NCBI GenBank assembly: GCA_050633245.1 | Contig: JBOEGD010000007.1 | Coordinates: forward strand, 187,624 to 251,623 | Origin: Calditrichia bacterium | GTDB lineage: Bacteria > Calditrichota > Calditrichia > RBG-13-44-9 > J075 | Length of the DNA stretch: 64,000 nucleotides | Reading direction: 5' to 3' | Part shown: piece after piece, positions 1-64,000 of the stretch | Position numbering within the stretch: the first letter of the stretch is position 1 | Layout: every line of letters starts with the position of its first letter | Position numbers and translations under genes: made by a program | The notes under the pieces: generated by a model | The model's database searches: none | What the model was told of the DNA's origin: nothing | What the model saw: the letters and a program-made list of their open reading frames with translations, nothing else

Positions 1-29
1 CGTGGGTTCGAATCCCACTCTCTCCGCCA
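1..29 (+). tRNA. 3' fragment of a tRNA, probably tRNA-Ser (truncated by window edge)
   Basis: T-arm GTGGG-TTCGAAT-CCCAC, acceptor 3' strand TCTCTCC, discriminator G and encoded CCA. A CUCUCC-G-CCA end is typical of tRNA-Ser. The anticodon is outside the window. Confidence 0.85.
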
Positions 30-30
30 G

Positions 31-59
31 AAAAGCCCGCCCAAAAAGCGGGCTTTTTT
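31..59 (+). terminator. Intrinsic terminator after tRNA
   Basis: AAAAGCCCGC-ccaaaaa-GCGGGCTTTT hairpin running into a T-tract. Confidence 0.85.
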
Positions 60-78
60 CTTAACCAGGTGATGCGAA

Positions 79-1536
79 ATGCGTGATCGAAAACTTTGGG
101 CGCTATTTACCCTTGCTTTAGTTCTACGTTTTGTTAACCTATCCTCAGAAAGCCTTTGGCTGGATGAAGGCCTCTCGGTAAGGCTTGCATCGATGTCGCT
201 GCAAGATATTAATAGTATCGGACTGCAAACAGACCACAATCCCCCCCTCTATTTATATTTGCTGCATTTTTGGATAAATCTTTTCGGCAATAGTGAGTTT
301 GCCGTAAGAAGCCTTTCCGCAGTATTAAACGTAGCCTGTGTGCCTGTTCTATGGTTTTTGGGTAAACAGATGTTCAGTGACAGGGCCGTGTTTATTGGCA
401 CCCTGATTTTTGCCCTCTCCCCTTTTCAAATTTACTATGCTCAGGAAACACGAGCCTATAGCCTACTTTGCTTTACTTCTTTAACCGCCACTTTGGCATT
501 TGCCTATATCCACTATGGAAGACCTGCAACTCGTCATATCCTGATCTTCATAACTCTCGTGCTTCTGCTCTACAGCCATATTTATGGCTGGTTTACCCTG
601 CTTCTCCTGAACATTTGGTTTTTTTACGACAGAAGTAGACTACTTTCTGCTCGCACATGGATTTTGTTACAAACTGCGGCATTCATTGCATACCTGCCGT
701 ACGCCCTAATTCTTGTAGAGTTGGTAATGTCAGCTCAACAGGGTTACTGGATTAAACAACCAGGTCTAATCCAACTCGCCTCAACACCTGTCTATTTCTC
801 CGGCTCAATGTGGGCTTTCATAATTTTAGGGTTAGGTTTTTGTTATGGTATCTATTCTTACCTGAATTGGGAAGTAAAACTTTGGGGGATCAAAGTACAA
901 ATTATGTATCTCAGCGTCTGGATGGCAATACCAATTCTCGTCCCTTTCTTGTTATCTCAGATACTCTCACCATTTTTTTTACCGCGATATGCTATAGCCG
1001 CCAGCCCCGCATGGTGTATGCTTATGGCTTTTGGTATTCATTACATCCCCAAGGAGAAGAACCTGCAATCTTTTGCATTGGCATTTATGACGTTCTGTAT
1101 GCTCTCGATTAATGTAGATCATGCCAATGCGACAATGAGAGAGCCCTGGCGGGAAGCCCTGCAGGATCTTAAGACAGCGTCCAATCAAGAAACGATATTT
1201 GTAGGCTCAGCATTCTGTATTGATGAGATGTTTGGATATTATTGGCCTGACTGTAATACGGCGGTAGGCCTTGAGAGAAAAACTTTTTCGGAAGATATTC
1301 GAGGTGGGCTAGACAATGTTGATGAAAATGAATCCGCTTGGTTTGTCTCATCTCATTTTGAGGGGCACGAAGATAATGCGCTCAAACAGTTGAACAAACG
1401 ATTCAAAACGCAGAACTTTCGCGACTACTTCTACAAGGATTTGTACAATAGAAAAATTCGCTCTATTCGTATTTTCAAGCTCCAACCACGTCGATTGGAT
1501 TCATCCAATCGACAAACAAACCCAATCGGACAGTAA
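79..1536 (+). CDS. GT-C fold membrane glycosyltransferase (PMT_2/ArnT-like, GT39/83-type)
   Basis: LWLDE acidic motif after TM1, HNPPLY, 'EFAVRSLSA' and 'QETRAY' motifs, many hydrophobic helices. Confidence 0.8.
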   Translation: MRDRKLWALFTLALVLRFVNLSSESLWLDEGLSVRLASMSLQDINSIGLQTDHNPPLYLYLLHFWINLFGNSEFAVRSLSAVLNVACVPVLWFLGKQMFSDRAVFIGTLIFALSPFQIYYAQETRAYSLLCFTSLTATLAFAYIHYGRPATRHILIFITLVLLLYSHIYGWFTLLLLNIWFFYDRSRLLSARTWILLQTAAFIAYLPYALILVELVMSAQQGYWIKQPGLIQLASTPVYFSGSMWAFIILGLGFCYGIYSYLNWEVKLWGIKVQIMYLSVWMAIPILVPFLLSQILSPFFLPRYAIAASPAWCMLMAFGIHYIPKEKNLQSFALAFMTFCMLSINVDHANATMREPWREALQDLKTASNQETIFVGSAFCIDEMFGYYWPDCNTAVGLERKTFSEDIRGGLDNVDENESAWFVSSHFEGHEDNALKQLNKRFKTQNFRDYFYKDLYNRKIRSIRIFKLQPRRLDSSNRQTNPIGQ

Positions 1537-1537
1537 A

Positions 1538-2557
1538 TTAGTCTACCGTCCAGGTGTTTCCAGTGATAAACAGGTCTTTTAGATCTCCTCGGCCCTTTTG
1601 CTTTGTCACATCCGCAACCTGCTGATGCAATAAGTCTTCATAGGTTGGGCGCTCAATCTGATGAAAAACACCTACCGGCGTTGGCAATGCAGGATCTTCA
1701 GACATACGGGTTAGCATATACGGATAAATATCACTATCCGTTCGAGTGCTGTGCCTGTGAACCCGATCAGCCTCGTCATCAGTAACCTCTATAGACTCGA
1801 GTGCAAGGCCATTCATACGAACGCCCTTAGACCTTTCGTTTCCATATATCAGCGGCTCACCATCTTCCAGATAAAGTAGATAGTTCAGCTTGTTTTCCGG
1901 ATCGGTGAGATGCTTAAAGGCACCGTCGTTAAAGATATTACAGTTCTGATAGACTTCAACAAAAGACGTGCCTTTATGTGCTGCCGCCTTGCGAAAAGTC
2001 TCAGCCATATGTTTTGTATCGCGATCTACTGTTCTCGCAACAAATCCGGCCCCCGCGCTCAATACCAACGAGAGTGGATTAAACGGTGTATCCAGCGAAC
2101 CGTAGGGCGTGGTCTTCGTTACCTTTCCAACCGGCGAGGTTGGTGAATACTGCCCCTTGGTTAAACCATAGATCTGATTATTAAACAAAATAATGTTAAC
2201 GTCTACATTACGTCGGCAGATGTGCATCAAATGGTTTCCGCCAATACTTAAACTATCCCCGTCTCCGGTTATCATAAAAACTGTCAGTTCGGGGTTTGCA
2301 ACCTTAACTCCGGTTGCTACGGCAGGAGCACGTCCATGAATGGTGTGCAATCCATACGTATTCAAATAATATGGGAAACGACTTGCACAACCGATTCCGG
2401 AAACAAACACGACATTCTCGCGCTCTACGCCAAGGTCGGGTAATATTTTCTTCATTTGTGCCAGAATAGCATAATCACCACACCCGGGACACCAGCGCAC
2501 GTCTTGATCTGAAGCGAAATTTACTTTCGGTGAACGCGTTTTTATTGTATCAGACAT
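1538..2557 (-). CDS. korB: 2-oxoacid:ferredoxin oxidoreductase beta subunit
   Basis: WCPGCGD, SGIGC, HTIHGRA, GDGD TPP-binding motif, NNQIYGLTKGQYSPT. Substrate specificity is not provable from sequence. Confidence 0.9.
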   Translation of the reverse strand: MSDTIKTRSPKVNFASDQDVRWCPGCGDYAILAQMKKILPDLGVERENVVFVSGIGCASRFPYYLNTYGLHTIHGRAPAVATGVKVANPELTVFMITGDGDSLSIGGNHLMHICRRNVDVNIILFNNQIYGLTKGQYSPTSPVGKVTKTTPYGSLDTPFNPLSLVLSAGAGFVARTVDRDTKHMAETFRKAAAHKGTSFVEVYQNCNIFNDGAFKHLTDPENKLNYLLYLEDGEPLIYGNERSKGVRMNGLALESIEVTDDEADRVHRHSTRTDSDIYPYMLTRMSEDPALPTPVGVFHQIERPTYEDLLHQQVADVTKQKGRGDLKDLFITGNTWTVD

Positions 2558-2568
2558 ATAGTATTCCT

Positions 2569-4395
2569 CTATTCACAAAGTTCTTTAATAGCCGCTTTTA
2601 GCTCGGCAACCTGTAGTGGTTGTCCCTTTACCCTGTTAAAACCAATGGCATCTATCAGGAAACGGCTGCGCAACAGGCCAAGAAGCTGCCCTGAATTTAT
2701 CTCAGGAACAATTACATTCTTGAACTTAGGCAGAATGTCTTTCAGGTTCTTGGGCAGAGGGTTTACCCAGCGCAAATGAAAATAAGATACACTTTTCCCC
2801 TCATTTTGTAATTCTTGAACAGCAGTGATTACCGCTCCATGCGTACTCCCCCATGAAACAACCAGAACATCACCCTCCTCATTCCCTTTTACTTCCGGTA
2901 GCTCTACAAAATCTCCAACTCGTTCCACTTTTTCTGCACGAACTTCCGTCATGTGATGATGATTTTCAGGATCGTAAGATACATTTCCACTACCATCTTC
3001 TTTCTCAAGCCCGCCAAGGCGATGTTCGGTTCCGGGCATGCCGGGATTGGCCCAGCTACGCCCAAGAGTTTTCTCATCTCGTTGATAGGGCATGAACGGT
3101 TCGCTCTTGACGATCGCGGAAGATTTTATTTGGGGCAGCTTATCGGCATCCGGGATTTTCCAGGGTTCGGCACCATTGGCCAAATAGGCATCGGAAAGTA
3201 CGATGACCGGAGTCATAAATTTCAGCGCTACCTGAACCGCTTCAAAGGCCGCCCAAAAACAATCTGCAGGACTGCTGGCAGCAACAATGGGTAGTGGCGC
3301 TTCACCATTGCGACCATATAGAGATTGCAGTAAGTCAGTCTGTTCCGTTTTCGTCGGCATCCCGGTACTTGGTCCTGCACGCATAATATTTAGAATGACC
3401 AGCGGTAATTCGGTCATTGCAGCATATCCGGCAAACTCAGCCTTCAACGCCATTCCCGGCCCACTGGTTGCCGTAACACCAATATCACCACAGAACGAGG
3501 CGCCTATTGCCGCTCCAATCGCCGCAATTTCGTCTTCTGCCTGAAAGCTCTTCACACCAAAATTTTTGTGCAGAGACATGTATTGAAGCACATCGCTTGC
3601 AGGTGTAATTGGATAGCTTCCGTAGAATACCGACCGACTTGCTTTTTCACCAGCAGCGACCAGCCCGATAGAAAGTGCTTCATTGCCGGTAATCTGACGG
3701 TAGATTCCAGCCTCAATTTTTGCTTGGGGCACGCGATAGGAGGCGGGGAAAACTTCAGTAGAATCAGCAAAATTTCGTCCTGCCTTAAGTGCAAGGCTAT
3801 TTGCCTTCAGCCATTCAGGTTTTTTGGAGAATTTCGATTCAATCCACTGTAGCGTATTGTCGAGTGAACGGGTATACATCCAGAAGACCATACCGAGCGC
3901 AAAAAAGTTTTTGCAGCGTTCTTTTTCTTTATGACTAAGCTCGAGTTCTTCAAGAGCATCTTTGGTTAGGCGGCTCATTTCGACTGGTATGACCTGATAG
4001 CCATCGAGGTAATTGGAATCCAGCGGATTGTCTTCAAAACCTGCCATGCGAAGATTTCTGGAACTAAACGCATCTGTATTGACGATAATGGAACCGTTCT
4101 CGCGCAGGTACCTAAGACTCGCCTTCAGTGCTGCCGGATTCATCGCTACCAACACATCGGCCATATCGCCCGGGGTGTGGATCATTTCGCTACTAAATTG
4201 AATCTGGAAACCTGATACGCCATAAAGGGTTCCGGCAGGCGCGCGAATTTCTGCGGGGAAATCGGGAAGTGTGCTAATGTCGTTATTTGCAAGTGCAGCG
4301 GCTCGCGTAAACTGATTACCCGTAAGCTGCATTCCGTCACCGGAATCACCTGCAAAACGGATTGTTACGCGTTCGAGTTGTATATTCTTTTTCAT
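2569..4395 (-). CDS. korA: 2-oxoacid:ferredoxin oxidoreductase alpha subunit (gamma-alpha fusion)
   Basis: AGDSGDG, YPITPAS, QAEDEIAA, TSGPG and RAGPSTGMPTK motifs; adjacent to the beta subunit. Confidence 0.9.
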   Translation of the reverse strand: MKKNIQLERVTIRFAGDSGDGMQLTGNQFTRAAALANNDISTLPDFPAEIRAPAGTLYGVSGFQIQFSSEMIHTPGDMADVLVAMNPAALKASLRYLRENGSIIVNTDAFSSRNLRMAGFEDNPLDSNYLDGYQVIPVEMSRLTKDALEELELSHKEKERCKNFFALGMVFWMYTRSLDNTLQWIESKFSKKPEWLKANSLALKAGRNFADSTEVFPASYRVPQAKIEAGIYRQITGNEALSIGLVAAGEKASRSVFYGSYPITPASDVLQYMSLHKNFGVKSFQAEDEIAAIGAAIGASFCGDIGVTATSGPGMALKAEFAGYAAMTELPLVILNIMRAGPSTGMPTKTEQTDLLQSLYGRNGEAPLPIVAASSPADCFWAAFEAVQVALKFMTPVIVLSDAYLANGAEPWKIPDADKLPQIKSSAIVKSEPFMPYQRDEKTLGRSWANPGMPGTEHRLGGLEKEDGSGNVSYDPENHHHMTEVRAEKVERVGDFVELPEVKGNEEGDVLVVSWGSTHGAVITAVQELQNEGKSVSYFHLRWVNPLPKNLKDILPKFKNVIVPEINSGQLLGLLRSRFLIDAIGFNRVKGQPLQVAELKAAIKELCE

Positions 4396-4693
4396 TAAAA
4401 CCCCTCGTACAATGAAGCATTAATTGTCTCCATATGAGCATAATAAAAATTACCCTAATTAGCAACTAGAGCTGCAAATATAAGCGGTGTTTTGGAGGTG
4501 TTTTAAATCGTGGTGTTGAAGGGTGGATTTACTGCAAGAAAAAGGAGAACTTCAAAACTATAGGACATAGATGAAGGATAACGAAACAATTTCTTGGATT
4601 CGCATCCTATATCTCATAGGAAGTAAAATACTATTTTTTTGCTAAGAACGGGAATAAAAGCGCGAGTTTACAAAAGATGTTTCAAGTGAAAAG

Positions 4694-4942
4694 TTATTCT
4701 TTTCCACCCGATGTATCTTTTTTGAAAATTTGCGCCGCTTTTTTTACATCATCTGATGTGGCTGCGGTGGCTCGCTGATTTTCCTGCTTAATGCGCTCAT
4801 ATACCTCTTCACGAAAAATCGTGATATCCCTGGGAGCCTCAATACCGATCTTGACCTGCTTACCATCTATGTCAACAACCGTAATCTTAATATTGTCACC
4901 AATATTAATAGACTCGCCCAACCTCCTTGTTAAAACTAGCAT
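4694..4942 (-). CDS. csrA: Carbon storage regulator CsrA
   Basis: [23 protein letters not shown]...[14 protein letters not shown], with the long C-terminal extension seen in FliW-type CsrA. Confidence 0.97.
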
Positions 4943-5181
4943 AGGTTCTACCTCTTGCTTTAAATGTGCCTAACAATATAAAGAACTAAGAAAATAATGT
5001 CAATAGCGACTCATGAAATAAAATTTGCCGTAATGATAGAATATATATGAGCTTAAAAGAATTGTCCAATGTGAGTGGACGAAAATATATTAACAATTAT
5101 TGATAGGAATCAAGAATTATTTTATAAGAAAATAAATTTTGGTTTACTTGTTTCAGAACTTCTCAAATCAAAAATAGGCAT

Positions 5182-5219
5182 AAAAAAAGGCTACCTGCTG
5201 AAGCCTCAGCAGGTAGCCT
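5182..5219 (-). terminator. Intrinsic terminator of dnaK-grpE
   Basis: AGGCTACCTGCTGA/TCAGCAGGTAGCCT 14-bp stem with a T-tract on the - strand. Confidence 0.9.
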
Positions 5220-5247
5220 GAAATAAAAAGGTGAAGATGATACGCTT

Positions 5248-5940
5248 TTATTCTTCCGAGCGGCCAATAACTACCTTACTCGGACGCAGAAGTTTTTCAT
5301 TCAAAGTAAAACCTTCCTGAAAGACCTCTACTACTCTATCCTTATCCTCTTCTTTTTCTACCGGCTTCATCATTACAGCCTCGTGTAGAAGCGGATCGAA
5401 GGTTTTACCAAGCGCATTGATTCTCTTAACGCCCTCTTTTTCCAGAATGCGCTGAAAGTTTTCGAATATCATTCCAGCTCCTTCCAGCACGCCACCTTCA
5501 TTCTCGGTAGATCCCGATTTTTCGAGCATCATCTTAAAGTCATCAAGAACCGGCAATATTTGCATCAAAATATTTTTCTTCAAATACTCCGCCAGTTCAA
5601 TCTGCTCACGCTCTATGCGCTTTTTATAGTTTGCAAATTCAGCGCGAAGCCGTAGGTTTTGCTCTTCTAAGGACTTGATAATTGCAGCCACGTCAACATC
5701 GCTCGCCGACTGTTCTTCTTCTGCCTTTGTTTCAGCAATTACTTCATCTACAACTTTAACCTCAACCCGTGGTGCGGCTTTCGGTTTCGCTTCAGCAGCC
5801 ACCGGTTCTTCAACAGACGGCGTCTCTACTACCGGTGTTTCAACAGGTTCGTCTGCAAAATCGCCGTCACGTGGTTCCGGTCTATCGTTTGTAACTACAG
5901 GCTGATCTTCAGCCTTGTTTACGTCTTGGGACTTCTCCAT
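5248..5940 (-). CDS. grpE: Nucleotide exchange factor GrpE with long acidic/Pro-rich N-terminus
   Basis: LRLRAEFANYKKR, FDPLLHEAV, GFTLNEKLLRPSKVVI. Start moved to ATG 5940 (GAGGT RBS); the ORF track starts at 5985. Confidence 0.93.
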   Translation of the reverse strand: MEKSQDVNKAEDQPVVTNDRPEPRDGDFADEPVETPVVETPSVEEPVAAEAKPKAAPRVEVKVVDEVIAETKAEEEQSASDVDVAAIIKSLEEQNLRLRAEFANYKKRIEREQIELAEYLKKNILMQILPVLDDFKMMLEKSGSTENEGGVLEGAGMIFENFQRILEKEGVKRINALGKTFDPLLHEAVMMKPVEKEEDKDRVVEVFQEGFTLNEKLLRPSKVVIGRSEE

Positions 5941-5998
5941 TCTCTCTATTACCTCATTTTCAAAATTGTTGTCTGTCAGGAACATACATTCTTTTTAG

Positions 5999-6026
5999 GT
6001 TAAGCAGCCGTTGCCGACTGCTTAAC
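5999..6026 (-). other. Intergenic hairpin between dnaK and grpE
   Basis: GTTAAGCAG...CTGCTTAAC inverted repeat; possible stabiliser or partial terminator. Confidence 0.5.
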
Positions 6027-6036
6027 TTTGGGAATA

Positions 6037-7950
6037 CTAAGCGTCTTTCTTTCCCTGATCATCATCAACAACTTCAAAGTCCGCTTCTTCAACACTGTCA
6101 CCCTGAGGTGCGTTGGGTGCTTGCCCATCGGCTGGAGCTCCGGCACCACCGGCCTGAGAATACATGTTGGAAGAGGCCTGTGACCATACCTGATTCAGGG
6201 CTTCGGTGGCAGAACGGATCTCTTCGATATTATCCGTCTTATTTGCTTCCTGGAGGCGACTAAGAGCCGCTTCGATTTTACCTTTGGTATCATCATCGAT
6301 CTTATCGCCATTTTCGCTGAGATTCTTCTCAGTTTGATATGCCAGATTATCACCAGCATTCCGGGCATCGACCATATCGCGACGTTTGCGATCTTCTGCG
6401 GCATTTTCCTTGGCGTTCTTAACCATGGTTTCAATTTCTTCCTCACTAAGTCCACTACTGGCCTCAATGCGGATCTTCTGCTCCTTACCGCTGGCAAGGT
6501 CCTTCGCAGCTACGTTCAGGATACCATTGGCATCGATATCGAAGGTTACTTCAATCTTCGGAACACCACGTGGTGCCGGCGGAATACCATCGAGGATGAA
6601 GCGCCCCAGCGTGCGGTTATGCTCGGCAAGCTCGCGCTCTCCCTGAAGCACATGTACCTCAACCGAAGGCTGATTGTCCGCAGCGGTTGTAAATACCTCG
6701 CTCTTGCGCGTAGGAATTGTTGTGTTGCGCTCAATTAAACGTGTGGTCACGTTACCCAGAGTCTCAATTCCAAGCGAAAGTGGCGTAACGTCAAGCAAAA
6801 GAACGTCTTTTACTTCACCGGCAAGAACACCACCTTGAATAGCAGCACCAACAGCAACAACTTCATCGGCGTTAATACCCTTGTGCGGTTCTTTTCCAAA
6901 TGCTTCTTTAACCAACTGCTGAATACGAGGGATTCTGGTAGATCCACCTACGAGGATAACCTCATCGATATCAGTGGTTTTCAAACCTGCATCTTTCAGA
7001 GCCATCTTACATGGCGTAAGGGTCTTTTTCACCAGATCTTCAACCAACTGCTCGAACTTGGAGCGCGTGATGGTCATCTGAAGGTGCTTCGGGCCACTTG
7101 CATCAGCGGTGATAAATGGCAGGTTAATATCGGTTTGCAGCGTGCTACTCAGCTCGATCTTTGCCTTTTCAGCTGCTTCACGCAGACGCTGAAGAGCCAT
7201 CGGATCTTTACGAAGATCGATGCCGTGTTCTTTCTGGAACTCATCGGCAATAAAGTCTACAATACGATGATCAAAGTTATCACCACCGAGGTGCGTATCA
7301 CCATTGGTAGCCTTTACTTCGAATACACCATCACCAATTTCGAGGATCGAGATATCAAATGTTCCACCACCAAGATCATAAACGGCAATTTTCTGGTTAT
7401 TCTTTTTATCCAGTCCGTAAGACAGGGAAGCAGCCGTCGGCTCATTGATAATGCGCTTTACGTTTAGACCAGCGATCTCACCAGCTTCTTTGGTTGCTTT
7501 ACGCTGAGCATCGTTAAAGTATGCCGGAACGGTAATTACCGCATCGGTTACTTTATCACCGAGATAATCTTCAGCAGTCTGCTTCATCTTTTGCAGAATC
7601 ATTGCAGAGATTTCCTGAGGCGTGTAGTCTTTTCCATTTGCCTCGATAACGGCCAGGTTGTTCACACCATCTTTTACTTTATACGGGATGATTGTCGCTT
7701 CTTCATCAACTTCGTTTTTGCGGCGTCCCATAAAGCGCTTAATTGAATACACTGTATTCTGCGGATTGGTAATCATTTGACGTTTTGCGGGGGCACCAAC
7801 CAAAATTTCGCCTGACTTGGTAAAACCAACAATTGACGGGGTTGTGCGTGCACCTTCTGCGTTAGGGATTACAATCGGCTCCCCACCTTCCATAACCGAG
7901 ACAACGGAATTTGTGGTTCCAAGGTCAATACCTATTGTCTTCTTTGACAT
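6037..7950 (-). CDS. dnaK: Chaperone DnaK (Hsp70)
   Basis: [38 protein letters not shown]; strong AGGAGG RBS. Confidence 0.99.
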
Positions 7951-8084
7951 ATCGCTATGCCCTCCTTTTACTGTGAATGCTTAATACAAATTTGTTTTCT
8001 TTTTCAGTAAATACGTCCGCAATTCAGTCGTTATGGCAGATTTTTGCGCCGTTCCGTAGCGAATTCGTATTCTAGGCCCTAATT

Positions 8085-8102
8085 AGACAAGAATAATGCC
8101 AA
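8085..8102 (-). promoter_or_regulatory. Possible sigma54-like (-24/-12) promoter of dnaK
   Basis: The - strand reads TTGGCATTATTCTTGTCT, i.e. GG-N10-GT, one deviation from GG-N10-GC. Confidence 0.35.
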
Positions 8103-8142
8103 AAAACCTACTTCACCATAAATTCAATAAAAACAACAATAT

Positions 8143-8184
8143 AAAAAACCCCGTATTTTTTGCCGATATGACAAAGAATACGGG
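8143..8184 (-). terminator. Probable terminator after pyrC
   Basis: CCCGTATT...AATACGGG stem followed by a T-tract on the - strand. Confidence 0.6.
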
Positions 8185-8232
8185 ACTTCGTGCCAGTTTG
8201 CCAACTTGTCTGACAGGTTGGCAATTTTGGTA

Positions 8233-9564
8233 TTACAGCTGCGAGAAGAAGAGCTTACCGCGATTAATTACCGCATAAGGCTTCCCCTGCATTGTGGAAT
8301 CGATAAACGGCGAGTTTTTGCTCTTGGAAAGGCTCGCAGCCGCTTTAAACGTCCACTCTTCTTCAGGGTCAAAGATCGTAATATTGGCTGCTACACCACT
8401 GGAAATCGCCGGTACCGGAAGGCGCAGGATACGATATGGGTTTATTGCAAACTTCTGAATCATCGTTTTCAAATCGATAACATCCTTGTTTACCAGCTGA
8501 GTTTGCGTTAGCCCCATTGCCGTTTCGAGCCCGGTAATACCAAAAGGTGCATAGATAAACTCGGATGCTTTCTCTTCCCAGGAGTGCGGCGCATGATCGG
8601 TGGCAATAACTTCGATCGTATTATCGCGCAGACCCTCCTTAATAGCCTCAACATCCTCTGCCGTTCTCAGAGGCGGGTGCATCTTGGTGTTGGTATCATA
8701 ACCACGAACGGCCTCATCAGTCAGGGTAAAATGATGTGGACAGGCTTCTGCCGTCACGTTGATACCGCGAGCCTTCGCCTGACGAACCAAATCGACGGCT
8801 TTCCCGGAGGAGATATGAGCAACGTGGAAACGCCCTCCGGAATACTCCGCCAGCATAATGTCGCGGGCAATCATAATGTCTTCTGCAACGGTAGGAATGC
8901 CACCCAATCCAAGACAGGTAGACACAAAGCCTTCGTTCATGTGCCCGTCGATTGTCATGGTATTGTCTTCCTCATGTCCAATAACCGGAATATCAACCAT
9001 GCTACAGTATTCCAGAGCACGACGCATCAACTCGGAGTTCATTACCGGATCACCGTCATCAGATACCGCCACGGCTCCTTGCTCAACCAAATCCAAAATT
9101 TCGGAAAGTTCCTTCCCTTCGCGGTTCTTGGAAATCGTTGCAATTGGATGGACATCGACAAGCAGCTCGCGAGCGCGATCTTTTATGTATTGAATGATCT
9201 CCTGGCTATCGATGGCCGGAGTTGTATTCGGCATACAGCACACCGTGGTAAATCCACCATTAGCCGCAGCGTAACAACCGCTTTCAACCGTTTCCTTATC
9301 TTCTCTGCCAGGCTCACGTAAGTGCACATGCATGTCTATCCAGCCCGGGCTGACAACCTTGCCATTCAGCTGGAGCACTTCTCCGTCGAAGCCCTTCGTA
9401 TCGATCGAGTCTACGGCAGTAATTTTACCATCTTCGATGAGCACATCGAGCTGTTTATCAAAACTGTTTTCCGGATCGACAATACGCCCACCTTTTAACA
9501 ACAGTTTTCCCGGTAGCTCTTGAAATTTGCCATTCTGTTGTTTTATATCACTAGTTAATTTCAC
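8233..9564 (-). CDS. pyrC: Dihydroorotase (type I)
   Basis: DMHVHLREPG, CCMPNT, ATDHAPH, PFGITGLET; directly follows pyrB. Confidence 0.95.
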   Translation of the reverse strand: MKLTSDIKQQNGKFQELPGKLLLKGGRIVDPENSFDKQLDVLIEDGKITAVDSIDTKGFDGEVLQLNGKVVSPGWIDMHVHLREPGREDKETVESGCYAAANGGFTTVCCMPNTTPAIDSQEIIQYIKDRARELLVDVHPIATISKNREGKELSEILDLVEQGAVAVSDDGDPVMNSELMRRALEYCSMVDIPVIGHEEDNTMTIDGHMNEGFVSTCLGLGGIPTVAEDIMIARDIMLAEYSGGRFHVAHISSGKAVDLVRQAKARGINVTAEACPHHFTLTDEAVRGYDTNTKMHPPLRTAEDVEAIKEGLRDNTIEVIATDHAPHSWEEKASEFIYAPFGITGLETAMGLTQTQLVNKDVIDLKTMIQKFAINPYRILRLPVPAISSGVAANITIFDPEEEWTFKAAASLSKSKNSPFIDSTMQGKPYAVINRGKLFFSQL

Positions 9565-10480
9565 TTTTCCCTCCTGCTAGTAAGTAGAGCACCGCCATGC
9601 GCAGGGCTACACCATTTGTTACCTGCTTCAAAATCACTGAGTGTTCGCTGTCTGCAACATCACTTGAAATTTCCAATCCACGATTCATCGGTCCCGGATG
9701 CATAACCACTACCGGGCGACTTGCTTTTTCGAGTCGTTCGCGGGTAATGCCAAAAAAGTTGTGGTATTCGCGAAGAGATGGGAAAAGGCCTGTGCTCTGT
9801 CTCTCCAGTTGAATACGGAGAATGTTCATCACATCAATTTGCGGAATCACTTCTTCAATATGATGATAAACTTCCACACCAAGCTTATGTAGATCTCTCG
9901 GGATAAGCGTAGGCGGCCCACAAACGACAACGCGTGCGCCCATTGCCTTCAATCCATAAATATTAGACATTGCCACACGCGAGTGCGAGATATCCCCGAT
10001 TAGCCCTACGGTAATGCCATCCAGGCGCCCTAATTTCTGACGGATGGTAAACATATCTAGTAGTGCCTGAGTAGGGTGTTCGTGACCACCATCTCCGGCG
10101 TTGATAATATTTGCATCGCAAACGCGTGTCAGCAAATGCGCAGCGCCCGGCGAACCATGACGAACAACAACCATGTCAATTTTCATGGCTTCAATATTGT
10201 GCACTGTATCGATAAACGATTCGCCTTTTTTTACCGAGCTGGTATTTTTCGAAAAGTTAACGATATCTGCAGAAAGGCGTTTTTGCGCTAGTTCAAAGGA
10301 AATGCGTGTTCGCGTAGATGCTTCATAAAACAAGTTGACGATCGTTTTTCCCTGCAGCGTCGGTACGCGTTTGATTGGACGATCGAGGATTTCCCGGAAG
10401 GTAGTGGCTGTATCAAGATATTCAAAAATCTCTTCAGCCTTCATCCCATCGAGACCTAACAGATGACGTTTTTCTGACAT
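9551..10480 (-). CDS. pyrB: Aspartate carbamoyltransferase catalytic subunit
   Basis: FYEASTRTRISFE, HPTQALLD, RIQLER, MHPGPMNRG. Confidence 0.97.
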   Translation of the reverse strand: MSEKRHLLGLDGMKAEEIFEYLDTATTFREILDRPIKRVPTLQGKTIVNLFYEASTRTRISFELAQKRLSADIVNFSKNTSSVKKGESFIDTVHNIEAMKIDMVVVRHGSPGAAHLLTRVCDANIINAGDGGHEHPTQALLDMFTIRQKLGRLDGITVGLIGDISHSRVAMSNIYGLKAMGARVVVCGPPTLIPRDLHKLGVEVYHHIEEVIPQIDVMNILRIQLERQSTGLFPSLREYHNFFGITRERLEKASRPVVVMHPGPMNRGLEISSDVADSEHSVILKQVTNGVALRMAVLYLLAGGKSEIN

Positions 10481-10526
10481 TGCGATCCTTCACAAATTTT
10501 AATAAAACTGTCTATAGTTATAGTAT

Positions 10527-11078
10527 TTATTTCGACGGTGCCTCAACAAGGAAAACGCTGTCTTCCTTATCAACTTCACTCATTTCAACCCGAACTTCTT
10601 CCCCCAGCGACGTTGGAATGCTCTTACCAACAAAGTCAGCTTTTATCGGTAGCTCCCGATGCCCGCGATCGACCAAAACGGCAAGATAAATACGCGTGGG
10701 ACGCCCAAAGTCCATAAGTGCGTTTAGTGCAGCGCGTGTGGTGCGCCCCGTGTAAAAGACGTCATCGATTAACACGATGTTCTTTTCATCAACCTCGAAT
10801 GGGATATTAGTTACCTCCACGGCAGGCTGCTTGAGCCTCGTACGAAAATCGTCGCGATACAGAGTCACATCCAGATAGCCTGTTGGGACGCTCACACCTT
10901 CGATCTCCTCTATCTTCCTGGAAATACGCTCGGCTACATACGCTCCACGCGTGCGAACACCTACCAAGACAAGATCTTGTAAGCCGCGGTTGCGCTCCAG
11001 GATCTCGTGAGAAAGGCGGGTAATGATACGACTGATATCGCTTTCATTTAATATTTGTGCTTTTACCTGGCCAGACAT
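10527..11078 (-). CDS. pyrR: Bifunctional pyrimidine regulatory protein / uracil phosphoribosyltransferase
   Basis: RLSHEILERN, LDVTLYRDD, IDDVFYTGRT, DRGHRELPI. Start placed at ATG 11078. Confidence 0.97.
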   Translation of the reverse strand: MSGQVKAQILNESDISRIITRLSHEILERNRGLQDLVLVGVRTRGAYVAERISRKIEEIEGVSVPTGYLDVTLYRDDFRTRLKQPAVEVTNIPFEVDEKNIVLIDDVFYTGRTTRAALNALMDFGRPTRIYLAVLVDRGHRELPIKADFVGKSIPTSLGEEVRVEMSEVDKEDSVFLVEAPSK

Positions 11079-11102
11079 GGCTTTCCCCAATGTATTTAGT
11101 AC

Positions 11103-11139
11103 AAAAAAATAGCCTTTAGAGGAATCCTCTGAAGGCTAT
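11103..11139 (-). terminator. Attenuator terminator of the pyrR leader
   Basis: The - strand reads ATAGCCTTCAGAGG-att-CCTCTAAAGGCTAT-TTTTTT just upstream of pyrR. Confidence 0.9.
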
Positions 11140-11185
11140 AGAAATTGGCAAATTTATGTGAAGATACACGTGCGTCATGTTTTCT

Positions 11186-11218
11186 ACCTTCGTCATCTCA
11201 CAGGATGACCTTAAAGGT
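11186..11218 (-). promoter_or_regulatory. PyrR-binding loop (anti-antiterminator RNA element)
   Basis: The - strand reads ACCUUUAAGGUCAUCCUGUGAGAUGACGAAGGU, with the CUUUAA and UCCNGNGAG hallmarks of PyrR binding loops. Confidence 0.85.
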
Positions 11219-11262
11219 GGCAATTCTAATTCATTTTACATCAAGCGATGGAAGATAAGCTA

Positions 11263-12180
11263 TTATAACTTATCACGCAAAAAGTTTTCTGCTTTAGCAA
11301 CCATTTGTGAGTTTTTATAGTTGTCCAGAAGCGTTTGAAACTCTTGTCGCGAGCGATCCAAATCCTTCAAGCGATAGTAACACTTTCCAAGCATGTATTG
11401 TGCAAAGTCGTTTTTATTAGACTTACTGTAGGTAAAGACTTTCTCGAAAGCAATAATAGCTGCGCGATAGTCGCCTTTTGCAAAATGGCACTCCCCCATC
11501 CAGTACTGTGCATTATCTGCAAGCGGATGACGCGAGTTGGCTGCCAGTAAGGATTCAAAAATTTGCTGCGCATCGTTACGTGAACCAGACAAATAAAGCT
11601 GCTTGGCGCGATTATATTCGCTTTCATATTCACTATTGTTCAACGAGCTGCCGGATACCCGCGGTATATAGTCGCGCTCAACGGGAGTAGAAACCGTTAG
11701 TGATGGCTGCTGCTCTTTGGCATCTGCTTCCATAATCATAATGCGTGCCTTAAGGTCGGCAATGGTCTTATTTTTGTCACGAACAGAATCATTTAACTGT
11801 GCAACTTCGTTCAACAGGCGATCGACACGGGCATCTGAACCTGAAGAAATTTGATCGCGGCTGATTAATCCACCATCATCATTATTTGATGAATTGCCAG
11901 ACGTTGAATTGTCGTTTGGTGTATTGTCCTGCGGCTGCAGGAGGCTAAGCAGTTCATCTTCGTCTGATGACGAATTCGTATTGTCATTATTGTCGTTTGT
12001 AACGGCCTGATCGTCCGGGGATGAAATACCGAGAATACGTTCGATCTCAGCATAATCATCGGGATCAGCTGCTTCAATCGTCTCATCGGTGGGTGGTTTT
12101 GAACCTGCACAGCCTACCAGAACACTTAACAACAGCGCCAGCAGCAGATTCAGGACGGAAATTCTTTGATACGTAAACAT
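11263..12180 (-). CDS. CpoB/YbgF-like TPR lipoprotein
   Basis: Lipobox LVGC, Asp/Asn-rich linker, coiled coil, C-terminal TPR 'HPLADNAQYWMGE..F..GDY..AI..FEKV'. Start moved to ATG 12180 (AGGAG RBS). Confidence 0.75.
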   Translation of the reverse strand: MFTYQRISVLNLLLALLLSVLVGCAGSKPPTDETIEAADPDDYAEIERILGISSPDDQAVTNDNNDNTNSSSDEDELLSLLQPQDNTPNDNSTSGNSSNNDDGGLISRDQISSGSDARVDRLLNEVAQLNDSVRDKNKTIADLKARIMIMEADAKEQQPSLTVSTPVERDYIPRVSGSSLNNSEYESEYNRAKQLYLSGSRNDAQQIFESLLAANSRHPLADNAQYWMGECHFAKGDYRAAIIAFEKVFTYSKSNKNDFAQYMLGKCYYRLKDLDRSRQEFQTLLDNYKNSQMVAKAENFLRDKL

Positions 12181-12230
12181 ACTTTCTCCTGATGTTGTCT
12201 GCAAAAAAATATAGATAAAAGCCTGTAGAG

Positions 12231-13043
12231 TCAAGTAGTTAATGAGCTGCTGCCCGTAGAGCCTCCCGGCTTGAGCTTAAATAAAAGGAATATTCCGCCA
12301 ACAAACATGACAAAGCTCACGATCTGATTAAACTCGATTCCAGCAAATAGAAACATTTGACTCTCGTAATAACGAAAAAAGTCAACGCTAAACCGTGAAA
12401 TTCCGTAGAGCACCAAAAAGATGCCGGTTAATTGTCCGTCAAAAGTACCGCGTCGCTCTAATATTAGCAATACTACAAAGATTATTATACCATAGGCAGA
12501 CTCATAAAGTTGCGTAGGATGAGCTGCCAGGCCTTCTAAAATATGATGCGCTGCACTTCCTTCGGGATAATTTACTGCCCAGGGCAGCTCACATGCTTGT
12601 CCGAAACAGCAGCCGTTAAGCAGACAGCCGATACGCCCAATGCCAATCCCCAGTGCCAATGAAGGGGCGACACTATCTGCGGTCTTCCAAATCGGCATCT
12701 TTTTCCAACGCACATAAATCACTGAGACAAAAACGGCTCCAATAACACCGCCCAAGAAGATCAGGCCACTTAAACCAATGCGACCATCCGGTTGAACCGG
12801 GAGAAAGGTGTATATCCAACGTCCTTCAAATTCAGACAGATGAAACAGCACATAAAACAGACGGGCACCCACGATTGCACTAACCATTATCAGAATGGCC
12901 AAGTCCAACATATTATCGCGATTCAGATTGCGCCGTGCAGCAAGACGCAGAGTAAGCCATAGCCCAACGATAAATGCCAAAGCCAGGAATACACCATAAC
13001 TATTTATCGCAACGGCTCCGATGCGAAAGAGTTCGGGTTTCAT
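12231..13043 (-). CDS. lgt: Prolipoprotein diacylglyceryl transferase
   Basis: GARLFYV, GRIGCLLNGCCFG, HPTQLYE, RFSVDFFR. Confidence 0.93.
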   Translation of the reverse strand: MKPELFRIGAVAINSYGVFLALAFIVGLWLTLRLAARRNLNRDNMLDLAILIMVSAIVGARLFYVLFHLSEFEGRWIYTFLPVQPDGRIGLSGLIFLGGVIGAVFVSVIYVRWKKMPIWKTADSVAPSLALGIGIGRIGCLLNGCCFGQACELPWAVNYPEGSAAHHILEGLAAHPTQLYESAYGIIIFVVLLILERRGTFDGQLTGIFLVLYGISRFSVDFFRYYESQMFLFAGIEFNQIVSFVMFVGGIFLLFKLKPGGSTGSSSLTT

Positions 13044-13067
13044 AATAGCTTTCCAGGATAGTCGGGG

Positions 13068-14294
13068 TTAATACTCATAGCGATGCCTGTAAAAGTTCAA
13101 CAGTAAGCCAACCATCAACATATTGGTTAACAAAGCCGTTCCACCATAACTGATAAAAGGAAGTGGCAAACCAGTTACCGGAAACAGACCAATTGTCATT
13201 CCAATATTAACAAACATGTGGAAGGCAAGAATAGTTCCGATACCAATAGCAATCAGGCTGCTAAACTTGTTTTTAAACTGGTCTGCGAGATGAACGGTGC
13301 GTAGCAGGAAGAGCGTGAATAAAAACAGACCTGCGAACACGCCAATAAAGCCCAGTTCCTCGGCAATAACCGCGTAGATAAAGTCTGTATGCTGCTCAGG
13401 TAAAAAGCGAAGTTGGGTTTGCGATCCATTCAGGAATCCTTTACCAAAGAAGCCACCCGAGCCAATTGCCACTTTGGATTGAATAATCTGATATCCCGCT
13501 CCCAGCGGATCGGATTCCGGATTCCAAAACACCAGAATGCGCGATTTCTGATAGTCCTTAAGCTGATTCCAAAGTAGTGGCGTCAGCAGGCCAAACCCAA
13601 TATTGCCGGCAAAGGACAACACTGCCTGATGAACCGGTGGACGCAACAAATACAGCCCGGCAATAATCAACAGCATAACGACAAAGAAAACGTAGAAGTT
13701 AAAGGAGGCCAATATTGTAATAACCGGAGTAATGATAAAAAAGAGCTTTTTGGTGTCGAGACCAGCCCAATAGAAAATTGGAAGAATAAGTACCATGAGC
13801 ACCAGACTGGTACCGAGATCCGGTTGGCGCATAATCATCACCATCGGTACTAAAACAATGGCCAGGGCTGTTAAAAACGTCATGAGGTGATTAATATCGC
13901 TGCGATTCTCGGTCAGAAAGCGCCCAAGTGCCAGTAGCACCGCAATTTTGGCAAACTCAGATGGCTGGAAGCCAATTCCGGCAATGTAAATCCAGCGCGT
14001 TGCACCCTTTCCGGTTGTACCGATAAAAAACACCAGAATTAACAGCAAAAAGGCAATCGCATAGAAAAAATAGGCATAGGTATAAAAAAAGCGACTCGGC
14101 AAAAAAGTTGTAATCATAATAACGATACTGCCAAGGCCAATCCAGCCAAGCTGCAAAGAGAAGTAATTGCTGGCCTGTGCTGAGATAAGATGTGGCTGAG
14201 AGGTAGAATAAAGAGCCACCAGACCCAACAACAGTAGTCCGGCAACGCTGCCGAGCAACACGAAGTCTATATTTTTAAAACGTCGACCTGTCAT
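13068..14294 (-). CDS. rodA: Rod shape-determining SEDS protein RodA
   Basis: [38 protein letters not shown]; downstream of mrdA. Confidence 0.95.
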
Positions 14295-16156
14295 TATCTG
14301 ATTCTCACACTGGTATCAGCTTCCATTCTTTGCTGAAGCTCTTGAAGATTGTTTTTTAGTGCCTGCTCCTGACGGCGCTTATTGAGAATACGCTGCATGT
14401 CTCGCTCTTCTTCATAGCTAAACTTGCCTTCATAGGCAAAGTAACGTCTGAGGTATTGTCCTGCCAAAGGAGCGGCCATAGCGCCACCTCCACCGCCGTT
14501 CTCCAAGACGATTGCAATTGCCACCTCCGGATTTTCGAATGGTGCAAACCCCATATACCAGGAATGAGGTTTGCCGTGCGGGTTTTGAGCCGTCCCTGTT
14601 TTACCGGCACTATCAATTTTCCAGATTCCCGCTCGCCAGCCGGTGCCACCGGCAACGACTTGTCGCATGCCTTCACAAACAACATCCCAGACTTCCGAAC
14701 GAACCGTTGGCATTTTTTTATGTTCCAGACGCGTTGTTTGCGTTTCTAACGTTACCTTATTGACCAACCGGTTTGTAAGGTGTGGCGGCACAAAACTGCC
14801 TCTATTTGCCAGAATCATAGCAAACTGTGCCATTTGCAGCGGCGTACTCAGAACTTCGCCCTGGCCTATTGCAATATTCGCCAGCATACCTTTGCTGATT
14901 TTATCTTTTCCATAAACGCGTTCATAGTATGCCCGATCAGGTATAAAGCCCTTTCGCTCTGATGTAAGCTCTACACCTGTTGGTTTACCAAACCCCATCA
15001 TTTTTGCATAACTGGTCATATCCTCAATACCGACCTTGTTGCCCAGATAATAGAAGAACACATTGCAGGAACCCCGGATCGCACTAACCATATTCACTTC
15101 ACCATGACCAGCAGGGTTCCAGCAGCGCATGGCACCACGTCCCCAAGGCCAATACCCGGGACAATATGCAGACCATTGTGGAGTAACCAAACCTTCATTC
15201 AAAGCTGCGATGGCTGCGATCATTTTATAAGTTGATCCGGGTGGATAGGTAGCCTGACTCGCTCGGTCGAACATTGGCTTTCTGGAATCATTTAATAAAC
15301 TGCTCCAGATTTCCGGTGAGGTGATGCCGGTAAAATCATTCAAATCGAAATTGGGGTTAGATACTATCGTCAATATCTCGCCCTTGCGGGTGTCGATTGC
15401 GACAATGGCTCCGATTCGTTCACGAAGTAGCGAATCGGCATATATTTGCAGTCGCGAATCGATAGTCAAATAAAGATCCTGTCCCGGATATGGAAAGGAA
15501 TTCTTTTCCGAGGGTATTTCGTCAACCGTTCTTCCCAGCGCATCGACCTTTACCAACTTGTATCCTTTTTTACCTCGCAAACGCCTGTCCAAAACTCTCT
15601 CTACGCCTTTTTTCCCGACAATATCTCCGGGCTGATAAACACTTTCATCGCCGAGTTCTTTTTCGGTTACTTCACCAAGCGTTCCAAGAACATGTGAAAA
15701 AGATTTGCGAAAATTGTAATTTCGTCTTGGCTCTACACGCCATTCGACACCGGGTAGATCAGATTTATTTTCCTGAATAAGCGTTAGAGTCGTTTGATCG
15801 ACATATCGCGCAACTTTTACCGGCTGAAAACGACGGGAATGACGAAAATTCTTACGAATCTCTTTTTCAGACATTCCCAGAACCTTAGCCACAAAGGGTA
15901 CAACGTTGGTATTTTTAGCTGCTTCCGCCGGAACCAGATAGAGAGAGAAAGCCGGACGATTGTCGGCAATCAAGATACCATTGCGATCGTAAATTAATCC
16001 ACGAACCGGCGTTTGCATTTCAATCTTCACGCTATTTTTGCGGGATTTTTGCCGGTAAACCGATTCCTGGAGCACCTGAAGATTAAAAAACCCGGCTGAA
16101 AGGATCAGAAAAGGAATGATTACCACAATGTAAAAAACCATCTTACGCGAAATCAT
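14294..16156 (-). CDS. mrdA: Penicillin-binding protein 2
   Basis: RGLIYDRNG, SxxK (STYK), SxN (SCN), KTGT motifs. Confidence 0.95.
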
Positions 16157-16157
16157 A

Positions 16158-16655
16158 TTAGTAGGAGGCTCCTTCTTCCCTTTTCAATGAGTTTCCGATA
16201 AGCAAATAAATTAACGCACCAAGAATGGTGGTGTACGATAAATTCGGTATAATCTGAAACAGCAGCGCGACTTCCAAAGAAATCGGCTGATCAAAGTTTT
16301 TCATTCCAAACAAAACCAGATCATGAGCGAGTCCGCTGAGCAACAGCGTAAAGACAAATTGGCTGCCTTCCTTAAAGAATCCTGCTCCACCACCAGCGAT
16401 ATATCCGGTAATTGATTTGGCAAGTGAGGCAAACCCCAAAACACTCCCGGAAATAAGATCGCTGATAATTCCAACGAAGAATCCCATTGTGCTTCCGGCA
16501 ACCGGACCATAGTTTAGCGAAAAAATAACCAGTGCTATGAGTATTAAATCCGGACGTGTGTTATTAATGTCCATAAACTTAACGAGAGTTGCCTGAAGCA
16601 GGATGGCGGCGAGGAAAAGTATTCCGTATTGAATAATTTCTCTACTCATCGGCAT
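16158..16655 (-). CDS. mreD: Rod shape-determining protein MreD
   Basis: Small hydrophobic protein with PDL motif between mreC and mrdA. Confidence 0.85.
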   Translation of the reverse strand: MPMSREIIQYGILFLAAILLQATLVKFMDINNTRPDLILIALVIFSLNYGPVAGSTMGFFVGIISDLISGSVLGFASLAKSITGYIAGGGAGFFKEGSQFVFTLLLSGLAHDLVLFGMKNFDQPISLEVALLFQIIPNLSYTTILGALIYLLIGNSLKREEGASY

Positions 16656-17466
16656 TCACCTGAAGGCTATCTGAGCTGGTTGTATCCGGAACAATCAGGA
16701 ACACCTCTTCCAAGGCATTAAAATTTACCGCGGACTTCACACGAATCGTCTTAAACAGATTAAGCTCATCTTCTTCCACGGCTGTAACGACGCCGATTTT
16801 TATTCCCTGTGGATAAATCTGGCTTAACCCGGATGTAACAACCAATTCACCCGTAGAAACCGCTATATTCTTTGGAATATACAGCAAATCCAGCCAGGAA
16901 TTTCCAGACCAGCTAACAACACCTTTTTCCCGGGAGTTTTGAAGCGTAGCACTAACCAGTGAATTGTGATCCATCAAAATCTGCACAATAGCCTGCCCTG
17001 AAGTTGTTGTAACCACTTTTCCTATCAATCCGCTTGGGCTGACCACAGCCATATTTTTTAGAACGCCATCGTCTTCACCGACATCAAGAATAAGTGAGCG
17101 AATTCGACGCTCAACGCTCTCTCCCACAATACGTCCAGACAGATATTTAGCCTTCTTCTTTTCCTTAAGAGCGAGCATTTCACGAAGACGGGCGTTTTCC
17201 ACCAGAACTTCACGAAGATTCTGGGTTTCGGTCTCGAGCTGAAAGTTCATCTCCTTCAATCTCTTGTTCTCTTCGAACAATCCGGTGCGGAAGGTAAATT
17301 GATCGCGCAAATTATCAGACGATTCTACTATTTGTAGAAGCAGGGAGCGTGGGAAGCGCTGCGAATTGGTCTCACTAACGGACATCAGAATCAGCGAAAG
17401 CAATATATATAGCAACAAAAGAAAAAACGGACGCTTCAGGAAAGCTAGTATAAGATGCGGATTCAT
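16642..17466 (-). CDS. mreC: Rod shape-determining protein MreC
   Basis: TM segment, coiled coil ENARLREML, GLIGKV, VVTSGL..IYPQGIKIG. Confidence 0.93.
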   Translation of the reverse strand: MNPHLILAFLKRPFFLLLLYILLSLILMSVSETNSQRFPRSLLLQIVESSDNLRDQFTFRTGLFEENKRLKEMNFQLETETQNLREVLVENARLREMLALKEKKKAKYLSGRIVGESVERRIRSLILDVGEDDGVLKNMAVVSPSGLIGKVVTTTSGQAIVQILMDHNSLVSATLQNSREKGVVSWSGNSWLDLLYIPKNIAVSTGELVVTSGLSQIYPQGIKIGVVTAVEEDELNLFKTIRVKSAVNFNALEEVFLIVPDTTSSDSLQVNADE

Positions 17467-17590
17467 GCAGGGAGAATTCCTCTATTCCGGCACACGGCGC
17501 AGGACGCCGAGCTCAGACAAACAGGTTAAATGCAGCGCTACCTCGAAACACGGCGTTATAATCAACCAATGCCGCTGAAGACATGCACTG

Positions 17591-18619
17591 CTATAGTCGT
17601 CGATTACTTTTGAGCAGAACCTTTTGAAAGCGTGGATACTCTTCGAGAATTTTGCCTGTCCCTCGCGCTACGCAGCTAAGCGGATCGTCTGCGACATTTA
17701 CCGGTAAACGGGTTTCCTGAATAATGCGATCATCGAGACGACGGAGCAGTGCCCCACCACCGGACAGAATAATTCCGCGATCCAGAATATCTGATGCGAG
17801 TTCGGGGGGCGTATTTTCCAGCGTAATTTTAATTGTATCCACAATTGTGTGAATCGGCTCATTCAGCGCTTCACGTATTTCAACGGAGTTCACTTCGACC
17901 GTTTTTGGAATACCATCAACAAGATCGCGCCCTTTAACCATTGTTGTAATTTCTTCCTCCAATGGTAAGGCAGATCCCACCTGGCACTTCAGGTCTTCCG
18001 CCGTTTTTTCACCAATCAGCAGGTTATAGTTTTTCTTGAAGTAGGAAACGATCGACTCATTCATTTCATCCCCACCAACGCGAATAGACGTGTGCTGGAC
18101 AATTCCACTCAGAGAAATCACCGCGATCTCAGATGTTCCGCCACCAATATCGACAATCATGTTTCCAACCGGCTTATCGATTTCTAGTCCGATACCAATG
18201 GCAGATGCCATAGCTTCTGCAACTAGGTCGACCTCTTTTGCGCCGGCGCGCTCGGCGCTGTCTCGAACCGCACGCTTTTCTACTTCTGTTACACCGGAAG
18301 GTACACAAACAACAATGCGTCCGATACTGATTCGGTTTACGCGAGCCTTCTTTATAAATTCGCGAATCATTACTTCTGTCGCTTCAAAGTCAGCAATAAC
18401 CCCATCTTTTAGCGGACGAATTGTTACGATATCGCGGTGGGTGCGTCCAAGCATCTCGCGAGCGGCATGCCCCACTGCTGCAATTTTATTATTATTTTCC
18501 TCAAAGGCTACGATTGAGGGCTCATTTACAATGATTCCTTTACCCTTCACATAGATAAGGGTATTTGCAGTTCCGAGGTCGATTCCGAGGTCATTCGAGA
18601 AAAAATCGAAGAACGCCAT
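17591..18619 (-). CDS. mreB: Actin-like MreB
   Basis: GIDLGTANT, RPLKDGVIADF, DIGGGTSE, SGGGALL. Confidence 0.98.
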   Translation of the reverse strand: MAFFDFFSNDLGIDLGTANTLIYVKGKGIIVNEPSIVAFEENNNKIAAVGHAAREMLGRTHRDIVTIRPLKDGVIADFEATEVMIREFIKKARVNRISIGRIVVCVPSGVTEVEKRAVRDSAERAGAKEVDLVAEAMASAIGIGLEIDKPVGNMIVDIGGGTSEIAVISLSGIVQHTSIRVGGDEMNESIVSYFKKNYNLLIGEKTAEDLKCQVGSALPLEEEITTMVKGRDLVDGIPKTVEVNSVEIREALNEPIHTIVDTIKITLENTPPELASDILDRGIILSGGGALLRRLDDRIIQETRLPVNVADDPLSCVARGTGKILEEYPRFQKVLLKSNRRL

Positions 18620-18635
18620 TAATTCTCCATTTCCA

Positions 18636-20198
18636 TTAGTGTTTAAAGTGTCGGTATCCGGTAAAGATCATGCTGATGCCGTGTTCATCCGCGGCTTTGA
18701 TTACCTCATCATCGCGTATAGATCCGCCGGGCTGTATCACCGCCATTGCACCGGCTGCTACTGCCTGATCGATTCCATCGCGAAACGGGAAGAAAGCGTC
18801 CGACGCCAGAACGAGATCACTCATTTCCCGACCGGCCTGCTCTGCCTTTAACTTAGCGAGAGTAACAGCATCTACGCGGGACATCTGTCCGGCGCCAACT
18901 CCAAATATTTCCATATCACGCGTGAGCACAATAGCATTGGATTTTACATGTTTGCAAATCTTCCAGGCAAATTCCATTTCACGCATTGCGTTAGAGCTTG
19001 GCTTCTTCTTTGTTACAACCTTCCAGGCCTTGGGATTTAGCATGGAGTGATCAGGCTGCTGCATCAGGTATCCACCATTGATGGATTTCAGTTCTTTTTC
19101 TCCCTTGCTGACACTATCTGCATGCAGCTTAAGGAGTCGGATATTCTTTTTCTTCTTTAGAATTTCAAGTGCTGCCGGGCTGAATCCGGGTGCGATAACA
19201 CACTCAAAGAAAATTTTGGACATAAGCTCGGCAGTCTTCTTATCAACATTTTTGTTCAGCGCTACGATGCCACCAAAAGAGGAAACCGGATCGCCTTTCA
19301 GCGCCCGCTTAAAGGCATCCGCAATATTTACAGAAGATACAGCTGTTCCACAGGGATTGGTGTGTTTAACAATAACAACTGCCGGACTGGAAAATTCCAG
19401 CACCACGTCATACGCGGCCTGAGCGTCCATATAGTTATTATAAGACATCGGTTTGCCCCAGAGCTGTTCTAGCGCGGCAAGACCACGCACATCTTCCAAA
19501 TAGGGTCGGTAGACAGCAGCATGTTGGTGTGGATTCTCGCCATAGCGAACATCCTGAATCTTTTCTATAAAACGACTGACAAAGCGCGGGGCCTTTTCTT
19601 CGTTCGCATCAATCTGCGAACCGATATATTCCTGAACCTGACCATCATACCAGCTGGTATAAAAGAATAACTCGCGGGCGCGACGCAGACTAAAGGCTTC
19701 AGGAATCTGTCCGTCGTTCTCATTCAGTATTTGCATAAATTCGCCGTATTGCTCACGATCAAATAAAACAATAGCATTTCGATTGTTTTTTGCTGCGGCC
19801 CGCATCATTGTCGGGCCACCGATATCGATATATTCAACGGCATCTTTCATCGCCAAACCCTGCGCCACAGCCTCACCGACAAACGGATAGAGATTGCCCA
19901 CAACAAGTTGGATGGCCTCAATGCCAAGATTTTTCAATTCCTTTTTATGCTCGCGACTGCGTTTTGCCAGCAGTCCGGCATGAATATGCGGATGGAGCGT
20001 TTTTACTCGTCCACCAAGCACTTCGGGAAATTCTGTTACGCGGTCGACCGGCGTAACAGATATTTGATTCTTTTCGAGATGAACGGCGGTGCCGCCACTT
20101 GAAATAATTTCAACATCATATTTTACCAGCGTCTTGGCTAACTCAACCAACCCGCTTTTGTCCCAACAGCTTAACAGTGCCCGCTTAATGGCTATCAT
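18636..20198 (-). CDS. purH: AICAR transformylase/IMP cyclohydrolase
   Basis: [43 protein letters not shown]. Confidence 0.97.
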
Positions 20199-20827
20199 CT
20201 GTTATCGTCCCCGACTAATACACGTTTATCTTCAACATCAATTTTGCGTTCTGTCAACAGCTTAACTGCTTCCGGCAAGGAACGATGCTCCTCCTGAAGA
20301 ACAACGGCGGCAATCTCTTCCGGAGAACCGCATGAACTAATATCAACCGCTCTCTGCATAAGAATTGGACCGGTGTCATATTTATTATCCACAAAGTGAA
20401 CTGTAATGCCTGATACTTTCACTCCGGAAGTGAAAACGGCCTGATGCACATTCATACCATACATGCCCTTTCCACCAAAAGCAGGCAACAGAGAAGGATG
20501 CACATTGATTATTTTGTTTGGGTATGCACAAATGACATTTTCCGGAATTTTACGTAAATAACCAGCAAGCACGATTAACTGGATGCGGTGTTCGGCAAGA
20601 CTTGCTAATACGGCTTTCCCAAACGCAGTGGGAGATTCAAATTTACCTGGCGGAATAACTGCAACGTCGATATCATGAGCACGTGCAAAATCAATAGCTC
20701 CGGCACCAGACTTGTTTGTTATCAGCAGCGAGATTTTTGCCCGAATATCACCGGACTGAATCTTCTTGTAAACCGCTTGAAAATTGCTTCCTCTTCCAGA
20801 AGCAAAAACTGCTATCTTATGCAACAT
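20195..20827 (-). CDS. purN: Phosphoribosylglycinamide formyltransferase
   Basis: ASGRGSN, LAGYL, NVHPSLLP, HFVD..YDTGPI. Start moved to ATG 20827. Confidence 0.95.
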   Translation of the reverse strand: MLHKIAVFASGRGSNFQAVYKKIQSGDIRAKISLLITNKSGAGAIDFARAHDIDVAVIPPGKFESPTAFGKAVLASLAEHRIQLIVLAGYLRKIPENVICAYPNKIINVHPSLLPAFGGKGMYGMNVHQAVFTSGVKVSGITVHFVDNKYDTGPILMQRAVDISSCGSPEEIAAVVLQEEHRSLPEAVKLLTERKIDVEDKRVLVGDDNR

Positions 20828-20932
20828 GACCCCACAAACATTTATCCACAAATATAGCAATCCTAAGGGCGCAATCCAATAGATTCAGGAATCAACGGCA
20901 ATTTTTTTTGCCTGATGTAAAAGTATACATTT

Positions 20933-21850
20933 TCAGCGAGTTACAGGTGACCGCCAACGCATAAAAAACGGATCTGTTTGCAATTCTACCCGTACCCCAA
21001 ATGGGATGGGAAATGAACCCGAATAGTGTCCGTAAGGAAACCCGGCGACAACAGGAGTTCTTGCTTCCAGTCTTGCAAGAAGATTAGGTATCACGTCCAG
21101 TTCGCCCTCTCCATATAGAAAACGACCGACTACTACAGCTTTAACCTGTTTCCAGAAACCGAGCATATCAAGCTGTTCAAATAATCGATCGATGCGATAG
21201 AGTGGCTCGTTTACATCTTCTAATACCAGCACCAGATTGCGGCGCTGACGAAAGTATGAGGTGCCACATAGGGCGGCGATCATGGTCAGCGTGCCACCAA
21301 TCAACGTGCCTTTTGCTGTGCCGGCAGTAATAACTCGCGGTGTATCCTGCTGCAATTCCTCGGCTGAGACAGAACGTTTCTCACCCGATAAAATCCGTAG
21401 ACCGGCTTGGAGATAAGGATTTTCCTTGTGCACCTGCAGCGTTAGGGCAAGTCCACTTAGTGAAGGCTGCTTAATACGATTAAAAAGGGCCCACTGAAAT
21501 GCAGTAAGATCACTAAATCCGATAAGCCATCGTGGGGCGTGTTGCAGAAGTTCATAATCCAGGCCAGCTAAAAGCTGCATGCTGCCATACCCGCCTCTAA
21601 GTGCCCAGATGGCCCGAACATCCGGATCTTGCAGAAAGCCGTGTAAGTCACTCAGTCGATCTTCCCTTGGTGCCGAGACAATTCCAGCATTAGCAAAGGC
21701 ATGTTGCCCGGGGATACAGCGATAACCGAGTTCTTCCAGCAGGCGCATTCCTTCTTTCACCTGGGCTGGCTTGACAGGGCCGGCCGGAGAAACCAATCCG
21801 ATTTTATCACCTGGAAGAAGCGGAGGAATGTTTAAATCAGGCATCACCAA
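20933..21850 (-). CDS. ldcA: LD-carboxypeptidase (peptidase S66)
   Basis: SPAGP, RGGYG, GFSDLT, LEDVNE, GH triad motifs. Confidence 0.85.
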   Translation of the reverse strand: MVMPDLNIPPLLPGDKIGLVSPAGPVKPAQVKEGMRLLEELGYRCIPGQHAFANAGIVSAPREDRLSDLHGFLQDPDVRAIWALRGGYGSMQLLAGLDYELLQHAPRWLIGFSDLTAFQWALFNRIKQPSLSGLALTLQVHKENPYLQAGLRILSGEKRSVSAEELQQDTPRVITAGTAKGTLIGGTLTMIAALCGTSYFRQRRNLVLVLEDVNEPLYRIDRLFEQLDMLGFWKQVKAVVVGRFLYGEGELDVIPNLLARLEARTPVVAGFPYGHYSGSFPIPFGVRVELQTDPFFMRWRSPVTR

Positions 21851-21856
21851 ACCTTA

Positions 21857-22795
21857 TTATTTTGCCGCTTGCATATCAAGCGCAAGACCGGCGGCACCGA
21901 GCAATCCGGCTTTATTTCCCAGACGTGCTGCAACAACTTCAAGACCTTCCTGCGCCGGCTCCATCGAACGCAAACAGGTTTCTCGTTTAATCTTTGCTAT
22001 ATACCAATCCCCTGCTTCGCTTACACCACCACCGATGATGATGCGCTGAGGGTTAAAAATATTCACCAAACTTGCCAGTCCGGCAGCAACCATGCTTGCA
22101 CCGCGCTCGACAACCTCAATCGCGGCATTCTCATTACCGGCGTATCTTTCAAAAATACCAATCGTGCTACTTACATCACTGTCTGGATTAAGTTCGCGGT
22201 AGTGATCGATCATTGCCGTTGCGGAGGCATATTTCTCCCAGCATCCGATTCCACCGCACCGACAGCGCTTGCCATCATAGTGAATACTCATGTGCCCAAC
22301 CTCAGAACCGGCATAGTTACTTCCGCGAAAAAGATTTCCGTCGATGATTATTCCACCACCAATTCCGGTACCGAGCGTAATGCAGACTATATCTTTGCAG
22401 CCTTCTCCCGCACCATAACGCATTTCACCATATGCCATTACATTTGCATCGTTATCGGCAAAGACCGGCAGATTAATGCTCGATTCTAAACGATCCTTTA
22501 TTGCAACATTTCGCCAGTATTTAAAGTTTGGCGTGCCGCCTTTTAAATAACCGGTTTTTACATCTACGCTACCGGGTGTTCCAATTCCCAGAGCTTCCAA
22601 CTTTATGCCTTTGCTATCGGCAAACTCCTGAGCTTCTTTTGCGGCAGCAACAAGCTGTTCCAGAACAACATCGGCATCTTTGTCTGCGTGTGACGGTCGT
22701 TTAAAGCGGGAGACAATTTCCCCATCATCGCTACAAATACCGTATTTTATGGACGTGCCGCCCAAGTCTAGTCCGATTGCGTATTGCTTGCTCAT
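21857..22795 (-). CDS. ROK family sugar kinase (glucokinase-like)
   Basis: GLDLGGT, NDAN, TLGTGIGGG, EVGH and CxCGxxGCxE zinc motif. ATG 22795 overlaps the upstream stop (ATGA). Confidence 0.9.
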   Translation of the reverse strand: MSKQYAIGLDLGGTSIKYGICSDDGEIVSRFKRPSHADKDADVVLEQLVAAAKEAQEFADSKGIKLEALGIGTPGSVDVKTGYLKGGTPNFKYWRNVAIKDRLESSINLPVFADNDANVMAYGEMRYGAGEGCKDIVCITLGTGIGGGIIIDGNLFRGSNYAGSEVGHMSIHYDGKRCRCGGIGCWEKYASATAMIDHYRELNPDSDVSSTIGIFERYAGNENAAIEVVERGASMVAAGLASLVNIFNPQRIIIGGGVSEAGDWYIAKIKRETCLRSMEPAQEGLEVVAARLGNKAGLLGAAGLALDMQAAK

Positions 22796-24021
22796 GAAAT
22801 TGGTGATCCTTTTTCTAATGCTTTGGCAGATTGCCAAACCCATTTAAAGATTGCGTGATCAGCATCAGTGAAATTTACTTTTCTGCGTTTCATAACTGCT
22901 GCTGCCACCTCGACAGCTTTTTCAAATCCGTACTGTGTGGCGGTGTCTCCACCCCAGCTAAACGAGGGAACAAATTTTGGTGGCATGCCACTACAAAAAA
23001 TATTGCTGTTCACTCCAACAATTGTGCCGGTGTTAAACATCATATTGATAGCAGACTTGGAATGATCGCCCATTATGAGGCCGACGAACTGGCTACCGGT
23101 TTCTACAGGTTTTCCGTTCACTAAGGCGGTTATCGTGCCATAGTTATTTTTCAAATCACTATTGTTGGTATCCGCCCCCAGATTTACCCAGCTGCCGAGA
23201 TAGGCGTGTCCGAGAAAACCATCATGCTGTTTATTGGAATAGCCTTGAACAATGCTTTCCTCCAGCTCCCCTCCAATTTTGCACCAGGGTCCGATAGTTG
23301 TGTTTTCATAAATTTTTGCTGCAATCTTAATCGTCGAGTTTGCACCGATATAAAGGGGGCCTTCCAAAACAGCATTAGGCATAACGGTAACATTATCCTC
23401 TATCCAGACCGGCCCATGCTCTGCATCCACGACGACACCTGGCTTTAGGCGACTACCATTGCCCAAATGAACGCGTTCTTTTTCCAGGATATGAACGCCC
23501 TCATCTACCGTCCCGAAAATCTGTCCGCGTTCCTCACGTTGAAAATCGCGGACAATCTCATTTCCGTTCTGATGCACCAGTTGCCAAATATAGCGAAACA
23601 ATATTGCGTCGCCGGAACGTTTTCGCAGAGTTGCCATTAAGCCTGCACTATCTAAGCCTTCAGCTGTCAGAAAAGGCTCAACGGTCTTCCACTGCACTCG
23701 TGCTGCGACCAGAGCATTCTCGTAAACCAAGGCCTCATTTTTTTCTAGAGATTCAATTTCAGCAAAACCGCTTTCGGAGGGAATCCATCGCGCATTGATC
23801 CAAAGCGCGTCTGAAGCATTATTAGCTGTTGGACGTTGTTCTTGCTCCAGATAATTTTGTTGCAGATAGTCGCGCGCATAGCCCATACAGGATTGGCCGC
23901 TAATTCGCTGAATCTTTTGCTGTAGCGTCCGAGCACCACAGCGTAGTTCCCATGTTGGTCTAAAATAGACCAGCGGCAGCAGGTCGGAAGTAAAGTTATC
24001 TTCGAACAGCACAAGTTTCAT
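22792..24021 (-). CDS. GlmU-related putative sugar nucleotidyltransferase with hexapeptide beta-helix
   Basis: LLPLVYFRPTWELRCG N-terminus, HDGFLGHAYLGSWVNLGADTNNSDLKN. GGAGG RBS before ATG 24021. Confidence 0.8.
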   Translation of the reverse strand: MKLVLFEDNFTSDLLPLVYFRPTWELRCGARTLQQKIQRISGQSCMGYARDYLQQNYLEQEQRPTANNASDALWINARWIPSESGFAEIESLEKNEALVYENALVAARVQWKTVEPFLTAEGLDSAGLMATLRKRSGDAILFRYIWQLVHQNGNEIVRDFQREERGQIFGTVDEGVHILEKERVHLGNGSRLKPGVVVDAEHGPVWIEDNVTVMPNAVLEGPLYIGANSTIKIAAKIYENTTIGPWCKIGGELEESIVQGYSNKQHDGFLGHAYLGSWVNLGADTNNSDLKNNYGTITALVNGKPVETGSQFVGLIMGDHSKSAINMMFNTGTIVGVNSNIFCSGMPPKFVPSFSWGGDTATQYGFEKAVEVAAAVMKRRKVNFTDADHAIFKWVWQSAKALEKGSPIS

Positions 24022-24138
24022 CGTGGAGTCCTCCATGTGAGGTTTATCAGAGTATTCATCGTATCGTTCAGAAAGAATAATCGTCAAGATAACACATGGC
24101 TCAAGGGTATGAAGTGACAAGCGTAGAGAATCTGAGTT

Positions 24139-24172
24139 AAAAAAAAGGCAGTGCTCACGAGGAGCACTGCCT
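24139..24172 (-). terminator. Intrinsic terminator after tonB
   Basis: AGGCAGTGCTC/GAGCACTGCCT stem plus T-tract on the - strand. Confidence 0.9.
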
Positions 24173-24200
24173 ATAAAGCATCTTAGCGGAAATGTCGCAT

Positions 24201-24839
24201 TTACTTCAACTTAAAGTTAAATGGAATACTTACCCATACTTTAACGAAGCGATCCCGCTGTTTTCCAGGCTTAAACTTAAACTGCCGCGCAGCGGTAATA
24301 GCCGATTCATCGAGCAGCGGATGCGATTTCAGAATTTGAACATCTTCTACATCGCCCTTGGTATTTACCAGAACTTTAACAACAACCGTTCCTTCGATAC
24401 CAGCTTTTTTCGCCAGCTCAGGGTATTTCGGATTCACACGTTTAATCTCAACCGGCTTATCGGAGAGCGCATAGAACGGTACGATCGGTTCTTCTTCTTC
24501 CGGCGGAGGTGGCGGCGCATCAACTTCTTCGGTAAAATCAATTTCCGTTTCATCGATCGTAAGGTCTTCCGGAATATCTTCGTCCTCAGATTCAATTGGA
24601 ATCTTGGGCTTTGGCGGCGCAGGCGGCTTCTGGAACTGCTGCGTCGGAGGGATAATTTCCGGTTTAATAATAGTGTCCACCTTCTTCTGAATGGTCACCT
24701 CATTTTCGAAACGCTTGAATGCATAGAAAAGCAGCGTGACTAAAATAAGGGTAAGCAGCGTGGCGGCTTCAAACCAGCGGCGCGATTTTAACTTAAGATC
24801 CGCTTCCGGCTCTTTATATATCAACTGTCTTTTTGCCAT
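24201..24839 (-). CDS. tonB: Energy transducer TonB
   Basis: TM segment, Pro-rich linker, PKYPELAKKAGIEGTVVV C-terminal domain. Confidence 0.9.
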   Translation of the reverse strand: MAKRQLIYKEPEADLKLKSRRWFEAATLLTLILVTLLFYAFKRFENEVTIQKKVDTIIKPEIIPPTQQFQKPPAPPKPKIPIESEDEDIPEDLTIDETEIDFTEEVDAPPPPPEEEEPIVPFYALSDKPVEIKRVNPKYPELAKKAGIEGTVVVKVLVNTKGDVEDVQILKSHPLLDESAITAARQFKFKPGKQRDRFVKVWVSIPFNFKLK

Positions 24840-24851
24840 CTAACCTCTCCT

Positions 24852-25265
24852 TTATCCTTCCGGAATGGTCGAATAGTTTATCCTCAACGTACTTGCTTTC
24901 CGCAACTCCTGCTGCACATCTGTTAACGTCCCCATATCAGCACTTTTATCGACCTTAAGGGAAATAACAAGACGCGGCTCGGCCACCAGCTTATTATAAG
25001 CAACGGTGCGCAGATCGCTTATTTTATTAATTGATACTTCATCAAGCACTACGCGACCTTCTTTATCTACCCAGATTGTAGATACAAGTCGCTTACTGGG
25101 AAGCTTCTCGATCATTTTCGCACTGGGAATCTCCACCTTCAGACCTTCATACTGTCTAAGAACGGTGGTCACCATAAAGAAGATCAATAGCTGGAAAATA
25201 ATATCCGGCATTGAGGAGGTCGGCACTGAAATATTGGTCTTATTCTTCTTTTTAAAGTGGCTCAT
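24852..25265 (-). CDS. exbD: ExbD/TolR family biopolymer transport protein
   Basis: SSMPDIIFQLLIFFMVTT TM segment with conserved Asp. Confidence 0.88.
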   Translation of the reverse strand: MSHFKKKNKTNISVPTSSMPDIIFQLLIFFMVTTVLRQYEGLKVEIPSAKMIEKLPSKRLVSTIWVDKEGRVVLDEVSINKISDLRTVAYNKLVAEPRLVISLKVDKSADMGTLTDVQQELRKASTLRINYSTIPEG

Positions 25266-25369
25266 TCGTTTCTACACCTTCGTATCTTGCGAAGTGGAAC
25301 TGACGATTATTAACCGCGTAACAACAATCCTAATTGACCATAAGATCAACCAGGACAATTGGTTACACG

Positions 25370-25777
25370 CTATCCGACGTCCGGATCAGCGATAGAAATA
25401 CGTTTTGCCCCGGATTCTTTCAATTGATCGAGCACGGCAATATATATTTCATATTTTGTACCGCGTGTCGTTTTCAAAGAAACGATCAGCTTGTCGTTTT
25501 CTTCCAGCTTCTCACGAATCAAGCGATTGATTTCGCGAATTGAAACGGGCGAACTATCGATCAATACATCCCCATTATCATTAATGAGAATATTTGTAAT
25601 GTTCTTACGGTTAATCTCGATCTCTTCAACGTCTTCATCAGGAGGGAGGATCAAATCCAACCCTTTATCCACATTAATCGTTGTACAGACCAGAAAGAAC
25701 ACCAACAAAAGAAAAGCGATATCAGCCATCGATGAAGAAGGAATCTCTACCGGAGCTTTTTCTCGTTTTTTTAACAT
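25370..25777 (-). CDS. exbD: ExbD/TolR family biopolymer transport protein
   Basis: SSMADIAFLLLVFFLVCTT TM segment with conserved Asp. Confidence 0.88.
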   Translation of the reverse strand: MLKKREKAPVEIPSSSMADIAFLLLVFFLVCTTINVDKGLDLILPPDEDVEEIEINRKNITNILINDNGDVLIDSSPVSIREINRLIREKLEENDKLIVSLKTTRGTKYEIYIAVLDQLKESGAKRISIADPDVG

Positions 25778-25798
25778 GTGGTTGATCCTCTCGCGGCA

Positions 25799-26407
25799 TT
25801 AACCCTTAAGTTCGATAAGCGTATCGACTAATTGTGCGGAAGCATCTTCCATGTCGATAATAAGACTGTCGATCTTTGCGGTAGCAAGATTAAAGAAAAA
25901 CTGCACAACCATGGCTACAATAAGACCAAAAAGAGTCGTCAATAGAGCCTGAGAAATACCACCAGCTACAACAGCAGGTGAAATATCGTTCTGAACTTTA
26001 ATATCTTCGAAAGCTACAATCATGCCCCATACCGTTCCGGTAAAACCAAGAAGCGGTGCGATAACAATGATAAAACCAAGCCATACCATCCAACGCTCAA
26101 GGAAAGCCATTTCCAAAGAACCAGCGCTAACAATAGCCTTTTCTGCACTTTCAACACCATCTTTTGCGCGAACTAAACCGGCGTGCATAACAGAAGCAAC
26201 CGGACCTGACGTACTCTCACACTTCTCCAAAGCCTGATCGACGTTGCCACTTTTCAATGAAGCACGAATATCAGCCATAAATTTCCCGGTGTTAACACCA
26301 GCTTTAAAAAGCGTAAAAGTTTTCCACAAACTAATAGCCAGTCCAATGATTCCCATTATAAGAATCGGGTGCATGAACCCACCGCCCAGATTATAGAGTT
26401 CGACCAT
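25799..26407 (-). CDS. exbB: MotA/TolQ/ExbB proton channel protein
   Basis: APLLGFTGTVWGMI, GGISQALLTT. Confidence 0.9.
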   Translation of the reverse strand: MVELYNLGGGFMHPILIMGIIGLAISLWKTFTLFKAGVNTGKFMADIRASLKSGNVDQALEKCESTSGPVASVMHAGLVRAKDGVESAEKAIVSAGSLEMAFLERWMVWLGFIIVIAPLLGFTGTVWGMIVAFEDIKVQNDISPAVVAGGISQALLTTLFGLIVAMVVQFFFNLATAKIDSLIIDMEDASAQLVDTLIELKG

Positions 26408-26686
26408 AGCTTTTGAGCCTCCTCGATACGTTGTTTACTAAGCTTAAATCGTTATTAATATTAGGATTCTACTTTAATGCCCAAAAGTTTACGATTTGCG
26501 GGTCAAAAAGTCAAATACTTTTTTTAAGCTCGTGTGACCTAAATTACTTTTGTGCCACAAGAGGTGGAATCTACTATAATAACTTGATTTAGGCTATTTT
26601 TATTCGCAAGAATTTAGAATACTTTTACCGGCATCATTTATTGAACTCCACAATGGCTGCAGGTTGGCAGTTGGCATGGGCAATAC

Positions 26687-26724
26687 AAAAAAAAAGCGCT
26701 GCTGCATCTATAATGCAGCAGCGC
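26687..26724 (-). terminator. Intrinsic terminator after ctpA
   Basis: GCGCTGCTGCAT/ATGCAGCAGCGC 12-bp stem plus T9 tract on the - strand. Confidence 0.92.
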
Positions 26725-26745
26725 CAGTTCTCTCTGATAAACAAT

Positions 26746-28350
26746 TTAGCGAAGCGTGGCCATTTTTCCAGCCTGATCAAACAGCTCCATTGCACGTTTA
26801 AACTGCTTATCCCCGGTAAGAGCAATGTAATAGTATGCATTCGAATCCCAGATCTGACGAGCAATCTCGGCCTTCAAACGCAGCTCAATATATTCCCAGT
26901 CCTTTTTAAACTCGTCGGCTTCTACCTTAACATCTTTGCTGATCGTATATGCTTTAAAGTCGCGATACCCTTTCTGAGTCAGGTGAAAATCATCACGAAA
27001 GCGCTTGCGCGTATAGGTCGCCAATTCAGGATGGTCTGCAATCCACTTATTGGAAAACTCAAAGAAAACCCGCTTAGTAAGCATTTCATTTGTCAATGTG
27101 GGAGATTTTGAGATATTGTTGGCCGTTATTCTTACATCGGGTTGAATTCCACCGCCACCATAAACGGTACGCCCTTTTTTGAGGGTATGGAATACCGGAC
27201 GATTTCGCAGAGAATCCTGTGAATACCAACTCGAATCTACAACCTCACTATAATACTCATCGACCTTCTTACCCTTATATTCGCGTTGAATACAGCGCCC
27301 GGAAGGCGTATAGTACTTTGCTGTGGTAATGCGAACAGCAGATCCATCCTGTAAATTGAATTCTTTTTGAACAAGACCTTTGCCAAAACTGTTCTCACCG
27401 ACAATCAACCCACGATCGTAATCCTGAATGGCTCCAGCCACAATTTCCGATGCGGAAGCAGAACCACGATTTATTAAAACAATGACAGGATAATTTCGAA
27501 CAAACTTACGACCGAAGTGATCGGCATAATATTCTTCATCGACCCGCTGATTTCGCCCTTTTGTGTAAACGACCAGCTTATGTCCTTTAATGAACTTACC
27601 GGCCAGCTTCACCGCTTCATGCAGATAGCCACCGGAATTGCCCCGTAAATCAAGTATCAGGCGCTTTAATCCGGTTCGCTCCAGTTCAACCAGCTTTTCC
27701 TCCACTTCTTTCGAAGTAATTGCCGCAAAGCGATTCACCTGAATATAGCCGGTACTGTCGTCGGCCATAAAGTTGGAGGTAATGGTAGAAAGGGGAATCA
27801 CATCGCGGATGATAGTAAAATCGAGCGGTTCGGCCTGGCCTTCGCGCTTTATCGCCACATCAACGGTGGTTCCCTTGGGACCCTTGAGTTTACCGGGCAC
27901 ATCGTTTCGGTCTGTGCCAACGGAACTGACACCATTAATCTTAACAATTTTATCCCCGGGAAGAATTCCGAGTCGATCTGCCGGTCCATCAGGCACCGCG
28001 GAAATCACCGTTAAATAGCCATCGATCACGTCAAACTGAATGCCAATACCTTCATATTTACCGCTAAAGTTTTCTTTATTTGCGCTCGCCTTATCCTGCG
28101 AGATATATACGGAGTGCGGATCCATCTGCTCGAGCATGCCGGAAATAGCACCTTCCATCGCATCATCCCAGTTCACATCCTCTACGTAGTGGCGCTGCGC
28201 AAAACGAGCAACCTCCATCAGCTTTGCCATTTGGGAATGCAGATCTTTCTGGATGCCGGCAAAAGCATTATGTGTAAGCACAAAGCCAACAGATCCTAAA
28301 ATCACTACAGCCAACACCAAAAAGGTTGAGCTCCGATTTGATCCCTGCAT
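26746..28350 (-). CDS. ctpA: Carboxyl-terminal processing protease (S41A, PDZ)
   Basis: DPHS, GIGI PDZ loop, DLRGNSGG, SASASEI, SFGKGLVQ. Confidence 0.92.
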   Translation of the reverse strand: MQGSNRSSTFLVLAVVILGSVGFVLTHNAFAGIQKDLHSQMAKLMEVARFAQRHYVEDVNWDDAMEGAISGMLEQMDPHSVYISQDKASANKENFSGKYEGIGIQFDVIDGYLTVISAVPDGPADRLGILPGDKIVKINGVSSVGTDRNDVPGKLKGPKGTTVDVAIKREGQAEPLDFTIIRDVIPLSTITSNFMADDSTGYIQVNRFAAITSKEVEEKLVELERTGLKRLILDLRGNSGGYLHEAVKLAGKFIKGHKLVVYTKGRNQRVDEEYYADHFGRKFVRNYPVIVLINRGSASASEIVAGAIQDYDRGLIVGENSFGKGLVQKEFNLQDGSAVRITTAKYYTPSGRCIQREYKGKKVDEYYSEVVDSSWYSQDSLRNRPVFHTLKKGRTVYGGGGIQPDVRITANNISKSPTLTNEMLTKRVFFEFSNKWIADHPELATYTRKRFRDDFHLTQKGYRDFKAYTISKDVKVEADEFKKDWEYIELRLKAEIARQIWDSNAYYYIALTGDKQFKRAMELFDQAGKMATLR

Positions 28351-28527
28351 ATGTTCTAACCTCCTTGATTCTTCAAGCTGTCCTGACTTGGGACACCTGT
28401 ATTGTTTTGCTTACGACAAAAAGTCGATTCGGTTCACATTTCTGCAAACCAACGGCCTCTTGTTCTTCAAAAATTCTTCACTGAAGTTATGTTCGACGCA
28501 GCTTGAACAATATATAGTTACAATCTT

Positions 28528-29073
28528 TTACGGCAACAGGACAGAGGCGGTAATTACTGTTGTCCACTGCCCGCCTTTATCTCCCAGAGCTGTTTGAGTC
28601 GTGCTGAATAATTTACCAATACGGCCGGAGTCTCGCCAGGTTTCAATCTTGTTCCGGAAGCTATCATCCGGGTCAAACTCAATTCCCATAATAGTCGCAA
28701 GCATCGTTCCAGCCAGATCTTCAGCATAGTGTGCGGCAGTCTCTTCGTCTTCTCCGTAACTGTGATGCTCAGACAAGTAGCCATATAGCTCGGGGTTGGT
28801 CGGCATTGCAACGCCTACGGAGGCGGCAATCATACGACCTGGCTCATTCGTCGAATTACGGCTTAATACAACATGCATGATTTGACCGGGAGAGGTGCCT
28901 TCAAGCCCGGCATCGGGTTCTACCATTTCACAATGGGGTGGATATATTGATGATACTTCGACAAGGTTGAAATGTGCTATCTTCGCGTTGCGCAGAGCCA
29001 TCTCAAAGCTGGCGAGCTTTTCTTTGTGAACGCCAACCCCTTTGGTCAAAAACATTTTTTTGGGAACATACAT
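28528..29073 (-). CDS. pdaD: Pyruvoyl-dependent arginine decarboxylase
   Basis: FLTKGVG.H..KL.SFE.ALR, NLVEVS-SIYP autocleavage site, GYLSEHH. Confidence 0.88.
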   Translation of the reverse strand: MYVPKKMFLTKGVGVHKEKLASFEMALRNAKIAHFNLVEVSSIYPPHCEMVEPDAGLEGTSPGQIMHVVLSRNSTNEPGRMIAASVGVAMPTNPELYGYLSEHHSYGEDEETAAHYAEDLAGTMLATIMGIEFDPDDSFRNKIETWRDSGRIGKLFSTTQTALGDKGGQWTTVITASVLLP

Positions 29074-29130
29074 TGATTATATCTCCATTATAAAGTCGAA
29101 AGAGACACGCATTCGTGAGTTTGCGCAACC

Positions 29131-30063
29131 TCACTGTAGATAATTATTGATTTCCTCGTCGTTCCAGCGACGGAAGATTTGCCGCATTCTGGCGCGTTTT
29201 AGCCAGAAGACCAGGAAGAAGATTCCAATTATAGCTATCCATAAAAGACTGTCAAAGTTCAAAAGCAAATACCAGCGATATTTTTCACGTAAATCGCGAA
29301 ACCAATAAATCTCGAATTCTCGCTCAGAATAGCCGCTGGCAAGCCTCAGAGCCGCTGGCCATCCATGCACTTTTACGTTGTTGTGAAATACAGGCAGCTG
29401 CGTTATACCGCCCATGCACTCGATTAAAAAACTGGCCGCCGAAAATGAATAGATATATGCCATTTGTATTTGCTGAACCTGAAAATTGCGCAAGCTATCT
29501 ATATCTGATAAAAACATGACGTCTTTACTCTGAAGATCAGCCGAGATTTTCCCGGCTTCGACAAGATCAATACTCTCTCCGCTTAAGATCTCAGACAAAC
29601 CTTCATTGTACCACAGCGGGATCTTCGCACTACCAAACAGACGATCGACGAAAAGATGAACCAATTCGTGGCGCAAATCTTCCTGAAGCGAGCGAATAGA
29701 TCCCTTCCACCCGGGACTTTTTACCAGAATAATACGTCGGCCGGTAAGATAGGCTGCAGCTGCCCACTCCGGAATCGTGAGGTTTTGATGCTGGTAAAAC
29801 TGGCCGGCGTTGGCGGCAATAACGATGCGATTGGAATCCGGTAACTGATAATCAAAATAGCTTTCCAATAGCGGTTGCTGCTGATCGAGGATGCGTGTAA
29901 CCAGCTGAACGGTGGCAGGATTTTTGGCATAGTCCACAATGGTAAACGGTGGGTGTTGCACCACAACGGGTTTGCAAAACACCGGAGTGGAAAGAAGAAA
30001 AATAGCGAGGCATATCAGAAATGCTCGTACTGAAGCCGGGCATTTGGCATCGATACTATTCAT
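29131..30063 (-). CDS. Membrane-anchored peptidase MA-like (gluzincin) protein
   Basis: Signal peptide, HELVH (HExxH) and PLWYNEGL, C-terminal TM segment. Confidence 0.75.
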   Translation of the reverse strand: MNSIDAKCPASVRAFLICLAIFLLSTPVFCKPVVVQHPPFTIVDYAKNPATVQLVTRILDQQQPLLESYFDYQLPDSNRIVIAANAGQFYQHQNLTIPEWAAAAYLTGRRIILVKSPGWKGSIRSLQEDLRHELVHLFVDRLFGSAKIPLWYNEGLSEILSGESIDLVEAGKISADLQSKDVMFLSDIDSLRNFQVQQIQMAYIYSFSAASFLIECMGGITQLPVFHNNVKVHGWPAALRLASGYSEREFEIYWFRDLREKYRWYLLLNFDSLLWIAIIGIFFLVFWLKRARMRQIFRRWNDEEINNYLQ

Positions 30064-30122
30064 AAGACGTCAGTTCTCCTGCCACCTATTCTCCTCATAA
30101 GCGATCTCAACCATTCGGGAGA

Positions 30123-30237
30123 GCGACTTGCCAGTGTAGTGCTCGTAACGAATAGTACGCTTCGGCTGCCAGCCTTCACTGGTCGTTGGTCAGACATCTC
30201 GACAGGTCGAGATAGTAAATTACTCCCAACAAGTCAC
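30123..30237 (-). ncRNA. Candidate structured RNA of unknown class
   Basis: Nested helices GUGACUUG/CAAGUCGC, UUGG/CCAA, AUCUCGAC/GUCGAGAU, CCAGUG/CACUGG, GGCU/AGCC fill the intergenic gap. No match to riboswitch consensus sequences I know. Confidence 0.4.
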
Positions 30238-30248
30238 GAATTGGCGAC

Positions 30249-31616
30249 CTACTTATTCCTCAACTCGGCTTCATACGCCTGAACCTGCTCACGCGCTTGA
30301 TCTTCATCGACATAGTAGAAGATAAGACCTCCGGAGATAAAGAACAGCAGGATAGCTGCAAGGCTCCAGCGGCTTGCCAGGTTGGCAATTTCCTTCTCCG
30401 TCCCGTTGTAGTCTACAACATCCGTCAGTAAATATCTGACGAACAGTACGACAACCCCCATGATCAGCGGACCGATAAACACCGCAGACTTACCAATCAT
30501 ATTATAAAAGCCGAAGAATTGCCCGGCCTGATCCTTAGGTATTATTCGTGAATAAAATGAGCGACTAAGCGCCTGAATACCACCTTGGGTAAGTCCAACC
30601 ATTATTGCCAACAGATAAAATTCCGTTTTGCTTTTCATCTGAATGCCAAGGACGGTAATAGACATGTAGATAATAATACCGAGAAAAATTGCCTTACGCA
30701 CGCTCCAGGATTCACCCAGTTTCGCATAAATAATAGCTGCCGGAAAGCCGACAAACTGCACCAACAGCAGTGCTGTTATCAGGTCTTCCTGTCCAAAACC
30801 AAGCGATAAACCGTAATCGACTGCCATTCGAATAATGGTATCAACACCGTCGATGTATAGGAAATAAGCTAAGAGGAAAAGAAAAGTCATCGGTAACTTC
30901 ATTACATTGCGCAGCGTTTCGGCCAACTGTCCAACCCCTTCACGAACGGCCTGACGATAACTCATCCCGCCCTGCTCTGCCTTTTCTTCCTCTACCCAAA
31001 ACGCAAGAAACAGCGTAAACAGCCCCCACCAGAGCGCCACACTTATGAATGCGAGACGGACAGCCATCACACCATCACTGATTCCGAATGCTTCCGGGAA
31101 TAAATACATTAACACATTAATCAGGAACAGCAAGCCTCCACCGAGATAGCCAAGTGAGAATCCAAAGCCAGAAACAAAATCGACATCTTTTTCGCCGGTT
31201 ACCGCCGGAATCAGCGAGTCGTAGAACGAGTTACCTGCTGAAAATCCAACCCCGCCAATAACATAGAGCAGGGCTGCCAATTGCCACTGCCCTTGCTGCA
31301 CGGTAAAAAGCGCAGCGGTCATCAACACACCCAAATAAGCGAAGAACAGCAAGAATTTCTTGCGTGCAGATGCTTTATCAGCAATGGCGCCGAGAACAGG
31401 TGCCAGTAGCAGCACAATCAGGCCGGAGAGCGAATTGGCAAAGGCAAGATAGGCAGAGCTGTCGTTGACATCGACACCCGACGCCCAATAGCTTTTAAAA
31501 AAGATTGGAAAAAAACCGGCAATCACTGTGGTTGCAAAAGCTGAGTTCGCCCAGTCGTAAAGAGCCCATCCGTAAACGGGTTTACCGAGACTTTTCAGAC
31601 GTTTAAAAGAATTCAT
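30249..31616 (-). CDS. MFS transporter, UMF1/Atg22-like family
   Basis: WALYDWANSAF, FYDSLIP, GYLGGG, QALSRS, FFGFYN..GK. Confidence 0.88.
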   Translation of the reverse strand: MNSFKRLKSLGKPVYGWALYDWANSAFATTVIAGFFPIFFKSYWASGVDVNDSSAYLAFANSLSGLIVLLLAPVLGAIADKASARKKFLLFFAYLGVLMTAALFTVQQGQWQLAALLYVIGGVGFSAGNSFYDSLIPAVTGEKDVDFVSGFGFSLGYLGGGLLFLINVLMYLFPEAFGISDGVMAVRLAFISVALWWGLFTLFLAFWVEEEKAEQGGMSYRQAVREGVGQLAETLRNVMKLPMTFLFLLAYFLYIDGVDTIIRMAVDYGLSLGFGQEDLITALLLVQFVGFPAAIIYAKLGESWSVRKAIFLGIIIYMSITVLGIQMKSKTEFYLLAIMVGLTQGGIQALSRSFYSRIIPKDQAGQFFGFYNMIGKSAVFIGPLIMGVVVLFVRYLLTDVVDYNGTEKEIANLASRWSLAAILLFFISGGLIFYYVDEDQAREQVQAYEAELRNK

Positions 31617-31700
31617 GGAGGTCTGTATCCGAAAGTGGTCGCTTGTGAGAATCGTATTTGCATCGACAATATAAATGACTTGTGACGATTACCAACAGAC

Positions 31701-31740
31701 AAAAAAAAAGCCTTTGCAAAAACTAGCTTGCAAAGGCTTT
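31701..31740 (-). terminator. Intrinsic terminator ending the mglA operon
   Basis: AAAGCCTTTGCAA/TTGCAAAGGCTTT stem with T-tract on the - strand. Confidence 0.9.
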
Positions 31741-31765
31741 AAATATCTTTTCAGGAAGGAAAACT

Positions 31766-32350
31766 CTACAGCTGTTTTTGAACATGCTGCACAACGCCAT
31801 TAATAATCGATTTCAGGGTATCGAAAACGCCGGTTCCTTTTATTCCAACGGCTTCAAAATGAGGCACGTTAAAAAAGTTTAACTTCTTTTGGAGAATATC
31901 CAAAGACTCGGTATTCGGCAGGTCGCGCTTATTATATTGGATAACCCAGGGAAAGGTTTCCAGTGAATATCCCATCGACATAAGATTGTGTTCAAGATCT
32001 AGCAGGGTCTCAATATTGCCTTCCATACGGTCTTTTTGAGAGTCAGCAACGAACACAACACCGTCTACACCATTCAGAATAATCTTACGGCTGGAGGCAT
32101 AATAGACCTGCCCTGGTACCGTGTATAGATTAAACTTTGGTTTTTTACCCTTTATTCTTCCTACTTCGATCTGCATAAAGTCGAAAAAGATGGTACGGTC
32201 TTCTTTTGTTTTCAAAGTAACGAGCTCGCCGGTCAGGGAGGGATCCAGCTTAGTATGAATATACTCGAGATTGGTTGTTTTACCGCTCATTCCCGGGCCG
32301 TAATACACAATCTTGAGATTTATTTCCTGTAAAGCCCAATTAATAAACAT
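31766..32350 (-). CDS. mglA: MglA small Ras-like GTPase (Myxococcus/Thermus group 1)
   Basis: KIVYYGPGMSGKTTNL (G1), DRTIFFDF (G2 with Arg finger), LYTVPGQV (G3), YNKRD (G4). Start placed at ATG 32350. Confidence 0.95.
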   Translation of the reverse strand: MFINWALQEINLKIVYYGPGMSGKTTNLEYIHTKLDPSLTGELVTLKTKEDRTIFFDFMQIEVGRIKGKKPKFNLYTVPGQVYYASSRKIILNGVDGVVFVADSQKDRMEGNIETLLDLEHNLMSMGYSLETFPWVIQYNKRDLPNTESLDILQKKLNFFNVPHFEAVGIKGTGVFDTLKSIINGVVQHVQKQL

Positions 32351-32416
32351 AATAATTCTCACTTCAATTTTAGAGTTTCAGCTCCATTAAATTCCAGGCG
32401 ATCCGGCAGAAGAAGC

Positions 32417-32926
32417 TTACTTAAATGATTCATCCAGCATGTCGCCGAGCATGCTGCTGAAATCCTGATCAATAATTTTACCGGCATCATCACCTGCTTC
32501 AGAGGTATCGAATACAGTAAGCAGATTTTGTATGGCTTTCTTGGTATAGATTCGAACGAGTCCCAGCGTTACGCTGACGTCGAATACGACGACCAGAAAG
32601 AAGTTATCACCAACATTAGACAGATATACATTGCGCTTTTCACCTTCGTGAAACAGCAGCTTAAACTTTGCATCTTCTCCAACCAGTTTCGCCATCTCGG
32701 ACGTAGCGGCAAAATCACTAGCGGCCAGAGCAGACAAAATAGCGGTGTTAATATCATCTGTATTACCACGCTGGGTAATCAGCTGTCCGCTGATATCGGC
32801 AAGCAAAATAGTCGATGCTTTCGTCTTAGCTGCCAGTTCAGACAGAATTTTTGTTATCTCATCGAACTGCTTAGCAGTTAAAATGATCTGACGACTTCCG
32901 TCTTTCAACTTCTTGACTTGTACCAT
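32417..32926 (-). CDS. mglB: MglB roadblock/LC7 GTPase-activating protein
   Basis: LADISGQLI...LSALAASDFAATSEMAKLVGE...FHEGE...VVVFD..VTLGLVR with C-terminal helix; directly upstream of mglA. Confidence 0.92.
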   Translation of the reverse strand: MVQVKKLKDGSRQIILTAKQFDEITKILSELAAKTKASTILLADISGQLITQRGNTDDINTAILSALAASDFAATSEMAKLVGEDAKFKLLFHEGEKRNVYLSNVGDNFFLVVVFDVSVTLGLVRIYTKKAIQNLLTVFDTSEAGDDAGKIIDQDFSSMLGDMLDESFK

Positions 32927-32954
32927 GATATGAACTCTCCCTGAAATAGGTTGA

Positions 32955-33749
32955 CTAAAAACGGCCTATAGTCGATTTGGTTTTAAGCCGGGTAAGGCTG
33001 GTTTTAAGGCTTTCTTTCATTCTATCGATAGCAACTGCGAGCACCTGTAATTCATTTTTCGCCTTTACTTCAATCGGGGCGTTAAAATTACCCATGCTTA
33101 TCTCGTTTGCCGCCTCTGTTAACTTAATCACTGGTCGTGTCACCTGCACGGTAATCACTGCCAGGGCTACCAGAATAATAATCAGTGTTCCGATGGCAAT
33201 AACGGCACCGATTAAGAGCAGCGTACGATTAATCTGCTCATCGATAAACGATTTTCGCAGTCCAACGCGCACAAATCCGAGTAAACCATCCTTTATAGGA
33301 TAGGTAATATCGTATACTTCGCGCTCCTGTACTTTGTTTGGGGTCACCGAATACACTTCGCCGCTTGAGAAATCATAGTTCTCATAGATAGCGTTCGTCT
33401 CTGGCCCTGAAGACAGTTCCGCCGGAAGCTGCCCATTATAAGTGTCGGAAACGACTGCATAATCTGCATCTACTATCAATATATATTCATTACTTAGATA
33501 GTATCGGTATTTTTCAAGAATTTTCTTAAGTCCGACAACATCTTCTTCAATTAACTTTTCAGCGGCGAGCTCAGCTATACTCCCGGCGATAATTCTTCCC
33601 TGCTCTTCGAGGGATTTTTGCAGGGTATCGCCCAGAAAAGAAGAGGTAACTGCGATGATCACACCGCTAAAGACAATTGCACCAATCAAAATGTAAAGTG
33701 TAATCTTAAAGCGCAAATTGTTGAACAATCCTGTTGACTCTGCCATCAA
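32955..33749 (-). CDS. Two-TM sensor with HAMP domain and no cytoplasmic output domain
   Basis: TM1, about 140 aa extracytoplasmic domain, TM2, HAMP (TRPVIKLTEAANEISMGN...NELQVLAVAIDRMKESL), then a stop after a short tail. Confidence 0.85.
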   Translation of the reverse strand: MMAESTGLFNNLRFKITLYILIGAIVFSGVIIAVTSSFLGDTLQKSLEEQGRIIAGSIAELAAEKLIEEDVVGLKKILEKYRYYLSNEYILIVDADYAVVSDTYNGQLPAELSSGPETNAIYENYDFSSGEVYSVTPNKVQEREVYDITYPIKDGLLGFVRVGLRKSFIDEQINRTLLLIGAVIAIGTLIIILVALAVITVQVTRPVIKLTEAANEISMGNFNAPIEVKAKNELQVLAVAIDRMKESLKTSLTRLKTKSTIGRF

Positions 33750-34222
33750 ATCAATCCCTTTAGTTTTTGTAACATCTCTCGTTGAAACTCTATTCGTTTT
33801 TCATCATTGGAAATTTCCATGGTCAGCAGCTCGACCAGCTGTGGTAGCTGCCGTTTATCCAGATTGGCGCGGCTTCGCTTTAACTCACGCAGCATGTCAT
33901 CTACCAGGATTGCCGCCACCGGGCCAAGATAGTAGGTTAAGCGATACTCCAGTTCAGAAAATAGTTCGGCTGATACGTACGGATCGTTTCCATTGCTTTC
34001 CACCAGCTCGAGTAATCCGGCTTTTTCAAGTCGTTCAAAAAGCTCATGAGTCTCATCCATATTCAGTGCGAGGATTTCGCCAATCTGGCTCACGCTCTTT
34101 TCACCATTAAGCTGAGTAACAATAGCCCACTCCAGACTCTTCAGCTTCATTTCCGATGGCGAACGCTTGCTGTTTACGCGGAAGACCATGTTATCGTGGA
34201 TCGTTATGCCTGCCACGCTCAC
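33746..34222 (-). CDS. Hypothetical protein: winged-helix-like domain plus helical C-terminal domain
   Basis: EWAIVTQLNGEKSVSQIGEILAL...LFERLEKAGLLELV (wHTH pattern); LTYYLGPVAAILVDD... helical bundle. 4-nt overlaps on both sides. Confidence 0.7.
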   Translation of the reverse strand: MSVAGITIHDNMVFRVNSKRSPSEMKLKSLEWAIVTQLNGEKSVSQIGEILALNMDETHELFERLEKAGLLELVESNGNDPYVSAELFSELEYRLTYYLGPVAAILVDDMLRELKRSRANLDKRQLPQLVELLTMEISNDEKRIEFQREMLQKLKGLI

Positions 34223-34668
34223 TTCCCTTCCCGCATATTTTCCAGCATTATCTTCTCTACTTCATCGAGCCGAGCAGAATTTATATTGGTAAATTTCTGT
34301 TCGGGAAGCTTGCGAAGCGTCCTGCGCCATTTTTTCCCGTTGTCAATATCGTGTATCGCCACGTTCATTGCCATACGAATATGAGCAATTTCTACGGAAA
34401 GGCGTGCTATCACCGTCACATATAAGCGGGAGTGACTCCTAACGAAGACTAAACCGCGGTCGAATGGTAGTACTAATTCATCCATATCATATCGTAAATA
34501 CTCCAGCAAGCCAAAAATATGCTGAAAGGTTTCACCGGTTTCAACGAATACGCTGGGATTGTATTTCGGCGTATTCCATGAGTCGATAATCTGATTGCGA
34601 TTATCGTAAACCACCACAGCTTCGATGCCGTTAATTGCGATGAGTTCAGAAAATGCGTCTGTAATCAA
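34219..34668 (-). CDS. Hypothetical protein, probable divergent roadblock/LC7 fold
   Basis: INGIEAVVVYDNRNQII...ELVLPFDRGLVFVR...YVTVIA...VEIAHIRMAM follows the roadblock helix/strand pattern; translationally coupled. Confidence 0.6.
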   Translation of the reverse strand: MITDAFSELIAINGIEAVVVYDNRNQIIDSWNTPKYNPSVFVETGETFQHIFGLLEYLRYDMDELVLPFDRGLVFVRSHSRLYVTVIARLSVEIAHIRMAMNVAIHDIDNGKKWRRTLRKLPEQKFTNINSARLDEVEKIMLENMREGK

Positions 34669-35693
34669 AGTTTTATCCCCCGAAAGACCTGCCCCACCAG
34701 CTTTTGTGGGTCCAGCCGGGTAAGCTCTACATCGTAGCGATTTGCCAATTGCAGCACATCTTCGCTGATTTTGGCTAGATTAATACGTCTTGCTCGCCAG
34801 GTCGGCAGGCTTTTTAAAACGCGGTTGATTGCAATAACCATCCCTTGAATAAAGGTAGCATTGTGCAGCAGGCGGCGAACGGCGAATTGAGTTGCATTGA
34901 GAGTAATAACGCCACTGCTGGGGCTTAAAAATGGATAGTGATCTGCCAGTTCGGCACTCACCTTACTAAATGCCCCCTCAAAGCGATTCTTGCGAAACTG
35001 ATCGTTAACGAGCTTGCTTAAATAGTCAATCAGTTCTTTCCAAAAGGCCAGATAATTCTGATGCTGCCAGGGAATGAGAAATACATCTTCCTCGACAATC
35101 GTTGTAGGTTTTTTGGCGCGAAAAACTGAGACACTTGGCTGAATCATCTCGCCGATTGACTGAAATTTTTGATATACATTATCGCCCGAGGCCAATTTAC
35201 CGGAATTTGAGACAATCACGGCATCGGCCGGAATTCCTTCCAGATAGTAAACCGTCCCCTGCCCTTTTGTCCCGCTAAACTCTAAATCTACATAACCGGT
35301 TACAGAGTCTTTCTCCAGTAAATCAAAGATCTGACCGAGCGTATAATTACTCAATTCCTGGGCGGTTTTATACACCCGGGACTGAATCGCATATGCAAGC
35401 GCCAGAGCCACTTCGCTATTCAGCGCGTAGACTTCGATGGTCCCATCTTCGTCTTCAGCCTTTTCCATTAGACGAACAACGGCCTTCTCGTTGGTAAGAC
35501 GAACGTCATCTTCCTCTGAGTAAGCCTCGATCATACGTCCCATATCCATCACCAAAACGCCTTCATACTCCCAAAAGGTCAGCTTTACATAGCCACTGAA
35601 GCGGCTTTCTGCCTGTTGTTGAAGCAGCTGGTCGAATTTTGTAAACGACGTGCTGAGATTGCGATGTTTTTCTATACCTTGCGGTAGAAGCAC
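34665..35693 (-). CDS. Hypothetical protein with two PATAN/DUF4388-like (DUF2226-like) repeats
   Basis: Internal repeat FSGYVKL...GVLVMDMGRMIEA and VTGYVDL...GTVYYLEGIPADA. Confidence 0.6.
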   Translation of the reverse strand: MLLPQGIEKHRNLSTSFTKFDQLLQQQAESRFSGYVKLTFWEYEGVLVMDMGRMIEAYSEEDDVRLTNEKAVVRLMEKAEDEDGTIEVYALNSEVALALAYAIQSRVYKTAQELSNYTLGQIFDLLEKDSVTGYVDLEFSGTKGQGTVYYLEGIPADAVIVSNSGKLASGDNVYQKFQSIGEMIQPSVSVFRAKKPTTIVEEDVFLIPWQHQNYLAFWKELIDYLSKLVNDQFRKNRFEGAFSKVSAELADHYPFLSPSSGVITLNATQFAVRRLLHNATFIQGMVIAINRVLKSLPTWRARRINLAKISEDVLQLANRYDVELTRLDPQKLVGQVFRGIKL

Positions 35694-35704
35694 GGTGTTG
35701 CGCC

Positions 35705-36355
35705 TTATTTTAAGCTAACCTGTTTCAGAACTTTTTTAACCATTGTGGTAAACTCCGGCGTAATCACGCGATGGTCGGTTTGCACCACAATCAAGTTGGG
35801 TCGGAATTCGAATATAAAGTAGTAGCCGTCCCGCGTCCGCAGCTTCATAAACTGAAACATTTCGGAATAAAACAGATTCAGCATCTTCTTCAATTTATAC
35901 CAGATAAAGGTAAGTGCCAGAGGGTGAATAGCCTCTATTTTACCTTCTATTACCTGTCCGTTATAGTTTAAAACGAATACATTTTGAACATTTTTAAGAC
36001 CGGAGAGCAGCGCAAACAACTGCCTTGGAATGGGTGCAGTATGGGCTGTCTTCTCATCCATTACTCGCAACCCTTCCAGCACAACCGAATTCCAGGGCTG
36101 CATAATAGTCTGCGTTGGCGCATCGATATCGGCTTCGACCTTGAACTCGCCTTCTTCCAGAGAAAGCAATTCGTGCACAGCGCGTTCACCGACGAACGGG
36201 CCATATTCCGAATGCGTCATCGCGCCATTGGCGAAATAGATGGTGCCGGTTAAATCCATTGCCCGGACTGTCACGCGTGCTTTATTGCGCTCAATACAGT
36301 TTATCTGGATGATATTTGCCAGCCTAAGGTCTTTCAGATTGCCAACGAGGGCCAT
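35705..36355 (-). CDS. DUF4388 (PATAN-like) domain protein with roadblock-like C-terminus
   Basis: GNLKDLRLANIIQ...GTIYFANG..THSEYG..VGERAVHELL..EEGEF...SVVLEGLRVMDE is the DUF4388 pattern. The C-terminal NVQNVFVLNYNGQVI resembles a roadblock fold. Confidence 0.8.
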   Translation of the reverse strand: MALVGNLKDLRLANIIQINCIERNKARVTVRAMDLTGTIYFANGAMTHSEYGPFVGERAVHELLSLEEGEFKVEADIDAPTQTIMQPWNSVVLEGLRVMDEKTAHTAPIPRQLFALLSGLKNVQNVFVLNYNGQVIEGKIEAIHPLALTFIWYKLKKMLNLFYSEMFQFMKLRTRDGYYFIFEFRPNLIVVQTDHRVITPEFTTMVKKVLKQVSLK

Positions 36356-36358
36356 AGG

Positions 36359-36730
36359 TTATCCGAGTATCGTTAATACGTGTTGCTTGAGTTCGTGAAT
36401 ATCAAATGGTTTCTCCACATACCAGTCGGCACCCTTTGCATAGGCATCCTGCTTGCGTTCATCCGAACCATAAGCCGTTATCACCACGGCATGAAGCTCT
36501 TTGTTCAGCGCTTTCAGATGTGCCAGCAAATCGAGGCCATTGAGACCCGGCATAGAGATATCGGTTATCAAAATATCAAACGGGGAGGCTTCATAATGCG
36601 TAATTGCTTCTTCGCTGGATGAAGCGGTAACCACTTCACAGTCTATTGGGGCATTAATAAACGTTTGATAGAGGCTGAAGGTTAGCGTTTCTTCATCATC
36701 TACTATCAACAGGCGTTTTACCTCATTCAT
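36359..36730 (-). CDS. Single-domain response regulator
   Basis: LIVDDE, ITDISMPG (phospho-Asp), ITAYG, KPF; no output domain. Confidence 0.93.
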   Translation of the reverse strand: MNEVKRLLIVDDEETLTFSLYQTFINAPIDCEVVTASSSEEAITHYEASPFDILITDISMPGLNGLDLLAHLKALNKELHAVVITAYGSDERKQDAYAKGADWYVEKPFDIHELKQHVLTILG

Positions 36731-36766
36731 GTCAACATCCTTCTTCAGCGCAATCTTCCGGTAACT

Positions 36767-38002
36767 TTATTGTCTTGCCGGTAATGAGATTGTAAAGCGT
36801 GTACCTTCACCTTCCCTGCTACTTACTTCCAGCGTGCCTTCGTGCTCTTCAACGAGACGATTGCAGATGGATAACCCCAGTCCGGTTCCTTCAGGACGTG
36901 TGGTAAAAAACGGATTAAAAATTTTCTCCAGATGTTCGGGTGCGATTCCGCTGCCGCTATCCGAGATTTCAATGCGTATTATTGGCTGTTTTCCCGAGCG
37001 GGTTACGCCGCCTTTCCATTGCCGACGCTCGAGTGTCAATCGTCTTGCCTCAATAGCAAGAGCCCCACCATCCGGCATGGCGTCGATGGCATTGAGCAGC
37101 AAATTAAGCAGAATCTGCTCCATCTGTCCGCCATCGGCGTAAATCTGTAAACCGGCTTCAATATTTTCCTGCCAGTGAATTGCGTTTTTCTTCATCATCG
37201 CCAACAAGAGCAACCTCACGCCGCCGACCAGCTTCTCTACGCTGTGCTGCTGCATATCCGGACGCGAAGGACGGGCAAATCGAAAAAATTCATTTAACAG
37301 CTTATTTGAGCGATCCACTTCCCGAATTACCCTTTCGAGCAGTCCGCGGCGAGGATCTCCACTGTCGAATTGTTCTTCCAATACCTGTGATGCTGCCTTA
37401 ATTCCAGCCAGTGGATTTCGAATCTCATGCGCTATGCCGGCCGAGAGCTCGCCCAATAACGCCAGGCGCTCCATTCGGGTAACCTGTTCTTTTAACTGCT
37501 GTATCTCGGTAAGATCCCGAAAAGAAAGAATCAAACCTTCGAACCGATTATTATGATCATTTAGTGGAGACGCATTTATGTCTACGCGAATCTCACGACC
37601 ATCGCTGCAGGCAAATGTCGCATCCCAATCATCAATCTTATTGTCCGGCAACAGGGCCTCGGCAAGAAATCGATCGGCCTCTGCTCGTTCGGTAAAAAAG
37701 TTTTGCAGCCGCTTTCCCAACAGCCATTCCGTCTCGCAACCCAATAGCTTCGCAGCATTCTTGTTTGCAAAGGTGATTTCCCCTGCGCGATCCAGAGCAA
37801 GCAGCCCCAAATTAACGTTCTGAATAATGCTTTTGTGAAAATGGTATACCTGGTTTAACAGACGTTGCTGTGGGACAGAATCGCGGTGCGGTGAGCCAGA
37901 ATCCGCCTGCGCCGGTGGACTTGTTTCCTGATCGTTATCCCGGGGCTGCAAATTCAGCAAAGACAATATTTGCTTCTGCTTGTTCAATCGTGATGTCATC
38001 AA
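36767..38002 (-). CDS. Cytoplasmic PAS sensor histidine kinase (NtrB/AtoS-like)
   Basis: PAS (ITFANKNAAKLLG), H-box AHEIRNPL, N-box NLLLNAIDAM, DSGSGI, FFTT, GTGLGL. Confidence 0.93.
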   Translation of the reverse strand: MMTSRLNKQKQILSLLNLQPRDNDQETSPPAQADSGSPHRDSVPQQRLLNQVYHFHKSIIQNVNLGLLALDRAGEITFANKNAAKLLGCETEWLLGKRLQNFFTERAEADRFLAEALLPDNKIDDWDATFACSDGREIRVDINASPLNDHNNRFEGLILSFRDLTEIQQLKEQVTRMERLALLGELSAGIAHEIRNPLAGIKAASQVLEEQFDSGDPRRGLLERVIREVDRSNKLLNEFFRFARPSRPDMQQHSVEKLVGGVRLLLLAMMKKNAIHWQENIEAGLQIYADGGQMEQILLNLLLNAIDAMPDGGALAIEARRLTLERRQWKGGVTRSGKQPIIRIEISDSGSGIAPEHLEKIFNPFFTTRPEGTGLGLSICNRLVEEHEGTLEVSSREGEGTRFTISLPARQ

Positions 38003-38713
38003 TCTGCATTCCCGTTAAAGCACGCTGCCAATATAGAACATTTTTGCTCCAAAATAAACACATTTCTGCGTATTTATAGCGGTTCGATCAGGCAATCAAT
38101 TTGTTGATTTACAGGGTTTTACACTTGCTTTAATAAAAGATTCACCGGTGCCGCCACTACTTTGTAATAGTAGCGTGAGGCTATGGATTGAAACGGAGAA
38201 CATCTTATTCTCATATGATTACTGAATTCTAAACAGATTATGTTGCAAAATATCACACGCAAACCAGCGTTTTTTTTATGTTAAAAATGCAAACTTTAAC
38301 AAATCTCGTTTTTCATGTCATAAATTCTCACATTTATCCGATAATTAAACAGTAAACGCATAAAAAATGCGTAATCAGCGCAACCGGGGTGGATTTATTC
38401 ATTTTTTTTTGTCATATTGCATTCCTGTAACAGATTGACTTTCCCGATAACGCAGACTTCCGCATTAAAAGTGATATAACACTGACAGGATGACGCCCTC
38501 ATCTCGAACAACTGGTTCTTCTCCAGCGTCCTACTGTTATGATGTGTACCTGCTTAAGGGTTATGAAATACGAAAATTTAAATGTGCGCATGCGCATACA
38601 AGTCGGGTATTTGTACGCTAAGTTCATATTGCCTTTGCCCCTAAAGGTGCTGTCTGAACAGCTTTAGCGCATTACTTTTAGTCCGGAAAAACCGGTAGAT
38701 CAGGCAATTCGTC

Positions 38714-40948
38714 ATGAAAGAAAAAGTATTTTCTTCCCTCAACTTACTCCTCGACACTGTAGAAGGTGCAAATCTTCTATTGGAATACTATGCTTCGTTT
38801 AGTAAACGAGTAATGGGCGCACATGATTTCAAAACAATCCTGACCGTCTTTTCCGAAGAGCTAAAGCATATTTACGTCACTCAAAACATTGAAATAATCC
38901 TCTGGCAAAACAATAAGCGCCTGGTAAAGTTTTTATATGACGACACCAAAAAGCGCGTTTACCCTGCTGAAGAGTTTTCACAAAAGAATACGCTCTACAA
39001 CTACGTGCTGGAAAGACAGCAGATAGTACTCACCAATAGCTATGCCAGCTTCTGCGACAATGTTGGCCTTGGAAAAGGCCAGATTAACGCGAGCTCCTGG
39101 TTGGGCATACCTATGAAGGTGCGCGACAAAGTACTGGGTGCAGTGGTTGTCTGGGACCCCACAACGGAACATTATCTGCGGCTACAGGATCGGCACTTCC
39201 TGACGACGGTAACAGATATGGTCAGCTTCGCGATGGAGAACGTCTATCTATCGGATTACATCGTCGAGAAGAGCGATTCCTACAGTATTGTTGAGCTTGC
39301 TCTGCCGACCAAAAAGATACGCAATTCCACAAAAGGTGTGCTCAAACACCTGCATCACGCCATCAGTCGCCAGGAAAATGTGCTCTACAACGGCATCTTC
39401 CTGCGTCCCAGTGAAACCAATCGCTGGCAGTTGCTATCCGAGAATTATGAAAAGCCCATTCTTGGTAAACTGGGAATTCAGTTGCTTAATACGCTTCCAG
39501 CGTTTAACCACGCAAGCACCGAAGAGTCTGATATGTTGATATGGAAGAATACCGACAAAAACAATTTGCTCAATAAAACGCTTTCCGCACCGATGCGAAC
39601 GTTTGGAATTGAGAATGCACTATTCTTTCCTTTTGTCGTAAATCATAGCTATCTCGGCGCTTGGATTATCGCATTTGATGGCAAGACAACGTCCATCTCT
39701 CCCGATCAGCAGCAGTTGTATCAGTTTATTCTGTATATCATGACGCAGCTGATCGAGAAGCAGGCACTGCTTGAGCGCAAGCGCAAGTATGAAGCCTATA
39801 CGCGGCATTTAGAACGCATGAAATCTGTTGGGGAGGTGGCAAGTAGTTCGGCACACCACCTGAACAATGTACTTAGCGTTATTATCGGGAAAGGACAGCT
39901 TCTGCAAAAGAAGCTGGAAGGCACGCCGTATGAACGCGATCTATCGCTAATGTTGCAGGCAGCAGGTGATGGCGCCAATACCATAAGGCGCATGCAGCTG
40001 CGGGATGTGAACGATGTTGTCCCGCATGACGATTCGAAGTTTCTGGTGCTCAACTTCAATAATCTTATTCAGGAAGTCGTCGATATAGCTCGGCCACGGA
40101 TTGAGGCTGAATCGAAAAACCGTGGACTGCACTACGAGATTGCCCTTTCGCTGGGAGACATTAAGCCAGTTAAGGGCGATGCAACAGAATTGCGGGAGAT
40201 TCTTTTTAATCTCATCAACAATTCGATTGATGCCATGCCTCGAGGGGGCAAAGTAGCATTACAGACCACGCTGAAAGACAACAAGGTCATGATCTTCGTC
40301 AGCGATACCGGAATCGGCATCCCGGAAGGCATTCGCGATAAAATTTTCCAACCGTTCTACACCACGAAAGGGAAAAATGGAAATGGACTCGGCCTGAGTA
40401 TTGCACGCGAGGTTATTAGTAAGCATCGTGGTAAAATCTATGTCGATTCTATTCCACAAAAGGGCTCAATATTTATGATAGAGCTTCCCTTTACCAAAGA
40501 CGCACCTATGCCGCACACAAATGAAGACGTGTTGCTTAAACCACTTAATCACCGAATTCTTTTAGTTGAGGATGAAGGCGTCGTTCGCGAAACGGTAGCA
40601 GAGATTCTACAGGATGAAGGCTGCACGGTTATTTCCGCATCGAATGCCAATGAAGCACTCTTGAAATTTCAAAAAATTCAGTGTGATGCCGTATTTACTG
40701 ACCTCAGCATGCCTAACGTTAACGGAATCGAGCTATCGCATAAGCTGAAGAAACTGAATCCCAATATCCCAATATTTATTATTACCGGCTGGAATCAAAT
40801 GGACCCGGCAATGATAACAGCGAATGGCGTTATCGATGGCATTATTCAAAAGCCGCTGAATATCGACAATGTCCGCCAGGAACTTATGCGCATTACGACC
40901 AGCCGCAATGGCAATGGTGTCGCCCAAAAGAATGGTTTTCACGTATAA
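38714..40948 (+). CDS. Cytoplasmic GAF-containing hybrid histidine kinase with receiver
   Basis: GAF (SWLGIPM...LGAVVV), H-box SAHHLNNVL, NSIDAM, DTGIGI, GNGLGL, C-terminal REC (VEDE, FTDLSMP, QKP). Confidence 0.9.
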   Translation: MKEKVFSSLNLLLDTVEGANLLLEYYASFSKRVMGAHDFKTILTVFSEELKHIYVTQNIEIILWQNNKRLVKFLYDDTKKRVYPAEEFSQKNTLYNYVLERQQIVLTNSYASFCDNVGLGKGQINASSWLGIPMKVRDKVLGAVVVWDPTTEHYLRLQDRHFLTTVTDMVSFAMENVYLSDYIVEKSDSYSIVELALPTKKIRNSTKGVLKHLHHAISRQENVLYNGIFLRPSETNRWQLLSENYEKPILGKLGIQLLNTLPAFNHASTEESDMLIWKNTDKNNLLNKTLSAPMRTFGIENALFFPFVVNHSYLGAWIIAFDGKTTSISPDQQQLYQFILYIMTQLIEKQALLERKRKYEAYTRHLERMKSVGEVASSSAHHLNNVLSVIIGKGQLLQKKLEGTPYERDLSLMLQAAGDGANTIRRMQLRDVNDVVPHDDSKFLVLNFNNLIQEVVDIARPRIEAESKNRGLHYEIALSLGDIKPVKGDATELREILFNLINNSIDAMPRGGKVALQTTLKDNKVMIFVSDTGIGIPEGIRDKIFQPFYTTKGKNGNGLGLSIAREVISKHRGKIYVDSIPQKGSIFMIELPFTKDAPMPHTNEDVLLKPLNHRILLVEDEGVVRETVAEILQDEGCTVISASNANEALLKFQKIQCDAVFTDLSMPNVNGIELSHKLKKLNPNIPIFIITGWNQMDPAMITANGVIDGIIQKPLNIDNVRQELMRITTSRNGNGVAQKNGFHV

Positions 40949-40997
40949 CGATGTATTGTAGCGACGCACAATTGTGCGTCGCTACAATACATCGTTA
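40946..40997. repeat. Perfect 52-bp palindrome with GTAG-type REP-like core
   Basis: TAACGATGTATTGTAGCGACGCACAA|TTGTGCGTCGCTACAATACATCGTTA; arms are exact reverse complements with no loop. Confidence 0.95.
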
Positions 40998-41081
40998 CCC
41001 ACTTGCCTTCCCCCCTTTCCGCTGGTTATATTTGACCTTTCTATCAATATTTAATATTACCCGACACCAAAGGACGATACC

Positions 41082-42287
41082 ATGAAGCCGGAACTCCTCG
41101 CTGAATTGATCACCAAAAACGACAGTAAAATTATATTTATGGTTATGGATGGCCTCGGTGGTCACCCGATAGACGGCGACGGCTGCGAATTGGAGATCGC
41201 CAATACACCAAATCTAAACCGCTTTGCACGGGAAGGCATTACCGGTGTTCTCGATCCGGTTAGCCCGGGTATTACGCCGGGAAGCGGACCTGGTCACCTG
41301 GCATTATTTGGCTACGACCCGCTGGACAATCTTATCGGACGCGGCGTTTTATCCGCACTGGGTATAGACTTTGAATTGACCGGAAGAGATGTGGCCTGCC
41401 GCCTGAATTTCTGCACACTGGACGACAATGGAATCGTCATGGATAGACGAGCGGGCAGGATCGCCACAGAAATAAACGAAAAACTGTGTAAAATCTTAAG
41501 AGAAAATGTGTCGCTTGGCGACAATGTTGAGTTCTTTCTGCAATCCGTATCTGAACATCGTGCGGTATTGGTTCTGCGTGGAGACGGCTTAGGCGGTGAT
41601 ATTAACGATACTGATCCGCAAAAAACAGGATTGCCGCCACGCGAAGCAAAAGGTGCAAACGAGGCCTCACAAAAAACCGTTGGCTATATCAACTCCTTCT
41701 TGCAGCAAACACATGAGCTGCTTAAAAATGAAGCGCCTGCAAATATGGTGCTGGCAAGAGGGTTTGCCGCATTCAATCCCCTACCCACAATGGAAGAGCG
41801 TTATGGACTTAAAGCAGCAGCGGTAGCGCAATATCCAATGTATCGCGGGCTGGCGCGGTTGGTTGGTATGGATGTCTTTCCTCGCCCGGAAAGCTATGAT
41901 GCCATGTATCAGCAGATTCGCGATAACTACGACGCCTACGATTTCTTCTTCGTGCACTTTAAGAAAACTGACAGCAGCGGCGAAGACGGCGACTTTAACA
42001 AGAAGGTGAAGATAATTGAAGAGATTGATGCCTGGGCCGCTCAGTTACGCGATTTAAACCCGACGGTTCTTGCGGTTACCGGAGATCACTCGACACCATC
42101 CAAGTTCTCTGCTCACAGCTGGCATCCGGTACCAACGTTATTGTGGTCAGACAATTGTCGGCCAGACCGCGTAACGGAATTCGGTGAAAATGCCTGTATT
42201 GGAGGAGCAATTGGACGCATGGAAACAAAACATCTGATGATGTTGTGTATGGCGAATGCACTAAGACTGAATAAGTTTGGGGCTTAA
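41082..42287 (+). CDS. apgM: 2,3-bisphosphoglycerate-independent phosphoglycerate mutase (ApgM type)
   Basis: MDGLGG, PGSGPGHLALFGYDP, DRRAGRI, TGDHSTP, HSWHPVP. Confidence 0.92.
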   Translation: MKPELLAELITKNDSKIIFMVMDGLGGHPIDGDGCELEIANTPNLNRFAREGITGVLDPVSPGITPGSGPGHLALFGYDPLDNLIGRGVLSALGIDFELTGRDVACRLNFCTLDDNGIVMDRRAGRIATEINEKLCKILRENVSLGDNVEFFLQSVSEHRAVLVLRGDGLGGDINDTDPQKTGLPPREAKGANEASQKTVGYINSFLQQTHELLKNEAPANMVLARGFAAFNPLPTMEERYGLKAAAVAQYPMYRGLARLVGMDVFPRPESYDAMYQQIRDNYDAYDFFFVHFKKTDSSGEDGDFNKKVKIIEEIDAWAAQLRDLNPTVLAVTGDHSTPSKFSAHSWHPVPTLLWSDNCRPDRVTEFGENACIGGAIGRMETKHLMMLCMANALRLNKFGA

Positions 42288-42315
42288 AAGCAGGGGTCAG
42301 GGCAGAAAAATGTTA

Positions 42316-42379
42316 AGCAGTTTTGAAAAAGTGGAGCAGTTTTGAAAAAGTGGAGCAGTTTTGAAAACTGCTCCACTTT
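42316..42379. repeat. 19-bp tandem repeat ending in a REP-like hairpin; probable bidirectional terminator
   Basis: AGCAGTTTTGAAAAAGTGG x2, overlapping AAAGTGGAGCAGTTTT-G-AAAACTGCTCCACTTT (16-bp arms); lies between convergent genes. Confidence 0.85.
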
Positions 42380-42389
42380 AATATCGGTG

Positions 42390-45300
42390 CTATCTAATCA
42401 ACGTCATTTTCTTCGTAATAACTTGCCCACCAGCCTTCAGGCGATAGAAATAAATTCCCGATTGAACAGGCTTTCCGGTATCATCCGTCGCACGCCAGGT
42501 TATCTGATGGCTTCCGGCAGCAATTTGCTCATCCACAAGCAAGCTTACTCGCTGTCCGAGAAGATTGTAGACTTCCAAGAGTACGCTTTCTGACTGCGCT
42601 AGTGCAAAGCGGATAACCGTTTCCGGGTTGAATGGGTTCGGATAGTTCTGAGCAAGGATAATCTGGTCAGGAACAATACCGCCTTCAACAGGATCAATTG
42701 AAAGCGCCAGATCTTCTTCAATCTCAAGAATCTGATTCACTTCCACTGCAGCAATTCGCTGAACTACGCCAGATGTCCACTCAATTCGAACAGAATCGAC
42801 ACGTGAGGCATTTGACAGGCCAAATTCGACGTCCAGACTGTTTTGGCTATTATAACCGGTCTGAGTCGATATTTCCTGCATCTGCCAGCGATCTTCGCCG
42901 TTAATGCGAGCTCGAACACGCACTTTTGTTCCAACGGCTTGTCCCGGAGCTATCTGCCCCTTCACGCGAAGCGTAATCCAGTTATTACCATTAACCTGAT
43001 CATTCTCATATAAAAAGTTACTTAACTCATTTGGTGCCTGATCGCCATTTGCAGCGAACAGATCCAAATCGCCATCACCATCATAATCTGCCCAGGTCAT
43101 ACTATTGGTACGGGCAACATCGGTAACAACCGGCTGATTCGTCACTGCAGTAAATCCACCAAATCCATCACCAAGATAAAGACGGTTCTGTCCGGAAACC
43201 GCATCGTCGCCAATGGCTAAATCCAGATCACCATCATTATCGAAATCACCAAAAGCCGCACCAACGGAAAGGCCGCCATCCGTTACCGGGTCAATGCCTG
43301 TAGCTGTAGTAAACGTTCCGTCATCATTGTTTAGATAAAGCGTATTGTTCTCATCAAAATAATTGGTAACGAATAAATCTAAATCACCATCTCTGTCTAC
43401 ATCAGCCCAACTTGCACCGACTGAATTACCTACATCAGTAGCGATATTTCCGCTTGTGACTGCTGTAAAGCTGCCGTCACCATTATTTGTGTACAAGCTG
43501 TTTACAACGCCGGATCCAAAGTTCGCGTTTGCGACAAACAGATCGGGATAGCCATCATTATTGTAATCTGCCCAGGAACAGCCCAGCGAAGGCGTATTTC
43601 CTGTAGCTACTACGCTACCACTGAGGCGTGTAAAGCTGCCAGAGCCAAGATTCTCATACAGAGCATTTGGCTGGTTATGGTTTGCAACAAACAAATCGAG
43701 ATCTCCATCCAAATCGAAATCTGCCCAGGCAGCACTCCATGAGCCATCGGCGTCGGTTGCCACCGGTCCATCCGTCACTTTCACAAAGCTGCCATTGTCA
43801 TTGCGATAGAGGAAGTTTGCCTGATTCTGACTGCTTCCGCCATTCACGACAAATAGGTCGACATCACCATCTTCATCATAATCTACCCAGTGGCTACCAT
43901 AAGAGAATCCGCCATCGGTAACCGGAGCAATGCCACTCACAGAAGTGAAGGAACCATTCCCTTCGTTTTCATAAAGAAGGTTATTACCATTAATAATATT
44001 TGCTACGAACAGATCGAGATCACCATCGTTATCGTAATCAGCCCAGCTGCCCCCTTCGGAGAAAAGCTGATCGTTGCCAATATCACCGGCACTGGCGCTC
44101 GAAAATGCACCCTGCTCATAGGTAAAGCTATTCAGTTCGCGTGAAGCTACGATCGAAAAACCATCCGTTGCTTCAATCATCCAGCTGTAGGTATCGCCGT
44201 CGTTAAGCAACGACAGATCCAGCGCAAATGAGGTATCGGAAATTCCAGAGAACGTGGTATCCAGACCATTGCCCTGAAGGCGCAGGTTAAAGCTGGTTCC
44301 CATTTCAGTTCCAAGCAGTCCGTTGCCACCGACCAGGTCCCAGCGAAAACGTGCAAAGTCCAGCGCACGAATTGTCTCTCCATCTTCCGGGAAGGTAAGA
44401 TCGACCTGGCGGATAGGAGCTACTTCACCGATGCCTTCGCGAATTTCAATGTGTCGATCAGCAGGAACGTCGTAAATACGATCGATTGCGCCAGCCGGCC
44501 AGTAAACAATAATTGAATCTGCAGTCGCTACAGTTCCAAGACCAAAATGCGCCGTCAGCAGGTCGTTCTGTGAGCAGAAACTATCGCCTGCCCGAATCTC
44601 ACGAATTTGCTTCATGCCGTTGGTATAAAGATCGATTCTGGCGCCCACTCCATGATAAGTAGACTGTGAGCCTCGAGTCGTAATCTTGATCCAGTGATTC
44701 GTGCCGCCATTGTTTATCATCAGGCGATTTTCCGGGCCACCTGCACTAAAAACATCCATCCAACCATCGTTATTAAAGTCTGCAACGGCCACTGCCTGAT
44801 GATTATCCTCAATAATTCCGGCACTTCCGGAGATATTGGTAAACGTACCATTACCCTGATTTTTATAAAGGCCGTGGTCAGTATTGCTGTTTCCGACGTA
44901 GATGTCGATCCAACCATCGTTATCAAAATCTGCTGCTGCTGTGGCATAGCTGGAGTTCGACGTGTTTCCCTGAACGCCCGCGGTAGCAGCCATATCAGTA
45001 AATGTGCCATCCCGATTATTCTTGTAGAGCACATTGCGGCCAACCTGAATACCGCCATGATTGGTATTTGCAATAAAAATATCCAGCCAGCCATCGTTAT
45101 CATAATCTAACCAGCTAATTCCCCAGCTGGCCAATGAGTCTGCCACTCCGGCCTGATAGTTCACGTCAGTAAAGGTATTATCGCCATTATTGCGGAGGAG
45201 GTGCTTTATGGAATTACTCGGGCTTCCATTACAGGTTGCGATAAAGACATCCGGGTAGCCATCATTATTATAGTCACCCCAAGACATACCATAAGAGTTG

Positions 45301-45899
45301 CCATTGGTTGGTGCATTAGAAGAAGAGGTTATTTCGATAAATCCACCGTTACCATCATTCAGAAACATCTGATTGTCACCAGTGTCTTCATTTACAAAGA
45401 GATCCAGCATACCATCGCGATTAAAATCGCTCCAGCCTGCACCCTGAGTCAGACCGAGAACATTCAGGCCAATCTGCTGATCGACTCGCTCGAACGTACG
45501 ATTTCCATTATTGCGAAAAAGACGGCTATTACTGGAAAAAGAAAAATCCTCAAAGAGGATATCCAAATAACCGTCATTGTCATAGTCACCGAAGACAGCG
45601 CCAAAAATGCTCGAGCCTTCATTAATGCCGGTGCTATTCATAATATTTGTAAAGCTGCCACCATTATTAATATAGAGTCTTCCCGGATGATAAATGTCCG
45701 GAAGCCCGTCATTGTTAAAGTCTGCAACACTACATCCCCAATCGAAACTGTTGTTGCGTGGAGAAAGCTGTATTGACGCATCGGTGAAGGTTTGCGCAGC
45801 AAGCGACAACTGCATTATAACCAACACCACTATAGTGGTGCAGGCGGCAGGCAGTATGTTCCCGGAGCGACTGGAATTTTCGTAACGAAACAGATTCAT
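42390..45899 (-). CDS. Secreted FG-GAP/VCBS repeat protein with two ASPIC/UnbV modules (CRTAC1-like) and C-terminal sorting domain
   Basis: Many DxDxDGxxD repeats, two 'HFGLG/EFGLS...DS..I.W..G' ASPIC ends, QNYPNPFNP...SGIYFYRL CTD. GGAGG RBS before ATG 45899. Confidence 0.88.
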   Translation of the reverse strand: MNLFRYENSSRSGNILPAACTTIVVLVIMQLSLAAQTFTDASIQLSPRNNSFDWGCSVADFNNDGLPDIYHPGRLYINNGGSFTNIMNSTGINEGSSIFGAVFGDYDNDGYLDILFEDFSFSSNSRLFRNNGNRTFERVDQQIGLNVLGLTQGAGWSDFNRDGMLDLFVNEDTGDNQMFLNDGNGGFIEITSSSNAPTNGNSYGMSWGDYNNDGYPDVFIATCNGSPSNSIKHLLRNNGDNTFTDVNYQAGVADSLASWGISWLDYDNDGWLDIFIANTNHGGIQVGRNVLYKNNRDGTFTDMAATAGVQGNTSNSSYATAAADFDNDGWIDIYVGNSNTDHGLYKNQGNGTFTNISGSAGIIEDNHQAVAVADFNNDGWMDVFSAGGPENRLMINNGGTNHWIKITTRGSQSTYHGVGARIDLYTNGMKQIREIRAGDSFCSQNDLLTAHFGLGTVATADSIIVYWPAGAIDRIYDVPADRHIEIREGIGEVAPIRQVDLTFPEDGETIRALDFARFRWDLVGGNGLLGTEMGTSFNLRLQGNGLDTTFSGISDTSFALDLSLLNDGDTYSWMIEATDGFSIVASRELNSFTYEQGAFSSASAGDIGNDQLFSEGGSWADYDNDGDLDLFVANIINGNNLLYENEGNGSFTSVSGIAPVTDGGFSYGSHWVDYDEDGDVDLFVVNGGSSQNQANFLYRNDNGSFVKVTDGPVATDADGSWSAAWADFDLDGDLDLFVANHNQPNALYENLGSGSFTRLSGSVVATGNTPSLGCSWADYNNDGYPDLFVANANFGSGVVNSLYTNNGDGSFTAVTSGNIATDVGNSVGASWADVDRDGDLDLFVTNYFDENNTLYLNNDDGTFTTATGIDPVTDGGLSVGAAFGDFDNDGDLDLAIGDDAVSGQNRLYLGDGFGGFTAVTNQPVVTDVARTNSMTWADYDGDGDLDLFAANGDQAPNELSNFLYENDQVNGNNWITLRVKGQIAPGQAVGTKVRVRARINGEDRWQMQEISTQTGYNSQNSLDVEFGLSNASRVDSVRIEWTSGVVQRIAAVEVNQILEIEEDLALSIDPVEGGIVPDQIILAQNYPNPFNPETVIRFALAQSESVLLEVYNLLGQRVSLLVDEQIAAGSHQITWRATDDTGKPVQSGIYFYRLKAGGQVITKKMTLIR

Positions 45900-46003
45900 G
45901 TGTGAACCTCCAGACATGGATTTAAGTGTCTCTTTATACAGAAAAGGGGCACGCAAACTCCCCTTTTTAAAAGTGTTCTAATGTTCCCGAATAGGAATAG
46001 AAG

Positions 46004-46033
46004 ATGCTTCCGGCGAACAATCGCCGAAAGCAT
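46004..46033 (-). other. Hairpin between the two CTD-bearing genes
   Basis: ATGCTTCCGGCGA...TCGCCGAAAGCAT inverted repeat with one mismatch; no clear T-tract. Confidence 0.5.
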
Positions 46034-46058
46034 TACAGAATCTAAGATAGACTTTTTC

Positions 46059-48584
46059 TTAACGAATCAAAATCATCTTTCGGCTTTTTGCAACTCCACT
46101 GCTTTCCAGACGGTAGAAATAAACACCTGAACTAACGGCATTACCGTTATTATCGGTTCCATTCCACTCCACCTCAAATGTACCGCTATTAACCGTTTCG
46201 TTCAGTAACGATTTTACTTTTTGTCCCAATGCACTATAGACCGTTAGTGAAACCGGGCTTCGCTGCCCAACCTCAAAACGAATGGTTGTGGTAGGATTAA
46301 ACGGATTCGGGTAGTTCTGAGCAAGCTCGAACGTTCCCGGTAATGCATCTCCGATTGGCTCAATCGCTGAAATGACTGAGAACCAGTTCAGCACATTTGC
46401 AAACAGCTGGTTTCGCGTATTGGTATTGGTAATTACTTCCAGCCCGAAACCGAACAAAGCTGTTTTGGAGCCATTCGTTGTATTATCAAGAATGGTTGCC
46501 GCAGAAGGCCCACCGACATAAGTAAAGCTGCTCTGCGCCGCTGAGGAAGCCAATGGAGTAACCGCATCACGCGATTGTTGGGAAGCCGGAAACTGAACTA
46601 ATCCTGAAGTAATAGGATTTCCACCAACCGGGAAAATCAGCGGCGGGTTTGGTGCCGCGCCACTATACTCGGACTGGAAATAAGTTGCAAGAAAAGAAGG
46701 ATCGCTGCTGCCGAGCCCTTCAGCGATATCCGCTCCGGACAGAAGTAATTTGCCGCCATTGTCTAAAAAGCCCTTCAGACCATCAATTTCCGCTGTGTTC
46801 AATGCAGTCGTTCCGGCAGCTCCACTAAACCAAACAATTGCCGGGCTCTGCAATTGATTCACATCGCTGAAAGGCACGTCTGGCCCGTCTGCCTGAATCA
46901 ACCATTCAAATGCCTCAGCACCACTTGCCGCTATAGCATCAAGATAGGCAGCCGAAAAGTTCCCGTCCGGGTCATCGTTAACCAGAAGTAAATCTGCCGG
47001 TTGACGATTAAAGTCTATTGTCGTTGTTTGACCGCCAAGAACAACTGGTTCCTCAACCACTCTGCGAGTGTAGGGGAAGTCTTTTTCGATGGCAACCACG
47101 CGATAATCTGTCCATATACTGTCCGTTGCAGCAAGATCAGCAAAATTATATATGCCATCGCTTCCGGTAGTTACCGTAAGAACTGAAGGCTCAGACAAAA
47201 AGCGGCTTTCCAAAACCAGACCAACTTCTACACCGGCCAATGGCTGCGCGTTATTGTCATCAATAAGACCGCTAATATTACCACGCCCCGAGAGGTTGAG
47301 TGACACGGTAATACTGTCACTATTCCCCGGAACAGAGGTAAAGGCAATCTCTTGAAACTCGTATCCAAATGCACCGACGCGCAGAGTAAGGTTATCGGCA
47401 AATCCAACACCAGTGCGGAACACCCCATCGGCATTAGTTCGCGAAACAGTGGATGTCTCCACGATTTCAACCCAGGCATCTTCAATCGTCGCATTTGTAG
47501 TTGCATCTGTAATAGAGCCGCTTAGTTTATACGCAGTGGTATTATTGAATTCCAAAACGTATAGACCGGTTGCCATATCGCTTGCAACCACAAGACCATT
47601 CGAAGCATACGGATACATTCCCCAATTTCCGAAGGTCACCGGGTTTTCACCATTAATCGTATCGTAGTTACCAACTTCTATCATAATGCCGGGATTACTG
47701 ATATCAAGAATTTTTGCTCCGGATTGATAGTGCGAGACATAGGCATAGTCACCCTTTATAAATACATTATGCGCCAGCGTGCTTTCGCCAATATATTCGC
47801 TGGTAATGGAAACATTGCTCAGGTCGCGAATATCCCACATCTTAATCGACTTGCCAGCGGTTTCTTCAGTTGTAATCATATAAGAATCATCCGGGGTTGC
47901 CCACACATTGTGTACATAACCTGCGGCCGGAATGGTCACCCGCTCAATAAGAGATGGATTTAGTGGATCGGACACATCAATTATTGCGATTGTTGGGCGG
48001 ACACCTTCTGCTACATACAGACGTCCGTTTTGAGCAAAAACATCGTGTGCGTCGTTCGCAATGCCGGCCAGGGAACCAATCTCTACCGGATTTGCCGGGT
48101 CGGCAAGACTAAACATGGTTACCGGTTTCGCAAAGTTGAAGTCCTCGATTGCATAGAGAATAGCCGCCGAGGTATCAACAAAATTATTGTGTAATTCCGT
48201 AGCGAAATTACCAAACTCCCCGATAATCGTTGCAGACGTCGGCAGGTTAGCCAGATCAACAACTAAAAAGTTGTTGCTGGACTCGGTTGAGACATACATA
48301 TAATTTTGATACGTTTTCATATCATACCAGCCACCCTGCACCCAGGGGACAAACACAACTTCGCTGATATTCGATTGATCCGATATATCAACGATGCTTA
48401 CGCCACCACTCAGGCCAAGCAGGGCATAGTCCTTTCCATTGGCATCAGTATAGCCCCAGCAGTCCGTATAGTTTCCATAGTCATTAAGGTTTGCAACTAA
48501 AGACATATTACGATTTTGGGCCATTAATGCAGTAGTGAAGCATACAAAAAACAGAATACAGAAGTATCTAAACGTCATTTCCAC
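46059..48584 (-). CDS. Secreted choice-of-anchor B / LVIVD-repeat protein with carboxypeptidase-regulatory-like domains and C-terminal sorting domain
   Basis: DCWGY, HN/HD repeats, YVSHYQSG..ILDISNP, WGMYPY, SDMATGL; QNYPNPFNP CTD. Confidence 0.82.
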   Translation of the reverse strand: MEMTFRYFCILFFVCFTTALMAQNRNMSLVANLNDYGNYTDCWGYTDANGKDYALLGLSGGVSIVDISDQSNISEVVFVPWVQGGWYDMKTYQNYMYVSTESSNNFLVVDLANLPTSATIIGEFGNFATELHNNFVDTSAAILYAIEDFNFAKPVTMFSLADPANPVEIGSLAGIANDAHDVFAQNGRLYVAEGVRPTIAIIDVSDPLNPSLIERVTIPAAGYVHNVWATPDDSYMITTEETAGKSIKMWDIRDLSNVSITSEYIGESTLAHNVFIKGDYAYVSHYQSGAKILDISNPGIMIEVGNYDTINGENPVTFGNWGMYPYASNGLVVASDMATGLYVLEFNNTTAYKLSGSITDATTNATIEDAWVEIVETSTVSRTNADGVFRTGVGFADNLTLRVGAFGYEFQEIAFTSVPGNSDSITVSLNLSGRGNISGLIDDNNAQPLAGVEVGLVLESRFLSEPSVLTVTTGSDGIYNFADLAATDSIWTDYRVVAIEKDFPYTRRVVEEPVVLGGQTTTIDFNRQPADLLLVNDDPDGNFSAAYLDAIAASGAEAFEWLIQADGPDVPFSDVNQLQSPAIVWFSGAAGTTALNTAEIDGLKGFLDNGGKLLLSGADIAEGLGSSDPSFLATYFQSEYSGAAPNPPLIFPVGGNPITSGLVQFPASQQSRDAVTPLASSAAQSSFTYVGGPSAATILDNTTNGSKTALFGFGLEVITNTNTRNQLFANVLNWFSVISAIEPIGDALPGTFELAQNYPNPFNPTTTIRFEVGQRSPVSLTVYSALGQKVKSLLNETVNSGTFEVEWNGTDNNGNAVSSGVYFYRLESSGVAKSRKMILIR

Positions 48585-48778
48585 TCCTAATAATAAGATT
48601 TATGGTATTGGCTCGTTGCGATAGTTTCGATGTTATAAACACGCGGTAAACTCAGGTTTCATCTCAGAGAGCAAACAAACATACATGCTGTTTCACAGAG
48701 AGACGATAGGTAAATAAAAAAAGTTCTAATCGATGTAGTCCAGCCTACAGTAACAGACGGCAGTCTAAACGTATTACG

Positions 48779-50053
48779 CTAGAGCGTTCGGGAAGTTGCA
48801 GAAGAAGGTACTGCGTAGACGCCTTGCCAATCACGTGGCGGCGGTTTTAGAAGGAATTCCTGGCAGCGTAGCAGGTAGATTCGCGACGGTTCATCATCGC
48901 CGTCAATCTGCAGCGCCTGACGAAAACGATTTGCTGAGAGCTCCCACTTACGATCCATATAAAGCTCCAGACCTTCATGGAAATGGTCGAGCAGCTCTAT
49001 TCGGCTGGCGCCGAGAGCTTCGTTTCGCAGCCCAAGCAGCTGATGCAGGTAAAGCGGCGCGTCTTCTCGAGGTAAACGAATACGCGAAAATTTTCGAGCC
49101 CATATATGCTCAGAAATCAACTCAAAACAGCGTTCGCTAAGCAGAATCCTGCTGCCATAGAGCGTATTGAGACGGGCAATTTGCTGGCTAGCCTGAGCAA
49201 CAGCACCACCGGCAGAAATTCGCTGCCACTTACCGGGCCCTACATTGCCAACCACTAATTTACCGCTGTGCATGCCAATTAACCAGCCCGCAGTATTGAC
49301 GCCGGGAAGCGCAGTCAATTTCTCCTCAACATCTCGTAGAGCCCGACGTATTTTTAACACGGCATTGCACGCGCTAATAGTTTGTTCGGGAACATTATCT
49401 GAGTGTTGCCAAAACGCTGCAACGGCGCCACCCGGGGCAATTTCGGCGATCCCCATGTGCCCTTTTACCAAAGAAACGATGAGTTCGTTGGCTTCAGCGA
49501 TTAACGGCATAATCAATTCAGGTTCAGAGCGTGCAAGCTGATCGTGCAAACAATCCAGTTCAATATACACACTGGTACCCTCAAAGCTTTTGCCCTGCAG
49601 GCTTAGTTGCTTTTCCTGTCCACGCAGCTGCCGAAGGATTGGGGAAGGAATTTGAGCAGCGAGTGGATCTCTTAAATCATATTCTTCACGATTGAGGATT
49701 GCCTGAATGGTGTAATATATTAAAAATGCCGTCCAGACGCTGAGAATCAACATTCCTGCAGAAAGCTCAACCTTTAAAGAAGACTGAATTGGAAGAGCAA
49801 TCAGACCAATAAAAACGGTGAGCATAATCGCAATAAGCATCCCCCCGGCGAGCCGGAAGCGCTGGTAGAGAAAAATACTTAAAATCGCAAAAAAAATCGT
49901 TAGCGCTACCGGCAAAGCCGAGAATTCAGCAACATGCGGAATACGCAACTGTTTCATTAGCTGTGCATATACGCCACTTGATGCACCAAGGAGTGCCCAA
50001 ATTGCCGCACAGGTTGCCAACAACAATTGCGATTTGTTTCTTGAAAACCACAT
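48779..50053 (-). CDS. Membrane-anchored class III nucleotide cyclase-like protein with degenerate active site and TPR-like tail
   Basis: IGMHSGKLVVGNVG, LNTLYGSRILLSE and the 'YL.RC..F...PP..DW.GVY' tail match CyaA-like cyclases; catalytic residues are missing. Confidence 0.75.
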   Translation of the reverse strand: MWFSRNKSQLLLATCAAIWALLGASSGVYAQLMKQLRIPHVAEFSALPVALTIFFAILSIFLYQRFRLAGGMLIAIMLTVFIGLIALPIQSSLKVELSAGMLILSVWTAFLIYYTIQAILNREEYDLRDPLAAQIPSPILRQLRGQEKQLSLQGKSFEGTSVYIELDCLHDQLARSEPELIMPLIAEANELIVSLVKGHMGIAEIAPGGAVAAFWQHSDNVPEQTISACNAVLKIRRALRDVEEKLTALPGVNTAGWLIGMHSGKLVVGNVGPGKWQRISAGGAVAQASQQIARLNTLYGSRILLSERCFELISEHIWARKFSRIRLPREDAPLYLHQLLGLRNEALGASRIELLDHFHEGLELYMDRKWELSANRFRQALQIDGDDEPSRIYLLRCQEFLLKPPPRDWQGVYAVPSSATSRTL

Positions 50054-50067
50054 AAAGATCAGCCTGC

Positions 50068-51249
50068 TTAAGCGTTGTCAAATTCCATTAAAAGTTTTGT
50101 AAAATCGATAAGTTCTTCTTTAATATTATAGAAGTGCGGAGAAACGCGAATCTTCCCATCCCGCATCGAAACAAACATATTTTTTTCCTGAAGAAAGGCC
50201 AATAATTTTTCTGCTTCATGATGATAAAAGGTAACGATCCCAGAGCGACTTGCGTCCGTTGCGGAGGAAAACAGCCGATAACCTGCATTCGCCAACCACT
50301 CGCTTAGCCACTGACTATGTGACAATACCTGAGCCTCAATTCTTGCAGGAGCTGCATCTTCCAGTAGCTGAAGAGCCGCATTCGCCCCAATCACACCCAA
50401 CACGTTAAAAATGCCGGGTTCAAATCTACCGGCATCCGGCAAAAGTTTATAGTCCTGCGTAAAGAATGTCCAGGGATCTTCTACGGAGAGCCAGCCAGTT
50501 GCCATGGGAGCGAGTTTGTCAAAGATTGTTGGAGAGACATAAAAGAAGGACGTACCCCGAGGCCAAAGTAACCACTTTTGACCGCCACAAGCAAGAAAGT
50601 CTATTTTCATTTTTTGAACATCAAGCTGAAGTGCTCCCAGGCCTTGAATAGCATCTACGCAAAAGATCACTCCATGTTTCTGACAGATCCGACCGATTTC
50701 TGCCAGGTTGCTGCGAAAGCCGTTGAGAAACTGAACAAAACTGAGAGACAATACCGTGGTTTCGGGACGGATAGCAGCCTCAACTGCTTCAGGAGTGAGC
50801 ACACCGTTTTCGGCAGAGATAAAATCTATTTCAACACCCTTCTCGCGCAGTGCAAGAAAAGGGTTGACGTTTGAGGGGAACTCAAGATCGTTCAGGAGAA
50901 TGCGATCACCCTTTTTCCAGGTCAATCCCTGCGTAAGCCAATTGAGCGCCATTGACGTGCTATCGCTAACAGCAATTGAAGAGGCGGATGCGTTTATTAA
51001 CCGCCCCACTCTGTTCTTAAACTCTTCTCTTGCTTCGAGAGCATCCGGCCAATATTCTATCTCTCCGGTTGAACGCTGATACAGGCAGTCATTAACCGCC
51101 TGAATGACCGTTGTTGGCAAGGGTCCGGTAGCTGCATGATTGATGTAAGTCTTATTTTTCAGATATGGAAAAAGCGAGCGAAAGGAAGAAAGTTCGGCCT
51201 CGGTAAAGATGTCCTGCGTGGAATCTATCTTATGAGTTTCTGTGTACAT
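50068..51249 (-). CDS. Class V PLP-dependent aminotransferase-fold enzyme
   Basis: YINHAATGP, DAIQGLG, CGGQKWL (PLP Lys), IRVSPHFYN. The SufS/IscS catalytic Cys loop is absent. Confidence 0.88.
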   Translation of the reverse strand: MYTETHKIDSTQDIFTEAELSSFRSLFPYLKNKTYINHAATGPLPTTVIQAVNDCLYQRSTGEIEYWPDALEAREEFKNRVGRLINASASSIAVSDSTSMALNWLTQGLTWKKGDRILLNDLEFPSNVNPFLALREKGVEIDFISAENGVLTPEAVEAAIRPETTVLSLSFVQFLNGFRSNLAEIGRICQKHGVIFCVDAIQGLGALQLDVQKMKIDFLACGGQKWLLWPRGTSFFYVSPTIFDKLAPMATGWLSVEDPWTFFTQDYKLLPDAGRFEPGIFNVLGVIGANAALQLLEDAAPARIEAQVLSHSQWLSEWLANAGYRLFSSATDASRSGIVTFYHHEAEKLLAFLQEKNMFVSMRDGKIRVSPHFYNIKEELIDFTKLLMEFDNA

Positions 51250-51322
51250 ATCGCATCCCGTCGGTTTAGATCACCAATCTCATCCGTGGATCGGCAGTAG
51301 TTTCTTTTCATGAAGGCATCTG

Positions 51323-52921
51323 CTAATTGGTGTGATGAGATGCCAGAACATCGTCAAATTCGTTCACAAGCTTTCCGAATTGATCTCTGGTAAAGAATTT
51401 TACTTCGTGCAGCATGTTGTCTGGTTCCGGCTGAATCGGCAAGCGCCAGTTGACTCCTTTGGAGGCACCAACGACCGATTTAAGACGCCGGGAAGATTCA
51501 TCAATAAACATGCTCATATCAATGCGCACTTCAAATCCATCTATGTCTACAACAACGGCAATGTTATCGTTAAGTAAATGTTTCGGCGTAAAAACGACCG
51601 GGTAATCAAGCTGTTCTTTAAACGAAAAATAAATATGCAGGGCAAAAATCCATACCGGATAAGCAGCTTCCAGGTCTTCCAGATTAAATGGAGGAAGCTG
51701 ATTTTTACGCTGCCGTTCTGAATAAATCAATTTCCATAGTTCGTTCGGATTTATCACTTCATTGTGTACCGCGAGCCAGCTAAGAAACATTTCCAGAGTA
51801 TACACCGGCAGCTTGCGAAAAGTCTGATCAGTAATGTCCGATCGCACCATATTCAACTCTTCAACCTGCGTCATAAACTCCTGAAAATTTAGCTGGGTAA
51901 GCGCAAGCCAGTCTTCACTGTCGTGAATGCTTCGCAAATAATGAAACAACTCCTGTTGATTACTTTGATCACGCAGCACTGCTTTTATCAAATTTTTCCA
52001 CTGGTCGATTTCGCCTGACATCAGGAAATAGTTCTCCAGAAGTTGTCTGATCTCCATATCGGTTGAGTCTTGTCGGAACAATTCTTTCAACAGTTCAAGG
52101 CTTTTCTCTACCCGACCCATTTGCAGAATAATTAGCGCAATTCGCTTGCGCCAATAGTAGTTGGGCTTACGGCCGATCTCCTGCTGGATTGCTCTCAGAG
52201 ATTCTTTATATTTATCACGAGCTATCAAATAGTCCACTTCAACGTCAAGTAGTTCATCCGTTGCAATTTCGACATGCCCGGGTAGCGACATCTTTAAGAT
52301 TTCGTAAACATCTCTGGGAGATCGCTGGCTATTTTCAATGGAAAACTGTAGATAACGCTTCAGTAAACGACTATCATCGGAGTTTGCCAGCAGTGCATCG
52401 CGCATTTTATTAAATGCCTCTGGCTTACGTCCCAGCTTTAAAAGCGCTTCAGCCTGTAGTTCGGCAAAAAGGTTTGGCCGTTTTAGCAACTGCTGATAAT
52501 GGCGGATTTGCCCAAGGGCGGCATTCGCCAGACCCTCAACGATCAGCAACGGAATAAAACGCGCCAACACATAGGTGTCCTTATCGCTTCCGGTAAGCGC
52601 ACGTTCGTATTCTCGCAGTGCTTGCTTGGGTTGATTACACTGCTCAAATATTTTTCCGCGAAGGTAATAAGGAAAGGAAAGCTTGGCATTACTGCGAATC
52701 AGTCGATTAACAATAATCAGCGCTTTCTCCATCATGTCCAGCTTTAGATAAAGACTGGATAGTTGTCTGAGTAAAAACGGGTTGTCCGGAAGTTTCTCGA
52801 GTGCAACCAGCAGCGTTTCCTCAGCCTTTTTGTAGAGCTGTTGCTCCTGAAATTCCCTCGAAAGGTTAAGGTAGTTTTCCGCGACAGTCCTTTGAGCTGG
52901 CTGTATTGAAACCGTATTCAT
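51323..52921 (-). CDS. TPR-repeat hypothetical protein
   Basis: Helical TPR-like repeats (e.g. YYLRGKIFEQCNQPKQALREYERAL). Start moved to ATG 52921. Confidence 0.7.
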   Translation of the reverse strand: MNTVSIQPAQRTVAENYLNLSREFQEQQLYKKAEETLLVALEKLPDNPFLLRQLSSLYLKLDMMEKALIIVNRLIRSNAKLSFPYYLRGKIFEQCNQPKQALREYERALTGSDKDTYVLARFIPLLIVEGLANAALGQIRHYQQLLKRPNLFAELQAEALLKLGRKPEAFNKMRDALLANSDDSRLLKRYLQFSIENSQRSPRDVYEILKMSLPGHVEIATDELLDVEVDYLIARDKYKESLRAIQQEIGRKPNYYWRKRIALIILQMGRVEKSLELLKELFRQDSTDMEIRQLLENYFLMSGEIDQWKNLIKAVLRDQSNQQELFHYLRSIHDSEDWLALTQLNFQEFMTQVEELNMVRSDITDQTFRKLPVYTLEMFLSWLAVHNEVINPNELWKLIYSERQRKNQLPPFNLEDLEAAYPVWIFALHIYFSFKEQLDYPVVFTPKHLLNDNIAVVVDIDGFEVRIDMSMFIDESSRRLKSVVGASKGVNWRLPIQPEPDNMLHEVKFFTRDQFGKLVNEFDDVLASHHTN

Positions 52922-53228
52922 AATCCCCTGACGTCCCTGGAGTAAAATTCGTGGCAATGAAAGAAGAACTCTCAATCCGCGTGGCAATGTATTGCAAGGA
53001 AGGTAGAGGTTTTTAGTAATCTGGTCTTGATCTTTGACTCAACAATTGAAATGCAAAAAATAAATGAGGAGATTTTACAGCATTCATGGAAAAACGGCGG
53101 GGTTGATATCGAAAGGACAATCTGCAGAGGGCATACATTTCACTGTCATGTAGATCATTTTAAAATCTTCCCTGCCCTACTATTATCCATTTTTGTCTGG
53201 GATGTGGCGCTCGTGCTTTCTCAGTATG

Positions 53229-54104
53229 TTACACCATCAGCTGCGTCATAAAAAACCAGCACCATAGAAATGGACTCACAAATATTAGTGAATCAAAGCG
53301 ATCGAGAAGGCCTCCGTGTCCCGGAAGCAATGAAGAACTGTCCTTCACACCGGCATCGCGTTTAAAACGCGATTCAACAAGGTCTCCCATTTGACCAAAC
53401 ACACCGGCAATTAAACCTGTTGCCAACAAATCGCCTAAAGGTAGCTGCGGCAAAAGCAGCATGCCAATTCCAACAGCAGTTGCAATTGCTCCGACAAGCC
53501 CGGAAACAGCTCCCTCGATAGTCTTTTTGGGGCTCACCGATGGTGCCAGTTTATGCTTACCAAATGCCTTACCGCAAAAGTAGGCCGCAATATCGCATAT
53601 CCAGATAGCCAAAAATGCCAGCAGAATAAGCTTTCCACCGGCATAACCACTTTGGATTGAAGGATACCACGCTTCGAAATTCAAGCGCAAATGCAAGAGT
53701 GCTCCTAAAAAAACCGCTATGTAAAGAACACCGCTAACCGTAATGGCAGCATTAAGGCTTGCTATGGCTTCTTGTTTACGAATGGAAAGGAGTAGTAAAA
53801 TTGCAAAGCCAAGTAGCAAGACGACAGGTAACCAGATCAAGTTTAGTGCGATGGTCGCCAGAACGGCAGCGCCGATCACCACGCCGGGAACACGATAGGC
53901 GAACAGCTCTTTTTGCCGAAACATGGTATAGAATTCCCAAAGTGATACCATGCCGATAACCAGGGCCAGCAGCAGGAAATAATTGCCACCGCTTATAATT
54001 AGGAAAATGACCAGTGGTGCACCGATAACAGCAACCAGAATTCGTTTTATTAGTTCGTTCACAGTATTCACCTCAGCTTGTACAGTTCCAAAGACAGGAA
54101 GCAA
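53229..54104 (-). CDS. cdsA: Phosphatidate cytidylyltransferase
   Basis: DIAAYFCG..FGKHKLAP.VSPKKT.EG, GDLVESRFKR.AGVKDS..LPGHGG.LDRFDS. The true start is probably a few codons downstream. Confidence 0.95.
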   Translation of the reverse strand: MLPVFGTVQAEVNTVNELIKRILVAVIGAPLVIFLIISGGNYFLLLALVIGMVSLWEFYTMFRQKELFAYRVPGVVIGAAVLATIALNLIWLPVVLLLGFAILLLLSIRKQEAIASLNAAITVSGVLYIAVFLGALLHLRLNFEAWYPSIQSGYAGGKLILLAFLAIWICDIAAYFCGKAFGKHKLAPSVSPKKTIEGAVSGLVGAIATAVGIGMLLLPQLPLGDLLATGLIAGVFGQMGDLVESRFKRDAGVKDSSSLLPGHGGLLDRFDSLIFVSPFLWCWFFMTQLMV

Positions 54105-54170
54105 TATACGCTTTTCCGGGCAAACTCGATAGAGGGGGGAGAAAAAAAGGAGGGAGAATTGTGAGGCTAT

Positions 54171-54923
54171 CTAATCAATTTGGCGACGCAAGGCTTCAAA
54201 ACGTGTATAAACGCCTTCGAGGCGATCAATGACACGGCCGAAGCTGCGCTCTTCAATTGCCTGATCCAGTTCACTCACGGATTGACGAATCAGATCGAGA
54301 TTGTAGTATTCCATTGCGGTATGTAGCTTAACACACTGACCGCGTAAGGCGGAATAGTCTGCATCAATTAAATAACGAATAAACTGCACGTACACGGCGT
54401 CAAAGTGCCAGATAAAACTGGTTTTCATACGCTGCTTCAGCTTATCGTCTATATTCAAAGTGCTAATGGTATCAAAAACCGTTTCGGTCAGCGAATGTTT
54501 TTCGCTGCGATCTTTAAGTACAAATTCGATCTTGCGGCGGGCATCTTCAAGCAAAAAAGGCTTGGTAATAAAATCGTCAGCACCATATTCGATGGCCTCA
54601 ATAAGCGTCTCAACATCTGTTCGTGACGTTACAATTACAACAGCAACATCATTCAGGTGTGGAATTTGACGCAGCTCCTCAAGCGCCATCAAACCATCCA
54701 TGTCTGGCAACACCAGATCGAGTAAAATAGCATCCGGGCGATTGTCGTAGAGATAGCGAATGGCATCGGAGGCAGTTTCGGCTACTATTGTATCGTGGCC
54801 TGCAGCAGTTAAAACCTGCCGAAAAGACTCGCGAACGACAGCGTCGTCATCGACGACCAGGATCGAAGCTCTCTCCTCTGATGTCGTTGCACCAGAGAGA
54901 GAATCATTGTTACTAAAAGTCAT
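54171..54923 (-). CDS. Response regulator with helical (HPt-like?) C-terminal domain
   Basis: LVVDDD, LLDLVLPDMDG, VTS, ITKPF; C-terminal helical bundle unassigned. Confidence 0.8.
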   Translation of the reverse strand: MTFSNNDSLSGATTSEERASILVVDDDAVVRESFRQVLTAAGHDTIVAETASDAIRYLYDNRPDAILLDLVLPDMDGLMALEELRQIPHLNDVAVVIVTSRTDVETLIEAIEYGADDFITKPFLLEDARRKIEFVLKDRSEKHSLTETVFDTISTLNIDDKLKQRMKTSFIWHFDAVYVQFIRYLIDADYSALRGQCVKLHTAMEYYNLDLIRQSVSELDQAIEERSFGRVIDRLEGVYTRFEALRRQID

Positions 54924-54934
54924 TACGGCACCTG

Positions 54935-55864
54935 TTACAGATAGCGATCGATAAATTCTTTCAATTCGAACACGCCATCTTCCAGCACGATTTTATCAGC
55001 CAGCTCGATCGGCACTTCTTCGAAATAAAAGTTATCTACCTGTAAATTATCCACCTTTTTATCCAGAAGCTCGGTTGATTCGTTCTGCGAAAAGCGAACA
55101 GGGTAGGTTCGTTTTAACAACACCTTGCTGGTTTCACCTGCAATATATAGCGGCTTGTTCATTTCTTTGGCCAGCACGGCAATTGAGTGGGTTCCGGTCT
55201 TGTTAATATAAGACGTTTCGGTAAAGCGATCGGTTCCGGTCAGCACAAAATTACACTCATGAACGGCTCGTGCCATATCTGAGTCCGGAATGAGACGTAC
55301 TTTAATACCCGCCTTCGCTAAGCGCATGGCCATTTCGGCACCTTCATTCAGCGGTCTGCTTTCGGTGCAGATAACGCGAAAACGCTTCTTCTGCTTTCTT
55401 GCTTCCATCAAGATCGACTCGACGACACTACTTGCAGAATGTGTAAGCACAACATGGTGATCCAGAATCAGACGGCAACCCCACTTGGTGATGACACCGA
55501 CATTTTCTTCTGCAAAACCACGGAGTCGCTTTATCTCTTCCAGTGTAGAAACGCGGATTGCAGTGATATCTTTCTGCTCTTTGGGAATATTCTGAATAAA
55601 GTCCAGAACGAAGCGGGTGCGGTTGTAAATGAGCGCCATCAGAGGCTTTGCGCGTACCAGCGCATTACTCAACTTGGAAAGGGCCTGAATTAATTCGGTG
55701 CGATTGCGATAGAGCTGCTTTTCAACAAACGCCTCAACAATATCTAATGCCCTGTTTGAGAGGTAAATTGAGCCGTGCCTGGAATCTGCCCGAATTGTTT
55801 CCACATCATCACGCCAGTATTCCATTTCGGACTGATGGTTATCTTTTTCTTTCTTAGCCGACAT
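54935..55864 (-). CDS. eIF-2B/ribose-1,5-bisphosphate isomerase family (IF-2B) protein
   Basis: AKPLMALIYN, LTHSASSVV, TESRPLNEG, GTD, NKTGT..IAV.A, YFEEVP. Confidence 0.8.
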   Translation of the reverse strand: MSAKKEKDNHQSEMEYWRDDVETIRADSRHGSIYLSNRALDIVEAFVEKQLYRNRTELIQALSKLSNALVRAKPLMALIYNRTRFVLDFIQNIPKEQKDITAIRVSTLEEIKRLRGFAEENVGVITKWGCRLILDHHVVLTHSASSVVESILMEARKQKKRFRVICTESRPLNEGAEMAMRLAKAGIKVRLIPDSDMARAVHECNFVLTGTDRFTETSYINKTGTHSIAVLAKEMNKPLYIAGETSKVLLKRTYPVRFSQNESTELLDKKVDNLQVDNFYFEEVPIELADKIVLEDGVFELKEFIDRYL

Positions 55865-56174
55865 GTTCATCCATCCATTTTAAATAGGTTGATAACCCAC
55901 GCATAACAGGCAGTGCCAGGATTTCCGGAACGTCATATGGATGCAACTCCAAAAGACGTTTCTCAAGACTGTCATAGACCTCAGCGCTGGTTTTTATAAA
56001 TAATTGTATCTCTTCTTCTTCACAAATATTGCCTTGCCACATGTAAACAGATCGGATACCCGGCACTAAATTGCAGCATGCAGCAAGACGTTCAGTTACT
56101 AACACATTAGAGATCTGCTTTGCCGTATCGTGGTCAGGCACTGTGCAAAACACGAGTATTGGATTCGTTTTCAT
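55854..56174 (-). CDS. cutA: Divalent-cation tolerance protein CutA
   Basis: LVTERLAACCN, SVYMWQG, IKT, HPYDVPEI. Start placed at ATG 56174. Confidence 0.93.
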   Translation of the reverse strand: MKTNPILVFCTVPDHDTAKQISNVLVTERLAACCNLVPGIRSVYMWQGNICEEEEIQLFIKTSAEVYDSLEKRLLELHPYDVPEILALPVMRGLSTYLKWMDEHVG

Positions 56175-56433
56175 GAGATAAAAAAGGTAATCCTTACTGG
56201 AAAGCAAAATCAAGCGCATTTTTAAGCATATTTGGTGAATATACGCAACAACTCGTGTTGAAATACTGTCTAAATCACGCTAATCGAGGAATTGATTTTA
56301 AATTTTGTAAAATTCACGCCCCAAATTCAGTAAATTCTCGCTCACAATTGTGCACTATCACGTTCTCGAGAAAAAGATGAACGTATGTTATTGAGCTAAT
56401 TGCAGAACGAAAATTTAGATACCGGGATGTACT

Positions 56434-57447
56434 TTGGAGAACATGCATTTAATCGTGAGTAATCGGCAGGGTGAACTTATACATCTGAAAGAACTTCAAC
56501 CTGCTGGAATGAAGCTGGTTAAACCCGTTGCACTTGAAAAGAAAGATTTTATTCCTCTTCCTGCAGGAACCGTCATTAAACCATTGTTTGGCCGGGTGCC
56601 AATGGGTTATGACCCTGATTTGCAAAAATCTATCCGCCTGCATGACTATCGCGGTGAGCGCGTTTTCCCGGTGTCAGCGATTTTGCCTGAGTCGGCATTA
56701 CAAAATTACCGAAGTGCATATACCCTGGAATTGGATGCCCGGCGTCTGGAACCGGCAAATTATACTGCTGTAGGGGGTAACGAAGACAAAATATTCTCTG
56801 CCGCACTCCAGCTTCCGGCCCCGTCGACAACACGTCTGGACATCTCGGTAGAGGAGAGCGTGCAGCAAAATGAAAAGATAGCTGTCCATCTGCAAGACGA
56901 TCCAGAGCATATCGTTGTATTTCACTCCCTGTCTGAACTCAGTTCGGAGCTTGGTTCGATCTTCGAGAAGCTCTTAAATAAGTTGGAGGAAGAGAAAGAC
57001 CAGTGCTATATGGTCTGCAGTGCAAAAGTTTTGGCTGAAAACCCGCAATGGAAAAAACGATTTAAGCGCATTTCCCTGACTGCAAACTCGCTACAACCTC
57101 AATTTTACAATCGTTTTCACAGCTCAACAAAAGAAGCTTTTGAAGTAATGTCAAAACAGTTGGAAATACTTGCTGCAGAATCGAAAGCAGCTCTTGCCTA
57201 TCAGACATTTCCAGGTCTTACCGACCATCCGATGGAAATGGCCGCTTTAACTAAAGCAATTGAGACGTATAACATCGATCACTTGCAGGTTAACAATATA
57301 GCCTGTGATCCCGATTGGTATGTTGAGGAGCTTGCTCTTTTTCGCCAGCATCGACAAATGCTCGGCATGCAAGAATGGTGGTCCGAGCTAAATTCGCTGG
57401 ATATAGAAATTCATACTGTTACGCAACATGTAAGTACAGGCGTCTAA
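56434..57447 (+). CDS. Radical-SAM-family homolog lacking the iron-sulfur motif
   Basis: FIPLPAG...LFGRVPMGYDP N-terminus and ISLTANS...FPGLTD..E..AL...IDHLQVNNIACDPDWY C-terminus recall an uncharacterised radical SAM family; no CxxxCxxC. Confidence 0.55.
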   Translation: MENMHLIVSNRQGELIHLKELQPAGMKLVKPVALEKKDFIPLPAGTVIKPLFGRVPMGYDPDLQKSIRLHDYRGERVFPVSAILPESALQNYRSAYTLELDARRLEPANYTAVGGNEDKIFSAALQLPAPSTTRLDISVEESVQQNEKIAVHLQDDPEHIVVFHSLSELSSELGSIFEKLLNKLEEEKDQCYMVCSAKVLAENPQWKKRFKRISLTANSLQPQFYNRFHSSTKEAFEVMSKQLEILAAESKAALAYQTFPGLTDHPMEMAALTKAIETYNIDHLQVNNIACDPDWYVEELALFRQHRQMLGMQEWWSELNSLDIEIHTVTQHVSTGV

Positions 57448-58646
57448 TTCAGCTCGACCCCGACCATAGACATATCATCTCGGCTGACCACGCTGGCAGC
57501 ATTGGATTCAGCCACCCCAAATACCTTTTCGAGCACATCACTCATCGAGCGACTATGCACCTCTTCAATGCAGTCAATTAGTCGCGACGGATATATTGCT
57601 GAATTCTTATCCGCGTAAGCTCGCGTAACGCTATCAGAATAGATGTATATTCTTTCGCCATACTGAAGCTTTAGTTCCTGTGTAACATATTGTGCCTCTG
57701 GAAGTAATCCAACCGGCAGACCACCTTCTTTTACAAAAGCAGCCTCCCCATCAACATTGACCTTTACACAGGCAGGATATCCGGCAACGGTGAACCTTAA
57801 GATGCGTGACTTACGATTATAGACACCATAAAAGAGTGAAAAGAATTGCGGATTCTCGAAATCGTTCTGAAACTGTCGGTTTAACAAATCGATTACTTCA
57901 TTTGGCGTTCGCAAGTTATGCGCATCATCCGAAGAAGGCTTAAAAAGCGTATATCCGCCAAGTGACGGAGTCAGCATACGCGTTAGGCTTACAGACAACA
58001 ATGCAGCAGCCAACCCCTGGCCACTAACGTCGATGAGGTAAATACCAACATTCTCGTCATTCAGCTCAATCATGTTCAGCATATCACCAGATAACTCTCT
58101 CGAAGGACGCAGCTTCCACGCCAGGGAAAGGCCTTCGAAGGGCAATAATTTCTTTGGCAACAGAGACTGCTGGATTTGTGACGCGGCAACAAGCATTTGA
58201 CGCATTCGGTCGTTCACCCGCGTCAAATGTTGGTTGTCCTTATGCACCTCGGAGTTGGTAGCAAAAAGTATTTCTTCGTTGCGAATAATGCGTTCACCGG
58301 CACGAATCCGTGCACGCAACTCAGCTGGGTAGCACGGCTTACGCAAAAAGTCGTCCACACCGCTTTCTATTGCCTCAACCATTTCACTTTTCTTCTCGAC
58401 AGAGCTTAACATAATAATATAAACATAGCCGGAGCGAGGCACTTCGCGAATTTTCTTTACCAGATCAAGACCATTCATCTCGGGCATTAACCAATCCACT
58501 ATAACAATAGAGAAGGAATCCTGACAGAAAGATTTAAAGCCAGACAGCCCGTCGCGGCGCCACTCCGTTTCATACCCCCACTTGATAAGGCAACTTTTCA
58601 GGAATACACCAGTATTCTTTTCATCTTCAATTAGCAATACTTTCAT
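57444..58646 (-). CDS. Receiver-SpoIIE/PP2C phosphatase (RsbU/RsbY-like)
   Basis: REC (IEDE, VDWLMP, KP), coiled coil, IQQSLLP, SGDMLN, DVSGQG, YSDS, RDDMS. Confidence 0.88.
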   Translation of the reverse strand: MKVLLIEDEKNTGVFLKSCLIKWGYETEWRRDGLSGFKSFCQDSFSIVIVDWLMPEMNGLDLVKKIREVPRSGYVYIIMLSSVEKKSEMVEAIESGVDDFLRKPCYPAELRARIRAGERIIRNEEILFATNSEVHKDNQHLTRVNDRMRQMLVAASQIQQSLLPKKLLPFEGLSLAWKLRPSRELSGDMLNMIELNDENVGIYLIDVSGQGLAAALLSVSLTRMLTPSLGGYTLFKPSSDDAHNLRTPNEVIDLLNRQFQNDFENPQFFSLFYGVYNRKSRILRFTVAGYPACVKVNVDGEAAFVKEGGLPVGLLPEAQYVTQELKLQYGERIYIYSDSVTRAYADKNSAIYPSRLIDCIEEVHSRSMSDVLEKVFGVAESNAASVVSRDDMSMVGVELN

Positions 58647-58799
58647 CGCACCACGCCTCCATTCTTTTCACCCTTTTTATCATCGAATCCTTTGCCGAAA
58701 AAATAAAAAGATTCTTCAATAAGTGGCTGAAAGCTCCGACAACGTAATTAGAAAAGAATAAGAAGTTGTGCAAATAGCTTGATAAAAAAAGGATAAGAT

Positions 58800-59123
58800 A
58801 TGACGGAGAAGCGGGAAATTCAGCTTGTAGAGCTCGATGGATCTCTTGAAGTAGGAAATGCACCAGAATTGCGTCATCAACTGCAAACAGAAGTAGAATC
58901 TGGTTCGGAGTGGGTAATCATCGATCTCAGCAGAGTAACGTTTATCGATAGCTCCTGCTTGGGCATTCTGGTAGTTGCATACAAAACAACACGTCGGAAG
59001 GGTGGAGTAATCAAATTTGCGAACCCTTCTTCGCAGGTAAGACAAATATTTGACCTCACAAGATTAAGCCAGCATGTTGAAATTTACGATTCCCTGGCCG
59101 AATGCGAAGAGAGCTTCGTCTGA
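58800..59123 (+). CDS. STAS anti-sigma factor antagonist (RsbV-like)
   Basis: IIDLSRVTFIDSSCLG phosphorylation-site motif, FDLTRL. Confidence 0.9.
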   Translation: MTEKREIQLVELDGSLEVGNAPELRHQLQTEVESGSEWVIIDLSRVTFIDSSCLGILVVAYKTTRRKGGVIKFANPSSQVRQIFDLTRLSQHVEIYDSLAECEESFV

Positions 59124-62100
59124 TTAGACGCTGTTTCTTAGCGCAGATCCAATATCATGTAAATTGAAAGGCTTTGCAACGCATGCTGTGAAGCCGAAAG
59201 CCTTGTAGTTACTCATTATCGGATCATTTGAATAGCCGCTGGATACGATAGCATTTACATCCGGGTCAATTTCTTTGAGCATTAATATCGCATCCTTTCC
59301 ACCAATGCCTCCCGGAATGGTCAAATCCATAATTACTGCATCAAAACGCTCATCTTTGTCGAGGGCTTCTTTATAAATTTCAAAAGCCTCTCCTCCATCA
59401 ACCGCCGTCTCTACTGAATAACCCAGCCGGTTTAGCATCAAACCAACCAAACTGCGAATCGATTCTTCGTCGTCCATTATTAATACACGTCCTTCACCAG
59501 TCTGCATGGCCTCGGGAGATTCCTCGACAATGGCCTCTTTGTCGGGCACGGCTGGTAACAGAATAGTAAACATGGTCCCTTCGCCTTCGACAGAATCCAC
59601 GCGAATATAACCATCGTGTTTAGAAATGATAGAGTAGCAGGTTGCAAGACCAAGCCCACTCCCCTCTTCTTTCGTAGTAAAATATGGATCAAAAATTTTA
59701 CTGCGAATGTCTTCCGGAATACCGGGTCCCTCATCTGCAATGCTAATTTGCAAATAGTCTCCCTGCGGCATGGGATGATGTGGGAAATCCTGTTCCGATC
59801 GGATAGAAAGATTTCTACAAGAGACGTGCATTTTGCCCTTGCCTTTCATTTCCTGAAGCGCGTTAATAACAATATTATTCACAACCTGACTAATTTGTCC
59901 CTTATCCGCTTCAACTGGCCACAGATCATCTGGAAAATCGCAGCTGTAGGAAATCTTGCTGCCAACCAGAGTAAATTCGACCGTTTCCAGAACCAGTTCC
60001 CTAATGCTTGCGGGCCTTTTCAATGGAGCACCGCCTTTAGAGAAGGTTAGCAGTTGATGGGTTAAATCGCGTGCGCGATTGCTTGCACTTTCGGCTTCTT
60101 CCAAACGCTTGATGCTATTTGCTGAAATTTGATCATCAATTTTTGCAAGGGCAATGTTTCCAATAATGGCCGTTAACATATTATTAAAATTGTGTGCAAT
60201 TCCCCCGGCTAATATTCCTATAGACTCGAGCTTGAGCACTTTTTGGATTTCTTCTTCCATCTTTTGCTGATCGGTAATATCGCGAAAGGCAATTACAGTC
60301 CCGCTGATCTGGCTGTTCTCATCATTTATCGGTGCAACACTGAGGCTGATAATTGAAGGAGAATCGTTCTCTTGATGGAGCATGATATGGGCATGCTGTT
60401 CAACTTTACCGGTGCGTAACACTTCACGGGTCGGATCCAGCAGTTCCTCTTGCTTCTTCTCGGTTGACAACTTTAGCACATCAAGAATATTGCAGCCGAC
60501 GGCACGAAGTCGGTTTACACCTGTAATTTTTTCGGCAGCAGGGTTCATGAACAGAATAACATTTTCTTTGTCAGCAGTAATCACACCATCGGTAATGCTA
60601 TGCATGGTAACTCTTAACCGCTCTTGTTCACTGCTGAGCTCTTGCATGGAACGTTTGCGTTCGATGGCGCTGGCAATATGCTGTCCGACAAAGATCAACA
60701 GCTCCATATCCTTTTCACTAAAGCGAATATCTGAGCTGTAACTTTGCACAACGATCGCACCAAAACCACTATCTGCACGGACAAATGGGACACAAACCCA
60801 TTCAACGGCCATTTCTCCAAAGATATCATATCTACCTTCTTCAACCCCTTTCTTCATCCGTTCACGAGTGAGATGCAGCGGCTTACCCTCACGTATCGCA
60901 TATTCAGTAAGGCCATTCGTTTTAGTACGAGGCGTAGGAAAACTATCGAAGGCGTCGATAAAATAAGGGCAGTCCAGAGTGTCACTTGCACGATCATATA
61001 AAGCAATGTAGAAGTTTTCCGCATAGGTTAACTGTCCAACTACTGAGTGGATCGCTTCATAAAATTCATCCATGTCATCAGAGAATGAAGTAATAGCAGC
61101 AATACTATATAGCGCCCTCTGTCGCCTGTCCGCTTCCTTGCTTTCAGTAATATCACGAAAAACAGCCTGAACAACTTTCTTAGTTCCCATGCGGAATAAA
61201 TTTGCCGATACTTCGGCAGGGAAAACCACACCGCTGCGGTTAATAACATCTATTTCGAAGCGGACATAGCCTTTGCGGATCAGTTCGGTTGTGGCGGAAC
61301 GTAACAGAGCGTGCTGTTCTCTCGGATAAAAGCTACTGATATTCAAGGAAGTAACTTCTGCATCCAAGATGCCAAATTTTGACAACACCTGTTCATTGCA
61401 ATCCAGCAAGCGCCCGGAGATCTCATAAATTATGATGCAGTCATTCGAGAACTGAAACAAGTTACTATACTTTTCTTCACTAGAGCGTAGTGCGATTTCT
61501 GCCAGTCGCTTTTCGGTAATATCCTGATGAATAGACAAAATAGCCTTTTCACCCTGATAATTTACCAAAGCAGTATTGACGTCCATTAAGCGTTCGCGAT
61601 TATCTTTGCGCAGCTGACGCATCTCGAAATGGGTCGTACTTCCTTTTAAGACCGTTTCACGAATACAGAATTGCACCAGTGAAGGCTTTTTGGTAATGCT
61701 TTCAATTCGCATCTGCAAAAATTCTTCCTGGCTAAAGCCATAGACTTCGCAGGCACGTTCATTTACATCCAGAATGGAGTGGTCAGCAAGATTATATATG
61801 ATTATTGAGTCATGCACATTATCGAATAGCCCACGGAGGTCGCTTTCCTTTTGCTGCAATTCTTCCTCTTTGGTCTTTCGCTCGCGGATTTCTCTCTGCA
61901 GAGTTTTAATGGCGACGCCACGTTCTGCCACCATCTGATAGAGTTGGCGCAATCCGGGCCTGAATACGAAAGCACCCTCTAAAAATAAAACCAGCAGCAT
62001 GATCGCAAGAATCCAAACTTCTATTTCTTGAATCCAGGCAATCCGAACTTCCGATGCTGTTGCATAGTCGTTGGCCAGTTCATCCAGCTTCTGGATATAT

Positions 62101-62606
62101 GCCGCGCCATGAATCTGAATCAGATTCGTTAATTCTTCACGACTAATCTGAACCTTATCTTGTGATGTTTTTTGTTGAAAGACTGTTTCGATTAGCTGAA
62201 CTTTTTCCGCAACTCGCTGAAGATCCGGTTCTGCTTTTTCGAGTAAGACATGAGCTGTCTCAATAGGCGTGTAGCTTCCGACATCTCCCAGGGCGATGTC
62301 CAGCTTGTCGTGATAGTTCTGCAACATACCGAGCAAAGACTGGATGCGGCCGAAGATAATATCGTAGTTTGTTGTGTCGCCAGCCTGAGGCATTTCTTTT
62401 AACGCATCATTTAAATCGGCGATATAAACGCGCTGTCGACTGGCAATAGAGATAAGGCTAGAGTCGTTAGACTGTTGCACAAGGGAGTAGTAAATAACGG
62501 CGAATCCAGCCATCGCAAGAAAGGCGATAAAGCCAAGACTGATCATATAGCGAAATTTCAGCTTACCTTCGCTTACATATCGAACCTGCTTTGTACTGTC
62601 GCTCAT
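59124..62606 (-). CDS. Membrane hybrid histidine kinase (four-helix sensor, PAS-PAS-GAF-PAS-HK-REC)
   Basis: Two TM segments around a NarX/PilJ-like ISIASRQR motif, PAS repeats, GAF, H-box [17 protein letters not shown] ([12 protein letters not shown]). Start placed at ATG 62606. Confidence 0.9.
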
Positions 62607-62777
62607 TCCCAACTCCAAGAGTATCTGCATTCATTGCAATAGCAGTCGCAATAAATCATGCGACATGCAACCCCACATGGGGTTTCCATTTTACTTGTCT
62701 GTGACGAACTGTCTATGTCTTACCGACAAGCCGGGTTAAGATTTTAGTTGGGCAGCCAAATCTTTTATGCTTACGTC

Positions 62778-64000
62778 TTATTCGTTTACTGAGTTTTGAT
62801 TTACAGCATCAGTAGTTGATTGTAAAATTTCTTTAAGCGCTTTACCCAAAAGCTGCACATTATATGGTTTAAGGATTCGCCCCTTAAAACCATGGGAAAG
62901 ATATTCAGCCATAACCGGGTCGTTGGAATAACCACTTGAAACAAGTGCATTAATATTCGGTTCTATTTTAATAAGTTCTTCGATTGCATCTTTTCCACTC
63001 ATTCCTCCCGGTACAGTCAGGTCGAGAAGAACAGCATCGAAAGGTTCGTTCTCCAGAATCGCCGTATTAAACGCATCGATTGCAGCTGCTCCGTCATGCG
63101 TTAAAACATAAGAATAACCAAGTTTATCGAGCATTGCGCTGGCAACGTCCAGAATTGTTTGCTCGTCATCCATTACCAGAATTTTACCCGTTCCGTTCAT
63201 TAGAGCCTTGCTAGGCTTGTTCTTCTTAACCATGAGTTCGGGAATGGCGGGAAGGAGGATTGTGAACTCAGACCCCTTCTGATAGTCTGATTCAACAAAG
63301 ATATAGCCATCATGACGCTTAATTATCGAGTATGATGTCGCAAGTCCCAGACCACTCCCCTTCTGCTTCGTGGTAAAGTATGGATCAAACACCTGTTCGA
63401 GATATTCCCTGGGAATCCCTACTCCTTCATCCCCAACCACGATACGAACGTAATTTCCAGGGATAAGCAGGATATCGCGAAAGTGGGTATTTTCGTAGAC
63501 CGGAAAGTTCTCGCACAACATATAGATTTTTCCGCCATTGGGCATTGCCTGTGCCGCATTTAGAACGAGATTGTTTATTACCTGGCTAATTTGCCCCTCA
63601 TCGACCTCCACATTCCAGAGTTTTGGAGCGATTAAAAATTCTGATTTGGATCTGCTTCCTCGCAAAGCAAATCCAGCGGTTTCGGTAATAATGTCCTGAA
63701 TTGAGGCCGCCCGCTTAATTGGCGCGCCACCCTTGGCAAAAGTTAATAACTGCTGAGTCAGCTCACGCGCACGCATTGCGGCCCGTTCTGCGTCGTCCAG
63801 ACGCAGGCTTACAACCTCATTATCTGAAACAGACAGTTTTCCAAGTGAGATATTCCCAATAATTGCAGTCAAAATATTATTAAAGTCGTGCGCGATCCCT
63901 CCGGCAAGAACGCCTAGCGATTCAAGCTTTTGGGTTCGTCTAACCTCTTCCTCGAGTGCAACCTGATGCGTAACATCCCGAAGCACAAGCACGGAGCCAA
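62778..64000 (-). CDS. Hybrid histidine kinase, C-terminal part (5' end beyond window)
   Basis: H-box IAHDFNNIL, YFTTK.KGSGLGL, REC (MDDE, LDLTVPGG); paralog of the adjacent kinase. Confidence 0.9.
   Translation of the reverse strand, partial: GSVLVLRDVTHQVALEEEVRRTQKLESLGVLAGGIAHDFNNILTAIIGNISLGKLSVSDNEVVSLRLDDAERAAMRARELTQQLLTFAKGGAPIKRAASIQDIITETAGFALRGSRSKSEFLIAPKLWNVEVDEGQISQVINNLVLNAAQAMPNGGKIYMLCENFPVYENTHFRDILLIPGNYVRIVVGDEGVGIPREYLEQVFDPYFTTKQKGSGLGLATSYSIIKRHDGYIFVESDYQKGSEFTILLPAIPELMVKKNKPSKALMNGTGKILVMDDEQTILDVASAMLDKLGYSYVLTHDGAAAIDAFNTAILENEPFDAVLLDLTVPGGMSGKDAIEELIKIEPNINALVSSGYSNDPVMAEYLSHGFKGRILKPYNVQLLGKALKEILQSTTDAVNQNSVNE

What the first reader, a model, noticed from the sequence alone, without database searches (positions are those of the whole stretch)
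31701..38002. Receptor-coupled MglA/MglB small-GTPase operon (conservon/Ragulator-like) - best candidate for an undescribed system
Seen: nine co-oriented genes with 4-nt overlaps (34665-34668, 34219-34222, 33746-33749) or short gaps, closed by one terminator at 31701-31740. The order is PAS histidine kinase > single-domain receiver > DUF4388+roadblock-like > tandem PATAN-like > roadblock-like > wHTH protein > HAMP-only membrane sensor > MglB > MglA. Established: Myxococcus/Thermus MglA-MglB form a GTPase/GAP polarity switch, and actinobacterial conservons (CvnA sensor kinase, CvnB roadblock, CvnC DUF742 wHTH, CvnD GTPase) are proposed GPCR-like modules. Inference: this is a distinct, larger module that combines a phosphorelay and a kinase-less membrane receptor with a group-1 MglA switch, possibly controlling cell polarity or type IV pilus direction. 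I see no RomR/RomX or Frz genes in the window.
Basis: partly seen in the sequence, partly recalled or inferred. Interest (0 to 1): 0.85.

Follow-up and report, generated by a model that had tools for sequence, protein, structure and literature searches.

The report
Sensor-coupled MglA/MglB GTPase operon
A nine-gene operon, kept in the same order throughout the phylum Calditrichota, joins the MglA/MglB cell-polarity GTPase switch to a two-component system, extra roadblock and PATAN proteins, and a membrane sensor that has no output domain, so it may show how outside signals reach this switch.

Summary
There are nine co-oriented minus-strand genes at 31766-38002, with three 4-nt overlaps, gaps of 3-54 nt and one strong terminator at 31707-31740. 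Two corrections: gene 7 is not HAMP-only, because it has a periplasmic sCache_3_2 domain; and the "wHTH" protein (gene 6) ends in Pfam DUF8082.

The order HK > REC > PATAN-roadblock > [double PATAN-like] > roadblock-like > wHTH-DUF8082 > Cache-HAMP > MglB > MglA is identical in 30 of 30 Calditrichota loci examined. Gene 4 is optional (24 of 41 genomes). A second small phylum has the module without the kinase. None of 45 mglA loci from other phyla has the full module; most are bare mglB-mglA pairs.

DUF8082 proteins sit next to output-less, HAMP-terminated membrane proteins in four unrelated lineages, with different fusion partners. A complex prediction gave weak support (0.55 against a best control of 0.31).

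Best reading: a self-contained, signal-regulated MglA/MglB polarity module. The resemblance to the conservon or Ragulator is by analogy only. The PATAN-MglB linkage is already published, but I found no paper on this operon or on the DUF8082-receptor coupling. I rate it a new variant of a known kind, of moderate to high interest.

The parts
38003..38713 (.). Divergent intergenic region upstream of gene 1. The operon promoter presumably lies here, but this is not shown.
   Evidence: There is a 711-nt gap between gene 1 and the divergent 744-aa gene. One promoter-like match lies at 38321-38293, but such matches are no more frequent than in shuffles (17 against 15.3 +/- 3.4).
36767..38002 (-). Gene 1: soluble PAS histidine kinase (411 aa).
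   Evidence: PAS 58-163, HisKA 183-245, HATPase_c 291-410. No hydrophobic segment. The best NCBIfam match, AtoS, is below its cut-off. It is the first gene in 30 of 30 Calditrichota loci and is absent from the second phylum's module.
36359..36730 (-). Gene 2: single-domain response regulator (123 aa).
   Evidence: Response_reg 8-118, E 2.1e-24. DD, D (LITDISMPG), T and K-P positions are visible in the sequence. It is present in all 30 loci and in the second phylum.
35705..36355 (-). Gene 3: PATAN (DUF4388) plus a roadblock-like C-terminal half (216 aa).
   Evidence: DUF4388 5-102 at 57.8 bits. Robl_LC7 113-191 at 15.3 bits, below the cut-off. Across the alignment, DUF4388 matches 22 of 22 members and Robl_LC7 matches 13 of 22 (best E 6.2e-5). 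The C-half profile cross-hits MglB proteins of other phyla. A full-length orthologue is present in 80 of 86 genomes of the phylum.
34665..35693 (-). Gene 4: optional protein with two PATAN-like alpha/beta repeats and a helical C-domain (342 aa).
   Evidence: Weak DUF4388 match at 114-171 (21 bits). The AF2 model (pLDDT 73.3) shows repeats at 20-109 and 119-192 and helices at 212-336. No PDB fold match at E<=0.001. Present in 24 of 41 relatives and missing from 12 of the 30 loci. In another phylum a homologue sits directly upstream of a gene-7-like sensor and mglBA (L054).
34219..34668 (-). Gene 5: roadblock-like protein (149 aa).
   Evidence: No Pfam hit for the window copy. Robl_LC7 matches at E<=1 in 10 of 19 homologues (best 6.4e-4). 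The profile hits PDB roadblock proteins 7f8m (E 0.022) and 7yh1 (E 0.15). The profile also hits MglB at 1e-6 in small-database searches. The gene is present in all 30 loci.
33746..34222 (-). Gene 6: winged-helix domain plus DUF8082 (PF26309) four-helix domain (158 aa).
   Evidence: The AF2 model (pLDDT 87.9) has a wHTH at 13-75 and helices at 85-157. Precomputed Pfam PF26309.1 is recorded for the window's own protein and for all 120 listed relatives. Found in 85 of 86 genomes of the phylum. Not DUF742.
32955..33749 (-). Gene 7: membrane sensor with a periplasmic sCache_3_2 domain, a HAMP domain and no output domain (264 aa).
   Evidence: sCache_3_2 42-175, HAMP 202-249. Hydrophobic segments lie at 12-30 and 172-209, and this is the only membrane protein of the operon. 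The protein ends about 15 residues after HAMP in all 22 aligned homologues.
32417..32926 (-). Gene 8: MglB (169 aa).
   Evidence: Robl_LC7 at 46.3 bits. Matches M. xanthus MglB 6hjm at E 1.1e-23 and Thermus MglB at E 4e-13. The NCBIfam MglB equivalog scores 81 bits, below its cut-off of 200. Identity is 89-96% within the order and 74-79% across the class and second phylum.
31766..32362 (-). Gene 9: MglA, a group-1-type small GTPase (194 aa from the ATG at 32350).
   Evidence: Matches M. xanthus MglA 6hjh at E 1.1e-68 over residues 2-191. The GxxxxGKT, DRT, TVPGQ and NKRD motifs are visible in the alignment. It is the only copy in the genome.
31707..31740 (-). Intrinsic terminator closing the operon.
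   Evidence: 14-bp stem (5 GC pairs), 6-nt loop, followed by TTTTTTTGTCT.

Best explanation
The nine genes form one operon encoding a self-contained, signal-regulated MglA/MglB switch.

Shown: the anatomy, the domain content, and conserved gene order across the phylum and in a second phylum.

Inferred mechanism, in five steps:
1. The Cache-HAMP membrane protein (gene 7) senses a periplasmic ligand. Because it has no output domain, it passes the signal by direct contact of its HAMP bundle with the DUF8082 domain of the wHTH-DUF8082 adaptor (gene 6).
2. The adaptor acts on a roadblock platform made of the PATAN-roadblock protein (gene 3) and the roadblock-like protein (gene 5). Where it is present, the double PATAN-like protein (gene 4) also takes part.
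3. This platform tunes MglB GAP activity, or the localisation of MglA-GTP, much as MglC, RomR and RomY do in Myxococcus.
4. A second, cytoplasmic input comes from the soluble PAS kinase (gene 1), which phosphorylates the single-domain receiver (gene 2). The receiver then acts on the same platform, as FrzX and FrzZ do in Myxococcus.
5. The output is MglA-GTP, most likely setting the polarity or activity of a surface apparatus such as type IV pili.
For: Operon anatomy: overlaps, short gaps and a single strong terminator.

Conserved order: the gene order is identical in 30 of 30 Calditrichota loci from eight families; 28 reach mglA and 2 end at a contig edge. The g3 orthologue is present in 80 of 86 genomes of the phylum and g6 in 85 of 86.

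Second phylum: REC-g3-g5-[PATAN+g6]-g7-MglB-MglA is found in 3 of 3 loci examined, and g6 in 17 of 20 genomes.

MglA and MglB are bona fide. They are 89-96% identical within the order, while the partner proteins diverge to 23-74%.

Coupling of g6 and g7: the two genes overlap by 4 nt. DUF8082 proteins with quite different N-terminal parts (Ser/Thr kinase, PATAN, PATAN-like) lie beside HAMP-terminated, output-less membrane proteins with different sensor domains in three further lineages. This holds for 3 of 7 out-of-phylum loci and for 7 of 12 loci in one small phylum.

Complex prediction: HAMP dimer plus DUF8082 gave 'weak support', with a score of 0.55 against a best control of 0.31, runs agreeing in at least 97% of contacts, and partner pLDDT of at least 81. 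The mark was reached by 58 of 80 solved complexes and 2 of 110 mismatched pairs in calibration, but at scores of 0.60 or under by only 7 of those 80 solved complexes and by both of the passing mismatches. The counts hold only roughly here because my own alignments were used.

Domain links: PATAN fused to g6 in the second phylum, and PATAN-wHTH genes beside mglBA in 4 of 45 loci from other phyla, tie the PATAN, wHTH and MglAB parts together.

Published context: PATAN-REC regulators bind the pilus motor PilB1 in Synechocystis, and MglA/MglB sort PilB and PilT (preprint 10.1101/2021.06.11.447907, passages read).

Possible targets in this genome: six T2SSE-family ATPases and two flagellins.
Against: No contact between any two products is measured, and the only complex test is weak.

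The roadblock assignments of genes 3 and 5 and the PATAN-like assignment of gene 4 are below Pfam cut-offs. hhalign between the shallow alignments was inconclusive.

DUF8082 lacks an adjacent HAMP protein in 4 of 7 and 5 of 12 loci. One phylum has a gene-7-like sensor with a gene-4 homologue and no DUF8082 (L054).

The kinase is missing from the second phylum's module, so the two-component input may be separable.

The output is unknown. PilM_2 was not found in this genome at E<=1e-5.

The wHTH of gene 6 could be a DNA-binding output instead.
Confidence: 0.55

Rival explanations
1. The module is a transcription-control device. The wHTH of gene 6 binds DNA. The membrane sensor or MglA-GTP holds or releases it, so the output is gene expression rather than polarity. 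This would resemble what was proposed for group 3 MglA systems, and the conservons, which regulate development.
For: Gene 6 has a confident winged-helix fold. Its profile matches MarR, IclR and TrmB-type HTH families weakly. Wuichet and Sogaard-Andersen 2015 describe a conserved REC-like plus wHTH partner of group 3 MglA and suggest transcription control (passage read). PATAN-wHTH genes lie beside mglBA in 4 of 45 other loci.
Against: No HTH family reaches its Pfam cut-off. The best fold matches are all weak (E about 1e-2) and include winged-helix scaffold subunits of GTPase-regulating complexes as well as MntR. The Synechocystis PATAN preprint argues that a DNA-binding role for PatA-type regulators is unlikely. 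DUF8082 also occurs on kinases and PilM without any HTH.
Confidence: 0.2
2. The cluster is two or three independent units that merely travel together: a PAS kinase and receiver pair, a sensor/DUF8082/PATAN cassette, and mglBA. There is no information flow between them.
For: The kinase is absent from the second phylum's version. PATAN-DUF8082 plus HAMP-sensor pairs exist without mglBA nearby (L050, L045). Most mglBA pairs elsewhere stand alone.
Against: The order is identical and the spacing tight, including three 4-nt overlaps, over a whole phylum in which partner proteins have diverged to about 30% identity. The receiver stays with the module even where the kinase is lost. A compact gene4-gene7-mglB-mglA version exists in a further phylum (L054).
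Confidence: 0.12
3. The cluster is a true homologue of the actinobacterial conservon (CvnA-D), that is, the same system in another phylum.
For: The parts list is the same in outline: a sensor with HAMP, a histidine kinase, a roadblock protein, a small wHTH-like protein and an MglA-family GTPase. The roadblock gene directly precedes the wHTH gene, as cvnB precedes cvnC. The gene order of the conservon is recalled from memory and from the abstracts listed.
Against: Gene 6 is DUF8082, not DUF742. The kinase is soluble and separate from the HAMP protein. The LPxR tail occurs in only 3 of 31 homologues. MglA here is the group 1 type with an intrinsic Arg finger, whereas conservon GTPases are group 2. 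PATAN proteins and a receiver are extra.
Confidence: 0.04

Closest known systems
Myxococcus xanthus polarity module (MglA, MglB, MglC, RomR/RomX, RomY, with the Frz chemosensory input through FrzX and FrzZ)
   Same: Both have a group-1 MglA with an intrinsic Arg finger and TVPGQ, and an MglB roadblock GAP with a C-terminal extension. Both add roadblock-type proteins and receiver-domain proteins as modulators, with sensory input through phosphorylated single-domain receivers. The M. xanthus roles are recalled from memory and from the abstracts listed.
   Different: Here all parts are encoded in one operon. In M. xanthus, mglA is not located near its partners' genes (Wuichet 2015). The input is a PAS kinase plus an output-less Cache-HAMP sensor rather than a chemosensory array. 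PATAN-roadblock and wHTH-DUF8082 proteins take the place of RomR, RomX and MglC. I did not search for RomR or RomX because no family model was at hand.
Actinobacterial conservon (CvnA sensor kinase, CvnB roadblock, CvnC DUF742, CvnD GTPase)
   Same: An operon that couples a membrane HAMP sensor, kinase chemistry, a roadblock protein and a small helical or wHTH protein to an MglA-family GTPase. Both have been proposed to be receptor-coupled.
   Different: There is no DUF742. The sensor and kinase are split. There is no conserved LPxR tail. The GTPase is group 1, not group 2. A receiver and PATAN proteins are present.
PATAN-domain regulators and the published PATAN-MglB neighbourhood link (Makarova et al. 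2006; Wuichet and Sogaard-Andersen 2015; Synechocystis PixG/PixE-type PATAN-REC regulators)
   Same: DUF4388/PATAN genes lie next to mglA and mglB. The cyanobacterial members bind the pilus ATPase PilB1 (passages read).
   Different: The published statements say that group 1 and group 5 mglA genes are 'occasionally' near PATAN genes and that neighbourhoods 'vary widely'. Here the neighbourhood is a fixed 8-9 gene unit for a whole phylum, with a PATAN-roadblock fusion, DUF8082 and an output-less sensor that those passages do not mention. The supplementary tables of Wuichet 2015 and the Makarova paper itself could not be read.
Group 3 MglA systems (a conserved REC-like plus wHTH protein with MglA and one or two MglB)
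   Same: A receiver-like fold joined to a winged helix as the constant partner of MglA and MglB. The second phylum's PATAN-wHTH-DUF8082 protein and the PATAN-wHTH genes in 4 of 45 loci look like this partner.
   Different: MglA here is group 1. In Calditrichota the PATAN and wHTH parts are on separate proteins. Homology to the group 3 partner was not tested because no sequence was at hand.
Ragulator/Rag and other eukaryotic roadblock platforms
   Same: Several roadblock-type proteins are encoded with a small GTPase. The MglA profile gives a weak Gtr1_RagA match (22.2 bits) and MglB a weak LAMTOR5 match.
   Different: This is resemblance of parts only. No heterodimer is shown, and two of the three roadblock assignments are below threshold.

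Membership tests
MglA, group 1 (Wuichet and Sogaard-Andersen 2015) | Intrinsic arginine finger next to the G2 threonine | tested here: met
   'kedrtiffdf' aligns with 'tetdrtlffdf' of M. xanthus MglA. The criterion is taken from the passage read.
MglA, group 1 (Wuichet and Sogaard-Andersen 2015) | G3 motif TVPGQ instead of DxxGQ, with P-loop and NKxD | tested here: met
   'lytvpgq', 'gpgmsgktt' and 'ynkrd' are visible in the alignment.
MglA, group 1 (Wuichet and Sogaard-Andersen 2015) | Full-length similarity to characterised MglA proteins | tested here: met
   E 1.1e-68 to 6hjh (M. xanthus) over residues 2-191 and E 1.1e-57 to 3t12 (Thermus).
MglA, group 1 (Wuichet and Sogaard-Andersen 2015) | GTP hydrolysis stimulated by the coupled MglB | not testable with these tools
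   Needs a GTPase assay.
MglB (roadblock GAP of MglA) | Roadblock/LC7 domain, encoded next to mglA | tested here: met
   Robl_LC7 at 46.3 bits (cut-off 23). It lies 54 nt upstream of mglA. E 1.1e-23 to M. xanthus MglB 6hjm.
MglB (roadblock GAP of MglA) | NCBIfam equivalog NF052242 (Thermus-type MglB) above its cut-off | tested here: not met
   81 bits against a cut-off of 200. This model is built for close Thermus relatives.
Conservon (Cvn) | CvnC-type DUF742 protein | tested here: not met
   A PF05331 search of the whole genome at E<=10 gave one weak match elsewhere (contig 26) and nothing at gene 6. Gene 6 carries PF26309.
Conservon (Cvn) | [quoted passage not shown] | tested here: not met
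   The kinase has no hydrophobic segment. HAMP is on a separate protein. LPxR-like tails occur in 3 of 31 homologues.
Conservon (Cvn) | Group 2 MglA-type GTPase (no Arg finger) | tested here: not met
   The Arg finger and TVPGQ are present.
PATAN / DUF4388 (PF14332) | Pfam model above the gathering score | tested here: met
   Gene 3 scores 57.8 bits (cut-off 25), and 22 of 22 homologues match.
PATAN / DUF4388 (PF14332) | The same, for gene 4 ('tandem PATAN-like') | tested here: inconclusive
   21 bits is below the cut-off of 25, and the match covers only 114-171. hhalign to gene 3 gave probability 3.5%. The AF2 model shows two similar alpha/beta repeats, but no solved PATAN structure exists for comparison.
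Roadblock/LC7 (PF03259) | Pfam model above the gathering score, for gene 5 and the C-half of gene 3 | tested here: inconclusive
   Gene 5: no hit for the window copy, and 10 of 19 homologues at E<=1; the PDB roadblock 7f8m matches at E 0.022. Gene 3: 15.3 bits, with 13 of 22 homologues matching (best 6.2e-5). Profiles cross-hit MglB proteins.
DUF8082 (PF26309) | Pfam model match | tested here: met
   Precomputed PF26309.1 is recorded for the window's own protein and for 120 of 120 listed relatives. The nearest Atlas clusters are 96-100% DUF8082. The model is not in the local Pfam copy, so I could not rescore it.
HAMP-only / output-less transmembrane sensor | Two membrane segments around a sensor domain, then a HAMP domain, then the end of the protein | tested here: met
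   Hydrophobic segments at 12-30 and 172-209, sCache_3_2 at 42-175, HAMP at 202-249, and a protein length of 264. The architecture is the same in 22 aligned homologues.

The most novel reading that the evidence does not exclude
DUF8082 is the cytoplasmic docking domain for a widespread class of HAMP-terminated membrane sensors that have no enzymatic output. Together they form a kinase-independent transmembrane signalling route, and its effector is whatever is fused or encoded next to DUF8082. In Calditrichota the effector is a PATAN/roadblock platform that sets the MglA/MglB GTPase cycle, which would make the operon a bacterial receptor-coupled small-GTPase pathway. Elsewhere the effectors are Ser/Thr kinases, BY-kinases or PilM.
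Probability: 0.3. Interest if true: 0.8.

Novelty: new variant of a known kind. Interest (0 to 1): 0.62.

Why it matters
How environmental signals reach the MglA/MglB polarity switch is understood only in Myxococcus, where the partners are scattered over the genome and were found one at a time by genetics. Here a whole phylum keeps the GTPase, its GAP, two further roadblock-type proteins, PATAN proteins, a receiver, a kinase and a membrane sensor in one transcription-sized unit. That unit gives a ready parts list for biochemical reconstitution.

The operon also gives a first functional handle on two uncharacterised elements:
- DUF8082, with 1655 representative proteins in public data and no paper found.
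- Output-less HAMP sensors.

It also extends the PATAN-pilus-motor connection beyond cyanobacteria.

Tried and rejected
- The search for related loci on genome contigs with the gene 3 profile gave no answer three times. I used the genome search and the fetch from genomes instead.
- hhalign between my shallow alignments gave nothing usable: g5 against MglB, g5 against g3, g4 against g3, g3 against MglB and g4 against g6.
- Foldseek against the PDB gave no match at E<=0.001 for the gene 6 or gene 4 models.
- A single-sequence search for longer proteins carrying the gene 6 C-domain found none. The profile search found them.
- Expression: no RNA holder was listed. Three polyA RNA runs of the same label laid 0 reads, which is no test. 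One DNA contig of a close strain covers the stretch with 236 differences in 7201 bases.
- Conservon homology was considered and rejected.
- The kinase's 'LPAR' tail looked like the CvnA LPxR motif, but it is not conserved (3 of 31 homologues).
- The divergent GAF-kinase-receiver gene upstream, and the transporter and peptidase genes downstream, were considered as possible parts of the module. I left them out. The first is kept only within one family. The second pair lies beyond the terminator and is missing from the second phylum's locus.
- PF26309 is not in the local Pfam library.
- The Makarova 2006 paper is not held.
- Supplementary tables were closed.

Full report
**Observation**

The window holds nine co-oriented minus-strand ORFs between 31766 and 38002. 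Three junctions are 4-nt overlaps (34665-34668, 34219-34222, 33746-33749). The other gaps are 36, 3, 11, 28 and 54 nt.

A 14-bp stem-loop followed by a T-run lies at 31740-31707, 25 nt after the mglA stop. Consensus promoter matches were no more frequent than in shuffles (17 against 15.3 +/- 3.4), so they say nothing.

Upstream there is a 711-nt gap to a divergent gene.

**Domain content**

| Gene | Content |
|---|---|
| 1 | Soluble PAS-HisKA-HATPase_c kinase |
| 2 | Receiver only; acceptor Asp and the other signature residues are visible |
| 3 | DUF4388/PATAN (57.8 bits) plus a C-half with sub-threshold Robl_LC7 (15.3 bits) |
| 4 | Sub-threshold DUF4388 only (21 bits) |
| 5 | No Pfam match |
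| 6 | Sub-threshold wHTH matches only |
| 7 | Periplasmic sCache_3_2 domain between two hydrophobic segments, then HAMP, ending about 15 residues later |
| 8 | MglB: Robl_LC7 46.3 bits; E 1.1e-23 to M. xanthus MglB |
| 9 | MglA: E 1.1e-68 to M. xanthus MglA, with P-loop, DRT Arg finger, TVPGQ and NKRD |

Gene 7 is an output-less sensor, but it is not HAMP-only. The MglA motifs are the group 1 criteria given by Wuichet and Sogaard-Andersen (passage read). The genome has a single MglA.

**The unknown proteins**

- Gene 6. An AF2 model from 23 homologues is confident (pLDDT 87.9). It shows a winged helix at 13-75 and a four-helix domain at 85-157. Foldseek found nothing at E<=0.001. The weak top matches are winged-helix subunits of GATOR1/KICSTOR/SEA complexes, and MntR.
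- The C-domain of gene 6 is Pfam DUF8082. The precomputed annotation PF26309.1 is attached to the window's own protein and to all 120 listed relatives, and the nearest Atlas clusters are DUF8082. The model is missing from the local Pfam copy, which is why one search did not show it. No paper in the library mentions DUF8082.
- Gene 4. The model is moderate (pLDDT 73.3). It has two similar alpha/beta repeats and a helical C-domain, with no PDB fold relatives.
- Gene 5. It is roadblock-like on weak but convergent evidence. Robl_LC7 matches 10 of 19 homologues. PDB roadblock proteins match at E 0.022 and 0.15. The gene 5 profile hits MglB at 1e-6 in small-database searches.
- Gene 3, C-half. Robl_LC7 matches 13 of 22 homologues, and the profile cross-hits MglB proteins of other phyla.

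**Conservation within the phylum**

Taxa and source names returned by the tools place the window in Calditrichota.

I fetched 18 loci around gene 4 homologues. I also fetched 12 loci around mglA in genomes where gene 4 was not found.

With profile HMMs at E<=1e-5, all 30 loci read HK > REC > g3 > [g4] > g5 > g6 > g7 > MglB > MglA. Two of them are cut by a contig end after g6.

Gene 4 is optional. It is present in 24 of 41 relatives, and in the 12 loci without it g5 directly follows g3.

Over the 86 genomes held for the phylum:
- A full-length g3 orthologue is listed for 80. Five of the other six are below 90% complete.
- g6 is present in 85.
- MglA is present in 84 at E<=1e-30.

MglA and MglB stay 89-96% identical within the order and 74-84% beyond it. 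The partner proteins fall to 23-74%.

**Outside the phylum**

Among 215 genomes of other phyla sampled by the tool, only one had a full-length g6 match. Its locus reads REC > g3 > g5 > [PATAN+g6] > Cache-HAMP > MglB > MglA, with a TonB-dependent receptor and no kinase upstream.

In that genome's phylum, 17 of 20 genomes have this g6 form. Two further loci from another family of that phylum have the same order.

MglA-like genes (E<=1e-30) occur in 81 of the 215 genomes. I fetched 45 of the 65 listed out-of-phylum loci, from 42 genomes, and dropped mainly long fused forms and second copies. I scanned them with my own profiles:

| Feature | Loci of 45 |
|---|---|
| Full module | 0 |
| DUF8082 | 0 |
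| Gene-7-like sensor | 1 |
| PATAN gene within about 7 kb | 8 |
| PATAN-wHTH fusion | 4 |
| Extra roadblock gene | 4 |
| Kinase or receiver | 7 |
| MglB-like gene adjacent | 42 |

The single locus with a gene-7-like sensor is a compact gene4-homologue > sensor > MglB > MglA unit, with MglA 73% identical.

This fits the published statement that group 1 neighbourhoods vary widely and are only occasionally near PATAN genes. It also shows that the Calditrichota arrangement is a distinct, fixed elaboration.

**The sensor-adaptor pair**

A profile of the gene 6 C-domain found 1655 representative proteins at E<=0.001 among 1.84 billion, and 390 at E<=1e-10. Many carry two to five copies.

Of the 150 best, 59 were 200 aa or longer. 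I scanned 43 of them, dropping 16 near-identical-length forms of about 263 aa. The fusion partners were DUF4388 (7), Ser/Thr kinase (6), BY-kinase-type Wzz/GNVR/P-loop (3) and PilM (1), among others.

In three of them, a membrane protein that ends in HAMP with no output domain lies beside the DUF8082 gene:
- A Ser/Thr kinase-DUF8082 gene is followed 3 nt later by a 294-aa HAMP-ended protein (L048).
- A PATAN-DUF8082 gene overlaps a Tll0287-like-HAMP protein (L050).
- A PATAN-like-DUF8082 gene lies one gene away from a dCache-HAMP protein (L045).

Four of the seven had none.

In the small phylum that holds the kinase form, 7 of 12 DUF8082 loci in 6 genomes have the HAMP-ended neighbour.

The sensor domains and the parts fused to DUF8082 differ between lineages. 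What stays constant is DUF8082 next to an output-less HAMP protein. I read this as direct coupling.

One complex prediction (HAMP 203-264 in two copies, plus gene 6 residues 80-158) gave 'weak support':
- Score 0.55 against a best control of 0.31.
- Runs agree in at least 97% of contacts.
- Partner pLDDT is at least 81.
- By the tool's calibration, a pass at 0.60 or under is more often wrong than right unless the guess was already likely. The calibration counts hold only roughly here because my own alignments were used.

**Mechanism**

Shown: the operon anatomy, the domains, and the conservation.

Inferred: the Cache-HAMP sensor signals through DUF8082 of gene 6 to a PATAN/roadblock platform (genes 3 and 5, and gene 4 where present). 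That platform modulates MglB or the placement of MglA-GTP. The PAS kinase and receiver provide a second input.

The analogy is to MglC, RomR, RomX and RomY, and to FrzX and FrzZ in Myxococcus. Those roles are recalled from memory and from the abstracts listed.

The output is unknown:
- The genome has six T2SSE-family ATPases and two flagellins, but no PilM_2 match.
- The Caldithrix genome paper reports flagellar genes and a type IV pilus cluster and no Bacteroidetes-type gliding genes (passage read).
- PATAN-REC regulators bind PilB1 in Synechocystis (passage read).

I therefore favour control of pilus polarity, but only as an inference.

**Comparison and novelty**

Membership in group 1 MglA/MglB is met.

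Membership in the conservon is not met:
- There is no DUF742.
- The kinase is soluble.
- The LPxR tail occurs in only 3 of 31 homologues.
- The GTPase is the wrong group.

The Ragulator likeness is only a likeness of parts.

The PATAN-MglB link is known. I found no description of this operon, the PATAN-roadblock fusion in it, or the coupling of DUF8082 to HAMP-ended sensors in five full-text searches, nor any mention of DUF8082. Two sources that could bear on this claim could not be read: the supplementary tables of Wuichet 2015, and the Makarova 2006 paper, which is not held.

**Limits**

- There are no expression data.
- The 30 in-phylum loci were chosen by gene 4 or mglA hits, not at random.
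- Related genomes are not independent samples.
- The out-of-phylum sample is sparse: 215 genomes, one or two per family.
- Several domain assignments are below curated thresholds.

Noticed in passing
window 38714-40948 (+): A divergent 744-aa hybrid GAF-histidine kinase-receiver gene lies upstream of the operon. A full-length homologue sits in the same divergent position in 10 fetched loci, all from the window's own family, and not in the other families.
   Followed up: partly
window 29131-31616 (-): An ATG22-like MFS transporter (455 aa) and a peptidase-MA-like protein (310 aa) follow the terminator. One or both are found downstream of mglA in many loci across the phylum, but not in the second phylum's locus.
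   Followed up: partly
G000 contig 7, 317707-318003 (outside the window); also contigs 9, 11, 30: The genome has six DUF4388/PATAN genes. A second PATAN protein of about 365-375 aa is found in nearly every genome of the phylum.
   Followed up: no
window 42390-45956 and 46059-48584 (-): Two large secreted proteins (FG-GAP/ASPIC repeats; LVIVD repeats) carry type IX secretion C-terminal sorting domains.
   Followed up: no
L054 7995-11080: In another phylum there is a compact four-gene unit: a gene-4 homologue (374 aa), a Cache-HAMP sensor (266 aa), MglB and MglA (73% identical). It has no DUF8082, roadblock paralogue or two-component genes.
   Followed up: partly
P0001-P0150: DUF8082 often occurs in two to five tandem copies in one protein. 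It is fused to BY-kinase-type polysaccharide co-polymerases, Ser/Thr kinases and, in one case, PilM.
   Followed up: partly
L050 and L051: Two small genomes of one family share a PATAN-DUF8082 gene followed by aldolase and prephenate dehydrogenase genes. One has a Tll0287-like-HAMP sensor inserted between them and the other does not.
   Followed up: partly
window 31600-38800: A public DNA run holds the whole stretch on one 58.8-kb contig with 236 base differences and 3 indels. All three indels lie in the intergenic region upstream of gene 1 (38497, 38642, 38686). This is a close strain.
   Followed up: no
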